From an uncultured Micavibrio sp. (GTDB lineage: Bacteria > Pseudomonadota > Alphaproteobacteria > Micavibrionales > UBA2020): a DNA stretch of 64,000 nucleotides. The translations under genes and the position numbers were made by a program. The stretch is from contig CAZNRN010000019.1 in NCBI GenBank assembly GCA_964575605.1, forward strand, positions 7,317 to 71,316, written 5' to 3'. Positions 1 to 64,000 of the stretch are shown here, piece by piece (positions within the stretch are counted from its first letter, which is position 1; every line of letters begins with the position of its first letter). The notes below the pieces were generated by a model that ran no database searches, was not told where the DNA came from, and worked only from the letters and a program-made list of their open reading frames with translations.

Positions 1-943
1 CGCTGCCGACATGCAGCCAGTGCCATTTGTCGCGCGGCAGCGCCAGTATCGCCTGAAGCGTGATAACGCCGACCAGCTTGTCCTTGTCCACCACCGGGAA
101 AATGCGCTGGTAATGCTGCGCCACGTATTTTTCGACCAGTTCCGTCAAAATGATGTCGGGCGAGACGGAGACGATCTGGTCGTGCATGAAGCGTGCGACC
201 ACTTCCGCACCCAGCAGCGAACGGTTTTCGGTCTGGCGCACGGCATAGGCACCGGCGGCATGCACGAAGTAGCCGATCAGGCCCCACCACATGCCGGCCG
301 TCAGGTCGTTCCACCAGACGATTTTATAGCAGGCATAGGCCAGCAGGCCGTAGGCAAAGGCAGCGCCGAGGCTGTTGGCGATGCGGGTCGCCAGCACAAG
401 GTTGTTTTTGCGCGACCAGATGATGGCGCGCAGCGCGCGGCCACCGTCGAGCGGGAAGGCCGGCACCATGTTGAAGGCCGCGATCATCAGGTTCAGCGCG
501 CCAAGGTAGCTGAGCACATGGTTGAGCGCCGCAGGCGGGAAGTAAATCTGGTAGAGCTGGTTGGCGGCCAGGAAGAAGACACCCAGCAGTCCGCTCATGA
601 TAGGCCCCGCGAGGGCCATCAGGAATTCGCCCTTGGGGTGGCTGGGGTCGCCGCGCATTTCGGCGACGCCGCCGAAGATAAACAGCGTGATGCTTTCAAT
701 CGGCATGTGGTAATGCTCGGCGATGACGCCGTGGGCGACTTCGTGCGCGAGGATGGAAATAAACAGCCCGATGACGCAGGCAAAGCCCATGGCAAGGTAG
801 ACGGTGGGCGTTGCCCCCGGCAGCATGCCCGGAAAAAGCTTGGTCGCCAGCGTCCACATCATCAGCACCGACAGGAACAGCCAGCTGGCATCCGCCTTGA
901 TGGGGAAGTTAAAGAACCGGAACAGGGTAACGCGCCTGAACAA
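1..943 (-). CDS. M50-family (site-2-protease-like) zinc metalloprotease with C-terminal CBS-like region; C-terminus runs off the window
   Basis: Absent from the ORF track because there is no stop in the window. My minus-strand translation from TTG (943-941) reads MFRRVTLFRFFNFPIKADASWLFL...ISILAHEVAHGVIA (HExxH)...NLMIAAFNMVPAFPLDGGRALRA (second M50 motif), then a CBS-like stretch IVSVSPDIILTELVEKYV...FPVVDKDKLVGVITL. The listed + ORF 11..949 is its Arg/Gly-rich antisense shadow. Confidence 0.75.
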   Translation of the reverse strand, partial: MFRRVTLFRFFNFPIKADASWLFLSVLMMWTLATKLFPGMLPGATPTVYLAMGFACVIGLFISILAHEVAHGVIAEHYHMPIESITLFIFGGVAEMRGDPSHPKGEFLMALAGPIMSGLLGVFFLAANQLYQIYFPPAALNHVLSYLGALNLMIAAFNMVPAFPLDGGRALRAIIWSRKNNLVLATRIANSLGAAFAYGLLAYACYKIVWWNDLTAGMWWGLIGYFVHAAGAYAVRQTENRSLLGAEVVARFMHDQIVSVSPDIILTELVEKYVAQHYQRIFPVVDKDKLVGVITLQAILALPRDKWHWLHVGS

Positions 944-1035
944 AGGTAAGTTCCTTTTGACGTAAAATAAATCCGGGGGGTTTGCCTCCCGTCCGGCTTT
1001 ACATTAAGATATAGCGTATCACGGAAAAACAAGTC

Positions 1036-1554
1036 ATGGCTTTCAACCGCATTCCATCGATTTTTGCCGCTTTTGTGTCCTGCCTGCTGCTGTCGGGCTG
1101 CGTGACGCTGGGCAATATGTCATGGCCGGGGCAGGGGCAGCAGTTCCATCCGCTCGATAGCGAGGTCGCGTCGATGGCGGCACCTGTGGGTGCCGGCCCC
1201 CGCCTTGTCTGCCGCACCGGCCGCGGCACGGCGCTGTTCGGCAAAGCCTGGGCGCCTTTTGCCGAAACCACTTTCACAATCCCCGCCGGCAGCCGTGTGA
1301 ATATCCCGCTCGCCCGCTATAATGGCAACGGCACGACGACGATGCAGGGGCTGTTCGACAAGGATGGCCAGAAGATTATTTTCTGCCCCGTGGTGCAGGG
1401 CCCGCCTGACGCGCGCATCGCCTGCACCAGCCTCTATGCGCTGGACGACGATTTGCAGGCGGGGTTGAAGCGCACGTTCGATGTGCCCGAACTGGTGCGG
1501 GGCGCGGCGATTACCTGCGCCTTCGCGGCAGAAAACCTCAAAGACCTCGACTAG
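1036..1554 (+). CDS. hypothetical lipoprotein
   Basis: N-terminal signal peptide with a lipobox (FVSCLLLSGC|VTLG). No recognisable domain. Confidence 0.6.
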   Translation: MAFNRIPSIFAAFVSCLLLSGCVTLGNMSWPGQGQQFHPLDSEVASMAAPVGAGPRLVCRTGRGTALFGKAWAPFAETTFTIPAGSRVNIPLARYNGNGTTTMQGLFDKDGQKIIFCPVVQGPPDARIACTSLYALDDDLQAGLKRTFDVPELVRGAAITCAFAAENLKDLD

Positions 1555-1557
1555 AGA

Positions 1558-2895
1558 TCAGTCAAAGCTGAAATCGTTGCCGGGCTTCTTTTTCGGGGGT
1601 GCGGGCAGCATCTTGCGCGGTCCGTTGTCGCGCACGAACTGATGCGCGTCTTTCACGCTCTCCTGATAGGCTTTTTCCAGCTCCGGCGCGCCCGTCGTGC
1701 CCAGCACGGGGCCGATCATGCGCATGGACAGGACGGAGAGCGTGTCGAGCTGCTGCAGCGCCTGCAGCTTCATCATCTGTTTCAGCTCGGGCGGCATCGC
1801 CATTTCCTCGGGCATGCCGAAATCCTGCTGGTCGAGCGCCTCGAGCGCGCCCTTGATGCCCTCTTTCGCATGCGCGATAGAGGCTGTGGTATTGGCAATC
1901 ACGATCTGCTTGAATTCCTCGGGCGTGCGCTGCAGGCCCAACTGGTTCATCGGGTCGCGCACGCTGTGTACGGACAGCAGGTCCAGCACGTCCCAGTCGA
2001 CTTTGGGCTTCAGGAAGGCGAGGTCGTCGCGGTTCAGCGTACGCAGGCCGATATCCAGCAGGGCGCCCGCAACTGCCGTCGGGTTTTTCGAGGCCGGCAG
2101 GTCGGTCAGAAGCTTGGCTGCCGCGACAGCGCCTTCAAAATCCTCGGGCAGCACGCGCGGGTGGTTGGTGATGACCTCATAGACGGCGCGCACTTTGGCG
2201 TCGTCCAGGAGCCCGGTTTCCTCGAACGAGGGGTAGCGGATCTCGGCAGGCGCGGTGCCCAGCGTCGGCGCGCCGGGGCCGGTGAACATGACGCCCATGT
2301 CCATCAGTTTCTGGCTGTGTTCCTCGCGCGCGTCGCGGAATTCGCCGAATTTTTCGTTGAACAGCGCCTCCAGCTGCGGCGATGCCGTTTTGTCGGCAAG
2401 GCTGCGGCCAAGGTGCGCGAAGACTTCCACGCTCGGCACCATCATCATTTTCTTTTCCAGCTCTTCCATCGGTTTCTGGCCCGTCATCACCTGCTGGACG
2501 GTGCTTTCGATGCCCGCCGAAATCTGGCGGAATTCGTCAAAGGACGCGATGGCCGAGGCAAGGGCAATCGCCTTCACGTTGTCGCTTGCCTGGTCGACAT
2601 AGGCATAACCCGTGCGGTTGTGGAGCTCGGCTTCCTCGAGCAGCGCGGTCGTATCCTTGCCGAAATTTTTCTCGATGATATCCCAGGACTGGCGCGGCAC
2701 GACGGTCAGCAGCGCGGCCGACAGCAGTTTGGGATCCGCGCCCACCGTCTGGTTGATTGCCTGCGCGACCTTTACCGCGTATTCTTCGGACAGGCCGGTT
2801 TCATCGGCGGCGTCTTTCGCGTTCTTTTCGTAGGTCTTGAAGGCCCTGAAAACGGTCGGGTCCTGCGGCAGGCCTGTGTCGCGGTAGTTGGTCAT
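1558..2895 (-). CDS. hypothetical protein, tandem paralog 1 (two-module architecture, basic C-terminal tail APPKKKP)
   Basis: 445-aa ORF that aligns along its whole length with 3057..4352 (shared DTGLPxDPxVFRAF, RTGYAYxxxAS, SAIASFDEFR). The antisense ORF 1642..2937 is Arg/Gly-rich junk. Confidence 0.7.
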   Translation of the reverse strand: MTNYRDTGLPQDPTVFRAFKTYEKNAKDAADETGLSEEYAVKVAQAINQTVGADPKLLSAALLTVVPRQSWDIIEKNFGKDTTALLEEAELHNRTGYAYVDQASDNVKAIALASAIASFDEFRQISAGIESTVQQVMTGQKPMEELEKKMMMVPSVEVFAHLGRSLADKTASPQLEALFNEKFGEFRDAREEHSQKLMDMGVMFTGPGAPTLGTAPAEIRYPSFEETGLLDDAKVRAVYEVITNHPRVLPEDFEGAVAAAKLLTDLPASKNPTAVAGALLDIGLRTLNRDDLAFLKPKVDWDVLDLLSVHSVRDPMNQLGLQRTPEEFKQIVIANTTASIAHAKEGIKGALEALDQQDFGMPEEMAMPPELKQMMKLQALQQLDTLSVLSMRMIGPVLGTTGAPELEKAYQESVKDAHQFVRDNGPRKMLPAPPKKKPGNDFSFD

Positions 2896-3056
2896 CGGGT
2901 GCTCCTGGAATTACCTTGGCGATTCCATAATGATTAATATGAATCGTTTTTAGCACCCGCAGATAAGCCGAGTCAACGCGCTATGGGAAGTTACATTTAA
3001 CATAACGCATAAGTTACCCGCAAAAGGCGCGGCGGGCTGACCGATTGCACAGTTTA

Positions 3057-4352
3057 TCAGACGCGAACGCGCGGCAGGCGCTTCGTGCCGACTGCCATGA
3101 CCTGCGTGGGCGCAGCTTTTTGCGCCGGCACGGGCATGTTCTGCTCGACGAAATGCTGCAGGCGGGAATGTTCTTCCTCGAAGGCGCGCTCGAGCGCCGG
3201 CGCGCCGGTGCGGCCGCGCAGCGGTTCGACTATCATCGGCATGGCGACGGCAAGGGCGAAGAGCGGCTTGAAGCCGATGGTCTTGATCTCGTTGTAGGCG
3301 GCCTCTGGGATGATGTCCGCGCCTTGCTTTAATTGCTCCAGCACGCGCTCGCCACCCTGCTTGGCGTTGTCCATCATAACGATGCCATAGGCCAGCGCCA
3401 TCTGGCGGAATTCCTCGGGGCCTTTGTTCAGCGCAGCGCGGTCCTTCATCAGCGCATCGCGCACGTTGAAGGTTTCCATGATCTGGCCGACCTCGCCGCC
3501 GAGACGTTTTTGCATGAAGCCGATATCGTCGGCCGTGACGCGGTGCAGCCCTGCCTGCAGCAGCCCTGCGCTGATGACCGAGGCGTTTTCCTCGGGCGCG
3601 AAAGTGCCCAGCAGCTTGCCGAACATCACGGCATCTGCCAGCGTCTGCTGCGTGACGCCGGGATGGCGCTGCAGCAGTTCGTATGCCGCTTTTACGGTCG
3701 CATCTTCCATCAGGCCTGTGTCTTCGAATTTGGCGGAAGCAGCGGCTTCTTTCTTCGGCAGGACGACGCCGACGAAATCCAGCTCCTGACGGTAATCTTC
3801 ATAGGCCGCGCGATAAGCGGAAAGTTTTTGCGCGAAGGCGGCGCTGTCGATGCGGCCTTCCAGCATTTCGTACATGCGCGGCTCGGGCAACACCAGCTGC
3901 GGCGCCGCTTTTTTCAAATCCGCGCCCGCGGGCACGCGCAGCAGCGTATCGGAAATCTTCGCGGCCGCTTCGCGGAACTCATCGAAGGAGGCTATGGCGG
4001 AGGCGGCAGCCAGTTCCTTCACGGCGGGCGAGGCGTCCTCGATATAGGCATAGCCGGTGCGCACATGCGTCCAGGCTTGGTCGAGCTGCTTCACCACATC
4101 AGGGCCGAATTGTTTTTCAACGACAGTATAGGCGGGGGCGGGCACAGCCATCAGCAGCGCCAGCGCCGCGGTGTTCGCATCGCCGCCAGCAGCACGGACG
4201 GCCAGCGCCGATTTCAGCGGGAAGCCGGCATCGAGGCCGCTTTCTTCCGCAAAGGTTTCGGCGTTTTTCTGGTAGAGGCGGAAGGCGCGGAAGACGACGG
4301 GGTCGGCAGGCAGGCCCGTATCCTTGAATTCGATGTTCTTGATGTCGGTCAT
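3057..4352 (-). CDS. hypothetical protein, tandem paralog 2
   Basis: 431-aa ORF paralogous to 1558..2895, with the same module order and conserved blocks. Confidence 0.7.
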   Translation of the reverse strand: MTDIKNIEFKDTGLPADPVVFRAFRLYQKNAETFAEESGLDAGFPLKSALAVRAAGGDANTAALALLMAVPAPAYTVVEKQFGPDVVKQLDQAWTHVRTGYAYIEDASPAVKELAAASAIASFDEFREAAAKISDTLLRVPAGADLKKAAPQLVLPEPRMYEMLEGRIDSAAFAQKLSAYRAAYEDYRQELDFVGVVLPKKEAAASAKFEDTGLMEDATVKAAYELLQRHPGVTQQTLADAVMFGKLLGTFAPEENASVISAGLLQAGLHRVTADDIGFMQKRLGGEVGQIMETFNVRDALMKDRAALNKGPEEFRQMALAYGIVMMDNAKQGGERVLEQLKQGADIIPEAAYNEIKTIGFKPLFALAVAMPMIVEPLRGRTGAPALERAFEEEHSRLQHFVEQNMPVPAQKAAPTQVMAVGTKRLPRVRV

Positions 4353-4472
4353 GGTGTCACCCGCTCTTGAAAAAGGCGGGCGTTGATAATGCCCGCGGTT
4401 GCCTGAATGATGCGCCCATTCGTAGCACCCGCGTATTGTTTATGTCAATATACTATGTGAATAGGTAAGTGC

Positions 4473-5327
4473 TTAGTCGGCGGCCAAGTCTATCGAATTT
4501 TTCTTAGTATAATCAATAATTTGATTAACAAATCCCGTCATGTTCTTGCGTGTGCGCGCGAAGCCCGGCGTCTTGCGGCGCGAGGCCTCGTCCATGTAAA
4601 GGCTGCGGCGGATTTCGACCTGCAGGCTGTGGCGATTCTGCGCGGGGTTGGCATGGCGGCGCAAAATCTCGACACCCTTGTAGGGTTTGTTGATGGCGAC
4701 GCGGTATCCCATCTCCTTCAGGCATTTCGCGGCGAAGGTTGTGAAACCGGCGTCGCAGGTGGTGCCGTCGCGGTCACCCAGCACGATATCGGGCTGGTGC
4801 CGCGTGGCGCCGCCCGGCGTGGTCGGCATCGAATGGCAGTTGAGGTGATAAACAGCGCCAAAATCGCGGTGCGTCGCCTCCAGCAATTCGGCCAGCATCA
4901 TGTGATAAGGCCTGTAATAGGCCTCTATCCTGTGCTGCACCTCGGCGACGGTCAGGCGACGGTTGTAAATTGGCTGCGGGTTATTCTGCTTGAACAGCCG
5001 CCGTATCAGCCCCACGCCCATGGCCGAGCGCGCGGTCGGATTGGCGAGGCCCGGCCAGAACCCGTCTATCAGTAACGGGTCGATATCGTCCTCCGCCCTG
5101 TTGGCGTCGATATAGCAACGGGGGAAGAGGGCGGAGAGCAGTGGCACCCCCAGCTGCGGCGACTGACCGAAAATCTCGTCCACAAAGGCGTCTTCGGTCT
5201 CGGCCAGCCATTCCCTGGGGCAGTCGTGGCCGAAGTCGGCAGGGTAGATATTCCCGCTATGGGGGCTGTCCAGCACCAGCGGGGCGGCCTGTTTGGGCGG
5301 TTTTTGACAAATAAGGACGTCTTTCAA
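4473..5327 (-). CDS. N-formylglutamate amidohydrolase family (FGase) protein
   Basis: LVLDSPHSGNIYP..., CYIDANR, YHLNCHSMP and LGDRDGTTC blocks are typical of the FGase family. Confidence 0.7.
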   Translation of the reverse strand: MKDVLICQKPPKQAAPLVLDSPHSGNIYPADFGHDCPREWLAETEDAFVDEIFGQSPQLGVPLLSALFPRCYIDANRAEDDIDPLLIDGFWPGLANPTARSAMGVGLIRRLFKQNNPQPIYNRRLTVAEVQHRIEAYYRPYHMMLAELLEATHRDFGAVYHLNCHSMPTTPGGATRHQPDIVLGDRDGTTCDAGFTTFAAKCLKEMGYRVAINKPYKGVEILRRHANPAQNRHSLQVEIRRSLYMDEASRRKTPGFARTRKNMTGFVNQIIDYTKKNSIDLAAD

Positions 5328-5438
5328 GGCGTTTTCCGTACGTTCGAGAAGCTACTTGGACCCCAGATGAATATTGAAAAATGCCCAAAAAAGCTTATTT
5401 TGAACCCATTATACATCCGGCAGGAAGGCAGCGCCACC

Positions 5439-6608
5439 ATGACGAAAACCAATCTCACAAGCCAGCAGATGCTGGCCAAGCTGGTCTCCTTCGACACCAC
5501 CTCCGTCAAAAGCAACCTCGAGCTTATCCACTGGGTACAAAACTACCTGGGCGAATACGGCGTCAAATCACATCTCGTTTTCGACGAAACGAAAAACAAG
5601 GCCAACCTTCATGCAATTGTGGGCCCCGCGGACAAGGCGGGCATCGTGCTTTCCGGCCACACCGATGTTGTGCCGGTTGAAGGGCAGGCCTGGGACAGCG
5701 ACCCCTTCACGCTCCGCGACCACAATGAACATCTTTACGCGCGCGGCACCTGCGACATGAAGGGCTTTATCGCGGTAGCTCTTTCGAAGCTGCCCGAGAT
5801 GGTGAAGAAACCGCTGAATTCCCCCATCCACTTCGCGCTGTCGTATGACGAAGAACTGGGCTGCCTTGGCGCGCACAGCCTTGCCGACCATATCGCGCAG
5901 GCATCGGTGAAGCCGAAGCTTTGCGTCGTGGGCGAACCCACGCTGATGAAAACGATTACGGGGCACAAGGGCATCTGCGACCTCGAATGCACGGTGCATG
6001 GGAAGGAATCGCACTCTTCCCTCGCCCCCTATTCGGTCAACGCTGTCGAATACGCGGCCGAGCTGATCGCGCATACCAAGTCGATCGCGCGCCGCATCCA
6101 GAACGAAGGCCCCTTCAACCGCCAGTTCGACCCGCCCTTCACCACCGTCCATGTCGGCATCATCAAGGGCGGCACGGCGCTGAACATCGTGCCGAACCAT
6201 TGCGAATTCGCCATCGAAGTCCGCAACATCCCCGAAGTGAACGCCGAAGAAGTTCTGGAGGAAATCCGCCAGTACGCCTTCAAGCACCTGGAACCCCGCA
6301 TGAAGGCCATCGACCCGAAAACCGGCTTCGATTTCAAGTACACGGCGGGTGTCCACAGCTTCGACATCGCCAACGACAACCCGATGGTCGATTTCGTCCT
6401 CTCGCTGTCCGGCGCCAACGCGACGGAAAAGGTCAGCTTCGCGACCGAGGCCGGCATCTTCCACAACAAGGGCATCCCCACGGTCGTTTGCGGCCCGGGG
6501 TCGATCGCCCAGGCGCACAAGCCCAACGAGTTCATCGCCAAAGAACAATTGGTGAAGTGCGAAAACTTTATGGATAGACTGCTGGACAAATTAAGGACTG
6601 CGGCCTAA
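5439..6608 (+). CDS. argE: acetylornithine deacetylase (M20 peptidase family)
   Basis: The track ORF starts at 5226, but the ArgE-like sequence begins at ATG 5439 (MTKTNLTSQQMLAKLVSFDTTS) behind the RBS caggaagg. Contains LSGHTDVVPV and GTCDMKG motifs. Confidence 0.7.
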   Translation: MTKTNLTSQQMLAKLVSFDTTSVKSNLELIHWVQNYLGEYGVKSHLVFDETKNKANLHAIVGPADKAGIVLSGHTDVVPVEGQAWDSDPFTLRDHNEHLYARGTCDMKGFIAVALSKLPEMVKKPLNSPIHFALSYDEELGCLGAHSLADHIAQASVKPKLCVVGEPTLMKTITGHKGICDLECTVHGKESHSSLAPYSVNAVEYAAELIAHTKSIARRIQNEGPFNRQFDPPFTTVHVGIIKGGTALNIVPNHCEFAIEVRNIPEVNAEEVLEEIRQYAFKHLEPRMKAIDPKTGFDFKYTAGVHSFDIANDNPMVDFVLSLSGANATEKVSFATEAGIFHNKGIPTVVCGPGSIAQAHKPNEFIAKEQLVKCENFMDRLLDKLRTAA

Positions 6609-6653
6609 TATTAAAGGCCTTGAATTTCAAACTCTTGCAATATCGGGGAAGTC

Positions 6654-7331
6654 ATGACAACATCACAACAGGCTGCGCAGCAACCTTCTGGAAAGGCCCC
6701 TAATACGATGTTCGACCAATACAACTGGCAAAAAGTGAGCGGCGCCCAGCTGGAGCCCTTCCTCAAGCTGGTCAACCCGATTCAGGGCAAGCACAACGCC
6801 TCGCCCGCCACCGGCACCGCCGAATGGTGCCAGCTGCCCTTCTATACCTCCATCGGCCTCGTGCGCGTGAACGACAGCGCATGGCCCGCCGGCACAGGCC
6901 CCTTCTGGTTCCTCGCGAAACAGGGCCGCATGTTCCTGCTCGACGGATCAAGTGCGCCCATCCATGACGCGAACGAAGCTGACCCCATCAAAGTTTCCGA
7001 GGCGAACAACCTCGAATACTTACGTTTCTTCTGCTATTTCGTCCATGGCGACGAAGGCCCCTTCCTGATCGTGGAAGACATCAACCACCCCGCCATCGAC
7101 CAGGCGAAGCTGGACCCGAACACCCGCAAGGTGATCGAGGGCGCGATCCGCCCCGCCGCCTTCGAAGGCCGTTCGGCCGAGGGTGCCTATGAAGCCTCGG
7201 CGATGGTCCTTTACGGCAACGCGCTCTTCTCCGCGCGCTTCTCGATGACCGAAAACGGCATGATCGAGATGATCGACGACGAACCGGTCGCAGCCGACCT
7301 GCCCGTCAAGAAGATCAAGCCGAACTACTAA
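6654..7331 (+). CDS. hypothetical protein
   Basis: 225-aa ORF with coding-like composition and no recognised domain. Ends ...DLPVKKIKPNY, a weak match to the basic tail motif. Confidence 0.55.
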   Translation: MTTSQQAAQQPSGKAPNTMFDQYNWQKVSGAQLEPFLKLVNPIQGKHNASPATGTAEWCQLPFYTSIGLVRVNDSAWPAGTGPFWFLAKQGRMFLLDGSSAPIHDANEADPIKVSEANNLEYLRFFCYFVHGDEGPFLIVEDINHPAIDQAKLDPNTRKVIEGAIRPAAFEGRSAEGAYEASAMVLYGNALFSARFSMTENGMIEMIDDEPVAADLPVKKIKPNY

Positions 7332-7334
7332 TAT

Positions 7335-7985
7335 CTAGATTTTAACGGTTTTCACTGGCGGGTTAACGCGCCAGATGCTGTCGCGCGTGTGGGCTGCGCG
7401 CGGGAATTGTTTTTCAATCACCTTCATCACCAGCGTGTCATGCGCCGTGCGCGCTTCCTTCATCCCGTCCGGGTGTATCCAGCGTTGCGCGTAATTCTCG
7501 ACAATCTCCGCCTGCTGCTCGGTGCCGAAATCGGCGAAGTTGGAAGCGCCGTTCATTTTGTAATCGTAGTCATAACGGCGGAACGCCTTGGTGGAGAATT
7601 TTAAATTCTGCCCCTGCCATGTATGCGTGACCTCGTGCAGGAACAAGCCGAACTTGTCCTGCCCCTCGCGGCTGAAATCATTCGAATATGCGGCCTCGCC
7701 AAAGAAATCGATATGGCTGAAGGGCGGCATCACCATGCCGCGCGTATTGCCCATCACATGCGTGACGCTGCTGTTGTCCCTGAAGTGCTTGCGGATGCGC
7801 GACGCGTCCAGCTGGTCGCCGAAAATGCTTTCGACGGTTTTGGTTTCATCCGCCGTCAGCTTTTCGCCGCGCCCTGCGTAAAACGTGCCGAACCACGCGC
7901 CATAGGCGAGGGCTGCGATGGCGACGGTCTTTGCCGCGGCCTTCGCGAACCTGCGAATCAATGATCCCTTTTGGCGCTCCGCCAT
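7335..7985 (-). CDS. membrane-anchored HExxH protein ('Vgr-related protein'-type putative zinc metallopeptidase), paralog 1
   Basis: N-terminal TM (VAIAALAYGAWFGTFYAG), then FGDQLDASRIR...PPFSHIDFFG...FLHEVTHTWQGQN...FGTEQQAEI. Confidence 0.65.
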   Translation of the reverse strand: MAERQKGSLIRRFAKAAAKTVAIAALAYGAWFGTFYAGRGEKLTADETKTVESIFGDQLDASRIRKHFRDNSSVTHVMGNTRGMVMPPFSHIDFFGEAAYSNDFSREGQDKFGLFLHEVTHTWQGQNLKFSTKAFRRYDYDYKMNGASNFADFGTEQQAEIVENYAQRWIHPDGMKEARTAHDTLVMKVIEKQFPRAAHTRDSIWRVNPPVKTVKI

Positions 7986-8037
7986 CGTCCGGTTCCTGTT
8001 TTGAAGGCCTCAGGATAACGGATTATTATCCATAATG

Positions 8038-8799
8038 TCAACTTATTAAGTAGGGAATGGCGGGTTTTTGACGCTTTTCAGGCCGGACGGGGCGGGCGGC
8101 GGCGGCATAACCCGGGGCGGGTATTGTGGGGCTGGCCAGCCTTGGCGTATCGGAGGCGACGGTGTTGAAGGCCTGCATGCGGCCTTCCTCCATGGCGATG
8201 CGGGTGGTGTGGGCGCTGGGGAAGCGGGTTTCCACCACGCGCTGCAGCAGCAGATCTTCTTCCGTGCGTTTCTGCCGCAGGCCCGAATGGTGCAGGAATT
8301 TTCCGCTGTAGTCGCAGATGATTTCGGCCTGCTGCTCGGTGCCGAAGTCGGAGAATTTGGAATTCTCGTTCAGTTCGTATTTATAAACGCCGACCTGATG
8401 GCGGGAGAAATTAAAGTTCTGCCCCTGCCATGTATGCGTGACTTCATGCATGAAAAGCCTGAATAACCTTGCATCGCCCTGCGTGTAATCGCGCGTATGC
8501 GCATCGGGGCCGTAAAAATCGATATGGCTGAAGGGCGGCGGCACCATGCCGTCGACCCAGCGGAAGATATGGGTCGCGCTGCCCTCGGAACGTTCGTGCT
8601 TGCGGATGGCGTTGGCGTTAATCTCGTTGCCAAAGACGGCGGTCACGGCGCTGGTTTCGCCGGGCGTCAGCTGTTCGCCGCGCCCCGCATAGAAGGCCCC
8701 GAACCATGCGCCATAGAGGCATGCGGCGGTGGCGGCAAGGCCCAATACAGCCTTGGTGAATTTGCGGGCAAGCGAACCTTTACGCTTCTCTCTATACAT
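8038..8799 (-). CDS. membrane-anchored HExxH protein, paralog 2
   Basis: Same architecture (FMHEVTHTWQGQN, FGTEQQAEI). Start moved to ATG 8799 (MYREKRKGSLARKF) by alignment with the paralog; the track ORF extends to 8838. Confidence 0.65.
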   Translation of the reverse strand: MYREKRKGSLARKFTKAVLGLAATAACLYGAWFGAFYAGRGEQLTPGETSAVTAVFGNEINANAIRKHERSEGSATHIFRWVDGMVPPPFSHIDFYGPDAHTRDYTQGDARLFRLFMHEVTHTWQGQNFNFSRHQVGVYKYELNENSKFSDFGTEQQAEIICDYSGKFLHHSGLRQKRTEEDLLLQRVVETRFPSAHTTRIAMEEGRMQAFNTVASDTPRLASPTIPAPGYAAAARPVRPEKRQKPAIPYLIS

Positions 8800-8907
8800 T
8801 AATACCCCAAGTCTGCGGCCTATTTCCCCGCCTGTCAATTGCGGGGCGGTTTTTCCAGTCGCAACAAGGGCTTGAATAGGCTAATCTGCAGCCGGAAAAG
8901 GTGACCC

Positions 8908-10161
8908 ATGGCCAAGCCCAAAGCCCCGAAAAACATGCTGCGCTGCGATGTGCTGATCATCGGCGGCGGCCTTGCGGGCTTGTCGCTGGCGGGTGTACTG
9001 GGCGCGGCGGGCGTTGAAACCGTTATCCTCGACCGCGCGCCGCCTTCGGTCCACCTGAATGACAACTATGATGGGCGCACCACGGCGATTTCTTATGCCT
9101 CGCACAAGGTGTTGCAGGCGGCGGCTGTATGGGATGCGATTCTGCCCGATGCTTCGCCAATACTCGATATCCGCGTGGCCGATGGCGCCTCGCCGCTTTT
9201 CCTGCATTTCGCAACCGACAAGGACGGCAACGGCGAACCCTTCGGTTGGATTGTCGAGAACCTGCTGCTGCGCCGCGCGCTCTATAAGAACCTCGCGCGT
9301 TTCAAGAACGTCAAACACCTTGCGCCCGTCGATATCACCGCCTTCCACAGCGATGATTCAAACGCGGGCGTCACGCTGAAAGACGGCCGCCGTATTTCGG
9401 CGCCGCTGGTGATCGGCGCGGACGGCCGCCAGTCGCCCACGCGCGAATGGCTGGGGATTGGCGTGAAACAATGGTCCTACGGCCAGATCGCGATTGTCTG
9501 CAACGCCGCGCATGAATTGGATCACGAGAATGTGGCGGTCGAACACTTCATGCCTGCCGGCCCCTTCGCCGTGCTGCCGATGACGGATGATAAAGACGGC
9601 AACCACCGTTCCTCCGTCGTCTGGACGGTCGAGGAAAAAGACGCGGCGAAATTCCTGGCGCTCGCGCCTGCGAAATTCGATGCGGAACTGCAAAAGCTCT
9701 TCGGCGAACATCTGGGCAAGGTGCGCGCGGCGTCAAAGCCGATGGGCTATCCGCTCTCGCTGATGCATGCCGAAAAATATACCGGCCCGCGCGTCGCGCT
9801 GATGGCCGAGGCCGCGCATGTTATCCACCCGATCGCTGGGCAGGGGTTGAACCTGTCGATGCGTGATGTGGCCGTGCTGTCAGAGCTGGTGGTCGACGGG
9901 CTGAAGCTGGGGCAGGATATCGGGGCGCCTGCGTTGCTGGCGCATTATGAACAATGGCGCCGCACGGACACGTTGATGATGGCGGGCTTCACCGATCTTT
10001 TGAACCGCCTGTTTTCCAACAACCTGAAATCCGTTGCCGCGATTCGGGACTTAGGGATTGGAATCGTCGACAAAATACCCCCCTTAAAGGGATTTTTCGC
10101 CCGCCAGGCGATGGGTTTGGGTGGAAAACCGCCCCGGATTTTACAGGATGGGCGGCTTTAA
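8908..10161 (+). CDS. ubiH: UbiH/UbiF/Coq6-family FAD-dependent ubiquinone-biosynthesis hydroxylase
   Basis: FAD fingerprint DVLIIGGGLAGLS, GADGRQSPTR, and HPIAGQGLNLSMRD near the C-terminus. Confidence 0.7.
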   Translation: MAKPKAPKNMLRCDVLIIGGGLAGLSLAGVLGAAGVETVILDRAPPSVHLNDNYDGRTTAISYASHKVLQAAAVWDAILPDASPILDIRVADGASPLFLHFATDKDGNGEPFGWIVENLLLRRALYKNLARFKNVKHLAPVDITAFHSDDSNAGVTLKDGRRISAPLVIGADGRQSPTREWLGIGVKQWSYGQIAIVCNAAHELDHENVAVEHFMPAGPFAVLPMTDDKDGNHRSSVVWTVEEKDAAKFLALAPAKFDAELQKLFGEHLGKVRAASKPMGYPLSLMHAEKYTGPRVALMAEAAHVIHPIAGQGLNLSMRDVAVLSELVVDGLKLGQDIGAPALLAHYEQWRRTDTLMMAGFTDLLNRLFSNNLKSVAAIRDLGIGIVDKIPPLKGFFARQAMGLGGKPPRILQDGRL

Positions 10162-10276
10162 CCTTTTATTCATTTGATTTCACGTGTTTTTTTCTGCTTT
10201 CTGCTTGACGGCACCCCGAAAGCTTGGCACGCTAAGACTCTGATAGCGTTGATTTTCAATCAAGGACCCTGTCGTC

Positions 10277-10588
10277 ATGACAAAATCTGAACTGATCCTC
10301 AAACTCGCCGAGCTGAACCCGCACCTCTACCAGAGCCATGCGGAGCAGATCGTGGACACGATTTTTGAAGAGATTACAAAGGCATTGGCAAACGGCAGCC
10401 GCGTCGAACTGCGCGGTTTCGGGGCATTCTCGGTGAAGCAGCGCAAGGCCCGCATGGGCCGCAACCCGCGCACCGGCGAGACCGTGAAGGTCGAAAACAA
10501 GCGCGTGCCCTTCTTCAAAATCGGCAAGAAAATGCACGAGCGCCTGAACGGCATCGTCTCCGACGACGAAGACGATATGAAGGACTAA
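10277..10588 (+). CDS. ihfB: integration host factor subunit beta
   Basis: [11 protein letters not shown]...[42 protein letters not shown] is a classic IHF-beta/HU fold sequence. Confidence 0.9.
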
Positions 10589-10628
10589 GTCCTCCTCCCC
10601 TTAAACCGCTGATTATAAAGGGGGATAA

Positions 10629-10961
10629 ATGGCCTATATCACGCTACTCATCACCATCCCTTTGACCGTCTTCGCGGCGCTGTTTTCGCTGTCGAACACC
10701 GGCGTTATCACGCTTGGCCTCTGGCCCTTTGAAAAGACAATAGATTTTGCGGTTAATATCTTCGGCCTCGGCATGCTGGGCATCGGCTTTTTGCTGGGCG
10801 CGCTTTTCGTGTGGCTGCAATACCAGCGGTTGCGCGTGAAGCTCTGGCAGGAAAGCCGCAAAGCGGCGCGGCTGGAAAAAGAACTCGACTCCCTGCGCCA
10901 GAAGGCGGAAACTGCCGCCTCACCAGATACAACACCCAAGCTGCCCGCCACGGCGGCCTAA
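10629..10961 (+). CDS. lapA: LapA-family (DUF1049) inner-membrane protein
   Basis: Two TM helices followed by a coiled basic tail. Sits in the conserved position directly after ihfB. Confidence 0.6.
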   Translation: MAYITLLITIPLTVFAALFSLSNTGVITLGLWPFEKTIDFAVNIFGLGMLGIGFLLGALFVWLQYQRLRVKLWQESRKAARLEKELDSLRQKAETAASPDTTPKLPATAA

Positions 10962-10974
10962 CAGGAGCTCCGTC

Positions 10975-11397
10975 TTGAAACGCGTCAGGAAAGTCGTCGC
11001 CTATATCACGCTGGGCGACAAGCTGCTGGTCTTCAACCACCGCGATTACCCGGAAGCAGGCGTACAGGTGCCCGCCGGCACCGTCGAGGAAGCCGAGGAG
11101 CTGCCGGACGCCGTGCTGCGCGAAGCGGAGGAAGAAACGGGACTCAAAGGGCTGACGCTGGTGAAATACCTCGGCGCCGAAGATTTCGATGCCGCCAAAG
11201 TCGGCCGTGACGAAGTGCATGAGCGCCATTTCTTCCATCTCCAATGCGCCAACCCTGCGCCCGAAAAATGGAGGCACTGGGAAATGACGCCCTATGGCGA
11301 CGACAAGACGCCGGTTGCTTTCGATTTATACTGGGCGGATAAACAGGATCCCGGCCTGTCCTACGGCTTCGACGCGCTGCTGCGTAAAGTCACTTAA
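10975..11397 (+). CDS. NUDIX hydrolase
   Basis: Nudix box GTVEEAEELPDAVLREAEEETGL. TTG start. Confidence 0.75.
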   Translation: MKRVRKVVAYITLGDKLLVFNHRDYPEAGVQVPAGTVEEAEELPDAVLREAEEETGLKGLTLVKYLGAEDFDAAKVGRDEVHERHFFHLQCANPAPEKWRHWEMTPYGDDKTPVAFDLYWADKQDPGLSYGFDALLRKVT

Positions 11398-12485
11398 GCC
11401 CTGAACAGGTAATCCTGCACGTGCCTGTTGTCGCGCCGCCAGAACGCGGCGTCGATAAAGTAGTGATGGATGTTGATGAAGACGATAAACGACGTCAGGA
11501 AGAATTTCGGGTCATAGCTTAACCCCGTGATGCCGAAATTGCGGTCGAGCGCCTTGGGGAAAAACTCCATCAGCACAGCACCCGCCAGTAACCCCGTCGC
11601 CGCAAAGATAACAAAACCGCCCATGGCTTTGGGGCCAGTCATCTGCCTGAATTCCTCGCGTTTGAATTTGTAGACGAAGGGCAAGTATTGAAGACCGTGG
11701 AACAGCGGCACGATGGCATAGAACATCATGTCGATGCGCGGCATTAAAACCCACATATATATGGCTGATACATAGCCGACCAGCGCATTGGCCGAAAGTT
11801 TCTTTTCACCCTCCAGCCATGGCGCGACGAGCACTGCCGCCGCAGCCAGCGTCGTGATACAGGCGAAAACACCGCCATAGGTAACGACCCAGGCGGGCAG
11901 GGGGATAGAAGGGTAAAGCCCGGGCGGATAGTCTTTTTCAACCATCTGCGCCGCCAGCGCGTTATTCGCCGCCGCCCATGACCAGAGCCAGACGGCATAG
12001 GCGTTGACCCACAACACCCTTTTTTCCCAGGCGCTGTAGTAGATACCTTTGTACAGCGACAGCGTGATCAGCACGCCATAGCCCTGCTTGACGTAGTGCC
12101 AGCCCACAGTCAGCAGCATCACGAAATAGGCCCAGCCCACCATTGCGGGATCGCGCACGGAAAAAGTCACCGCAAAATAGGCGGCCATGGCGGCGGGCAC
12201 GACAACGCCGGCGAGGGCATGGCGGATACGGCTGAAAACCCCCGTATCTTTGCCGAACAGCCTGTCCGTGAACCCGCGGTAGAACAGCAGGTATGAATAG
12301 ACGAAATGCGGATAGGACAGGATGAAGGAAAATAAAATGATAAAGGCCGGCACCGCCAGCCGGACATCGCGCGGCATAAAGGGCAGCACTGAAAGGTAAA
12401 GCGCGAAGGTGAGGATCGACGTCCCGCCCAGAAGCCAGAAATCGGCCTGCGGTGAAACCAGCGCGCGTCGGGGGGCTGCCGTCAC
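11394..12485 (-). CDS. polytopic membrane protein with conserved His motifs, paralog B
   Basis: Paralog of 12490..13629, sharing YPHFxYSYLLFY, VGWHYVKQGYGVLITLS, FHxLQYLPFVYK and FINxHHxFIDxAFWRRDN. The track ORF runs to 12611 but would overlap the upstream gene. GTG at 12485 (VTAAPRRALVSPQ) matches the paralog N-terminus. Start is uncertain. Confidence 0.65.
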   Translation of the reverse strand: MTAAPRRALVSPQADFWLLGGTSILTFALYLSVLPFMPRDVRLAVPAFIILFSFILSYPHFVYSYLLFYRGFTDRLFGKDTGVFSRIRHALAGVVVPAAMAAYFAVTFSVRDPAMVGWAYFVMLLTVGWHYVKQGYGVLITLSLYKGIYYSAWEKRVLWVNAYAVWLWSWAAANNALAAQMVEKDYPPGLYPSIPLPAWVVTYGGVFACITTLAAAAVLVAPWLEGEKKLSANALVGYVSAIYMWVLMPRIDMMFYAIVPLFHGLQYLPFVYKFKREEFRQMTGPKAMGGFVIFAATGLLAGAVLMEFFPKALDRNFGITGLSYDPKFFLTSFIVFINIHHYFIDAAFWRRDNRHVQDYLFRA

Positions 12486-12489
12486 GGCC

Positions 12490-13629
12490 TCAAGCCCTGA
12501 ACAGGTTGTGCTGCACGTCCTTGTTATCCCTGCGCCAGAAAGCGTGGTCGATAAAGAAGTGGTGGACGTTGATAAAGACGATAAAGCCGATGAGGAAGAA
12601 GTAGGGGTCAAGCGCCGCGTTTTCCATCGTCATGCCGATATGGTCGTCGAGATTGTTGGGGATGGTTTCAAAGAAGACGGTGCCTAGCGCCGCGCCTACT
12701 GCCGTGAACATCAGCGCGTTGATGATAAACAGACGGCGTGAACGCCTGTAGTTGCCGAGTGGCCGGTGCAGTTCGCGCGAGAGTTCCGATTTTTTGTACT
12801 TATAGACAAAGGGCAGGTACTGCAGCGAATGGAACATCGGGATAAAGACGTAGAACCCCATGTTCACAAAGGGCACCATTACCCACATATAAATCGCGCA
12901 GACATAGCCCACCACCGCATTGAATGATATCCCTTTGTTTTCGGCCAGCCAGCGGTTCAGCACCACGGCGATACAGGCGGCGGTGGTGAAACAGGCGAAG
13001 TAAAAACTGCCGTCTACGACCCAGGCAGGATAGTCGAAAGCGTTCCATTTCAAATGCCGGTAATTCAGCTCGCCGCCGACACTGTTCGTGCGGCACCAGG
13101 AATAGGCCCAGACCGCATAGGCGTTGACGTAGAGGATGCGTTTTTCCCAGTTGGTGTAAAAAACGTTTTTGTAAACCGACAGGGTGATCAGGACGCCGTA
13201 ACCCTGCTTCACGTAGTGCCAGCCTACGGTGAAAATCATCACGAAAACCGCAAGGCTCAGCAGTTCAGGGCGCTTGCTCAGGTAGGCGTGGATAAAATAA
13301 AGCACCATGATCACGGGCACCGCGATGCCGGCCACAAGGAGCCTTACGCGGCTTGCCGGTTCCGTGCCCGGGCCGAAAAGCCGTGCAGAAAAGTTCTTGT
13401 AGAACAGCAGGTATGAATAGGCGAAGTGCGGATAGTTGATGACGAAGGAAAAATACCCCGCCCATATATAGGCTTCGGCCTTGAAGGCCTCCTGGTTATC
13501 GGCGTTGGTGAACACGAGACAGAGGCCGAGCAGTATGATGGAAAGCCCGCCCAGCAGCAGGAAATCCATCGCCGGGCTGACCAGCGCGCGGTCTGTGGAC
13601 TGGAAGCCGAGGCGTTTGGCGAGGCTCAT
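12490..13629 (-). CDS. polytopic membrane protein with conserved His motifs, paralog A
   Basis: 379 aa with about 9 hydrophobic segments and the same four His-containing motifs. Its start overlaps the upstream FecR-like gene stop (13626-13629). Confidence 0.7.
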   Translation of the reverse strand: MSLAKRLGFQSTDRALVSPAMDFLLLGGLSIILLGLCLVFTNADNQEAFKAEAYIWAGYFSFVINYPHFAYSYLLFYKNFSARLFGPGTEPASRVRLLVAGIAVPVIMVLYFIHAYLSKRPELLSLAVFVMIFTVGWHYVKQGYGVLITLSVYKNVFYTNWEKRILYVNAYAVWAYSWCRTNSVGGELNYRHLKWNAFDYPAWVVDGSFYFACFTTAACIAVVLNRWLAENKGISFNAVVGYVCAIYMWVMVPFVNMGFYVFIPMFHSLQYLPFVYKYKKSELSRELHRPLGNYRRSRRLFIINALMFTAVGAALGTVFFETIPNNLDDHIGMTMENAALDPYFFLIGFIVFINVHHFFIDHAFWRRDNKDVQHNLFRA

Positions 13630-14618
13630 AACCCGAGGCCCTTCAATGCCCTGAACGACCGTGTCGGGTCGGCTGCCGGTTTTTCTTTATAGACTTTCTT
13701 GCCAGCCGGTGCGGTGGTCGTGGCCTTGCCGCCCGGCGTAGTGGTCGTAGTTGTTGTGGTCCTGCCGCCCGGTGTTTCGAACAGCGGGAAGTTGCCCCTC
13801 ATACCGCCCTTCTGGCCGGGGATGATATTACCGCCCGGCACCATGTTGCCGGGGACCATGTTCCCCGGCACGCCCGGGACACCCTTCATTTTCAGGAAGT
13901 TGTTGAGCAGCAGGTCGTTTTTGCCCGAGCCCTCGAAGTTCAGCATGCGCTGCAGGACTTCTTCCTTGCGGGACAGCAGCACGGTCGCCGCGATCAGCTG
14001 CAGTTTTTTCGCGGGCCAGGGCATGGCGTCGGAGGGTTTTTGCTTGCGGCTCTTGATAGAAGTGCCCTTGCCCTTGTCGACGAAGGTTTCGCCGCCGTCG
14101 TTGCGCACGCGTACGCGGCCTTCCTCGACGTTTACACCATATTCCTGCTCGATCTCGCCCGCCCAGAATTTCGTGCCGCGGATGCCGATCGAGCCGTAAC
14201 CGGTTTCAATTTCAACCTTGGGGTCTTTTTTCTTGGCAATCGCGCCGCTGATGTATTCGAAGGCGCCGCGCGTGACGCTGTAATGCGCCTTGTCGTCCTG
14301 CGGGGCCGAGGGGTCGAAGGCGTATTCATCGGCGACGAAGCGGGTGTTTTCCGACAGCGTAAACTGCGTCTTGTCGATGAAGAGGATAAAGCCCTTGGAT
14401 TTCGGGCCGGTTTCGATGACGTCGTTCAGGTGCAGCTGGGTTTCGACCTTGGCAGGCTTGCGTTCCTTCGTCCCTGCGGCTGTGATCCAGACCTTGCCCT
14501 CGACCTCCAGCATCGTGCCAATCACGGCCGGCTGTGCGGGGGCTTGCTGAGGCTGCGCGAAGGCGGGTGAGGCGGTCATAAGGAATGACAGGCACAAGAC
14601 GGCGAAATATTTCAGCAT
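13626..14618 (-). CDS. secreted FecR-domain protein with low-complexity C-terminus
   Basis: Signal peptide MLKYFAVLCLSFLMTASPAFA. FecR-like core (LEVEGKVWI...LHLNDVIETGPKSKGFILFIDKTQFTLSENT...RGAFEYISG...IGIRGTKFW). Tail contains PGNMVPGNMVPGG and a T8 run. Confidence 0.65.
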   Translation of the reverse strand: MLKYFAVLCLSFLMTASPAFAQPQQAPAQPAVIGTMLEVEGKVWITAAGTKERKPAKVETQLHLNDVIETGPKSKGFILFIDKTQFTLSENTRFVADEYAFDPSAPQDDKAHYSVTRGAFEYISGAIAKKKDPKVEIETGYGSIGIRGTKFWAGEIEQEYGVNVEEGRVRVRNDGGETFVDKGKGTSIKSRKQKPSDAMPWPAKKLQLIAATVLLSRKEEVLQRMLNFEGSGKNDLLLNNFLKMKGVPGVPGNMVPGNMVPGGNIIPGQKGGMRGNFPLFETPGGRTTTTTTTTPGGKATTTAPAGKKVYKEKPAADPTRSFRALKGLGL

Positions 14619-14629
14619 GATGCGAACCC

Positions 14630-14715
14630 CATAAACCCTGCTCTACTGCTTATCTTATCCCAAAGCAGGCGATAAGCCAGCAGGGATAAGCCGCGGGCAG
14701 GCGGTAGGGTTTATG
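14630..14715. promoter_or_regulatory. structured upstream region of the FecR-like operon: 10-bp inverted repeat enclosing four GATAAG boxes
   Basis: cataaaccct (14630-14639) pairs with agggtttatg (14706-14715). Inside are gcttatcttatcc (14648-14660, two reverse boxes) and the tandem copies agcaggcgataagcc / agcagggataagcc (14664-14692). Confidence 0.4.
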
Positions 14716-14737
14716 ATATGTCAACCGATTGACGGAA

Positions 14738-15154
14738 TCAGCTTAGCGCCTTGCCGTTCAGCTTGAGGGTAACTGCGATATTACCCTTGGTCGCCTTGGA
14801 ATAGGGGCAGACCTTATGCGCGTCCTGCACCAGCAGGGTCGCCAGTTTCTCCTCGATGCCGGTCATGGTGACGGCCAGCGTCACGCCCAGGAAAAACCCG
14901 TGTTCGTCCTGGTTCAGCGTGACTTCGGAATTGAGGTTGATCGCACCCGTTTCCAGCTTGCGCTGCCCCGCCACATAGGCGATCGCGCTGCCGAAGCAGG
15001 CGGCATAACCGATGGCGAACAATTGTTCCGGGTTGGTGCCCATGCCCCCGCCGCCCGGGCGCGAGAGGCTGACGGCCAGCTTGCCGTCGTCAGATTCTCC
15101 CTTGCCGTCGCGCCCGCCGGTGACTGTCGCGCGTGCTGTATACAAAACGGTCAT
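14738..15154 (-). CDS. ohr: organic hydroperoxide resistance protein (OsmC/Ohr family)
   Basis: LYTARATVTGGRDG...GTNPEQLFAIGYAACF...VCPYSKATKGNI is the Ohr signature with both catalytic Cys. Confidence 0.85.
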   Translation of the reverse strand: MTVLYTARATVTGGRDGKGESDDGKLAVSLSRPGGGGMGTNPEQLFAIGYAACFGSAIAYVAGQRKLETGAINLNSEVTLNQDEHGFFLGVTLAVTMTGIEEKLATLLVQDAHKVCPYSKATKGNIAVTLKLNGKALS

Positions 15155-15179
15155 TGTATTATCTCCTCGGGTAACATGA

Positions 15180-15650
15180 TTAAAAGCCTGCGGCTTTTTT
15201 AATATAAGCCGAAAAATCTTCGTCCTCGCCCACCAGCAGCCCCGGCAGCGCGCGTCTGAAATCCTCGCGCTGGCACCAGAACTTTATATAGTCTTCCCAT
15301 GTCGCCCAGAGGCGCTTGGTCTGCTTGTCCATTTTTTCCTCGTAGACAAGGATGTAGGCGCGTTCGAAAAGCGCGACCAGCATGTCGAAAATGACGGTCT
15401 TGCGCTCTTTCTGCTCGGTGCTGAGGCTGTCGTCGGGGATGCCGCCGGTCATCAGCTGCAGATCGGCGTTTTCGATCATCAGGTTCCCGAACTTCGCGTA
15501 TTCTTCGGCCAACGCCTGGTAGAGCTCTTCGTTCTCGAGCTGCCGTTCCTTGTAGTTATCGAGCGCGAACATGGCGATCGCATAGGGAAGGCCGATGACG
15601 GTGACGACGTAACTTGCCAGTTCCCAGGCCTGCAGGGTGCTTTCGGTCAT
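15180..15650 (-). CDS. hypothetical membrane-anchored protein
   Basis: 156 aa with one N-terminal TM. Its start overlaps the stop of the upstream MFS gene by 4 nt. Confidence 0.5.
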   Translation of the reverse strand: MTESTLQAWELASYVVTVIGLPYAIAMFALDNYKERQLENEELYQALAEEYAKFGNLMIENADLQLMTGGIPDDSLSTEQKERKTVIFDMLVALFERAYILVYEEKMDKQTKRLWATWEDYIKFWCQREDFRRALPGLLVGEDEDFSAYIKKAAGF

Positions 15651-16837
15651 GTCATTTCCTCTTTTATTTTAACAGATGGTTGCAGCAGGTAGCCGCCCAG
15701 CGCAATTGCGGAGAATACCGCGCCCGCAATAAACGTATGCCCGGGGCCGAAGGATTTCCAGAGCGCCCCTGCGATGACAGAGGCCAGCAGCAGCGCGATG
15801 CCGGTCAGCAGGTTGAACATGCCGAAGGCCGTGCCGCGCAGGTGCGCCGGTGCTGCTTCTGCGACTAAGGTGGTCAATATGCCCTGCGTCAGCCCCATAT
15901 GCAGCCCCCAGCAGGCGGCCCCGGCGAACAGCAGCACCGGTCCCGCCGCCGCCGCCAGCAATATATCGGCGACAATCAGCGCCCCGATGCCCAGCGCCAG
16001 CAGTCCCGTGCGGCCTATGCGGTCGGAGAGGATGCCGACCGGCCATGCCGACAGGGAATACACAACGTTCATCGCAATCAATATCATCGGTGCATAGGCG
16101 GCGGAAAGGCCAAGGCTGTTGCCGCGCAAAATCAGGAAGGCGTCCGAAAACCGCGCCAGTGTCAGCACCGCGCCCAGCAAGGAGACGAACCAGAAAGCCT
16201 TGTTCAGCTGCTTTAGCTGCTCCTTTTTCAGGGGGAAGGGTTTTTTCTCCGTGGATTTCTCGCGCGTGGGTTCCTTGATGGCGAAGATAATGATCAGCAG
16301 CACCAGCAGCGCAGGCACCATCGACGCCCAGAACACAAGCTTGAAATTATTCACCGACCACAGCATCAGCAGCACGGCGATCAGGGGGCCGGTAAAGGCG
16401 CCGATGGTATCCATGGTCTGGCGCAGTCCATAGGCCGCGCCGCGCATGCCCTCCGGTGTCACATCGGCGACAAAGGCGTCGCGGGGCGCGACGCGGATGC
16501 CCTTGCCGATGCGGTCGGTAAAACGCGCCAGCAAGACCATCTGCACGTTTTCAGCGAGCGGGAAGAGGGGGCGCGTCACGGTCGCCAGGCCATAACCCAG
16601 CAGCAACAGCGGCTTGCGCCTGCCGATCCAGTCGCTGATCGCACCCGAGAAAATTTTGAGGATGGAGGCCGTGGCCTCCGCAATGCCCTCGACGATGCCG
16701 ACCCACAGCGCCGAGGTGCCCAGCACCGTCACCATGAAGACGGGCAGGATGCTGTGGATCATCTCCGACGATATGTCCATGAACATGGACACAAAGCCGA
16801 GCGCAATGACCCCTTTTGGCATTTTTTTCAGTGACAT
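15647..16837 (-). CDS. MFS transporter
   Basis: Twelve-TM-like profile with the DxxGRR-type loop (ISDWIGRRKP). Start moved to ATG 16837 (MSLKKMPKGVIALGF); the track ORF extends to 17116 through an unlikely Pro/Ser-rich leader. Confidence 0.75.
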   Translation of the reverse strand: MSLKKMPKGVIALGFVSMFMDISSEMIHSILPVFMVTVLGTSALWVGIVEGIAEATASILKIFSGAISDWIGRRKPLLLLGYGLATVTRPLFPLAENVQMVLLARFTDRIGKGIRVAPRDAFVADVTPEGMRGAAYGLRQTMDTIGAFTGPLIAVLLMLWSVNNFKLVFWASMVPALLVLLIIIFAIKEPTREKSTEKKPFPLKKEQLKQLNKAFWFVSLLGAVLTLARFSDAFLILRGNSLGLSAAYAPMILIAMNVVYSLSAWPVGILSDRIGRTGLLALGIGALIVADILLAAAAGPVLLFAGAACWGLHMGLTQGILTTLVAEAAPAHLRGTAFGMFNLLTGIALLLASVIAGALWKSFGPGHTFIAGAVFSAIALGGYLLQPSVKIKEEMT

Positions 16838-16904
16838 AACCCGCACCTGTCGCAATATGTTAGGCTTTTTAACAGGGCTTGGAAAGGCTATACTCGGCAA
16901 CGTC

Positions 16905-17450
16905 ATGCAGCGCGTTGTCATCCTCGGGCCCACGGGTTCCGGCAAAACGACATTGGGGTTCAAGGTGGCCGAAAAACTCGGCCTCACACCTGTCGACCTC
17001 GACGACCTCCACTGGAAACCCGCCTCCGAGGGCGCGTGGCAGCACCGCACGACCGAGGAAATGTACGCGCTGGCGATGGCAGCGGGTGCGGGTGACAAAT
17101 GGGTCATCATGGGCAACTATTCCAAGGTGAAGGACGCCATCTGGCCGCGTGCGGATGCCTTCATCTGGATCAATTATCCTTTCTACCGCGTTTTCTGGCA
17201 GCTGCTGCGCCGTTCCATCGCGCGCGCGGTCGACAAAAACCCGATTTGTAACGGCAATACCGAAAGCTGGCGGCTGATGTTTTCGAAGAAAAGCATCATC
17301 GTCTGGCTGTTCCAGAGCTACTGGAAACTGGAAAAACGCTATGCAGAGCATTTTGCCGGGGCTGGAAAAAACCCCGCTGTCCGCTATATTCGCCTCACGT
17401 CGCCACAGGCGACGGCAGAATTCCTGAAATCACTGGAGAACCCGTCATGA
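16905..17450 (+). CDS. P-loop NTPase, adenylate-kinase/topology-modulation-protein-like
   Basis: Starts MQRVVILGPTGSGKTTLG (Walker A) at ATG 16905. The track ORF start at 16614 is antisense to the MFS gene. Confidence 0.6.
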   Translation: MQRVVILGPTGSGKTTLGFKVAEKLGLTPVDLDDLHWKPASEGAWQHRTTEEMYALAMAAGAGDKWVIMGNYSKVKDAIWPRADAFIWINYPFYRVFWQLLRRSIARAVDKNPICNGNTESWRLMFSKKSIIVWLFQSYWKLEKRYAEHFAGAGKNPAVRYIRLTSPQATAEFLKSLENPS

Positions 17451-18550
17451 CCACGCCGCTTTTCACGCCCTTCACAATGCGCGGAACCGAATTCCGCAAC
17501 CGCATCGGCGTGTCGCCCATGTGCCAGTATTCGTCCGAAGACGGCTTCGCCAGCGACTGGCATGTCGTGCATCTGGGCTCCCGCGCGGCGGGCGGGGCCG
17601 GGCTCGTCATCATGGAAATGACCGATGTGACGCCGGAAGGCCGCATCAGCTCCGGCTGTAACGGCATTTGGTCGGATGCGCATGTGGAGCCGCTGAAACG
17701 TGTTACGGATGTGATCAAAAACAACGGCGCGGTCGCTGGCATCCAGATCGCCCATGCGGGCCGCAAGGCGTCGAAGGCGCGCCCCTGGGAAGGCAATAAA
17801 ACGCTGCTGCCGGGGCAGGGCGGCTGGGTGACGCAAGCGCCCTCGGCCATTCCCTTTACCGCGGGCGATCCCGCGCCGCACGCGCTCACCATCGATGAAA
17901 TCAAGAAGCTGGTCGATGCCTTCGTTGCGGGCTCGGTGCGCGCGGTCAAGGCGGGTTTCCAGCTCATCGAACTGCATGGCGCGCATGGCTATCTTATCCA
18001 CCAGTTCCTCTCGCCGCTCAGCAACAAGCGTGATGATATTTATGGAGGCTCCGAAGAAAACCGCTTCCGCTTCGCGCTCGATATCATGAAAGCGGTGCGC
18101 GCCGCCGTGCCCGCGAATATCATCGTCGGCATGCGCCTCTCATGCACCGACTGGGTCGAGGGCGCACTCACGATTGCCGATACCACAAGGCTATCGCAGC
18201 AACTGAAGGCCGCGGGTGCCGATTTCATCGACTGTTCCTCGGGCTTTGTCACAGGCGACGCCAAGGTGCCTTTTGCACCAGGCTTCCAGGTGCCTTTCGC
18301 GAAAGAAATCCGCGAGAAGGCAGGCATCCCCACCTGCGCCGTCGGCATGATCACCGAAGCGAAACAGGCGAATGATATCGTCGCCTCCGGTTCGGCCGAT
18401 ATTGTGCTGCTGGCGCGGAAGCTCCTCAGCGACGCCTACTGGCCGATCCATGCGGCGCTGGAACTGGGGGCGGAACCTCCCATCCCCGCCCAATACCTGC
18501 GCGGCTACGAGGCCGATAAATACGCCCTGGCCAAGAAAAAGGCGGGGTAG
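17447..18550 (+). CDS. NADH:flavin oxidoreductase, Old Yellow Enzyme family (YqjM/NamA-like)
   Basis: FRNRIGVSPMCQYS...DWHVVHLGSRA...IELHGAHGYLIHQFLSP...RLSCTDW. ATGA overlap with the upstream gene. Confidence 0.85.
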   Translation: MTTPLFTPFTMRGTEFRNRIGVSPMCQYSSEDGFASDWHVVHLGSRAAGGAGLVIMEMTDVTPEGRISSGCNGIWSDAHVEPLKRVTDVIKNNGAVAGIQIAHAGRKASKARPWEGNKTLLPGQGGWVTQAPSAIPFTAGDPAPHALTIDEIKKLVDAFVAGSVRAVKAGFQLIELHGAHGYLIHQFLSPLSNKRDDIYGGSEENRFRFALDIMKAVRAAVPANIIVGMRLSCTDWVEGALTIADTTRLSQQLKAAGADFIDCSSGFVTGDAKVPFAPGFQVPFAKEIREKAGIPTCAVGMITEAKQANDIVASGSADIVLLARKLLSDAYWPIHAALELGAEPPIPAQYLRGYEADKYALAKKKAG

Positions 18551-18552
18551 GC

Positions 18553-19068
18553 ATGGCGGAATATCCCGGCATCGAGGTGCGCCCGTTCCGTCCCGACGAG
18601 TGGCCGGTGTTCAAGGCGGTTCGCCTCCGCGCGCTGGAAAGCGACCCGAAATTCTTCGGTTCCCGCTATGACGAGGAAAAGGCGCTGGCCGACAGCCACT
18701 GGCAGGACCGACTTGCCGACCCCAACCTTCTTGTGCTCGGCCTCTTCAACGAAGGCCAGCCCATCGGCATGACCGGCGCTGCCGTCGACCGCATGGACGA
18801 CACGGGCCAGACCGGCAAGCTCTGGGGTTCGTGGATAGAACCCTCGTGGCGTAACAAGGGCCTGTCGCGCAAGATGTACGAAGCGCGCATCGCCTGGGCC
18901 AAGGCGCATCCCACAATCAAGAAACTTGTCGTGTCGCACCGCAAGAGCAACGCGGTCTCGAAGCGCGCCAACCAGCGCTTCGGCTTCCGCTTTACGGGCG
19001 CGAAAGATACCGTCTGGTACAATGGCGAGAAAGAGACCGAGTTCTTCTACGAACTGCCGGTAAAATAA
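18553..19068 (+). CDS. GNAT family N-acetyltransferase
   Basis: The WRNKGLSRKMYEARIAWAK block resembles an acetyl-CoA binding motif, in a 171-aa protein. Confidence 0.65.
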   Translation: MAEYPGIEVRPFRPDEWPVFKAVRLRALESDPKFFGSRYDEEKALADSHWQDRLADPNLLVLGLFNEGQPIGMTGAAVDRMDDTGQTGKLWGSWIEPSWRNKGLSRKMYEARIAWAKAHPTIKKLVVSHRKSNAVSKRANQRFGFRFTGAKDTVWYNGEKETEFFYELPVK

Positions 19069-19078
19069 CCTGAAATAA

Positions 19079-19585
19079 TTATTCGATATGGAAGCGGCGC
19101 GCGAATTCCAGCGTCTGCAGTTCGCGGTGCATGCGCACGCGCACTTCCCAGTCGCCCTTGCCGGGGAACTGCACGGTGGCGGTAAAGTGGCCGTCGCCTG
19201 TCTGGTTAAACACCGGCATCAGTATCGGCTTGTCCGAATCCGGCCTGCGCACGTCGATTTCAAAAGAGGTGATGGGCACTGTATTATCGTTCAGGTCACT
19301 TGCGCGAATAGTGATTTTGTAGCTGCCGCCGTCGCTGTCGGCCAGTGTCACGTCGCCGCGCCAGCCCGGGCCTTTGTAGGTCAGTGTCTGGATATCGCTG
19401 CCAGTAACTGTGCCTGCTTGGGGCCCTGCCGGGGGCGGGACAAGGCCGGAATCACGCGCCGGCGGCTCCGAGAGGCGCTGCACCGAGGTATCATAGGCCT
19501 GGTTCACAAACAGGAAATTGGCAATCGCTGCCGCCAGCATAAGCAGCAGTATCACCAGCACGACATATTTTTTCCTGGCGCTCAC
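19079..19585 (-). CDS. FixH/YtkA-like membrane-anchored protein
   Basis: N-terminal TM, then a beta-rich domain ending ...GDGHFTATVQFPGKGDWEVRVRM, resembling the FixH C-terminal pattern. No fixG/I/S neighbours. Confidence 0.45.
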   Translation of the reverse strand: MSARKKYVVLVILLLMLAAAIANFLFVNQAYDTSVQRLSEPPARDSGLVPPPAGPQAGTVTGSDIQTLTYKGPGWRGDVTLADSDGGSYKITIRASDLNDNTVPITSFEIDVRRPDSDKPILMPVFNQTGDGHFTATVQFPGKGDWEVRVRMHRELQTLEFARRFHIE

Positions 19586-19750
19586 GCGATGAATTCCCTT
19601 CGTCGTTCTTTGTGATCATGCTTCCGGCACATGGCGATTGCAACACAAATACCGCCATCCGCGCTGCCGCACCCATGGATTATGGCAACGCGTAGCCGTA
19701 CCATTTGACTGTGAAAAGGGCTAACATGGCGCTGGAGCTTAAAACGCAGC

Positions 19751-20254
19751 ATGAACAGCATCAGGCCCGCAACATCGTCTGACATTTCCTCCCTCTACGC
19801 CATCGCCGCCGCGATGAAGGCGCAGCACGAACCGCATTATTTCGAGCGCTGCCTGCTGGAACAGGACGAGGGCCGCAGGCTGATTTATATTGCTGAGGCC
19901 GAGGGGCAGGATGCAGGCTATGTACAGCTGAACCTGAACCCCCTCTACCCGCCCTTCCGCCGCCTTGGCATCCCCGAGATACAAGACCTCAACGTCGTCC
20001 CCGCCGCACGCCAGCAGGGAATCGGTACGGCGCTGGTCGCGCATTGCGAAGGCGTGGCGAAAGCGCGCGGCAGTACCGAGATGGGGATCAGCGTCGGCTT
20101 GCACGCGCGCTTCGGCGCGGCGCAGCGGCTCTATGTGCGGTTGGGATATATTCCTGACGGCGCAGGTGCTGCTTATGACGAAGTTCCCGTCGTGGTTGGC
20201 GAAATGCGTCCCGTCGATGATATGCTGACGCTGAAGCTGATCAAAAACCTATGA
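19751..20254 (+). CDS. GNAT family N-acetyltransferase
   Basis: VVPAARQQGIGTALVAHCEGVAKARG matches the Q/RxxGxG/A motif. Confidence 0.7.
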   Translation: MNSIRPATSSDISSLYAIAAAMKAQHEPHYFERCLLEQDEGRRLIYIAEAEGQDAGYVQLNLNPLYPPFRRLGIPEIQDLNVVPAARQQGIGTALVAHCEGVAKARGSTEMGISVGLHARFGAAQRLYVRLGYIPDGAGAAYDEVPVVVGEMRPVDDMLTLKLIKNL

Positions 20255-21180
20255 CCTCCAAATCTTCGGCGGCGGAGCCGCGCATAACTCCCGAACTTGT
20301 CCTGCATGCCTACCGCATGGGCGTCTTCCCGATGGCCGATGCGCGCCATGCTGCGGAAATAAAATGGTACGAACCGAAATTGCGGGGCGTCCTTTCGCTG
20401 GAAAGGCTGCATGTGCCGCGCCGCCTGGTGCGGCGTATCCGGCAGCGGCCTTACCGGATTACTTTCGACAAGGCTTTCGAGGCTGTTATCCGCGGCTGCG
20501 CCGATACGCGGCCCGATACATGGATCAACGATGAAATCATCGCGCTATACACCACGCTGCACAAACAGGGCTCTGCGCATAGCGTCGAGGCCTGGGATGG
20601 CGACGTGCTGGCGGGCGGCGTCTATGGCATTTCACTCGGCGCGGCCTTCTTCGGCGAGAGCATGTTTTCGGTGCGCACCGACGCCAGCAAGGTTGCACTG
20701 GTGCATCTCTGCGCAAGGCTGAAGGCGCTTGGCTACGAACTTTTCGATGCGCAGTTCGTTAACGAACATCTCAAACAATTCGGCATCGAGGAAATCCCAC
20801 AGACGCAATACCTGAAGCGGCTTGAAAAAGCGCTGTCGCGTGAAGTGGCGTTCGAGGCTCAGTCCTCGGGCGAGGCTGCTTCTTCGCCGCCCTCGAAAGA
20901 ACCCGGCAGGGCGTCGAGCGCAGGCACGGTGCGGGGCGCATCGATTGCAGCAGGCGTTCCGGCTGCAGCGGGGGCAGGCGCAGGAACGGGCTTTTTCTCT
21001 TCCGGTGCGGGCGTTGCGGCCGCAGGCTTGATGTCTGCTTCTGTGACCGCAGGCGCGACGGGCGGCTTGGCCGCAGCTGCGCTTTCCGGCGTATGCGCGG
21101 GCGCGGTTTCGGACGAGAATGTTTCTTCCGACTTGGCCGAGGTCGAGGCGTTCTTGCACTCGATCACCCAGACGTCATAG
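20251..21180 (+). CDS. aat: leucyl/phenylalanyl-tRNA--protein transferase with about 100-aa Gly/Ala/Ser-rich C-terminal extension
   Basis: HAYRMGVFPM...WYEPKLRGVL...TWINDEIIALYTTLHKQGSAHSVEAW...GGVYGISLGAAFFGESMFS. The canonical domain ends near 20866, but the frame stays open to 21180. Confidence 0.8.
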   Translation: MTSKSSAAEPRITPELVLHAYRMGVFPMADARHAAEIKWYEPKLRGVLSLERLHVPRRLVRRIRQRPYRITFDKAFEAVIRGCADTRPDTWINDEIIALYTTLHKQGSAHSVEAWDGDVLAGGVYGISLGAAFFGESMFSVRTDASKVALVHLCARLKALGYELFDAQFVNEHLKQFGIEEIPQTQYLKRLEKALSREVAFEAQSSGEAASSPPSKEPGRASSAGTVRGASIAAGVPAAAGAGAGTGFFSSGAGVAAAGLMSASVTAGATGGLAAAALSGVCAGAVSDENVSSDLAEVEAFLHSITQTS

Positions 21181-21536
21181 ACCGGATGGTCCATGGCGGA
21201 AAGCGACGGGTTGGATGCGAACATCCAGCCGCTGAAAATCCAGGTTGAGGCGTCTTCCGAAGGCTTGCGCTCCCAGACCTGCAAAAAAGCAGCTGATTCA
21301 GGTTTGTCGAGCGGCGAGGACCGGCGGCAGGCGCGCACCTTGATGAACAGCGAATTGCCGAATTTTACCGTCTTGTCGACGGGGATATCAAAGGTATGCG
21401 TGCGCGCCGAAAGCTTGTCGACCGTGCGCAGCACGACCGTCTGTGTGTCTTCCATGGTGCGTTCCTGCGCCCGCGCCGGCAGGGGCATCATCAGGCACAG
21501 CAGCAGGGCGAAGTGGATAAAGGAGGCAAAGCGCAT
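20859..21536 (-). CDS. DUF2155-domain periplasmic protein with Ala/Pro-rich C-terminal tail
   Basis: Signal peptide, then VVLRTVDKLSARTHTFDIPVDKTVKFGNSLFIKVRACR...AAFLQVWE...FSGWMFASNPSLSAMDHPVYDVWVIEC. The tail overlaps the aat extension on the other strand. Its start overlaps the mlaD stop by 1 nt (TGATG). Confidence 0.7.
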   Translation of the reverse strand: MRFASFIHFALLLCLMMPLPARAQERTMEDTQTVVLRTVDKLSARTHTFDIPVDKTVKFGNSLFIKVRACRRSSPLDKPESAAFLQVWERKPSEDASTWIFSGWMFASNPSLSAMDHPVYDVWVIECKNASTSAKSEETFSSETAPAHTPESAAAAKPPVAPAVTEADIKPAAATPAPEEKKPVPAPAPAAAGTPAAIDAPRTVPALDALPGSFEGGEEAASPED

Positions 21537-22063
21537 CAGGGCGTCGCCTGCTCATCCGGCGCTGGGGCAGGGGCGGGCGCTTTTTCAGGCGTCGCAGGCT
21601 CTTCGTCCTTGTCGCTGTCTTTATTCGACATGCTGAAGATAAAGCGGCCGAGCAGCTGTTCGAGGCTGACCGAGGATTGCGTCAGCGTGATTTCGTCGCG
21701 GGATTTCAGGAATTCTTCCTCGTTGCCGGGCTGCAGCGAGAGGTATTTGCCGTCAAGCAGGCCCGCGCTGGTAATAGCGGCCGAGGTATCGGTCGGCAGT
21801 TTCACCGAATTGTCGATGGTCATGTGGACAATGGCGCGGAAGGATTCGGGGTCCAGCTCGAAGCCAAGGATCTGGCCGACCTTGACGCCGCTGATGCGCA
21901 CGGGGCTGCCGGCTTCAAGGCCGTCGATGGCATCGAAGCGCGCCTGGATTTCGTATCCCGTGGCGGGCGCGATATCGGTCGAACGGTAGAAAAAGAACAG
22001 GAAGGCCGCTGCCACCAGCAGCACCACCGCGCCAAGGATTGTTTCGACGATATTGCGTTGCAT
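21536..22063 (-). CDS. mlaD: outer-membrane lipid asymmetry maintenance protein MlaD
   Basis: N-terminal TM plus an MCE domain (YEIQARFDAIDGLEAGSPVRISGVKVGQI...LLDGKYLSLQPG). Confidence 0.8.
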   Translation of the reverse strand: MQRNIVETILGAVVLLVAAAFLFFFYRSTDIAPATGYEIQARFDAIDGLEAGSPVRISGVKVGQILGFELDPESFRAIVHMTIDNSVKLPTDTSAAITSAGLLDGKYLSLQPGNEEEFLKSRDEITLTQSSVSLEQLLGRFIFSMSNKDSDKDEEPATPEKAPAPAPAPDEQATP

Positions 22064-22084
22064 TCTGATCTAAGCCCTAAGAGT

Positions 22085-22474
22085 TTATTGTGGTGGTTGC
22101 CAGGCGGTGTAGTCGCCGGTTGCAGCGTCGCGCTTGCCGCCCTTCAGCGCATGGCCGGGGGGCAGGTAGGCAGCCTCCGTGCCGGTGACGTTGGGCAGGT
22201 GCGGCTTCTGCCACTCCTTGCGGTGGCGGCTGTCGCGCGGCGGCACAACATCGGTCTGGTGATGCAGCCAGCCGTGCCATTCGGGCGGCACCAGCGACGC
22301 TTCGATCTCGTTCTTGTAAATCACCCAGCGGCGTTCGCGTCCGCCCTTGAAGCGCGGCTTGCCGCGGTAGTAGCGGTTGCCGAGATGGTCCTGTCCCACC
22401 GTTTTGCCCTTGAGCGCGGTGTGGAGAAGCATCGAGACGTTGCTGAGGACGCTGAATATGAAAAATTTAGCCAT
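22085..22474 (-). CDS. NADH:ubiquinone oxidoreductase subunit NDUFA12-family protein
   Basis: GKTVGQDHLGNRYYR...RRWVIYKNEIEASLVPPEWHGWLHH. Confidence 0.8.
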   Translation of the reverse strand: MAKFFIFSVLSNVSMLLHTALKGKTVGQDHLGNRYYRGKPRFKGGRERRWVIYKNEIEASLVPPEWHGWLHHQTDVVPPRDSRHRKEWQKPHLPNVTGTEAAYLPPGHALKGGKRDAATGDYTAWQPPQ

Positions 22475-22655
22475 GTTTGCCTGCTGTTCCGTAACATCCT
22501 AAATACGCTTAAGCCCCCTGAATGCGCAATGATTTTTTGCCCGAAAACCCCGCTTCAAATCACTCGTTGATTAGGCGATGTGCCTATGCCACAGTCTCGG
22601 GCACTTACTCCAACCGCCTTGTAAAAATTTTCCTGAATTTACAGCAGGTTAAGAA

Positions 22656-25211
22656 ATGCGCCTGAACCGCCTGCAGACAACCGCCGATCAGGGCCCCTAC
22701 GAGGGCCTGAACTGGCGCGTGCACAAGGGCGAAGACTGGATTGAATACACCGTCCCCGCCAGCTGGGGCGCGGCCGCGGCTGAGCTGTTGATTGAAAAGG
22801 TTTTTTACAAAGGCGCACTGCCCGCCCTGACCCGTCCGGTGGCGGAGGAGGGCGTTCCCGCCTGGCTTTGCCGCCGCGAGGCGGACAGCGACCTCGACGG
22901 CATTTCCGCCGAATCGCGTTACCGGTACGAGCGCGATTTTCGCGACGTGCTCGCCCGCGTCGCGGGTGGCCTCTGCTATCAGGCCTGGCAGGCGGGGCTT
23001 TTCGATGGCGAAGATGACGCCGCCGTTTTCTTCGACGAATGCCGCCGCCTGATCGCCACGCAGATGATGATGCCCGAGCCGCAGCTGCTGGCGGTCGCAG
23101 GCCTCGACTGGGCTTACGGGCTGCAGGCATCTTACGTCCCCGCCGCCAATATCGCGGGCTTTGCCGAAGACATGCCGGTATCCGCTGGCGTTGCCGCCAT
23201 GGTGGCCGAAGACGATGCGCGCGCGGACATCCTGAAACGCATTTCCATCCTGGGTGCTCGTTTTGCGCTTGATAACGCGAAGGCCTCGGTCGTGCTGCCG
23301 GTCGAAAACCTGAACAGCCCGGGCTTTGCCGAGCAAAAACTACGCAGCGACGTCGATGATATTTCCCGCGCACTGGGCGCGATGACGCTGCGTCAGGCGC
23401 TGCATGGTGTCATGGATGCCTGCGACCGCGGCAACCGCCGCGGGTTTGATCCCGTTTACAACCGCGAACTTTACCTGGCCATGGAGGCCGCCCGCGCGGC
23501 GGGTGTGGCCGAAGCCGCGATCCGCATGGCGGTGTCGCGCGCCGAACAGGGCTTCGAGGATATCGACCTGCCGCGTACACAGGAAGATTTGTCGCCCGCA
23601 CCGCTCGCCGCCGTGCTGTCGCTGCCCGACGAATTCATCGAACGCGCGCTGACCGGCCACGGGTACCTGCTGGGCGGGCAGCGGCATTACCCCGCCGATA
23701 AACTCTGGGATAAAATCACAGCCGCCATCTGGGCCTCGGGCGAGCCGGGGCTGTTCTTCCGCAACAGCGCGACCGGTTTTGCCGGCATGCAGGGGCCCGC
23801 CCTTGAAACCGGTTACGTATTCCTGCCTGATACCGCCGCCCCCGGTGCGGTCATTAATCTGCCCGCCTTCCAGAAGGGCGATAGCGTTGTCGATGCCGCG
23901 CTGCTGTCGCATGCCGTGCGCATCACCTGCGTCGCGCTGGAGGCCGCCTTCGACATCGCCACCGTGCCCGCAAAAGCAAAAGCCTACCGCCCGCTCAATA
24001 TCGGCATGACAGGTTTTGCAGCGCTGCTGATGGGCGCAGCGCTGCCCTATGACAGCGACGCGGGGCGCGCAACAGCGGGGCTCGTGGCGGGGCTCGTCTC
24101 GGCGGCGGCACAGCAGGCTTCGGCCGATATCGCAGGTTCTGTCGGAGCCTATGATATGTACCGCCTGCTTGAAAAAGACCATCTGCAGGCCGTGAAGGAT
24201 AAAATCACCGCGCTCAATGGCGCCGCCGCCATGCACAAGGGCATGACACGCCGCCCCGTGCAGATGAAGGCAGGCCTCTGCCCTGATGGGGCGCTGGTCA
24301 CGGCAGTGCGCGACGGCTGGGACGCGGCCTATGCCGCCGGACGCGAACACGGTTACCGCCATGCGCACCTGACGGCGGTCGGCACCTCGCTTGAAACACA
24401 GCACCTGCTGGGCGCGCAGACGCGGGATATCGCGCCGGAGGCAAGCCTCGTGCGGTTCGAGGGCTATTACGGCGATATCTCGCGGGATGCCATGTACGGC
24501 AAGAAAATAAACCCGATGGCGGCGCGCGCCTTGAAAAAGCTCGGCTATGGCGTGCAGCAGGAAGAAGATATCCATTTCTACGCCGCGGGCCACGGCACGC
24601 TGCTTGATGCGCCTGCCATCAATCACGCGTCCTTGCGCCAGAAAGGCTTCCACCAGGCGGCGCTGGACGCGCTCGAGGCCGCGCTGCATTCGGCGCAGCA
24701 TATCCGCTACGCCTTCAACAAATGGACGCTGGGGGCGGATTTCTGCCGCCATATGCTGGGCTTCACGGCCGAGGCAATCGAGGACGCTAATTTCGACATG
24801 CTGACCGCGTTGGGTTTCAGCGAAGACGATATCGACGCCGCCAACCTTTACTGCTGCGGCGCGATGACGCTGCAGGGCGCGCCGCACCTGAAAGAACAGC
24901 ATTTACCTGTCTTCGACTGCATGCCAGGCGCCTTTTCGGTCCGCAGCGTGACGCCGCAGGCGCAATTGCTGATGCAGGCAGGCATCGAAGCTTTCCTGTC
25001 GGGCGCTGTCGCCCATACGGTCGAACTGCCGCATCATGCGGGGATCGAGGATGTGGCGAAACTGTCGCTGCAGGCCTGGGAATATGGTGTGAAAAGCTTC
25101 CGGCTCTATCGCGACGGCTGCTCGTTGCTCTACCCGGTTTTCGCGCCGCCGCAAAAAGCCGCCCCGCGCGAGGTTCCGGCAATGCCCGAGCTTCTCAGGG
25201 CTCTTCCCTGA
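22656..25211 (+). CDS. class II (B12-dependent) ribonucleotide reductase homolog; catalytic motifs appear lost (candidate pseudoenzyme)
   Basis: NrdJ-like blocks: GPYEGLNWR...WGAAAAELLIEKVFYKG, IWASGEPGLFF, YRPLNIGMTGFAALLM, LPYDSDAGRA, HGYRHAHLTAVGTS, NLYCCGAMTLQGAPHLKEQHLPVFDC, LYRDGC. There is no NPC-x-E motif anywhere; the homologous site reads PALETGYVFLPDTAAPGAVINL (23796-23861). Confidence 0.7.
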   Translation: MRLNRLQTTADQGPYEGLNWRVHKGEDWIEYTVPASWGAAAAELLIEKVFYKGALPALTRPVAEEGVPAWLCRREADSDLDGISAESRYRYERDFRDVLARVAGGLCYQAWQAGLFDGEDDAAVFFDECRRLIATQMMMPEPQLLAVAGLDWAYGLQASYVPAANIAGFAEDMPVSAGVAAMVAEDDARADILKRISILGARFALDNAKASVVLPVENLNSPGFAEQKLRSDVDDISRALGAMTLRQALHGVMDACDRGNRRGFDPVYNRELYLAMEAARAAGVAEAAIRMAVSRAEQGFEDIDLPRTQEDLSPAPLAAVLSLPDEFIERALTGHGYLLGGQRHYPADKLWDKITAAIWASGEPGLFFRNSATGFAGMQGPALETGYVFLPDTAAPGAVINLPAFQKGDSVVDAALLSHAVRITCVALEAAFDIATVPAKAKAYRPLNIGMTGFAALLMGAALPYDSDAGRATAGLVAGLVSAAAQQASADIAGSVGAYDMYRLLEKDHLQAVKDKITALNGAAAMHKGMTRRPVQMKAGLCPDGALVTAVRDGWDAAYAAGREHGYRHAHLTAVGTSLETQHLLGAQTRDIAPEASLVRFEGYYGDISRDAMYGKKINPMAARALKKLGYGVQQEEDIHFYAAGHGTLLDAPAINHASLRQKGFHQAALDALEAALHSAQHIRYAFNKWTLGADFCRHMLGFTAEAIEDANFDMLTALGFSEDDIDAANLYCCGAMTLQGAPHLKEQHLPVFDCMPGAFSVRSVTPQAQLLMQAGIEAFLSGAVAHTVELPHHAGIEDVAKLSLQAWEYGVKSFRLYRDGCSLLYPVFAPPQKAAPREVPAMPELLRALP

Positions 25212-25722
25212 CCCTGGGTTTTTTCCATTTCGGCACGGGGCCGGGCTGCATTGATAACTGTAACGGTGCGCCTACTGTGATGCGTTCCGCCGTGCCCTTG
25301 ACGAAAGCATCGGTCAGCTTGCTGTTTTTTGCAGCGATGAAGGCTTCCGCCACCGCCTCGTCGCCCGACATCGCGGCCAGCTGCATCGGCGTCTGGCCTT
25401 TGTCATTCTTGTGATCCATATCCGCGCCTTTTTTCAGCAGCAGGCGTGCAACATTGGCGTTCTTGTGGTACACGGCCCAGTGCAGCGGCGTGTCGCCGCC
25501 CACATCCCTGTGCCGGATATTCGCGCCCCGCCGCAGCAGCACCAGCACGTTTTTCACGTCGCTGACGGTGGCAAGCGTAAGCGAGGTGCGTTCGAGATCG
25601 TCTTGCGCATGGATATCATGCCCTCCCGCCGCCAGCCTGAAAATCTCGCGGTGGCTGCCGCTGATGCGCGCATAGAACATCAAGGCGTTATCGCCGTCGC
25701 CGGGCACTGGTTTTTCGCTCAT
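25195..25722 (-). CDS. ankyrin-repeat protein (A1, last gene of the 4-gene operon)
   Basis: ANK repeats, e.g. GGDTPLHWAVYHKNANVARLLLKKGADMDHKNDKGQTPMQLA. ATGA overlap with the upstream gene at 25719-25722. Confidence 0.85.
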   Translation of the reverse strand: MSEKPVPGDGDNALMFYARISGSHREIFRLAAGGHDIHAQDDLERTSLTLATVSDVKNVLVLLRRGANIRHRDVGGDTPLHWAVYHKNANVARLLLKKGADMDHKNDKGQTPMQLAAMSGDEAVAEAFIAAKNSKLTDAFVKGTAERITVGAPLQLSMQPGPVPKWKKPRVREEP

Positions 25723-26309
25723 GGCGACCCCGGCTTTTTCAGGCGTAGCGGGGAGCGGATATGTATGTTTTCCAGCAGGCCGCTGTCGAAAGTCGTATCG
25801 GGCGCGTTGTCGATATAGCGCTCGAGCAGGCAGGTGATTTTATGCAGGCGGTTGACCATTTCCTGTTCCTGGTCGGTGGCGCCTTCCGACTGCGCGGCGT
25901 TCTCCAGCATCTTGTAGGCGTAATCGTGGTTCTCTTGCGCCTGCTGCAGCGGGGTTATGCCGCGCAGGCAGGTAATTTTCACAATCGCGCCTTTTTCAAC
26001 CAGCGTCTGCACGTTCTCGACATTGCCGCGCATCACGGCGACATGCAGTGGCGTACGCCCGTCCTTGTCGCGCGCGTGCAGAGGGGCGCCTGCTTCGAGC
26101 ATGGTTTTCAGGATTTGCGGGTTGTGGTGTTGCGCTGCGGCAATGACGGCATGGCCGTGTTCCTCGGTATAGGCGGCGGGATCTGCCCATTTGTCGAGCA
26201 GCGAGACGACCTCGTCATGGTCGCCCGCGTTGATCGCCTCGATCAGCTGAACGCCGAGCAGGTTGCGGCCGTTATGGGGCTGCGCGGTACCGTCGAAATC
26301 ATCCTTCAT
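25719..26309 (-). CDS. ankyrin-repeat protein (A2)
   Basis: DKDGRTPLHVAVMRGNVENVQTLVEKGAIV... Overlaps both neighbours by 4 nt. Confidence 0.85.
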   Translation of the reverse strand: MKDDFDGTAQPHNGRNLLGVQLIEAINAGDHDEVVSLLDKWADPAAYTEEHGHAVIAAAQHHNPQILKTMLEAGAPLHARDKDGRTPLHVAVMRGNVENVQTLVEKGAIVKITCLRGITPLQQAQENHDYAYKMLENAAQSEGATDQEQEMVNRLHKITCLLERYIDNAPDTTFDSGLLENIHIRSPLRLKKPGSP

Positions 26310-27610
26310 GACGCGGGCGCCTTTGACTTGAGTTTGAAGGGCTTGTTGCGCACCGCCATGGTTTGCGACAGCTCGCCCGACAGCGCGTCTGTATCCTTGC
26401 CGGTAAGATCCGTCAGGAATAATTTGAGTTTTTGCCAGGCGGCCAGTTCCGCAGCCGCGGCTTCTTCGGTGATGCGGCGTTTTTCCTTGCGCGCGGCGAT
26501 GCTGTCCGTTTCGCTCTCAAAAATGGCCTCGAGCAGGCCGAGCGGGGTCTGGCGTTCCTTGTTCACCTGCAGCAGGCTCGCGCCTTTTGACACGGCTTCC
26601 TCGACCATATCCTGCCGTCCGTATAGCACCGCGAAGTGCAGCATGCAATTCCCGTCCTTGGTCGCGGCCGTGATAGGGACGCCCTTTTCGAGCAGCCGGT
26701 CGAAGGCGCTGCGATTCTTCAGCACCGATGCCAGCGGCAGGGCAGAGTCTGCCGCGTCGCCGGCTGCAGTATAGGAAGGATGGCTGATGATCGAGAGCGC
26801 CAGGGCTTCGCGTTCGGCGACCTTTTTCTGGAGGCTCTCGCGCTCGTAATACTCGCAGATTTTTTCCTGCTTCATGGCCGACAGTGTTGCCTTGAGCGCT
26901 ACGGCGGCGGGGGTCTCGCCCTTGATGTCAGCCTGGTGCGGGTTCGCACCGGCCTCCAGCAGCAAGGCGGTATGCCCTGCGTTCTGGTCGCGGACGGCAA
27001 GCATAAGCGCGCTATCACCGTCGGGCGTCGTGGCCGACAGGTCTGCGCCAGCCGCAATCAGGTCTTTCAACCCCTCCGGGTCCTTCATGCGGACGGCCAG
27101 TATGATCGCGGGAACGCCCTGCACTTTTTCGTTCGGGTCGAGCGCCAGTGCGATGGCAAGTCGCGTCCATTTGTCGGTGACGAGCTTTTTCTCTTCCTTG
27201 CGGTATTGCTCGGCTTTTTCGGCGGCGACGGCAGCCTGCCAGCCTTTGTTGATGATATCGCCCGGGGTTTCCTGTGCAGCGTTGCGGTGCGACACGTTGG
27301 CGCCGTGTTGAAGCAGCAGGCGCAGGTTTTGCGCCTGGAAGGATTTGATCGCCACCTCTGCCGCGCTTTCGCCCTCGGGGTTAACCGCGTTCGGGTCCGC
27401 GCCCGCTTGCAGCAGCAGTCCGGCCATACCGGATTTTTTCAGCTTCACCGCAAGCGTGACCAGCGGATGCCCGCCGACGGTGGCATTGGCGTCGGCGCCG
27501 AAGTATTTCAACAGTTCTTCTGCCTGCGGCACGTTGCCGAGGCGCACGGCCCTTGCCATCGCGGTTTCGATTTCCGCCTGCGTCGGGGGCTGGTTGCCGG
27601 CGAGGTTCAT
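26306..27610 (-). CDS. ankyrin-repeat protein (A3, 434 aa)
   Basis: Many ANK repeats (PEGESAAEVAIKSFQAQNLRLLLQHGANV, TPDGDSALMLAVRDQNAGHTALLLEAGANPHQADIKGETP, TKDGNCMLHFAVLYGRQDMVEEAVSKGASL). Confidence 0.85.
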   Translation of the reverse strand: MNLAGNQPPTQAEIETAMARAVRLGNVPQAEELLKYFGADANATVGGHPLVTLAVKLKKSGMAGLLLQAGADPNAVNPEGESAAEVAIKSFQAQNLRLLLQHGANVSHRNAAQETPGDIINKGWQAAVAAEKAEQYRKEEKKLVTDKWTRLAIALALDPNEKVQGVPAIILAVRMKDPEGLKDLIAAGADLSATTPDGDSALMLAVRDQNAGHTALLLEAGANPHQADIKGETPAAVALKATLSAMKQEKICEYYERESLQKKVAEREALALSIISHPSYTAAGDAADSALPLASVLKNRSAFDRLLEKGVPITAATKDGNCMLHFAVLYGRQDMVEEAVSKGASLLQVNKERQTPLGLLEAIFESETDSIAARKEKRRITEEAAAAELAAWQKLKLFLTDLTGKDTDALSGELSQTMAVRNKPFKLKSKAPAS

Positions 27611-28458
27611 GCGGAAGCCCCCGGTTTCAGCGAGATGGTTTTCATCGTCCTGACGGGCTCGGCGACTGTGGCCGCGTATTTGCGGCGGCTTGCTTCGTCG
27701 ATCGCCTGCCCGATATCGTGAAAGCCAAGCTCTTCGGCCAGCGCACGCGGAGTCTGGCCCTGCTTGTTTTTCAGGTCGATATTCGCGCCAAGTGCAATCA
27801 ACGAAAGCGCGATATCCTCGCGGTGGTTGATCACGGCGACGGCAAGGGGCGTATTGCCTTCGTCGTCCTGCGCATCGATACCGGCGCGGGACAGGTATTC
27901 ATTGCCGAGCAGGCGGTCGATCGCTTCTTTCTGGTAGACGGCGATGGCGCACATCAGGGGCGTCGTGCCGCCGCGGCCCTTTTGTGCAAGGTCTGCGCCC
28001 GCAGCCGCCAGCGCATCAAGCACCTCGATCTGCCCGTATTGTGCGGTATAGAAGACAGCAGGGTTGCCGTGCATATCCTGGCCCGAGTAATCACGCCCCG
28101 GTTTGATAAGCTTTTTGCACAGCGCTTCGTCGGCATGGTCGAACAGCGCGGTATGCAGCGCCGTCTTGTTGAAATTATTGGTGAGCGAGGCATCCGCCCC
28201 CTTGGACAGCAGGAAGGAAACCATGTCCGACTGGTTTTCCCGCGCCGCGCCGATGAGGGCCGTGTCGCCGTTTGTGTCGCGACCGTTAATCGAAGCGCCT
28301 TCCTTCAAATGCTTTTTGACGGCGTCGAGGTCGCCGAATTCGGCCGAGCGCACCAGCCGCACATCAAGCGTGCGCTTGATCGCTTCCCGCGTTTCCTTCA
28401 GGTGCTTGAATAATCCCATCACACAACTCCACACCGCCCTTTTTAAAAACCCTGCCAT
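27607..28458 (-). CDS. ankyrin-repeat protein (A4, first gene of the operon)
   Basis: DTNGDTALIGAARENQSDMVSFLLSKGADASL..., DDEGNTPLAVAVINHREDIALSLIALGANIDLKNKQGQTP. An alternative start at ATG 28419 (MGLFKHLK) has a better-spaced GGAG. Confidence 0.8.
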   Translation of the reverse strand: MAGFLKRAVWSCVMGLFKHLKETREAIKRTLDVRLVRSAEFGDLDAVKKHLKEGASINGRDTNGDTALIGAARENQSDMVSFLLSKGADASLTNNFNKTALHTALFDHADEALCKKLIKPGRDYSGQDMHGNPAVFYTAQYGQIEVLDALAAAGADLAQKGRGGTTPLMCAIAVYQKEAIDRLLGNEYLSRAGIDAQDDEGNTPLAVAVINHREDIALSLIALGANIDLKNKQGQTPRALAEELGFHDIGQAIDEASRRKYAATVAEPVRTMKTISLKPGASA

Positions 28459-28710
28459 GTCCTTCTAAAAAGGCGCAAAAACACTGATTTTGGGCATTGG
28501 GACATTATTATATAAAGAGAGGAGAATTGCAATAATTATGTAAATATGAATTCGAAGCGTTAAATAAGCGCGCTTTCACCTAAAAAAATCAATTATTTCA
28601 TATATTTAACAATGATAGGCAAGTGTTAACCCTATTTAGGATATAATTAACATATTAATGCAATACTGGGGCTAATAGCAGAATCACGGCTAGCAGACGG
28701 AGTCCTCACG

Positions 28711-28887
28711 ATGGAGCCAAATGTAGTCTCTTTCCCTGAATCGGATGCCTGGGCCGATGCGCTTGATGTGCGCAATCAGTTTGCGAAGTCCGCGCCGCGC
28801 GCGCCGGGCACTGCCGCACCGGGCACCAAAGCGGAATACAAGGAATTCGCGGCGCTCGAGCTCGATTTCGACATGCTGGTGAAATAA
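28711..28887 (+). CDS. small acidic hypothetical protein (58 aa), below the ORF-track size cutoff
   Basis: My translation: MEPNVVSFPESDAWADALDVRNQFAKSAPRAPGTAAPGTKAEYKEFAALELDFDMLVK. G/C predominates at third codon positions, as in neighbouring genes. It is followed directly by a strong terminator hairpin. The listed antisense ORF 28706..28897 is Arg/Cys-rich. Confidence 0.45.
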   Translation: MEPNVVSFPESDAWADALDVRNQFAKSAPRAPGTAAPGTKAEYKEFAALELDFDMLVK

Positions 28888-28904
28888 CGAATTGCACGAC
28901 GGAT

Positions 28905-28939
28905 AAGGCTCCTTTAGTTTGCAGCTAAAGGAGCTTTTT
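28905..28939 (+). terminator. rho-independent terminator hairpin whose 3' arm contains the ridA-family Shine-Dalgarno
   Basis: gctcctttag (28908-28917), loop tttgcag, ctaaaggagc (28925-28934), then ttttt (28935-28939). The next ATG is at 28941. AAGGAG lies at 28928-28933. Confidence 0.7.
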
Positions 28940-28940
28940 C

Positions 28941-29399
28941 ATGTCCGCAATCGACGACCGCCTCAAATCCCTTGGCATCACCATCCCCGAACTGGCGCCG
29001 CCGGTCGCGAACTACGTGCCCTTCACCATCTCGGGCAAGACGCTCTACATCTCGGGCCAGCTGCCGGGGGCGGGCGGGCAGATGACGAAAGGCCATCTGG
29101 GCAAGGAAGTGTCGCTGGAAGACGGGCAGAAGGCCGCGCGCGTCTGCGCCATCAACATCATCGCACAGGCCAAAGCGGCGCTGGGAGATTTGGATAAAAT
29201 TTCGCGCTGCCTGCGCCTTGGCGGTTTCGTGGCTTCTACCCCCGAATTCACCGACCATCCGAAGGTGGTCAACGGCGCGTCGGATTTGATCGTCGAAGTC
29301 TTTGGCGACGCAGGCAAGCATGCGCGCGCGGCGGTCGGCGTTTCCGCGCTGCCCCTAGGCGCTGCGGTCGAAGTCGATGCAATCTTTGAAATAAAGTAA
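28941..29399 (+). CDS. RidA/YjgF/UK114-family protein
   Basis: YVPFTISGKTLYISGQLP...ARAAVGVSALPLGAAVEVDAIFEI. Confidence 0.8.
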   Translation: MSAIDDRLKSLGITIPELAPPVANYVPFTISGKTLYISGQLPGAGGQMTKGHLGKEVSLEDGQKAARVCAINIIAQAKAALGDLDKISRCLRLGGFVASTPEFTDHPKVVNGASDLIVEVFGDAGKHARAAVGVSALPLGAAVEVDAIFEIK

Positions 29400-29409
29400 A
29401 GGAAGTCAC

Positions 29410-30111
29410 ATGACGGCAAGGGTTTTCTGCGCGATCGATGCGAATACGCTGGATGACGCGGCAGCCCTTGTGAAACGCCTTGCGGGTACCGATGTCGGCA
29501 TCAAGCTCGGCCTCGAATTTTTCGTGGCCGAAGGACCGAAGGGCATCGAGGCGATTAAGAAAATCGCCGGCAGTGCCGAAATCTTCCTCGACCTCAAACT
29601 GCATGATATCCCGAACACGGTCGCGGGCGCGGTCAAGGCCGCGGTCAAATGCAATCCCGATTTCCTGACGCTCCACACTTCAGGCGGTGCGGAGATGATG
29701 AAGGCGGCGGTAGATGCCGCGAGGGGTTCCTCGGTAAGGTTGCTGGGCGTAACCGTGCTGACCAGCCTCGATGAAAAGAACCTGGCCAGCGTAGGGCAGG
29801 GGACGCAGGTCGAGGAACAAGTGCAACGTCTGGCAACGCTGGCCGAAACTTCCGGCCTTGCGGGCGTTGTCTGCTCGCCGAAAGAAATCGGCTTGCTGCG
29901 TAAAAACCTGAAAGCGCAGACCCTGCTGGTCGTGCCCGGCATCCGTCCCGCGGGCGCCGACACAGGCGACCAGAAGCGCGTTATGACCCCCGTCGAGGCA
30001 TCAAGCCTTGGCGCCGACTATCTGGTTATCGGCCGCCCGATTACGCAGGCGGCGGACCCCGCACTCGCCGCGCGCGAAATCCTCGCCTCTATGGCCAAAC
30101 AAGCCGCGTAA
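29410..30111 (+). CDS. pyrF: orotidine 5'-phosphate decarboxylase
   Basis: VFCAIDANTLDDA..., GIKLGLEFF, IFLDLKLHDIPNTV, LVIGRPIT. Confidence 0.9.
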   Translation: MTARVFCAIDANTLDDAAALVKRLAGTDVGIKLGLEFFVAEGPKGIEAIKKIAGSAEIFLDLKLHDIPNTVAGAVKAAVKCNPDFLTLHTSGGAEMMKAAVDAARGSSVRLLGVTVLTSLDEKNLASVGQGTQVEEQVQRLATLAETSGLAGVVCSPKEIGLLRKNLKAQTLLVVPGIRPAGADTGDQKRVMTPVEASSLGADYLVIGRPITQAADPALAAREILASMAKQAA

Positions 30112-30222
30112 TATCAGTCGTTTAAGCCTTGCGTTATGTCAATTATAAATGAGGTGACGCTAAACGGCGTCCCATGTTAAAGACTCACCTTCGAAAGGCG
30201 CAAATAGGCGTTATGTAACAGC

Positions 30223-31122
30223 ATGAACTGGATTACCAACTTCGTCCGTCCCAAGATCAAGGCGCTCATCCCCACCAAAAAGGATGTGCCCGATGACCTC
30301 TGGCAGAAATGCCCGGGCTGCGAAACCATGCTGCACCACCAGGCGCTGGCCAAGAACCTGAACGTCTGCACCAACTGCGGCCACCACCTGCGCATGACGG
30401 TCAAGGAGCGCCTCGACATGCTTTTCGACGATGCGCAGTGGAAGGATACAGAACTGCCCAAGGCGCCGCTCGACCCGCTGAAATTCCGCGACCGCAAGAA
30501 ATACACCGACCGCCTGAAAGACGCGCAGGGCGAAACCGGCCGCAAGGACGCAATCGTCGTCGCACAAGGGCCGATGGGCGGCAAGCCCGTCGTTATCGCG
30601 GCCTTCGATTTCGATTTCATGGGCGGCTCGATGGGAGCTGCCGTCGGCGACGGGCTGATTACCGCCGCGCGCCTTGCCGTCGCGCAGAAATGCCCCTTTA
30701 TCGTTATCCCGGCCTCTGGCGGCGCGCGCATGCAGGAAGGCATGCTGTCGCTGATGCAGATGCCGCGCTCTGTCATCGCCGTCGAACAGGTGAAGGAAGC
30801 GGGCCTGCCCTATATCGTGCTGCTGACCAACCCGACCACGGGCGGCGTCTCGGCGTCCTTCGCGATGCTGGGCGACATCCATATCGCCGAACCCGGCGCC
30901 CAAATTGGTTTCGCAGGCCGCCGCGTCATCCAGGAAACCATCCGTGCCTCGCTGCCCGACGGCTTCCAGACTGCGGAATACCTGCGCGACCATGGCATGG
31001 TCGACCTTGTCATCCCGCGCCATGAACTACGCGATAAAATCATCACCCTGCTGCAGCTGCTGACCCAGCCGCGCGACGCTGCCGCAAAAAAAATGAATGG
31101 CCACGCCGACGCCGGCATGTAA
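30223..31122 (+). CDS. accD: acetyl-CoA carboxylase carboxyltransferase subunit beta
   Basis: Zn-finger CPGCETMLHHQALAKNLNVCTNCGHH and the GGSMGAAVG / GGARMQEG blocks. Confidence 0.9.
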   Translation: MNWITNFVRPKIKALIPTKKDVPDDLWQKCPGCETMLHHQALAKNLNVCTNCGHHLRMTVKERLDMLFDDAQWKDTELPKAPLDPLKFRDRKKYTDRLKDAQGETGRKDAIVVAQGPMGGKPVVIAAFDFDFMGGSMGAAVGDGLITAARLAVAQKCPFIVIPASGGARMQEGMLSLMQMPRSVIAVEQVKEAGLPYIVLLTNPTTGGVSASFAMLGDIHIAEPGAQIGFAGRRVIQETIRASLPDGFQTAEYLRDHGMVDLVIPRHELRDKIITLLQLLTQPRDAAAKKMNGHADAGM

Positions 31123-31133
31123 AGGAGGCGGGC

Positions 31134-32483
31134 ATGCTTGACAAAAAACAGGCAGCCGCAAAAGACATGGCGCAGCGTGACTGGACGTTTTCCCCCGTGC
31201 CCGCGCTTGAAATCGCCGTCAATGAAGTGCGCCTGAAAAGCCCGCCGATGCTGCCAAACGGGCTCGACCGTCCGCGCCGGCTGCTTGAAAAACTTGGCAA
31301 TCCGCAGCTGAAAATGCCGTCGGTCTTCCATGTGGCGGGCACCAACGGCAAGGGCTCGACGCTCGCATTTCTGCAGGCGATTTTCGAGGCGGGCGGCATG
31401 TCCGTCCACAAATTCATCTCGCCGCATCTTGTGCGTTTCGAAGAACGCATCGTGGTGGCCGGTAAACAGATCGAGCCCGACCACCTGCTGGAGTTGATGG
31501 GTGAGGTCAGCCGCGCCGCGGGCGACGATGAAATTTCCTTCTTCGAATTTTTCACCGCGCTGGCGTTTCTGGTCTATGCGCGCGAAAAGGCAGATGCCGT
31601 GCTGCTCGAAACCGGCCTCGGCGGCAATTATGACGCCACCAACGTAATCGAAAAAAGCGTCGCGCTGCTGACGCGCATTTCGTTCGACCACACGCGTCTG
31701 CTGGGGGACACGCTGCCCGCGATCGCGGGTGAAAAGGCCGGTATCATCAAGCAGGGCTGCCCCGCCATTATCGCACCGCAGTCGCCCGAAGTGATGGAAG
31801 TGTTTTTGAAGCGCGCGGCGCAGGTGAATGCAAATAGCTTCGCCGCCGGCCGCGACTGGAACACGGCAACGGCGGGCGATACCTTTACCTACAACGGCAA
31901 AAACAAATTCAGCTTGCCTCTGCCGCGCCTGCTGGGCGGCCACCAGGTTATCAACGCAGGTACCGCGATTGCAGGGCTTGAAAACAGCCAGTTCACCAGC
32001 CTCCTGAAACAGGGCACGCTGGCGCGCGCCATGGAAACGGTCACCTGGCCCGGCCGTTTCCAGCGGCTGGAACGCGGCGCGCTGGCCGACCTGCTGCCGC
32101 AAGGCTGGGAGCTCTGGGCCGATGGCGCGCACAACGATTCCGGTGCCGAGGTACTGGCTGAACAGGCAAAGGCCTGGGGACAGGAAAAACCGCTGCACAT
32201 CATCACCGGTTTCAAGAAAAAGAAAGACACCGACGGTTTCTACGAACGCCTTGTCGGTATCCCGAAATCGATACAGGCGGTCGACGCCCGCATCGACGCG
32301 CCGCTGGTGCCGCCGCAGGAGTTATGTGATTCCCTGAAAGCCATGGGCTTCACGAACGTCGCCCCCGCCGATAATCTGGAAAGCGCGATCCGGTCGCTTG
32401 CCTTACAATTCAGCACGCCGCAGCGTATAATCATTACGGGCTCTCTCTATCTGGTCGGCCATGCCCTGAAACTCAACGGCTGA
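31134..32483 (+). CDS. folC: bifunctional folylpolyglutamate synthase/dihydrofolate synthase
   Basis: P-loop HVAGTNGKGST, LETGLGGNYDATN, and position after accD. Confidence 0.85.
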   Translation: MLDKKQAAAKDMAQRDWTFSPVPALEIAVNEVRLKSPPMLPNGLDRPRRLLEKLGNPQLKMPSVFHVAGTNGKGSTLAFLQAIFEAGGMSVHKFISPHLVRFEERIVVAGKQIEPDHLLELMGEVSRAAGDDEISFFEFFTALAFLVYAREKADAVLLETGLGGNYDATNVIEKSVALLTRISFDHTRLLGDTLPAIAGEKAGIIKQGCPAIIAPQSPEVMEVFLKRAAQVNANSFAAGRDWNTATAGDTFTYNGKNKFSLPLPRLLGGHQVINAGTAIAGLENSQFTSLLKQGTLARAMETVTWPGRFQRLERGALADLLPQGWELWADGAHNDSGAEVLAEQAKAWGQEKPLHIITGFKKKKDTDGFYERLVGIPKSIQAVDARIDAPLVPPQELCDSLKAMGFTNVAPADNLESAIRSLALQFSTPQRIIITGSLYLVGHALKLNG

Positions 32484-32504
32484 CCCCAAAACAGGGTTTT
32501 TCCG

Positions 32505-32987
32505 TTGGGCATCCCCAAGACGCCACAGCCTCCGAAGACGATTGTGCTGCACGGCTCCGCCGTGCTGCTGAAGAGCGTGAATTTTTCGCCTTCTGTCGTC
32601 TTCCTGCGCGGGCGCTCGGGCTCCGGCAAGTCCGACCTTGCCTTCCGCCTCATCGAAAACGGCGGCGAGCTGATTTGCGACGACCAGGTGTTCTTTGAAA
32701 AGCGCCATGAAAAAGTTTTCGCGGGCGCGGTCGAAACCATCAGCGGCCTGATCGAGGTTCGGGGCGTCGGCCTGCTGCGCTATCCCGTCGCCGACCCGGG
32801 GCGGCTGATGCTGGTGGTCGATCTCGTGAAGCACGAGGAAGTGCCTCGCCTGCCCGAGCCCCAAACCATCAATATCCTCGGAGTCGATATTCCGCTCCTG
32901 AAACTCCACGCCTTCGACGTGTCCACCGCGCTTAAAATTTATAAGGCCATGGAAGTCGTCCACAAGCCCGGCATGGTGGTGAAGTAA
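32505..32987 (+). CDS. hprK: HPr kinase/phosphorylase, short alphaproteobacterial form (C-terminal domain only)
   Basis: LHGSAV...FLRGRSGSGKSDLAFRLI...LICDDQV...GLIEVRGVGLL. TTG start. Confidence 0.75.
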   Translation: MGIPKTPQPPKTIVLHGSAVLLKSVNFSPSVVFLRGRSGSGKSDLAFRLIENGGELICDDQVFFEKRHEKVFAGAVETISGLIEVRGVGLLRYPVADPGRLMLVVDLVKHEEVPRLPEPQTINILGVDIPLLKLHAFDVSTALKIYKAMEVVHKPGMVVK

Positions 32988-33928
32988 TGGCGAAGAAGCC
33001 CGCCAGACGTCGCGTATTAATCGTGACCGGATTATCCGGCGCGGGGCTGTCGACCGCGCTGAAATCGCTGGAAGACCTCGGCTATAAGGCCGTCGACAAC
33101 ATCCCGGTTGCCATGGTCGATACGCTGCTGAAACAAAAGGGCGGGCTGGATAAACCCGTCGCTATCGGCATCGACAGCCGCACCTGGGATTTCACGCCCG
33201 CGGCGCTCCTGAAACAGGTGGCGAAGCTGAAAAAAGACCGCCATCTGCAGGCCGAGCTTGTGTTTATAAATTGCCAGGACAGCATCTTGCAGCAGCGCTA
33301 TACCGAAACCCGCCGCGTGCATCCCTTGGCCGTTGACCGCCCCGTGGCAGACGGCGTGATCCGCGAACGCCAGCTGATGACGCCTTTGCGCCGCGCCGCA
33401 GACCATGTGATTGATACGTCGGATTTGAAAGCCTTCGAGCTGCGCCGCATGATGGCGGGCTATTTCCAATTGGAAGGTGACAAAGGCCTGTTCGTCTTCG
33501 TGACTTCCTTCGGCTTCAAGAACGGCATCCCGCGGGAAGCCGATTTGGTCTTCGACGTGCGCTTCCTGCATAACCCGCATTGGGATGCGCACCTGCGCCC
33601 GCTCTCCGGCCTCGATGCCGCCGTGGCCAAGAAAGTGCGCGGCGATAAAGCCTATAAAGGATTTTATACAAGCGTTACGAAACTCCTCGCGCCGCTGCTG
33701 CCGCGCTATATCAACGAGGGCAAAAATTATCTGACGATTGCGGTGGGCTGCACCGGCGGCCGCCATCGTTCCGTCTGCGTGGCCGAAGATATCAACCGCT
33801 GGGTTGCCAAACGCGGCTTCAGCTCGGCCGTGCGCCACCGCGACCTCGAAAAAGACCCTGCGCAGCGCTTGCATCAGGCGCATGGCGCAACCATTTCAAG
33901 AAGAAGAAAGCAAAGGAAAGCAGCATGA
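32987..33928 (+). CDS. rapZ: RNase adapter protein RapZ (YhbJ family)
   Basis: VLIVTGLSGAGLSTALKSLEDLGYKAVDNIP..., IAVGCTGGRHRSV. TAATG overlap with hprK. Confidence 0.85.
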   Translation: MAKKPARRRVLIVTGLSGAGLSTALKSLEDLGYKAVDNIPVAMVDTLLKQKGGLDKPVAIGIDSRTWDFTPAALLKQVAKLKKDRHLQAELVFINCQDSILQQRYTETRRVHPLAVDRPVADGVIRERQLMTPLRRAADHVIDTSDLKAFELRRMMAGYFQLEGDKGLFVFVTSFGFKNGIPREADLVFDVRFLHNPHWDAHLRPLSGLDAAVAKKVRGDKAYKGFYTSVTKLLAPLLPRYINEGKNYLTIAVGCTGGRHRSVCVAEDINRWVAKRGFSSAVRHRDLEKDPAQRLHQAHGATISRRRKQRKAA

Positions 33929-34326
33929 TCGGACTTGTCATCGTCACCCACGGCCGCCTGGCCGAGGAATTCATCGCCGTGATGGAACACATCGTCGGCC
34001 CGCAGAAGCAGGTGGCCGCCGTCTGCATGGGCCCCGACGACGACATGGAGAAGAAGCGCCAGGAAATCATCGCCAAGGTAAAGGAAACCGACAGCGGCAA
34101 GGGCGTGCTTATCCTCACCGACATGTTCGGCGGCACGCCCTCGAACCTCGCCATTTCCATTACCGAAGATAAAAAGATCGAGGCGCTGGCAGGCATCAAC
34201 CTGCCCATGCTGATTAAACTTGCCAGCGTGCGCCAGACCGAAACGCTGGCGCAGGCCGCGCTCTCGGGGCAGGAAGCTGGGCGCAAATACATCAACGCGG
34301 CCTCGGCGCTGCTGCAGGCGGGTTGA
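33925..34326 (+). CDS. PTS EIIA component, mannose/fructose family
   Basis: MIGLVIVTHGRLAEEF (phospho-His region)...LILTDMFGGTPSN. Confidence 0.8.
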   Translation: MIGLVIVTHGRLAEEFIAVMEHIVGPQKQVAAVCMGPDDDMEKKRQEIIAKVKETDSGKGVLILTDMFGGTPSNLAISITEDKKIEALAGINLPMLIKLASVRQTETLAQAALSGQEAGRKYINAASALLQAG

Positions 34327-34601
34327 TAACGGCCTTGGAAAAAAGCGTCAAAATCAGCAATAAACGCGGCCTTCACGCCCGCGCGGCGGCAAAGTTCGTC
34401 AAGCTCGCCGAACAGCACAAGGCCGATATCCGCGTGCTGAAGGACGACATGGATGTCTGCGGCACATCCATCATGGGCTTGCTTATGCTCTCCGCCAGCA
34501 AGGACACTTCCGTGCTTATCCGCGTCACGGGCGAGGGGGCGGATGCGGCGCTGCACGAATTATCCTCCCTCATCGAACGCCGCTTCGACGAGGACGAATG
34601 A
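34323..34601 (+). CDS. ptsH: HPr-family phosphocarrier protein
   Basis: NKRGLHARAAAKF (His15 region) and GTSIMGLLML (Ser46 region). TTG start overlaps the EIIA stop. Confidence 0.8.
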   Translation: MITALEKSVKISNKRGLHARAAAKFVKLAEQHKADIRVLKDDMDVCGTSIMGLLMLSASKDTSVLIRVTGEGADAALHELSSLIERRFDEDE

Positions 34602-36349
34602 TGAACAGCGAGGTCGTCTTTACCGGTATCGGCGTTTCGCACGGCATTTCGTCCGGGCCCGGCTACCTCGTCCAGCTTGAAAAGCCCAGCGTCCCGCAGC
34701 GCAAGATAAATGCCGATGAAGTCACGCCCGAACAGCAGCGCTTTGAAAAGGCCGTCGCGCGCGTGCGGCAGGAACTGATCGACCTCAAGGAAAAGTCCCT
34801 CACCCTGCCCGAAACGGCGGTGGAGGAAGTGACGCTGCTGCTCGATGCGCATCTCGCCATGATCTCTGGCTCCCGCCTTGTGCGCGGCGCGCTGAAAAAA
34901 GTCGCGGATGAAAGCGTGAATGCCGAATGGGCGCTCGACCTTGTCATGCGCGACCTCGCCGACCAATTCCGCGCCCTGAAAGACAATTATATCGCCACGC
35001 GCATCGACGACGTCGAGGCGGTGGGCAACCGCCTGCTGCGCGCGCTGCTGGATTTGCCCTATATTTCGCTCGATTCCGTGCCGCCTGGCGGCATCGTGCT
35101 GGCGCGCGAGATTTCACCGGCCGATACCGCCCTGCTCGACCCGCGCCGTTTTGCGGGGCTGGCGACGGTGCATGGCGGCGCCGCCGGCCATACGGCGGTG
35201 ATGGCGCGCAGCCTTGGCCTTCCTGCCGTGCTGGGTGTGGATGCGGCGCTCTTACGCAACCATGTGCACGGCCATACGGTTATCATCGACGGCATCGAGG
35301 GTAAGGTTATTCTCAACCCCTCGCCCGAAACGCTGGCGGCCTATGAAGGCAAGCGATCACAGCTGCAACGCGACCGCGAAGCGCTCGACGCGCTGGCGGC
35401 CGAAGCTGCCGTTACGAAAGATGGCACCCAGGTGACACTCCGCGCCAACCTCGAAGTGCCGCGCGAGGCGGAAGCCATCAAAGCCTCCGGCGCCGAAGGC
35501 ATCGGCTTATATCGCACCGAATTCCTGTTCATGAACCGCTCGACCCTGCCGACCGAAGACGAACAGTTCGAGGCCATGGCCGACGTCATGCACCAGATGG
35601 AGGGCCAATCCGTCACATTCCGCACGCTCGATATCGGCGGTGACAAGCTGGCGAAATCGGTCGGCGAATACCTGGCCGATGCCGCCAACCCCGCGCTCGG
35701 CCTGCGCGCTATACGGTTGCAATTAAAAGAACAGCACCTGCTGAAAACCCAGTTCCGCGCCATCATCCGCGCGGCGGCGCTGGGGCCTGCCAAAATCCTG
35801 CTGCCCATGGTGACGACGGCGGAGGAGGTGGAGCAGGCGCGCCGCATCCTCAAAGCCTGTTACAAGGAATTGCAGGCCGAAAAAGCCGCGATACCCGCGC
35901 AGGCGCCGCCGCTCGGCACCATGATCGAAATTCCCGCGGCCGCACTCTCGGCCGACGGCCTGGCCGCAGTGTCGGATTTCTTCGCGCTCGGCACCAACGA
36001 CCTGACTCAGTACACCGTCGCGATCGACCGTGGCAACGACCAGGTGGCCGCGCTTTACAACCCGCTGAACCCCGCCGTGCTGCGCCTGATGGAATTCGCG
36101 ATCGAGGCCGCCAAGCGCATGGGCATCCCCATCAGCATCTGTGGCGAAATGGGGGCGGACCCGAAATACACCGCCCTGCTCCTCGGCCTCGGCATCCGCG
36201 AGTTCTCGGTCGGCTATGCCTCCCTCCCTCGCGTCAAGGAGCGGATTCGCACCATATCGCTGACGCAGGCCGAAGAACACGCAAGGCTGGTCATGAGCCA
36301 GTACGAACCTGCCAAAATAATCGCCTTGGTGAACCAGTTCCGCCCTTGA
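34598..36349 (+). CDS. ptsI: phosphoenolpyruvate--protein phosphotransferase (Enzyme I)
   Basis: GGAAGHTAVMARSLGLPAV (phospho-His), GIGLYRTEFLFM, IGTNDLTQY, CGEMG. Confidence 0.85.
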   Translation: MMNSEVVFTGIGVSHGISSGPGYLVQLEKPSVPQRKINADEVTPEQQRFEKAVARVRQELIDLKEKSLTLPETAVEEVTLLLDAHLAMISGSRLVRGALKKVADESVNAEWALDLVMRDLADQFRALKDNYIATRIDDVEAVGNRLLRALLDLPYISLDSVPPGGIVLAREISPADTALLDPRRFAGLATVHGGAAGHTAVMARSLGLPAVLGVDAALLRNHVHGHTVIIDGIEGKVILNPSPETLAAYEGKRSQLQRDREALDALAAEAAVTKDGTQVTLRANLEVPREAEAIKASGAEGIGLYRTEFLFMNRSTLPTEDEQFEAMADVMHQMEGQSVTFRTLDIGGDKLAKSVGEYLADAANPALGLRAIRLQLKEQHLLKTQFRAIIRAAALGPAKILLPMVTTAEEVEQARRILKACYKELQAEKAAIPAQAPPLGTMIEIPAAALSADGLAAVSDFFALGTNDLTQYTVAIDRGNDQVAALYNPLNPAVLRLMEFAIEAAKRMGIPISICGEMGADPKYTALLLGLGIREFSVGYASLPRVKERIRTISLTQAEEHARLVMSQYEPAKIIALVNQFRP

Positions 36350-36370
36350 TTTCAGCGACTTGGCCAATAA

Positions 36371-36399
36371 TTGACATAATGATACAGTGGCTTTATAGT
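36371..36399 (+). promoter_or_regulatory. sigma70-like promoter for ankyrin gene A5
   Basis: TTGACA (36371-36376), a 17-nt spacer, then TATAGT (36394-36399), about 27 nt upstream of the ORF start. Confidence 0.5.
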
Positions 36400-36425
36400 A
36401 GCTAAAAATTTACAAGGTAAACACG

Positions 36426-37175
36426 TTGGCCGCCGCCCAAAACTTCAGCTTGCCGGATAAAAAAGCCGTCTTTGACGCCGCGTCGAAGGGCGATGAAAGC
36501 GTTGTGTTGCGCCATATCGACGCCGGGCTTGACGTCAACGAACGCCTGGATCCATCCGCAAAAACCGCACTCATGCTGGCCGCGATGTTCGGGCATACGG
36601 CGTTGGTGCAAAAATTGCTGCAGCGGGGCGCAGACGTTCATGCGCAAGACGATGAAGGGTTCACTGCGTTTATGGTCGCGGCCCAATTCAACAATACAGC
36701 TGCTGCGGAATTGCTGCTTGATAAAGGCGCACAAATCGACCACGGCGCCGGCGATGGCGTGACGGCGCTGATGCTGGCGGCGGGGCGCGGTTTTGCGGAC
36801 GCGCTGGAGTTACTGTTGAAACGCGGCGCCAAGCACAACCTTGTCGACGAAAACGGCTGGAGCGCGTTGATGCATGCTGCCAACTTCGGTGATGAAGAGC
36901 CGGTAAGGGTGCTCCTGTCCCACGGCGCGGACGCTGCGGTTGTAGCGGCCGACGGCATAACCAGGGCCGACAAGCTGGCGCGGGATGGCGGGAACACCGA
37001 TTTGCAAAAGTCACTGGAAACGGAAATCGATCGCGTCCACAAGGCCGCCGAGGCGCGTAAGGCCAAAGACTGGGACGACCTGATTACCAGCAACACAGTA
37101 CTGCAGGAGGACATGAAAAGGCCGGCCTCCCTGCGGCTTAAAACCCCGAAAATCAATCGAAACCCCCGCTTTTAG
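36426..37175 (+). CDS. ankyrin-repeat protein (A5)
   Basis: TALMLAAMFGHTALVQKLLQRGADVHAQDDEGFTAFMVAAQFNNTAAAELLLDKGAQIDHGAGDGVTALMLAA... TTG start behind AAGGT. Confidence 0.8.
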   Translation: MAAAQNFSLPDKKAVFDAASKGDESVVLRHIDAGLDVNERLDPSAKTALMLAAMFGHTALVQKLLQRGADVHAQDDEGFTAFMVAAQFNNTAAAELLLDKGAQIDHGAGDGVTALMLAAGRGFADALELLLKRGAKHNLVDENGWSALMHAANFGDEEPVRVLLSHGADAAVVAADGITRADKLARDGGNTDLQKSLETEIDRVHKAAEARKAKDWDDLITSNTVLQEDMKRPASLRLKTPKINRNPRF

Positions 37176-37262
37176 CGGCATTTTGTCCAATAAAAGACTG
37201 GCATAATCCGGCTTCTTTGCTTATTTTAAGGTCAAATTATTAACCTTTTAAGGAGCAGGGCA

Positions 37263-38576
37263 ATGGCCGTGGCACAAGCAAAAACCGAAACGGGCGACTT
37301 CAAGGTAAAAGACATGTCGCTGGCCGACTGGGGCCGCAAGGAAATCGCGATCGCCGAAACCGAAATGCCCGGCCTGATGGCGCTGCGCGCGGAATACAAA
37401 GGCAAGAACCCGCTGAAGGGCGCCCGCATCGTCGGCTGCCTGCATATGACGATCCAGACCGCCGTGCTCATCGAAACGCTGGTCGACCTCGGCGCCGAAG
37501 TGCGCTGGTCGTCCTGCAACATCTTCTCGACCCAGGACCAGGCCGCTGCCGCAATCGCCGCCGTCGGCATCCCCGTCTTCGCCTGGAAAGGCATGAACGA
37601 GGAAGAATTCTGGTGGTGCATCGAGCAAACGCTGCGCGGCCCGAACGGCTGGGCGCCCAACATGATCCTCGACGATGGCGGCGACGTCACGCAGATCATG
37701 CACCAGAAATATCCCGAGATGCTGAAGAACGTTAAAGGCCTCTCCGAAGAAACCACCACGGGCGTCCACCGCCTCTACGACATGGAGAAAAAAGGCACGC
37801 TGAAGGTTCCCGCCATCAACGTGAACGATAGCGTCACCAAGTCGAAATTCGATAACCTCTACGGCTGCCGCGAAAGCCTCGTTGACGGCATCAAGCGCGC
37901 GACCGACGTGATGGTCGCGGGAAAAATTGCGGTCGTCTGCGGCTATGGCGACGTGGGCAAGGGTTCGGCGGCTTCGCTGCGTTCGCAGGGCGCCCGCGTG
38001 ATGGTCACCGAGATCGACCCCATCTGCGCGCTGCAGGCCGCGATGGAAGGCTATCAGGTCGTGACGATGGAAGACGCAGCGCCGCTGGGCGACATCTTTG
38101 TCACCGCCACCGGCAACGTCGACGTCATCACGCTGGACCACATGCGCCAGATGAAAGACCGTTCCATCGTCTGCAACATCGGCCACTTCGACAGCGAAAT
38201 CCAGATTGCCTCGCTCTCCAACTACAAATGGGAAGAAGTGAAGCCGCAGGTCGACGAAGTCATCTTCCCTGACGGCAAACGCCTGATCGTGCTGGCGAAG
38301 GGCCGCCTCGTGAACCTCGGCTGCGCGACCGGCCACCCGAGCTTTGTGATGTCGACCTCCTTCACCAACCAGGTGCTGGCGCAGATCGAGCTCTGGAACA
38401 ACCATTCCAAGTACCAGAACAAGGTCTATGTGCTGCCCAAGCACCTCGACGAGAAAGTGGCGCGCCTGCACCTCGAAAAACTCGGCGTGAAGCTGACCAA
38501 GCTTACGGAAAAACAGGCCGAATACCTCGACATCGATGCGACCGGCCCCTACAAGCCCGGCCACTACCGCTACTAA
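37263..38576 (+). CDS. ahcY: adenosylhomocysteinase
   Basis: [28 protein letters not shown]..., [13 protein letters not shown], and C-terminal YRY. Confidence 0.95.
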
Positions 38577-38598
38577 GCGGGCATTAAGCCTTTATTTT

Positions 38599-38634
38599 AA
38601 AACGCTTCCCTTGTTCACACGGGGGAAGCGTTTT
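38599..38634 (+). terminator. rho-independent terminator after ahcY
   Basis: aaaacgcttccc (38599-38610) pairs with gggaagcgtttt (38623-38634), a 12-bp perfect stem ending in a T-run. Lies only 12 nt before the divL-like GTG. Confidence 0.7.
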
Positions 38635-38645
38635 ACATTAAAAAG

Positions 38646-41018
38646 GTGAGCGCAGCAAACCCGCAAGACAAGGCCGACAGCAAGCCCCAGCCGTTTTTCA
38701 ACCGGCTGTTGGACGCGCTCATTCCCGCCCGGGCGGAGCGCAAGCGCCTCGCCCGCCAGAACGAGCGGCTGGAGGCGTTTTTACGCGCCATTCCCATCGA
38801 ATATTGCGGCTGGAACCAGGACGGCGTGCAGGCCATGTCACAGGGCTTTTCGGCCCTGATCGGCGTCAACACCATCGACAATATCCACGACCTTCAAACC
38901 GGCCTCACCCCCGGCGACGCCGCCGCGCTCGAGGGGCTCTACGACCGCCTGCAGCAATACGGTGAACACTTCGAGATTGCCGTGCATACCGCCACGGGCA
39001 AGCGCGCGCTGAAGATCTTCGGCAAACGCGGTGTGCTGCAGCAGGGCGGCGAGGTCTTCAGCGTCATCTGGGCGATGGATATCACCGATTTCGCTGTCGC
39101 CGCGACACGCGCGTCGGACGCTATTTCAGCCGTCGAAAAGCGCGAGCAGGAATTGCGCACCAATGCGAATGCGCTGCCGTTCCCCATCTGGGTGCGCAAC
39201 CACCGCCTCGACATCACCTGGTGCAACAAAGCATACGCAAAAGTCTGCGACGATACGGGCGCAGCCGTGGTGGCCGACCAGAAAGAACTGCCCATGACGG
39301 GCGCGAACAAGGCCGAGCTGACGCAGCGCGTATTGGCGCAGAAAGCGCTGGCGAAGCTGACCGCGCAGTCGATGCGTGGCCATATGATCGTGGAAGGCCA
39401 GCGCCGCCTGATCGAAATCGTCGAAATCCCGCTGCCGCAGGAAAAGCGCGTGGTGGGCGTGGCGATTGACGTCACGAAAGAAGAAGAGCTCTCGGCTTCC
39501 TACGACCGCCTCAACGCCTCGCACCGTGAATCGCTGGAACAGCTGCGCACCGCCATCGCCATGTTCGACGCCGACACGCGCCTCGAATTCTACAACTCCG
39601 CCTATGAACAGCTGACGGGCATGACGGGCAGCTGGCTCGATGCCAAGCCCAAGATGACGGAGATCATCGAAAAGATGCGCGAACTGCGCAAACTGCCCGA
39701 GCAGGCCGATTACAAGCAGTTCAAGCAGGCCTGGCTCAACCGTTTCACGTCATTGCTGGAACCTTACGAGGAAATGCAGTACCTGCCCGACGGCACGGTG
39801 ATGCGCATGATCGTCGTGCCGCGCCCCATGGGCGGCCTGCTGCTGACGCTCGAAGACGTGACCTCGCGCCTGCAACTGGAAACGTCCTACAACACCCTGA
39901 TCGCCGTGCAGGAAGAAACCATGGACAATCTGGCCGAGGGCATCGCCGTCTTCGGCGAGGATGGCCGCGTGCGCCTGTCAAACCAGGCCTTCGCCGCCAT
40001 GTGGAACATCCCCACGACCGAAATGCAGGGCACGCCGCATATCATGCAGCTGATCGAGCGCACGAAAGCATTCTTCGACGACGCCCATTGGCCGCAGATG
40101 AAGCAGGTCATCATGGCGAATGCGCTGGAAAGGGAACCCAGAAAAGGCCGCATCCAGCGTAACAACGGCACGGTGCTGGAATATTCCATCGTCCCGCTAC
40201 CCGATGGAAACATCCTGAACGCCTATTTCGACATTACCGACACCGTGAAGGTCGAACAGGCGCTGATGGAAAAGAATGCCGCGCTGGAAGAAGCCGAACG
40301 CCTCAAGACCGACTTTTTGGCAAACGTCTCGTACCAGCTGCGCACGCCGCTCAATGCCATCATGGGCTTCGCCGAAATGCTCAACCAGCAATACTTTGGC
40401 AAGCTGAACGAACGCCAGCTGGAATACACCACCAGCATGATCGAGGCGGGGCAGCGCCTGGTCTCGCTCGTCAACGACATCCTCGACCTCTCGACCATCG
40501 AGGCGGGATATTTGAAGCTCTACCCCTCTGAAGTGCGCGTAAAGGGCCTGATAGAACAGGTTGCGCACCTGACCGAAGAATGGGCGCGCAAACAGCGCCT
40601 CGACATCATCATCCAGTGCCCCGACGACCGTCTGGCCATTACCGCCGACGAACGCCGGATGAAACAGGTGCTGCTGAACCTGATTTCCAACGCCATCAAC
40701 TATTCCCCCAACGGCGGCCGCGTGACGATTTCGGCGCAGCGCGCGGGAGATTTCGTGCTGCTGGGGGTGCGCGACACTGGCATGGGTATCCCGCCGGAAG
40801 ATCTGGCGCGCGTCTTCACACCGTTTGAAAAAATCCAGTCCCGCAAGACGCAGCGGAGATCAGGCGCCGGCCTCGGCCTCGCGCTGGTGAAATCGATCGT
40901 CCAGCTGCACGGCGGCGACGTGGCCATCGAAAGCCGCGAGGGCGCGGGTACATTTGTGATTTGCAAGCTGCCGCTGCCCAAAGCCGAAGCCCTGCCGAAA
41001 ACGGAAACCGGCACTTAA
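38646..41018 (+). CDS. divL: DivL-type PAS sensor kinase homolog with Tyr replacing the phospho-acceptor His
   Basis: The H-box reads FLANVSYQLRTPLNAIMGF (TAC codon 40332-40334) instead of SHELRTPL. Multiple PAS-like segments. Intact N, G1 (DTGMGI) and G2 (GAGLGLALV) boxes. Confidence 0.6.
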   Translation: MSAANPQDKADSKPQPFFNRLLDALIPARAERKRLARQNERLEAFLRAIPIEYCGWNQDGVQAMSQGFSALIGVNTIDNIHDLQTGLTPGDAAALEGLYDRLQQYGEHFEIAVHTATGKRALKIFGKRGVLQQGGEVFSVIWAMDITDFAVAATRASDAISAVEKREQELRTNANALPFPIWVRNHRLDITWCNKAYAKVCDDTGAAVVADQKELPMTGANKAELTQRVLAQKALAKLTAQSMRGHMIVEGQRRLIEIVEIPLPQEKRVVGVAIDVTKEEELSASYDRLNASHRESLEQLRTAIAMFDADTRLEFYNSAYEQLTGMTGSWLDAKPKMTEIIEKMRELRKLPEQADYKQFKQAWLNRFTSLLEPYEEMQYLPDGTVMRMIVVPRPMGGLLLTLEDVTSRLQLETSYNTLIAVQEETMDNLAEGIAVFGEDGRVRLSNQAFAAMWNIPTTEMQGTPHIMQLIERTKAFFDDAHWPQMKQVIMANALEREPRKGRIQRNNGTVLEYSIVPLPDGNILNAYFDITDTVKVEQALMEKNAALEEAERLKTDFLANVSYQLRTPLNAIMGFAEMLNQQYFGKLNERQLEYTTSMIEAGQRLVSLVNDILDLSTIEAGYLKLYPSEVRVKGLIEQVAHLTEEWARKQRLDIIIQCPDDRLAITADERRMKQVLLNLISNAINYSPNGGRVTISAQRAGDFVLLGVRDTGMGIPPEDLARVFTPFEKIQSRKTQRRSGAGLGLALVKSIVQLHGGDVAIESREGAGTFVICKLPLPKAEALPKTETGT

Positions 41019-41036
41019 ACAAACCTTCAGATAAAG

Positions 41037-41072
41037 AAAAACCGGAAGGGCTTAAAGCCGCTTCCGGTTTTT
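41037..41072. terminator. bidirectional rho-independent terminator between divL and rne
   Basis: aaaaaccggaag...cttccggttttt, with an A-tract on one side and a T-tract on the other. Confidence 0.75.
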
Positions 41073-41091
41073 GCTTTAAGCGATATTGCGT

Positions 41092-43899
41092 TTATTCGGT
41101 CAGGCGCTTCCACCAGCCCTTGCGGTTTTTGCCGTCGCCGCTGTCGTCCGAGCCGCCTTCGTTGGCGGGTTCGGGCATCGAGGGGGCTTCCTGCGCCGCG
41201 CGGTGTTCGTGGCGCGGGGCGGGAGGGGCGTCGTAGTTCTGGGGCGTGTGCACGTTTTCACCGCCGCCGAAATCACCTGACGGCTGTCCGCCGCCCTGAT
41301 TGTCAAACGACTGGCCTTCGCCGCCCTGCTGGCCGCCATGGCGGTTGCCGTGGCGCTCGCCGCCGCGATGACGGTCGCGTCCGCGGCCACGTCCGCCGCG
41401 GCGTCTGCCGCCACGGTTACGGTCGCCGCGGCCTTCTCCACCCTGGCCGCCACCATGACGTTGACCGCCCTGATGGCCTTCGCCGCCCTCTGCGGGCTGG
41501 CCGCCTTCAGGCTGGAAGTGCTGGTCGTGGCCTTCGCCGCTCGCCTCGACAAAGCCGGGCTGTTCGGCGTCATGCGGGAAGGGTTGGCCCTCTCCGCCTT
41601 CGCCGCCCTGGTTGAAGTTGCGCTGGCCGCGGTCGTTGAAATTACGGTCGCCGTCGCGATGGCGTCCGCCACGGCGCCTGCCGCCGCGGCGTCCGCGCCT
41701 GCGGCCTCCGCGCTCGTCATCGGCAAAGCGGTCGCCGCCATGGCCACCTCCATGCCCGCCCCCATGTCCACCGCGGTCGCCGCGGCCTTCGCCGCGCCCG
41801 CCACCGTGGTGACGGTGCCTGCCGCCGCCGTGGCTGCCTTCTTCGCCGCCTTCGTCTTCAAAGCGGTTGTCGTCGGCGACGGTTGAATCGTCGGACAGCT
41901 GGTCGGCCGGGATTTCGGGCAGGTCGGACATATCGACGGTCTGGACCGGCGCCGGGCGGCGGGGGCGGTTGTCGCCCTGCTGCGCGGCCGTTTTCATGCC
42001 TTCGATCTGGAAGTTGGGCTTCACCAGCGTGTCGTCCACGCCGACCGAAACCTTCACATTATAGCGTTTTTCAAGCGCCGAGAGCATTTCGCGCTTGTGG
42101 TTGAAGAGGTAGATGGCAATCGCGGCCGGCGCCGTGATGCGGATTTCCGTTGATTTTCCGCGCATGCATTCTTCCTCGAGCGAGCGCAGGATCATCACGC
42201 CCGTCGTCTCGACAGTGCGCACCAGTCCAGCGCCGTTGCAATGCTTGCAGGTTTCGAAGTTTGTTTCGACCAGCGACGGGTGCAGGCGCTGGCGTGACAG
42301 CTCGAGCAACCCGAAGGCCGAGATACGGCCCAGCTGGATGCGCGCGCGGTCATGCTGCATAGCATCCCGGAGCCTCCGCTCCACGATGCGGTTGTTGCGC
42401 TTGTCTTCCATGTCGATGAAGTCGATGACGATCAAACCGCCCTGGTCGCGCAGGCGCAGCTGGCGGGCGATTTCCTCGGCGGCTTCAAGGTTGGTTTTCA
42501 GCGCCGTTTCCTCGATGTGGCGGCCCTTGGTAGCTCTGCCCGAGTTCACGTCGATGGAAACCATCGCCTCGGTCGGGTTGATGACGATATAGCCGCCCGA
42601 TTTCAGGTGCACGGTGGGGCTGTGGATTTCGTCGATCTGGCTTTCCACCTGGTAGCGGAAGAACAGCGGCATCGAGGGGTCGGTATAGTGCTGGATGCGC
42701 GAAGCGTGGCTCGGCATCAGCGTGCGCATGAAATCATGCGCCGTTTTATAGGCTTCTTCGCCCGCCACATGCACTTCGTCGATTTCGCGGCGGTAGAGGT
42801 CGCGGATCGCGCGCTTGATGAGGTTGCCTTCTTCGTAGATGAGGGCGGGCGCGGTCGATTTCAGCGTCAGTTCGCGGATCTGGTCCCAGAGGCGCAGGAG
42901 GTAGTCGAGGTCGCGCTTGATCTCGGCCGTCGTGCGGGCGACGCCCGCGGTGCGCAGGATCACCGACATGCCCTCGGGCACGTTCAGTTCGTGCAGGATT
43001 TTCTTCAGGCGCTGGCGGTCTTTCGCGTTGGAAACCTTGCGCGACACGCCGCCGCCACGGGGGCTGTTCGGCATCAGTACGCAATAGCGGCCGGGGAGCG
43101 AGATATAGGATGTGACGGCAGCACCCTTGTTGCCGCGCTCTTCCTTGGCGATCTGGATGAGCATGATCTGGTTGCGCTTGATCACTTCCTGGATTTTGTA
43201 GCGGCGCTTGATGGAAGAGCGGTAAGCGGGCTGTTCGACGACATCGCCGCCGACGACTTCGACGTCTTCTTTCTCGGGTGCGGGCTGCTCGCCGCCCTCG
43301 GCCGCGGGGGCGGCTTCCGCTGCGGGTGCAGCGGCTTCGGCTACGGGCTGTTCGTGCGCTGCGGGAGCGGCTTCAGCCGTTTCCTCTTCCTCGTCGTTAT
43401 CTTCTTCCGCTTCGGAGGTCACGCCGTCACGCGCGATTTCCTCGGCGATCGAGCCGGTGTGCTTCGGCACATATTCTTCGGATGCGGCGGCGTCTTCATC
43501 GTCGCCGTCTTCTTCGGGCGTTTCGTCGCCGTCGAAGTCTTCGATGCTTTCGCCTTGCGCTGCCAGTTCTGCTGCGTCTTCTTCGTCCTCGCGGGCGGCC
43601 TGTTCGGCGGCCAGCTGGCGTTCCTCGGCCAGCAGCGCCTCGCGGTCCTGCACGGGGATGCGGTAATAATCGGGATGGATTTCGGGGAAGGGCAGGAAGC
43701 CGTGGCGGTTTCCGCCGAAGTCGACGAAGGCGGCCTGCAGCGAGGGTTCGACCCTTGTCACCTTCACGAGATAGATGTTGCCTTTAAGTTGTTTGCGGAC
43801 GACCGTTTCGAAATCGTATTCGTCCAGACGGCTGCCCGAGACGACCGCGACCCTTGTTTCTTCGGGATGCGTGGCGTCGATCAGCATGCGCTTTGTCAT
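41092..43899 (-). CDS. rne: ribonuclease E
   Basis: MTKRMLIDATHPEETRVAVV..., KGAAVTSYISLPGRYCVLMPN, DFIDME, CxxCxG (CKHCNGAG). Has an acidic insertion in the S1 region and an Arg/Gly-rich tail. Start set at ATG 43899, not the track's 43941. Confidence 0.9.
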   Translation of the reverse strand: MTKRMLIDATHPEETRVAVVSGSRLDEYDFETVVRKQLKGNIYLVKVTRVEPSLQAAFVDFGGNRHGFLPFPEIHPDYYRIPVQDREALLAEERQLAAEQAAREDEEDAAELAAQGESIEDFDGDETPEEDGDDEDAAASEEYVPKHTGSIAEEIARDGVTSEAEEDNDEEEETAEAAPAAHEQPVAEAAAPAAEAAPAAEGGEQPAPEKEDVEVVGGDVVEQPAYRSSIKRRYKIQEVIKRNQIMLIQIAKEERGNKGAAVTSYISLPGRYCVLMPNSPRGGGVSRKVSNAKDRQRLKKILHELNVPEGMSVILRTAGVARTTAEIKRDLDYLLRLWDQIRELTLKSTAPALIYEEGNLIKRAIRDLYRREIDEVHVAGEEAYKTAHDFMRTLMPSHASRIQHYTDPSMPLFFRYQVESQIDEIHSPTVHLKSGGYIVINPTEAMVSIDVNSGRATKGRHIEETALKTNLEAAEEIARQLRLRDQGGLIVIDFIDMEDKRNNRIVERRLRDAMQHDRARIQLGRISAFGLLELSRQRLHPSLVETNFETCKHCNGAGLVRTVETTGVMILRSLEEECMRGKSTEIRITAPAAIAIYLFNHKREMLSALEKRYNVKVSVGVDDTLVKPNFQIEGMKTAAQQGDNRPRRPAPVQTVDMSDLPEIPADQLSDDSTVADDNRFEDEGGEEGSHGGGRHRHHGGGRGEGRGDRGGHGGGHGGGHGGDRFADDERGGRRRGRRGGRRRGGRHRDGDRNFNDRGQRNFNQGGEGGEGQPFPHDAEQPGFVEASGEGHDQHFQPEGGQPAEGGEGHQGGQRHGGGQGGEGRGDRNRGGRRRGGRGRGRDRHRGGERHGNRHGGQQGGEGQSFDNQGGGQPSGDFGGGENVHTPQNYDAPPAPRHEHRAAQEAPSMPEPANEGGSDDSGDGKNRKGWWKRLTE

Positions 43900-44374
43900 T
43901 GTATTCAGTTCCTTTACAGGCGCGACGCCATACATCCCCATGCGACAAAAGGGGATAAGGGCGCGCCGATGTTTTGAAGAAGGCTGTACGGTTCAGTTCT
44001 AGACCAGGCTTTGTCCCATCTGCCTTGCGGGAGAGAGCGTCCTTGAAGGGGAGGTAGACGCTGCTTTAATCACCGGTAGTCCAAGTAGCCTGTCACAATC
44101 ACCGTTGCCCGTTTAGGTACTGCCGCCAGCGGAAAAGTGGTTCCGGAGGGGAGGAGGTAAAACAGGCCAGACCTCAAAACTCGTTGACGTGACGCGCTTT
44201 CTCAACATGCAAAAAGCTATGGAAAAGCTACGTCTTTGTCGCATCTTCATTGTAGTCCCAACGGCACCGCGCACTCAATATATATTTGGAACTATTCTAA
44301 GATGCTGGAATCGCGATACTTATTGTTAAGCGCTGCCGCTTGCGGATATACTGTTTCAAAGGACAGCTGGGTTA
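43900..44374 (-). promoter_or_regulatory. long rne 5' leader/promoter region (candidate autoregulatory UTR)
   Basis: About 470 nt with no credible CDS between rne and the divergent amidase gene, of mixed composition with many short complementary stretches. The call rests on the analogy to RNase E autoregulation through its 5' UTR; it is not a fold. Confidence 0.35.
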
Positions 44375-45790
44375 TTGGGGGCCTTGGCCGTGTGTTCGAG
44401 TCGCTTTGTTTTCATAGTATTGGCTTTACTGCTGTCGCTGGCGCCACAACTGGTGCTGGCGGCGAAATCCTATCCGCCCGCCTCGTCGCCCAAACCCACC
44501 ACGCTGGGGCAGCTGAATTACAAGAGCGGCCGCAGCTCATCGCCGCCTGTACCCTTCGCGATCGAGGCGGTGAGGTTCGGGACCCACGCAGGGCAATCGC
44601 GCATCGTCATCGATTTCAACCAGAAGGGGGATTACCGCGTTTTCCACCTCGACGGCCCCACGCGCCTTGTCGTCGACCTGCCCGCGGGCAGCTGGCATGC
44701 GCCGAAATCGGGGCTGCTGACCGGACGCCTTGTGAAGGGCTACCGCAGCGGCGCGCTTGATGACGGCCTGACGCGCATCATCTTCGACCTCGGGGCGCCC
44801 GCGCTGGTGTCGCAGGCCTTCATGCTGCCGAAAACCTCGTTCAACCTCGACCGCCTTGTCATCGACCTCAAGCCCTCGACGGCGAACCTTTTCCAGGCGC
44901 ACCTGACCGATGTATTCGGCAACGCGGCGCTGAGGGGTGCCGGCAAGGCAAGGCAGCCGCAATCCGAATTCGCGCGGCTGCAGGACAGGCTGGCGCGTGA
45001 ATCCGCGCCCGAAACAGAAATGCGCAGCGCCGCGCTTGTGCCGCCGCCCTTGCAGCCGCAGCAGGTACCGATGCGCAAATCCGGCACGTCCCGCAAATAC
45101 ACCATCGTTATCGACCCCGGCCATGGCGGCGAAGATCCTGGTGCGATCGGCGCCGGCGGCATACGCGAAAAAAACCTCACGCTGCAGGTCGCAAAAGAAC
45201 TGCAGCGCCAGCTGGAAGAAACCGGGCGTTATAAAGTGGTGCTGACGCGCAAGACCGATGTGTATATCCGCCTGCGCGAGCGCGTGGCTTTCTCCCGCCG
45301 CGCCAAGGGTGATTTGTTCGTGTCGATCCACGCCGATAAAATCGGGCGCAAGAATGTCAGGGGCGCATCCATCTACACGCTCTCGGAAAAGGCGTCAGAC
45401 AGCGAAACCGCGCGCCTTGCCGAGCAAGAAAACAATTCCGGCGTTGTGGCCGGCGTCGACCTTGCGGCCGAAAGCCAGGACGTCGCCGACATCCTTCTCG
45501 ACCTTGCGATGCGCGAGAAAATGAACGAATCAAAACTGCTCGGCAAATACGTCGAGGAAGCCTTTATCAATAATAGCGTAAGACTGTTGCCAAATTCCCA
45601 CAGGGCTGCGGGCTTCGCTGTTTTGAAGGCGCCGGATGTGCCCTCGGTGCTGATCGAGACAGGCTTTTTATCCAATGCTGACGAGGCTAAACTGCTTACC
45701 TCGCCGCAATTCCAGCGTAAAATCGCAGGCGCGATTGTGGGCGGCATAGACGCCTATTTTCGAAAAATCCACTCCCTCCAGAAGCTCTGA
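44375..45790 (+). CDS. amiC: N-acetylmuramoyl-L-alanine amidase with N-terminal AMIN domain (AmiC type)
   Basis: Signal peptide, AMIN-like VRFGTHAGQSRIVIDFNQKGDYRVFHLDGPTRLVVDL, and Amidase_3 blocks VIDPGHGGEDPGAIG and FVSIHAD. Confidence 0.8.
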   Translation: MGALAVCSSRFVFIVLALLLSLAPQLVLAAKSYPPASSPKPTTLGQLNYKSGRSSSPPVPFAIEAVRFGTHAGQSRIVIDFNQKGDYRVFHLDGPTRLVVDLPAGSWHAPKSGLLTGRLVKGYRSGALDDGLTRIIFDLGAPALVSQAFMLPKTSFNLDRLVIDLKPSTANLFQAHLTDVFGNAALRGAGKARQPQSEFARLQDRLARESAPETEMRSAALVPPPLQPQQVPMRKSGTSRKYTIVIDPGHGGEDPGAIGAGGIREKNLTLQVAKELQRQLEETGRYKVVLTRKTDVYIRLRERVAFSRRAKGDLFVSIHADKIGRKNVRGASIYTLSEKASDSETARLAEQENNSGVVAGVDLAAESQDVADILLDLAMREKMNESKLLGKYVEEAFINNSVRLLPNSHRAAGFAVLKAPDVPSVLIETGFLSNADEAKLLTSPQFQRKIAGAIVGGIDAYFRKIHSLQKL

Positions 45791-45931
45791 TAAGGGTCCC
45801 TTAACCCTTGCAAGGTAACATCCGAATCCGGTAAGTCTCTGGACTTGCTACAGTATCTGTAGTAAAAAATACCTGTTACAACGTTGTACAACTGCTCTCT
45901 CTCAGGGGGCAAACCAATAGAGGAAAAAACT

Positions 45932-46096
45932 ATGAAACGCTCTCTCACCGTTCTTTCGATGTTCGCTCTGCTCGTCGTCGCAGCTTGCCAAAACAACGGC
46001 ACCTGGACCCCGATGTCTTCGGGCCGCACTGCAGGCGAAGGCCAAGTCGTCGAACAAAAAGCCGATACCGCCGTCCGCCACTCGCTGACGAAGTAA
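45932..46096 (+). CDS. small lipoprotein (54 aa)
   Basis: ATG 45932 behind agaggaaaaaac. MKRSLTVLSMFALLVVAAC|QNNG has a lipobox. The track ORF starts earlier, at 45884. Confidence 0.55.
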   Translation: MKRSLTVLSMFALLVVAACQNNGTWTPMSSGRTAGEGQVVEQKADTAVRHSLTK

Positions 46097-46124
46097 TCGC
46101 TTTATCCCGCAAGGGATACAACAG

Positions 46125-46156
46125 CCGCGCCAGGTGTTTCACCGGCGCGGTTTTTG
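46125..46156 (+). terminator. rho-independent terminator after the small lipoprotein gene
   Basis: ccgcgcc(a)ggt ... accggcgcgg followed by tttttg (46151-46156). Confidence 0.6.
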
Positions 46157-46245
46157 TTTGTCCGTTTTTTAAAAGCTTTAATCGGCCGTGCGTTGTGCCT
46201 GTCTCCCCTCTCCCAAAGGGTGAGGGCAGAAACAGGTGTTCCCTT

Positions 46246-47442
46246 TTAATTGTAAGACTGGTTGTGCGGGCGTTCCTGCGCCGATGATTTCGCACCCGAC
46301 CCGCGCGTCGCGATCAGCACGGGATAGCCGCGGCGGTCGCGTACCGCGCGCTCGGCGGTCGACCAGTCGATGCGGCCGGAAAATTCGCCCGCGGCCTCGG
46401 CGATCGTCTTGCGCAGGCCTTCCGACATCGGCTTCGGCGACACGACGCCGTCGATCTCGATATTGTTGCTCTGCAGTTTCGAGGGGTTCGCCTCGAGGTA
46501 AAGGCCGTCGCCGACCCAGGCCACCAGTACGGGCTGGTCGACTACGGTTACTTTGGTTCCGGGGCCTGCCATGCCGAACAGCTGCACGATGTCCTCGGGA
46601 TACAGGCGCATGCAGCCTGAACTGACGCGGCGTCCGATGCCCCAGGGCTTGTTCGAGCCGTGTATTAAAAATTCCGGCCAGCCAAGGTACATGGCATGGG
46701 TGCCCAAGGGGTTGGCGGCGCCCGGCGAAATGGCCGACGGCAGCCATGGTTTGTCTTTCCTCATGCGGGGCGTCGGGTACCAGGTCGGCCCCGCCACCTT
46801 GCGCACGATGTGTGTTTCGCCGATCGGCGTCTCGAGGCCTTCGCGGCCGATGCCGATTGCGTAGGAAATCGGCGCGCGGCCGGGCACGAAATAATACATG
46901 CGCATCTTGCCAAGGTTGACGACGATGCCGTCCTGCCTGGCGCGTGGCAATAGGTTGAACGAGGGGATGACCAGCGTGTCGCCCGGCAGCGGCGCCCAGG
47001 GGTCGACGCCGGGGTTGGCGGCGCGCAGCTCGACATAGCCAAGCCCGAAATGGCGCGCGATATCGGCGAAAGTGTCTTCTTCGCCAACCGTATAGGTGCC
47101 CAGCTCGCCGATGGCCGTGCGCGAATTCACGGGATAGGGCGGCAGCGGCACGTTCTCGTCGATGTCTTTCAGCGGCAGGGGGCCTTCGTCGGTCGCGGCC
47201 TCGGCGGCGCCGCGCTTTAGCGGGCGCGGCAGGCTGGCGCCAGAAGCATTAGTGCTGTTGGACGCAGGCTCCACCTTGCGCGTGATGGTGGTTTTCTTCT
47301 TCACCTGCTTGGCGACAACCGGTTTTTTCGACGGCTTGCCCATGATGCTGCCCGGCGCGGAATCGGCGGGGGAGGCCGCTGCGAGCATCAAGCCCGTCAC
47401 GGCGGCGATTATTATGGAAGATAGGCTTTTTTGTGCAGACAT
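46246..47442 (-). CDS. L,D-transpeptidase (YkuD) with LysM domain
   Basis: LysM-like YTVGEEDTFADIARHFGLGYVELRAANPG, and the catalytic HGSNKPWGIGRRVSSGCMRL. Confidence 0.85.
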   Translation of the reverse strand: MSAQKSLSSIIIAAVTGLMLAAASPADSAPGSIMGKPSKKPVVAKQVKKKTTITRKVEPASNSTNASGASLPRPLKRGAAEAATDEGPLPLKDIDENVPLPPYPVNSRTAIGELGTYTVGEEDTFADIARHFGLGYVELRAANPGVDPWAPLPGDTLVIPSFNLLPRARQDGIVVNLGKMRMYYFVPGRAPISYAIGIGREGLETPIGETHIVRKVAGPTWYPTPRMRKDKPWLPSAISPGAANPLGTHAMYLGWPEFLIHGSNKPWGIGRRVSSGCMRLYPEDIVQLFGMAGPGTKVTVVDQPVLVAWVGDGLYLEANPSKLQSNNIEIDGVVSPKPMSEGLRKTIAEAAGEFSGRIDWSTAERAVRDRRGYPVLIATRGSGAKSSAQERPHNQSYN

Positions 47443-47533
47443 CCGAAGTCCCTTTTGCCCTCAATATAGATGATATATTCTCTAAAAACAGTATTTTTAA
47501 GGCCTTTCCCGTGCGAAGGGGCGCAAAAACCAT

Positions 47534-48142
47534 ATGGTCCTGCAGCTTTTCAAGAGTGACAGCCTCGTCGACCCGCAATGCATCACGGGCGAGCGCATTT
47601 ATATCCGTCCGCCGCAACGTGCCGACTGGAAACAATGGGTCGAGGTGCGCAGCCGTAACTACGGTTTCCTGAAACCCTGGAGCCCGCAGGCGACGCTCAC
47701 CAACATCACGCGTGACGGCTATTTCCAGCGCCTTGCCACCTACCAGTCCGACTGGCGTGACGACCATGCCTATGTCTTCTTCGTCTTCCGCTATGACACC
47801 GACCAGCTGATCGGCAGCGTTGCCGTCAACAACATCGTGCGCGGCGCGGGGCAGATGGCCACCATCGGCTACTGGATGGACGAGCGCGAAACCAAGCAGG
47901 GCTTCATGACCGAAGCCTTGTTATTGGCCTGCCAGTTCTCCTTCCGCGCGCTGAAACTCCACCGTTTGCAGGCCGGTACGCTGCCCGAGAACGAGGCCAG
48001 CCAGAAAGTCTTGAAAAACTGCGGCTTCCAGCCCGAGGGCATGGCGCGCAAGTACATCAAGATTGCAGGCGAATGGCGCGACCACCAGATTTTCTCGCTG
48101 CTGCGGGAGGAATTTATTTCACTGGCCGAACCGGTCGCCTAG
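47534..48142 (+). CDS. GNAT N-acetyltransferase, RimJ/RimL-like
   Basis: Acetyltransf_3-like layout (IYIRPPQRADW...GYWMDERETKQGFMTEA...LHRLQAGTLPENEASQKVLKNCGFQPEG). Confidence 0.7.
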   Translation: MVLQLFKSDSLVDPQCITGERIYIRPPQRADWKQWVEVRSRNYGFLKPWSPQATLTNITRDGYFQRLATYQSDWRDDHAYVFFVFRYDTDQLIGSVAVNNIVRGAGQMATIGYWMDERETKQGFMTEALLLACQFSFRALKLHRLQAGTLPENEASQKVLKNCGFQPEGMARKYIKIAGEWRDHQIFSLLREEFISLAEPVA

Positions 48143-48756
48143 GCGTGGCCGATATCGGCTGACAGGATGGCGGGATCGATGCCGATGCGCGCCAGCGCCA
48201 TATCCCACTTCTTCGCAATCTCGGTGCCGAACAGCAAATCATCGTCGGGCGGGCAGGTGAGCCATGAATTGGCCTGCATCTCGGCCTCCAGCTGCCCCGC
48301 GCCCCAGCCCGCATAGCCAAGGGCGAAGATGCTGCGCGCCGGGCCTTTGCCCTCTGCAATCGCCTTCAGGATATCGACGGTGCCGGTGACGCAGAGCTGG
48401 TCGTTGATGCGCACGGTATCCTCGCGCATGAAATCGGTCGAATGCAGCACGAAACCGCGCCCTGTTTCGACGGGTCCGCCGAAGTGGACGACAGGTTCCA
48501 CCACCAGCTGCGATTTCGGCAGGTGCAGCTGGCTGAGCAAATCACGGAACTGCACGTCGGGCAGCCGCTGGTTGACGACGATGCCCATCGCGCCCGCGGA
48601 ACTATGCGCGCACATATAGACGACGCTCTTGGTAAAGAAGCCGTCATGCAGCGACGGCATGGCGATCAGCAGCCGGTTGCGGAACGGGCTGTCCTCGTCC
48701 TTCATCAGCAAGGGATCCATTTTCTGCGGGACGTCGGGTGTCTTGCGTGTTGCCAT
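48139..48756 (-). CDS. YqgE/AlgH family protein (UPF0301)
   Basis: LLIAMPSLHDGFFTKSVVYMCAHSSAGAMGIVVNQ...GGPV...LGYAGWGAGQLEAEM. Confidence 0.85.
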   Translation of the reverse strand: MATRKTPDVPQKMDPLLMKDEDSPFRNRLLIAMPSLHDGFFTKSVVYMCAHSSAGAMGIVVNQRLPDVQFRDLLSQLHLPKSQLVVEPVVHFGGPVETGRGFVLHSTDFMREDTVRINDQLCVTGTVDILKAIAEGKGPARSIFALGYAGWGAGQLEAEMQANSWLTCPPDDDLLFGTEIAKKWDMALARIGIDPAILSADIGHA

Positions 48757-48842
48757 TATTTCATATTAGCAAAAAAGGCTTAACAGAGCGGTAAGTGGCC
48801 GAAGGCACTGTAATTACGGGGTAATCCCGCGTCAATCCGGCA

Positions 48843-49784
48843 TCAGGGCGCTGGCGGCTTTTTCAGTCGGATGGGCTTTATTTTCATGTGGTTTGCAGCC
48901 CCTTCATAGACCTTCCCGACCTCCGCCGTAACGCGCTTTTCATAGGCCGCCTCGAATAACGGCACGATAGCGGGGTTGTTGGCGGCGATGGCGGCTTCGT
49001 AATTCGTCAGTCCCGCCAGGTTTTCGCGCAGGATATCCGCGCCGCCTTCGATCAGCGCGCCGACAGCTTTCGGCGACGGGTCGCGTTCCATGCAAAGCGC
49101 GTTCAGCGGCGTTTCGCCGTAATTATTCACCGCGTCGACATTCGCGCCCAGTTCAAGCAGCTTCTTGATGGTGGCAGCGGGGTCTTTCATGTCTTTCGCG
49201 GATTTCGCGACAAGGTGGACGGCCGTGTCGCCGTGGTGGTCGGGGCTGTCGACGTCAACGCCTTCTTTCGCCGAGATGACTTCCAGCACGTTCACATTGC
49301 CGCGCCGCGCCGCGTCGCGGAAAGTCTTGCCCAGCGTTTCCAGGCCATATCCTTCCAGCAGGGCATGGATCGTTTCGTACTCGTTTACCGGCGCTTTTTC
49401 GGCGAGGTCGAACACCGTGCCGCTGTCGAAACCCATGCTGCGGTCGGCGCCGTTTTTCACCAGCATCTTCACCATCTTGTCATGGCCGTGGCGCGCAGCG
49501 ACGTGCAGGGCGGTGCGGCCGTCGGGGCCGATCATGTTGACGGTCGCGCCGCGCTTGATCAAAAGTTCTGCCGCGTCGATGCGGTTGTCCTTCACGGCGG
49601 CGCATAAAATCGATTCCTGACCCGACCAGCCGTCGCGCCTGCAGGTGCCGTCAACGCCGGCACCCTTGTCGAGCAGCTCTTCCATCGCCCGCAAATCGCC
49701 CTGCGTCGTGGCGCGGAACAGCGCCACGTTGAGGTCGGCGAAGTTCTTGATGCGTTTCTGGTATTCGTTGTAGTCGTCGGCCAT
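48843..49784 (-). CDS. ankyrin-repeat protein (A6)
   Basis: GPDGRTALHVAARHGHDKMVKMLVKNGAD..., DHHGDTAVHLVAK..., NNYGETPLNALC. Start at ATG 49784 (MADDYNEY) behind AAGGA; the track ORF extends to 49817. Confidence 0.8.
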   Translation of the reverse strand: MADDYNEYQKRIKNFADLNVALFRATTQGDLRAMEELLDKGAGVDGTCRRDGWSGQESILCAAVKDNRIDAAELLIKRGATVNMIGPDGRTALHVAARHGHDKMVKMLVKNGADRSMGFDSGTVFDLAEKAPVNEYETIHALLEGYGLETLGKTFRDAARRGNVNVLEVISAKEGVDVDSPDHHGDTAVHLVAKSAKDMKDPAATIKKLLELGANVDAVNNYGETPLNALCMERDPSPKAVGALIEGGADILRENLAGLTNYEAAIAANNPAIVPLFEAAYEKRVTAEVGKVYEGAANHMKIKPIRLKKPPAP

Positions 49785-49871
49785 GGTTTGTCCTTTTGTG
49801 CCCCGATTCCAGGGCAAAAACAGCCTACTACAGCTTTATGGCAAAAACAAACCCGCGGGAAGGGAATCTAT

Positions 49872-49901
49872 TTGACATAATATGGCAAATTGGGGTATCC
49901 T
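49872..49901 (+). promoter_or_regulatory. sigma70-like promoter candidate for 49922..50458
   Basis: TTGACA (49872-49877), an 18-nt spacer, then TATCCT (49896-49901). Confidence 0.35.
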
Positions 49902-49921
49902 GACCCACTTTTCAACGTGAG

Positions 49922-50458
49922 ATGACAGAGATGATGCTGCCCAAAAAACCCGAAAAGATGACCGACGAGGAGCTGGAGAAGGGCCTGAAACAGGCTGACC
50001 GCAACCAGCAGGTCCTGCATAAATACCATTCCAAGGCGGCGGGCCCCGTGGCCTGCGGCCTTATCGCCGCGGCCTGGTGGGTGGGCAAGGCGGCTTTTGC
50101 TTCGGGCAACCTTTACCTGATGCTGGGCGGCATGGTGGGGGCGGCGGCTATTCCTGCGGTCGGCGCGATTGTCTATGCCATCGGCTGGACGCGCATCTGC
50201 AACGGCTTGTTCGGCAAGTGGAACAAGGACAAGGAAAAGATCGGCAAGGAGCAAAAGAAACGCGCCTTCGAAAAAACGCCCGAGTTCATCGAGGCCGCGA
50301 TAAAATTGAAGAACGACGTCAAGCGCGCCATCAGCGACGCTTTCGAGCGCGCGGTGCACGGCGGCACATCCAAAGACATGAAGGTGAAAAAGCCTCTCCA
50401 GCTCAAAAACACCACGGCCGCGCCGCCGAAGAAAAAACCGCTCTTCAAGTTCAAGTAA
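49922..50458 (+). CDS. hypothetical two-TM membrane protein with Lys-rich C-terminal region carrying the shared tail motif twice
   Basis: Two hydrophobic helices (VACGLIAAAWWVG; LMLGGMVGAAAIPAVGAIVYAIGW), then a Lys/Glu-rich segment ending DMKVKKPLQLKNTTAAPPKKKPLFKFK. Confidence 0.6.
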   Translation: MTEMMLPKKPEKMTDEELEKGLKQADRNQQVLHKYHSKAAGPVACGLIAAAWWVGKAAFASGNLYLMLGGMVGAAAIPAVGAIVYAIGWTRICNGLFGKWNKDKEKIGKEQKKRAFEKTPEFIEAAIKLKNDVKRAISDAFERAVHGGTSKDMKVKKPLQLKNTTAAPPKKKPLFKFK

Positions 50459-51442
50459 TCAGTTTTTGTTTTTCTTCTGCACGTCGCGCCATTTGCCGAC
50501 GTTGCGGTCGTGCTCGGCCAGCGTCTTTGCAAAGGCATGGCCGCCCGTGCCGTCGGCGACGAAATAGATGTATTCATGCGCCTCGGGGTTCATCACCGCC
50601 TCCAGCGACGCGCGGCCGGGGTTGGCGATGGGCGTCGGCGGCAGGCCTTTGGTGACATAGGTGTTATAGGGCGAAGGCGTGTTGAGGTCGGTGCGCAGCA
50701 GCGGGCGGTCCAGCTTCTCGCGCCCCCCCGTAATCGCGTAAATCACCGTCGGGTCCGATTGCAGCGGCATATCGATTTTCAGGCGGTTGTAAAACACGCC
50801 AGCCACCTTCGCGCGCTCTGCCGCGATGCCGGTTTCTTTTTCGACGATGGAGGCCAGCACCACCGCTTCCTCCGGCGATTTCAGGATATTGCCCTCGGCG
50901 CGCTTCGACCATGTCTCGGCGAGCGTGTCCTGCATTTCCTTCTTCATGCGCTCCAGCAGCGTCTCGCGCTTTTCGTGGAAGGTATAGTTATAGGTTTCGG
51001 GCAGCAGCGAACCGTCGGGCGGCGTCGCGGTAACCGTGCCCTCCATCGCCTCGGCGGCGTTCAGCAGCGCGACGATTTCCGTCGAGGTCAGGCCCTCGGG
51101 GATGGTTAATTGACGTTGATATACCTTGCCCGATTGCAGCGTCTCGATCACTTCCTCGGTGCTGGCGTGTTCCTTGATTTCGTATTCGCCGGCACGCAGG
51201 GGGCCCTTGCCCTTCATCAGGAAGGCGCCCGCGCGGAAGATGTTTTCGTCGTCAATCGCGCCTGCTTCTTTCAGCACGCCGGCGATTTTCTTGCCGGAGG
51301 AGCCGGGCTCGATATAAATCAGCGTGGTCTGTTGCAGCGGCCCCGGTGCCGGCAGCACGGCCTGCATGTACAGCCAGCCCGCCGCCGCGGCGCAACCGCC
51401 CAGCAGCAGCATAAAGGCGACGAATGCGATAAAACCCTTCAA
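50459..51442 (-). CDS. mltG: endolytic murein transglycosylase MltG (YceG family)
   Basis: LTIPEGLTSTEI..., ASIVEKETG, YNRLKIDMPLQSDPTVIY, SPYNTYVTKGLPPTPIANPG. Confidence 0.85.
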   Translation of the reverse strand: MKGFIAFVAFMLLLGGCAAAAGWLYMQAVLPAPGPLQQTTLIYIEPGSSGKKIAGVLKEAGAIDDENIFRAGAFLMKGKGPLRAGEYEIKEHASTEEVIETLQSGKVYQRQLTIPEGLTSTEIVALLNAAEAMEGTVTATPPDGSLLPETYNYTFHEKRETLLERMKKEMQDTLAETWSKRAEGNILKSPEEAVVLASIVEKETGIAAERAKVAGVFYNRLKIDMPLQSDPTVIYAITGGREKLDRPLLRTDLNTPSPYNTYVTKGLPPTPIANPGRASLEAVMNPEAHEYIYFVADGTGGHAFAKTLAEHDRNVGKWRDVQKKNKN

Positions 51443-52714
51443 TCAAACCTTCCGGAAGACGAGCGAGGCATTGGTGCCGCCAAAGCCGAAGGAATTGGAG
51501 AGCGCGATGTTCACGTTCTTCTGCTTCGCCGTATGCGGCACAAGGTCGACGCCCGCCGCGACATCCGAGGGGTTGTCGAGGTTCAGGGTCGGGGGCAGGG
51601 TGCCCGTCTTGATTGCCATCAGCGTGAAAATCGCCTCGACCGCGCCGGCTGCGCCCAGCAGGTGGCCGATCGCCGATTTGGTCGACGAGATGCTGACCGT
51701 TTTAATCGCGTCGCCGAACAGGCGCTTGGTCGCGCCCAGTTCGATATCGTCGCCGAGCGGCGTGGAGGTGCCGTGCGCGTTGATGTAATCGACCTGGTCG
51801 GGGTTGACCTGCGCGCGTTTCAGTGCGGCCTTCATGGCGCGGAAACCCCCGTCGCCGTCTTCGGCGGGGCTGGTCACGTGATAGGCATCACCCGAAAGCC
51901 CGTAGCCGATGACTTCGCCGTAAATCTTCGCGCCGCGTTTCTTCGCGTGCTCGTATTCCTCTAGCACCACGACGCCTGCGCCTTCGGCAATAACAAATCC
52001 GTCACGTCCCTTGTCGAAGGGGCGCGATGCTTTTTCAGGCGTTTCGTTGTAAGAGGTTGACAGCGCGCGGCAGGCGGCAAAACCGCCCACGCCGACGCGG
52101 CAGATGGCGGCTTCCGATCCGCCCGCGACCATCACGTCTGCGTCATCAAAGGCAATCAGGCGCGCGGCGTCGCCAATCGCATGGCTGCCCGTCGCGCAGG
52201 CCGTGACCACAGCGTGGTTGGGGCCTTTGAAGCCGTAACGGATGGAAACCTGCCCCGAGGTCAGGTTGATCAGCGACGACGGGATAAAGAACGGCGAGAT
52301 GCGGCGCGGCCCCTTTTCCTGCATCATGATGGAAGTATCTTGAATGTTGGTGAGGCCGCCGATGCCAGATCCGATCAGCACGCCGGTGCGGCAGCGGTCT
52401 TCCTCGCCTTCGGGTTTCCAGCCGCTGTCTTCCACCGCGTCGACCGCGGCGGCATAGCCGTACTGGATGAACAGGTCCATTTTCTTCTGTTCTTTGTGCT
52501 CGATATACTTGCCGATATCGAGCGTGCCGGGGGAATTGTCGTTTTCCGTCTTCAGGGGCACTTCGCCGGCGACTTGGCTCGGAAGGTCCGAGGCGTCGAA
52601 TGATTTGATTTTGCGCAGGCCCGATTTGGCCGCCGTCAGCTGCTGCCAGTTATGGTCCAGACCCAGGCCCAGCGGGCTCACAATGCCCATGCCGGTGACG
52701 ACAACACGCCTCAT
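51443..52714 (-). CDS. fabF: beta-ketoacyl-ACP synthase II
   Basis: VVVTGMGIVSPLG, active-site ACATGSHAIG, HGTSTPLGD, NSFGFGGTNASL. Confidence 0.95.
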   Translation of the reverse strand: MRRVVVTGMGIVSPLGLGLDHNWQQLTAAKSGLRKIKSFDASDLPSQVAGEVPLKTENDNSPGTLDIGKYIEHKEQKKMDLFIQYGYAAAVDAVEDSGWKPEGEEDRCRTGVLIGSGIGGLTNIQDTSIMMQEKGPRRISPFFIPSSLINLTSGQVSIRYGFKGPNHAVVTACATGSHAIGDAARLIAFDDADVMVAGGSEAAICRVGVGGFAACRALSTSYNETPEKASRPFDKGRDGFVIAEGAGVVVLEEYEHAKKRGAKIYGEVIGYGLSGDAYHVTSPAEDGDGGFRAMKAALKRAQVNPDQVDYINAHGTSTPLGDDIELGATKRLFGDAIKTVSISSTKSAIGHLLGAAGAVEAIFTLMAIKTGTLPPTLNLDNPSDVAAGVDLVPHTAKQKNVNIALSNSFGFGGTNASLVFRKV

Positions 52715-52754
52715 ACCAGTATTCCCTGTTAATGCACACGAATAGGTAGGGGTT

Positions 52755-52798
52755 AGAAAAATGGCCCCGATCCGTTTGAAACAGAACCGGGGCCATTT
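52755..52798 (-). terminator. hairpin terminator/attenuator between acpP and fabF
   Basis: aaatggccccg (52759-52769) pairs with cggggccattt (52788-52798). On the minus strand the stem runs into a T5 run. Confidence 0.55.
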
Positions 52799-52819
52799 AA
52801 ATTGGTATCAAGCGCGCAG

Positions 52820-53062
52820 TTAAGCGGCTTTCGCGTTCTGCTGGATGAAGGAGATCGCGTCTTTCACGGTCTGGATTTTTTCAGCCGCGTCATCGGGAAT
52901 CTCGATGCCGAATTCTTCTTCGAATGCCATGACCAGTTCGACCGTGTCGAGGCTGTCAGCGCCCAGATCGTCGATGAAGCTTGCGTTGTCGGTGACTTTC
53001 TCGCCGTCCACGCCCAGGTGCTCGACCACGATTTTCTTCACGCGCTCGTTGATGTTGCTCAT
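52820..53062 (-). CDS. acpP: acyl carrier protein
   Basis: [18 protein letters not shown]...[29 protein letters not shown] 53062 behind GAGGGAA; the track uses an upstream TTG. Confidence 0.95.
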
Positions 53063-53283
53063 ATCCAATTCCCTCGTCGGTTACGTTAAAACTTGATCAC
53101 ATACTTTAAGTGTGAAGGTGTAAATATCACACAATTGCTGCTTTGCAAACAGGGCAAAACAGGCGTTTTCATAGTATGAAATGGCGGCAGAGTCCAAGCT
53201 TTTCAAGCGGGCAGGGGCATCAAACCGCACCCCTGTTCAAGAAAAGCCAGATTTTTCAATACTGTACATAAATGCGGCTTTGC

Positions 53284-53312
53284 TTGACAGGCGGGGGTAG
53301 GGCGCATATTTA
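53284..53312 (+). promoter_or_regulatory. sigma70-like promoter candidate for 53342..53929
   Basis: TTGACA (53284-53289), a 17-nt spacer, then TATTTA (53307-53312). Confidence 0.3.
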
Positions 53313-53341
53313 TACGTAAATTTCATCGAAGGGATAAAAAC

Positions 53342-53929
53342 ATGCGCAAGATATGGCTGACGCCTGCCTTTACGCTGGCCGCTTTTTTCGGCTCTGCTGC
53401 CCAGGCGCAGGTAACGCCTGCGCCCTCGACTATAGTTTCTCAGGAACCGCTCCCGGATGCTCCCTCCGCAAAAACCCAAACTTCCCCCATACAGATATCG
53501 CCGCAGTGGCAGGTAAAGCCGGATTACAAACTCGACCTTTCCACCAAATTCGAAAAACCTGCGGAAGACGGCCTGGCCACCTATCGCCTGCCCGCCATGC
53601 CGCCCGAATTCGCCGATAAACCCTCGGGCTTCGTCGGCCGGGCGGTCGAATTTTTTGACCAGCACAGCGTGAAGGGCGATTCCATGTTCGACACCGCTCT
53701 GGAAAAAGACATCGGCGGCGGCTTCTCGATCGCCGGCGGCAGCATCGATATGCGCAATAACACCGGCCACAACGGCGCCATACGCCAGACCGTCCGCGCC
53801 ATGACCGGCCTGCCCGACAGCGAAACACGCGACCTGCGCCACGCGCTTTCAGGGGGCGGTAACATGCCGCAGCCTAAAGGCGGCGACGGCGTCGCGGTCG
53901 CGCTGCGCTTTCGCATCGGCCTTAAATAA
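53342..53929 (+). CDS. hypothetical secreted protein
   Basis: Signal peptide MRKIWLTPAFTLAAFFGSAAQA|Q. No recognised domain. Confidence 0.55.
   Translation: MRKIWLTPAFTLAAFFGSAAQAQVTPAPSTIVSQEPLPDAPSAKTQTSPIQISPQWQVKPDYKLDLSTKFEKPAEDGLATYRLPAMPPEFADKPSGFVGRAVEFFDQHSVKGDSMFDTALEKDIGGGFSIAGGSIDMRNNTGHNGAIRQTVRAMTGLPDSETRDLRHALSGGGNMPQPKGGDGVAVALRFRIGLK

Positions 53930-64000: not shown

Follow-up and report, generated by a model that had tools for sequence, protein, structure and literature searches.

Gene layout and junctions of the locus

Four adjacent minus-strand genes (hereafter A1 to A4) lie between positions 25195 and 28458 of the window, i.e., the whole 64,000-nucleotide stretch that was analysed. 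The ORFs given in an earlier note, at 27607-28458 (A1, 283 aa), 26306-27610 (A2, 434 aa), 25719-26309 (A3, 196 aa) and 25195-25722 (A4, 175 aa), were all recovered, and an independent gene caller had produced the same four gene models on the matching JGI contig. Their identity as ankyrin-repeat (ANK) genes was also confirmed, with Pfam Ank_2 matching all four far over threshold (E-values 1e-20 to 1e-35). For A1, the interval holds as the longest ORF, but the actual start is probably the ATG at 28419, giving a protein of 270 aa (27607..28419; Ank_2 E=1.4e-35), because the orthologues keep a GGAG-N7-ATG at this site. In the related locus L002 the upstream ATG is not in frame, and in L005 it opens a mere 4-codon ORF.

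The same four genes were found in the same place and with the same overlaps in L002/L003, L005-L007 and L008, which stand for three or more further lineages of a small, uncultured clade of Alphaproteobacteria. All three junctions are ATGA stop/start overlaps, as had been claimed: A1/A2 at 27607..27610 (also in L002 and L005), A2/A3 at 26306..26309 and A3/A4 at 25719..25722 (both also in L002, L005 and L008), all on the minus strand. Such overlaps are beyond chance, since ATGA occurs at 3/3 junctions here and 11/11 across four lineages, and only 4 of the 35 other co-directional gene pairs in this genome have 4-nt overlaps. At its 3' end, A4 shares 17 nt (25195..25211) with the convergent NrdJ-like ORF (22656-25211, plus strand), again as described before, and this overlap is the same in L002, L005, L006 and L008. 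The claim of a single operon is supported by the retention of gene order, ATGA junctions and the 17-nt overlap in the three other lineages even though the proteins themselves have diverged strongly, and A1-A4 look like one co-directional, overlap-coupled operon.

At the A3/A4 junction, a CCGGGG G-run formed by the Pro-Gly codons of the protein tail (see below) precedes the next ATG by 7-10 nt, and these G-rich codons of the upstream gene may provide a Shine-Dalgarno site. Together with the ATGA overlaps they fit translational coupling and near-fixed expression ratios, and from the sequence we infer coupling and a single transcript for A1-A4. Mechanistically this is nothing different from ordinary ATGA-coupled bacterial operons, which also have a 4-nt stop/start overlap and an upstream purine-rich tract, and the same genome uses ATGA overlaps in ptsP-hpr and rapZ-EIIA. 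The unusual features are that each of the four cistrons codes for a paralogous repeat protein and that the overlaps persist although protein identity falls as low as 31%. Within the window, the remark that ANK genes mostly occur singly is justified, as the other two (A5 and A6) stand alone.

The operon was said to start at the most AT-rich stretch of the window, and this was the case: 200-bp windows over 28451-28700 have a GC content of 0.31, and the next lowest elsewhere is 0.42. This divergent intergenic region, with the operon 5' leader (28459..28710, minus strand), contains a sigma-70-like promoter candidate, TTGCAA-17-AATAAT (28504..28532, minus strand; consensus match only), which is invariant in L002 and L005; the outgroup L010 has TTGCAA-17-TATAGT upstream of its lone A1-like gene. 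In the consensus scan, promoter-like sites on the operon strand were confined to the leader, and terminator-like matches inside A1-A4 were no more than expected by chance. Across 25195-28710, the conserved operon runs from a promoter-like site in the AT-rich leader through four genes linked by ATGA overlaps. Aligned to L002 and L005, the leader shows long invariant blocks, though its overall conservation (84%) is not above that of other intergenic regions (81-96%), and it yielded no conserved RNA structure. An acidic 58-aa ORF (28711..28887, plus strand), divergently transcribed from the operon, is a possible associate; it is 77% conserved in L002 and L005, weakly recognisable in L010 and undetected in L011 and L013, both ANK-less outgroups, and the family search gave no match.

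Repeat proteins and a shared C-terminal tail

The four proteins had been described as almost entirely ANK repeats. Repeats are present in all of them, but recognisable ones make up ~45-70% of each protein, and the remainder consists of long helical hairpins and the tail. In the repeat map and Pfam matches, A2 is built of three ~120-aa units, each an ANK pair plus a helical hairpin, followed by the tail, and its AF2 model (mean pLDDT 79.8) has the same unit repeated three times. The A2 orthologues are 675 and 678 aa long with five units, and a clean 241-aa block directly before the tail is absent here; A2 changes length by whole ~120-aa units. A3 is composed of three Pfam repeats, one helical hairpin and the tail, and its model shows ANK repeats, helices at 120-140 and 146-168, and residues 171-196 with pLDDT <50; Foldseek searches with this model returned chiefly designed or generic ANK proteins. 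A4 comprises about four Pfam repeats and a longer basic tail.

Identity to orthologues is 52, 31, 74 and 63% for A1, A2, A3 and A4, respectively, versus 83-95% for neighbouring housekeeping genes, A2 being the fastest-evolving member. The values for A1 and A4 refer to the L002 orthologues; P0295 is another A1 orthologue and P0142 a fragment of another A4 orthologue. A3 orthologues fall into seven clusters (70-80% identity), and the third-codon-position pattern of A3 indicates purifying selection. Only A1 has an orthologue in the outgroup L010 (E=7e-40 to L002 A1).

The earlier note's shared basic tail is indeed present at the C-terminal end of all four proteins. Its core is h-x-h-[KR]-x-P-h-x-L-K, Lys/Pro-rich with a fixed hydrophobic pattern, and it is encoded on the minus strand at 27607..27654 in A1 (VRTMKTISLKPGASA), 26306..26359 in A2 (MAVRNKPFKLKSKAPAS), 25719..25766 in A3 (IHIRSPLRLKKPGSP) and 25195..25281 in A4 (ITVGAPLQLSMQPGPVPKWKKPRVREEP). 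The tail is predicted to be disordered in the AF2 models of A2 (low confidence at residues 406-434) and A3, and residues S186-G194 of the A3 tail are invariant across orthologues. It recurs in the dispersed ANK genes A5 (36426..37175, plus strand; DMKRPASLRLKTPKINRNPRF) and A6 (48843..49784, minus strand; HMKIKPIRLKKPPAP). A5 has a promoter-like site of its own (TTGACA-17-TATAGT) and is missing at the syntenic site of L002. The tail is also carried by a 178-aa non-ANK protein (49922..50458, plus strand; DMKVKKPLQLK...KKKPLFKFK), which has no Pfam family over threshold and whose two hydrophobic segments are read as a two-TM hairpin.

Thus, 6/6 ANK proteins of the window and one non-ANK two-TM protein have the tail, and it was absent from 131/131 generic ANK matches and from every other ORF in 19 outgroup loci, a scan that is circular because the regex and the motif were derived from the same sequences. 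The tail defines a lineage-specific family that comprises A1-A4, dispersed ANK genes and the non-ANK protein, and this dispersed family is a more informative feature than the operon itself.

Proposed export and alternative roles of the tailed proteins

The tail probably marks the proteins for export. The ANK domains would bind eukaryotic proteins, from either a host or prey, and the tail would act at the C-terminus as a portable signal for export or translocation, the likeliest machinery being a VirB/D4-type type IV secretion system (T4SS), so that effector-like binders expressed together from the operon would be delivered as a set. We give about even odds (roughly 0.5) to this reading of a conserved, coupled operon of four tailed ANK genes delivering exported effector-like proteins. 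The last 25 residues of the tailed proteins contain 5-7 H/R/K with a net charge of +2 to +5, and the mean over the same C-terminal stretch of 41 neighbouring proteins is 0.0. The tails satisfy the S4TE thresholds for alphaproteobacterial type IV substrates (≥3 HRK, charge ≥+2; PMC3814349), which known alphaproteobacterial T4SS effectors pass in all cases for basicity and in most for charge (PMC3814349). The charge criterion is weak alone, as 6/41 ordinary neighbours also reach ≥+3. Overall pI is acidic (5.6-6.2) in 4/6 ANK proteins and that of the last 25 residues is 10.0-11.6 in 6/6; no N-terminal signal peptide was visible in the sequences, read by eye. Bacterial ANK abundance tracks association with eukaryotic hosts (PMC3932732), and the six ANK genes among ~60 were counted for a host-linked lifestyle.

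Counted against export, no secretion-system genes were found in the 64-kb window and ~10 kb beyond it, and the gene neighbourhood looks as it would in an ordinary bacterium with complete metabolism and 60% GC, not in a reduced endosymbiont. Agrobacterium VirB/D4 signals are loose and Arg-rich, and the Lys/Pro-rich patterned tail is unlike them, which counts against a T4SS.

As in the type IV-secreted ankyrin effectors (Anaplasma AnkA; Legionella/Coxiella Ank/LegA), ANK repeats would serve as a eukaryote-like binding module, a signal peptide was not seen, a hydrophilic, mostly acidic body precedes a positive, disordered C-terminus, the S4TE thresholds are passed, and the genes form fast-diverging families. 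In contrast to those effectors, the proteins here have a sharply conserved Lys/Pro motif instead of a loose charge bias or E-block and come from a conserved overlap-coupled operon. Membership in the Dot/Icm Ank families was rejected, as the NCBIfam equivalogs scored 20-70 bits against cut-offs of 500-1400.

The Ank proteins of Orientia tsutsugamushi are a large alphaproteobacterial ANK family whose common C-terminal region is needed for export (PMC4315096). The tailed proteins share this layout with the type I substrates Orientia Ank and Ehrlichia Ank200, but type I signals are LDAVTSIF-rich, KHPMWC-poor and usually acidic, whereas the last 25 residues here have the high pI given above and 24-52% KHPMWC. 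Unlike in these systems, no F-box/PRANC-like domain was found in the tailed ANK proteins with Pfam. The Wolbachia genome is AT-rich and reduced; the genes studied here, by contrast, have native composition, sit within a block of housekeeping genes in a 60% GC genome and share a common C-terminal tail. Many Wolbachia ANK genes are prophage-associated, and the family evolves rapidly, with entire repeat blocks gained or lost between orthologues (PMC3563639). Three versus five units in A2 is the same kind of change, although the ~120-aa ANK-pair-plus-hairpin unit is gained or lost here and not single 33-aa repeats. The operon is a tidy, yet not unprecedented, effector-like gene family.

The lack of nearby secretion genes also fits a less probable alternative, in which the proteins are non-exported cytoplasmic adaptors whose basic amphipathic tail docks on a bacterial hub (inner membrane, nucleoid, RNA, protease or chaperone) and the operon would supply the adaptor set for that hub. 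Native codon composition amid core housekeeping genes and clear purifying selection on A3 and A4 are consistent with such a role, the alternating hydrophobic/basic pattern could bind anionic lipid or nucleic acid, and an integral membrane protein carries the tail too. However, dense, fast-diverging, length-variable ANK genes (A2 at 31%, three versus five units) follow a host-interaction pattern and not one expected for housekeeping adaptors (PMC3563639, PMC3932732), the presence of the locus varies between related lineages, and the tail satisfies the T4SS-substrate criteria.

Somewhat less likely still, the proteins are exported by another feature and the tail acts after delivery as a eukaryotic targeting motif, such as a nuclear localisation signal (NLS), a polybasic membrane anchor or a short host-protein docking motif. 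NLS-like basic clusters occur in A4 (PKWKKPR), an A4 orthologue (KLKQKARK) and A3 (RLKKP), the motif is far sharper than typical T4SS signals, and its predicted disorder is like that of short linear motifs. Localisation motifs can sit anywhere in a protein, though, and a strictly C-terminal placement on all members, even the membrane protein, would rather be expected of a secretion signal; the PP1 RVxF pattern, compared by hand, misfits most tails.

Origin of the four genes

The earlier note had offered duplication in situ and fission of a single giant ANK gene as one possible origin. ATGA overlaps mean that a single-base indel could fuse or split adjacent genes, A2 and A3 have the repeat-plus-hairpin unit architecture in common, and A2 does vary by whole units. 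Recent events of this kind are nonetheless very improbable and largely refuted. Each gene has a positional orthologue in three other lineages, each has a complete tail, the paralogues are only ~30% identical to one another, and A1 is nearer to the dispersed A6 (its closest paralogue) and A5 than to A2-A4. At the DNA level, repeats longer than 24 nt and tandem repeats are both lacking. On these comparisons A1-A4 are distinct 1:1 orthologues and no recent copies.

The proposed comparison of related genomes, one long gene or four, returned four genes in the three other lineages and one short A1-like gene, not a giant one, in L010, and fission is not supported. No ANK gene was found at the syntenic site in the further outgroups L011 and L013. 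With a single A1-like gene in L010 and none further out, the locus is, by synteny, an insertion into the conserved nrdJ-like/yjgF/pyrF/accD block, and it expanded from a single gene to four.

An anti-phage defence system or other mobile-element cargo is the least probable reading, since the matches to PADLOC PDC-M72A, 'Ankyrin' and MzaA and to NCBIfam MzaA are limited to ANK segments and far under curated cut-offs (MzaA 92 vs 800 bits), the locus is flanked neither by partner defence genes nor by an integrase, a tRNA or repeats, and its composition is native, GC3 included. Old stepwise duplication may have given rise to the four genes, and the architecture that A2 and A3 have in common hints that units were shuffled in the distant past.

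Operon layout and protein anatomy

The predicted operon is a conserved, overlap-coupled set of four distinct binding-module proteins encoded on the minus strand. Its ankyrin-repeat (ANK) genes, in operon order, are A1 (27607-28458, 283 aa as the longest ORF), A2 (26306-27610, 434 aa), A3 (25719-26309, 196 aa) and A4 (25195-25722, 175 aa); the earlier note gave exactly these coordinates, and the models were reproduced by an independent gene caller on a public contig (JGI 3300048597, Ga0498938_0000440). The layout described by that note was likewise confirmed in its other parts. At each of the three junctions (GCATGAAC, TCATGAAG and CCATGAGC) the stop TGA and the next ATG share 4 nt as ATGA, A4 and the convergent NrdJ-like ORF (22656-25211, plus strand) overlap by 17 nt at their 3' ends, and the stretch just upstream of A1 has the minimum GC of the window (0.31 in 200-bp windows; next lowest elsewhere 0.42). 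Overlaps of 4 nt also exist elsewhere in the genome without being the rule: of 35 other pairs of co-directional neighbours, 4 have one.

A1 most likely starts at ATG 28419, giving 270 aa, because a GGAG lies seven bases 5' of this codon and its spacing is conserved in the A1 orthologues, whereas ATG 28458 is poorly placed (AGGA just one base away) and is not kept in two related loci, being out of frame in L002 and opening no more than a 4-codon ORF in L005. On the minus strand, promoter-like sites were found in the AT-rich leader upstream of A1 only, and terminator-like matches numbered 7 against 6.4 +/- 2.7 expected by chance, both from consensus scans that provide weak evidence. Unusual conservation of the leader was considered and dropped, as its identity of 84% is no higher than that of other intergenic regions. 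No conserved RNA structure was found in the leader (-6.2 kcal/mol, no covariation term), no Rfam or tRNA match within the window, no convincing CtrA-box-like or palindromic motif in the leader by eye, and no motif common to the leader and the regions upstream of the two dispersed ANK genes, A5 and A6, except promoter-like hexamers. The mechanism of the operon itself is ordinary.

All four proteins matched Pfam Ank_2 (E values of 1e-20 to 1e-35, 73-122 bits against a cut-off of 27.3). They had been described as almost entirely ANK repeats; the ANK content is real, but the extent was overstated, with recognisable repeats covering ~45-70% of each protein. The AlphaFold (AF2) models of A3 (pLDDT 75) and A2 (pLDDT 80) have the ANK solenoid fold of helix-turn-helix and beta-hairpin. 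The A3 model, built from an 8-sequence alignment, comprises three ANK repeats and two long helices (residues 120-140 and 146-168), and residues 171-196 are disordered (pLDDT below 50). Its top Foldseek matches in the PDB were mostly DARPins and designed consensus ANK proteins, with E values of about 1e-5 to 1e-6. The A2 model has three units in series, each an ANK pair plus a helical hairpin, followed by a low-confidence tail (406-434). A2 orthologues of 675 and 678 aa have five units that are 1:1 orthologous between them; the A2 of the window is collinear with units 1-3 and the tail, with one clean 241-aa gap that breaks at the 'KWxKL' helix found at the end of every unit. It corresponds, at the level of whole units, to the changes in repeat number that have been described for ANK genes of Wolbachia (PMC3563639).

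Conservation of the arrangement and growth of the locus

A2 had one real relative among 5.8 billion proteins, a 675-aa protein of the alphaproteobacterial MAG GCA_041287865.1. The contig of this protein has the same arrangement, with yjgF, a small ORF and four ANK genes (271, 675, 196 and 179 aa) joined by 4-nt overlaps, and an 851-aa NrdJ-like gene that converges on them with 17 nt of overlap. Scanning genome contigs with the NrdJ-like protein gave only the one known MAG. A3 is the best-conserved member, with seven orthologue clusters at 70-80% identity, and gene order and overlaps recur on the contigs of its orthologues (L005-L008). As expected of a translationally coupled operon, the genes are co-directional with overlapping stop and start codons throughout, ATGA being present at 3 of 3 junctions here and at all 11 examined over four lineages. 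As order and overlaps are common to the four lineages, the arrangement predates them. For A1, a phmmer search of 1.84 billion representatives returned 228,956 hits, dominated by giant multi-ANK proteins, with a single true orthologue (P0295).

Between the window and L002, identity was 52% for A1, 31% for A2, 74% for A3 and 63% for A4, and 83-95% for the neighbours NrdJ-like, YjgF, PyrF and AccD. The arrangement is maintained despite fast protein divergence, that of A2 above all. The identity of A3 at codon positions 1, 2 and 3 (0.82, 0.87 and 0.55) is a pattern of purifying selection. The ANK genes have a GC3 of 0.70-0.79, which overlaps with most of the housekeeping range (0.72-0.84), and they are not recent imports. 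In the same comparison with L002, intergenic identity was 81-96% and that of third codon positions just 54-70%, so that non-coding DNA is better conserved than synonymous sites throughout the region.

Metagenomes scanned with the NrdJ-like protein yielded outgroup loci. L013 (59% identity) and L011 (47%) have yjgF immediately after the nrdJ-like gene and no ANK gene between the two; this adjacency is seen again in more distant loci. L010 (55% identity) has a single ANK gene at the site, convergent to the nrdJ-like gene and divergent from the small ORF and yjgF. Of the four operon genes, it clearly matches A1 best (E=7e-40 to the A1 of L002; A2-A4 at 1e-9 or weaker), and it has a degenerate basic tail (...APRTAKFKPKTL) and the same TTGCAA-17-TATAGT promoter-like site. 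The absence of an ANK gene in L011 and L013, together with the A1-like gene in L010, indicates that the locus is an insertion into a housekeeping block and that it expanded from one gene to four. It is a clean, small example of the assembly of an effector-like cluster, in which one inserted ANK gene became four coupled genes, and within which A2 lengthens or shortens by whole structural units.

The suggestion that the four genes arose by recent in-situ duplication, or by fission of one giant ANK gene, found no support. Recent tandem duplicates or the parts of a split gene should be each other's closest paralogues and retain residual DNA identity or a fused orthologue. The paralogues are ~30% identical, the closest paralogues of A1 are the dispersed A6 and A5 rather than its operon neighbours, DNA repeats reach 14-24 nt at most, made up of ANK-consensus codons, and tandem repeats are absent, and the relatives compared have no fused orthologue, with four genes in L002 and the lone A1-like gene in L010. 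L010 also has another tailed ANK gene (13618-14777, minus strand, 298 aa, tail ...VKATIKAPNLARFRRAG; best window match A5), which is inserted together with an 84-aa ANK fragment between pyrF and accD, a different point in the same housekeeping block.

The C-terminal tail and the question of export

A1-A4 are members of a lineage-specific family whose C-terminal tag is portable, disordered and basic. The basic tail that the earlier note had reported as shared was recovered in all four proteins, which end in the core h-x-h-[KR]-x(1-2)-P-h-x-L-K: VRTMKTISLKPG in A1, MAVRNKPFKLKSK in A2, IHIRSPLRLKKPG in A3 and ITVGAPLQLS...KWKKPR in A4. It is also found in A5 (36426-37175, plus strand; DMKRPASLRLK) and A6 (48843-49784, minus strand; HMKIKPIRLKKP), and twice at the end of a 178-aa protein (49922-50458, plus strand; DMKVKKPLQLK...KKKPLFKFK). 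The latter matches no Pfam family above threshold and has a basic C-terminal region and two neighbouring hydrophobic stretches that, by eye, suggest a two-TM hairpin. In the A3 orthologues, S-P-L-R-L-K-K-P-G is invariant, and the tail was found in 0 of 131 generic ANK proteins from the searches. A regex scan of 1,577 ORFs from all fetched loci returned tailed families only, a circular result as the regex was built from the same sequences. A profile built from 13 aligned tails had a single match among 5.8 billion proteins, a fragment of an A4 orthologue (P0142); so short a motif does not reach significance across a whole database.

In A1 and A3, the Pro-Gly codons of the tail (CCGGGG) form a G-run 7-10 nt 5' of the next ATG, so part of these two tails may be doubly constrained as a ribosome-binding site. 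This is not the main reason for the tail, because it is present where no gene follows. Compared by eye with FtsZ C-terminal peptides, PP1 RVxF motifs, SH3 ligands, cyclin RxL motifs and classical NLSs, the tail gave partial NLS-like matches only.

A5 and A6 are further singleton ANK genes, bringing the total to six in 64 kb (~8% of sequence), all surrounded by core housekeeping genes; at the ahcY/ptsP site of the related MAG (L002), A5 is lacking. The gene of the 178-aa protein is divergent from A6, and the protein is shaped like membrane-inserted effectors. A 151-aa protein without a family match (57248-57703, minus strand) has an N-terminus (MRDDFDF...) that resembles that of A3 (MKDDFD...) and a weakly tail-like C-terminus (...HTVTPLKPRTVTPRLS).

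The operon comes nearest to the secreted ANK effector families known from intracellular proteobacteria, and by sequence it belongs to none of them. The Dot/Icm Ank effectors of Legionella and Coxiella (NCBIfam equivalogs) scored 20-70 bits against cut-offs of 500-1400, the best being AnkY (70 bits, cut-off 600), and the ANK segments alone aligned. Anti-phage defence ANK proteins (PADLOC PDC-M72A and MzaA) likewise aligned through the ANK part of the models alone, with 92 bits for MzaA against a cut-off of 800, and no defence-system partner genes were present. Three features are new: the lineage, a tail with sharp sequence conservation, and a cluster whose growth is documented.

In the mechanism that we propose, the tail would act as an export signal. 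The last 25 residues of all six ANK proteins contain 5-7 H/R/K and have a net charge of +2 to +5, whereas 41 neighbouring proteins average 0.0; the overall pI is acidic in four of the six (5.6-6.2), and the basic end is present in all six. For type IV (VirB/D4-type) effectors, S4TE sets two thresholds, 3 or more H/R/K among the last 25 residues and a C-terminal net charge no lower than +2; the first is passed by every known type IV effector of alphaproteobacteria, the second by most (PMC3814349). All six ANK proteins reach both values, with low specificity: 6 of the 41 neighbours have +3 or more, so the charge criterion alone is unspecific. No N-terminal signal peptide was apparent by eye. Type I signals occupy a C-terminal ~60 aa that is poor in KHPMWC and usually acidic (PMC4315096), as in the Orientia Anks and Ank200 of Rickettsiales; the last 25 residues here (pI 10.0-11.6, 24-52% KHPMWC) do not resemble a signal of this kind. 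ANK-rich bacterial genomes are predominantly host-associated (PMC3932732), and 6 of roughly 60 genes here are ANK genes.

We give a probability of about one in five to the following reading. The tail, h-x-h-[KR]-x-P-h-x-L-K, would be a sharply defined, as yet undescribed C-terminal sorting signal labelling a whole lineage-specific exported repertoire of many ANK and membrane-hairpin proteins in an alphaproteobacterium that preys on or associates with eukaryotes, is high in GC and is metabolically complete; the operon with its conserved overlaps would exist because the four ANK proteins are delivered in fixed proportion and act together on one host process. Against export, the window and the adjacent ~10 kb contain no secretion machinery, including no T4SS coupling protein. 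The tail could alternatively serve docking purely within the bacterium. It could also be a host-targeting element, NLS-like or polybasic, that works after delivery. Should the tail prove to be an export signal, the complete effector repertoire of the clade could be listed by searching for one simple motif, and a host-associated lifestyle would be suggested despite a core genome that looks free-living. Unless export is proven, this is a well-documented conserved ANK operon.

Neighbouring genes

The NrdJ-like gene scored 492 bits against the 1737-bit cut-off for B12-dependent RNR, and its protein looks catalytically dead. Relative to the active enzyme 7b9q, the catalytic loop SNPCSE is changed to PALETG and TACNLAS to TAAPGAV, so that what we take to be the thiyl-radical Cys and its Asn and Glu partners read as replaced. 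The gene is nevertheless 84% conserved between lineages and is also present in the outgroups. A 58-aa acidic ORF (28711-28887, plus strand), divergent from the ANK operon and matching no known family, accompanies the ANK locus wherever it is present (L002, L005 and, weakly, L010), with the common motif FP[ED]SDAWA; it was not detected in the ANK-less outgroups.

Positions 1-16000 contain many sizeable ORFs without a Pfam match (for example 11-949, 1036-1554, 3057-4352, 6654-7331, 7335-7985, 8038-8838, 11394-12611 and 12490-13629), which are given as called and some of which are possibly no real genes. This region is absent from the JGI contig that carries the remainder of the window, so the assembly behind the window is a different and longer one. 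On the JGI contig locus L029, ~4-6 kb past the right end of the window, there are four tandem TerB-domain genes (16778-18912; 167, 173, 173 and 173 aa). They are followed by dsbD and dnaA, which places the window close to the replication origin region.
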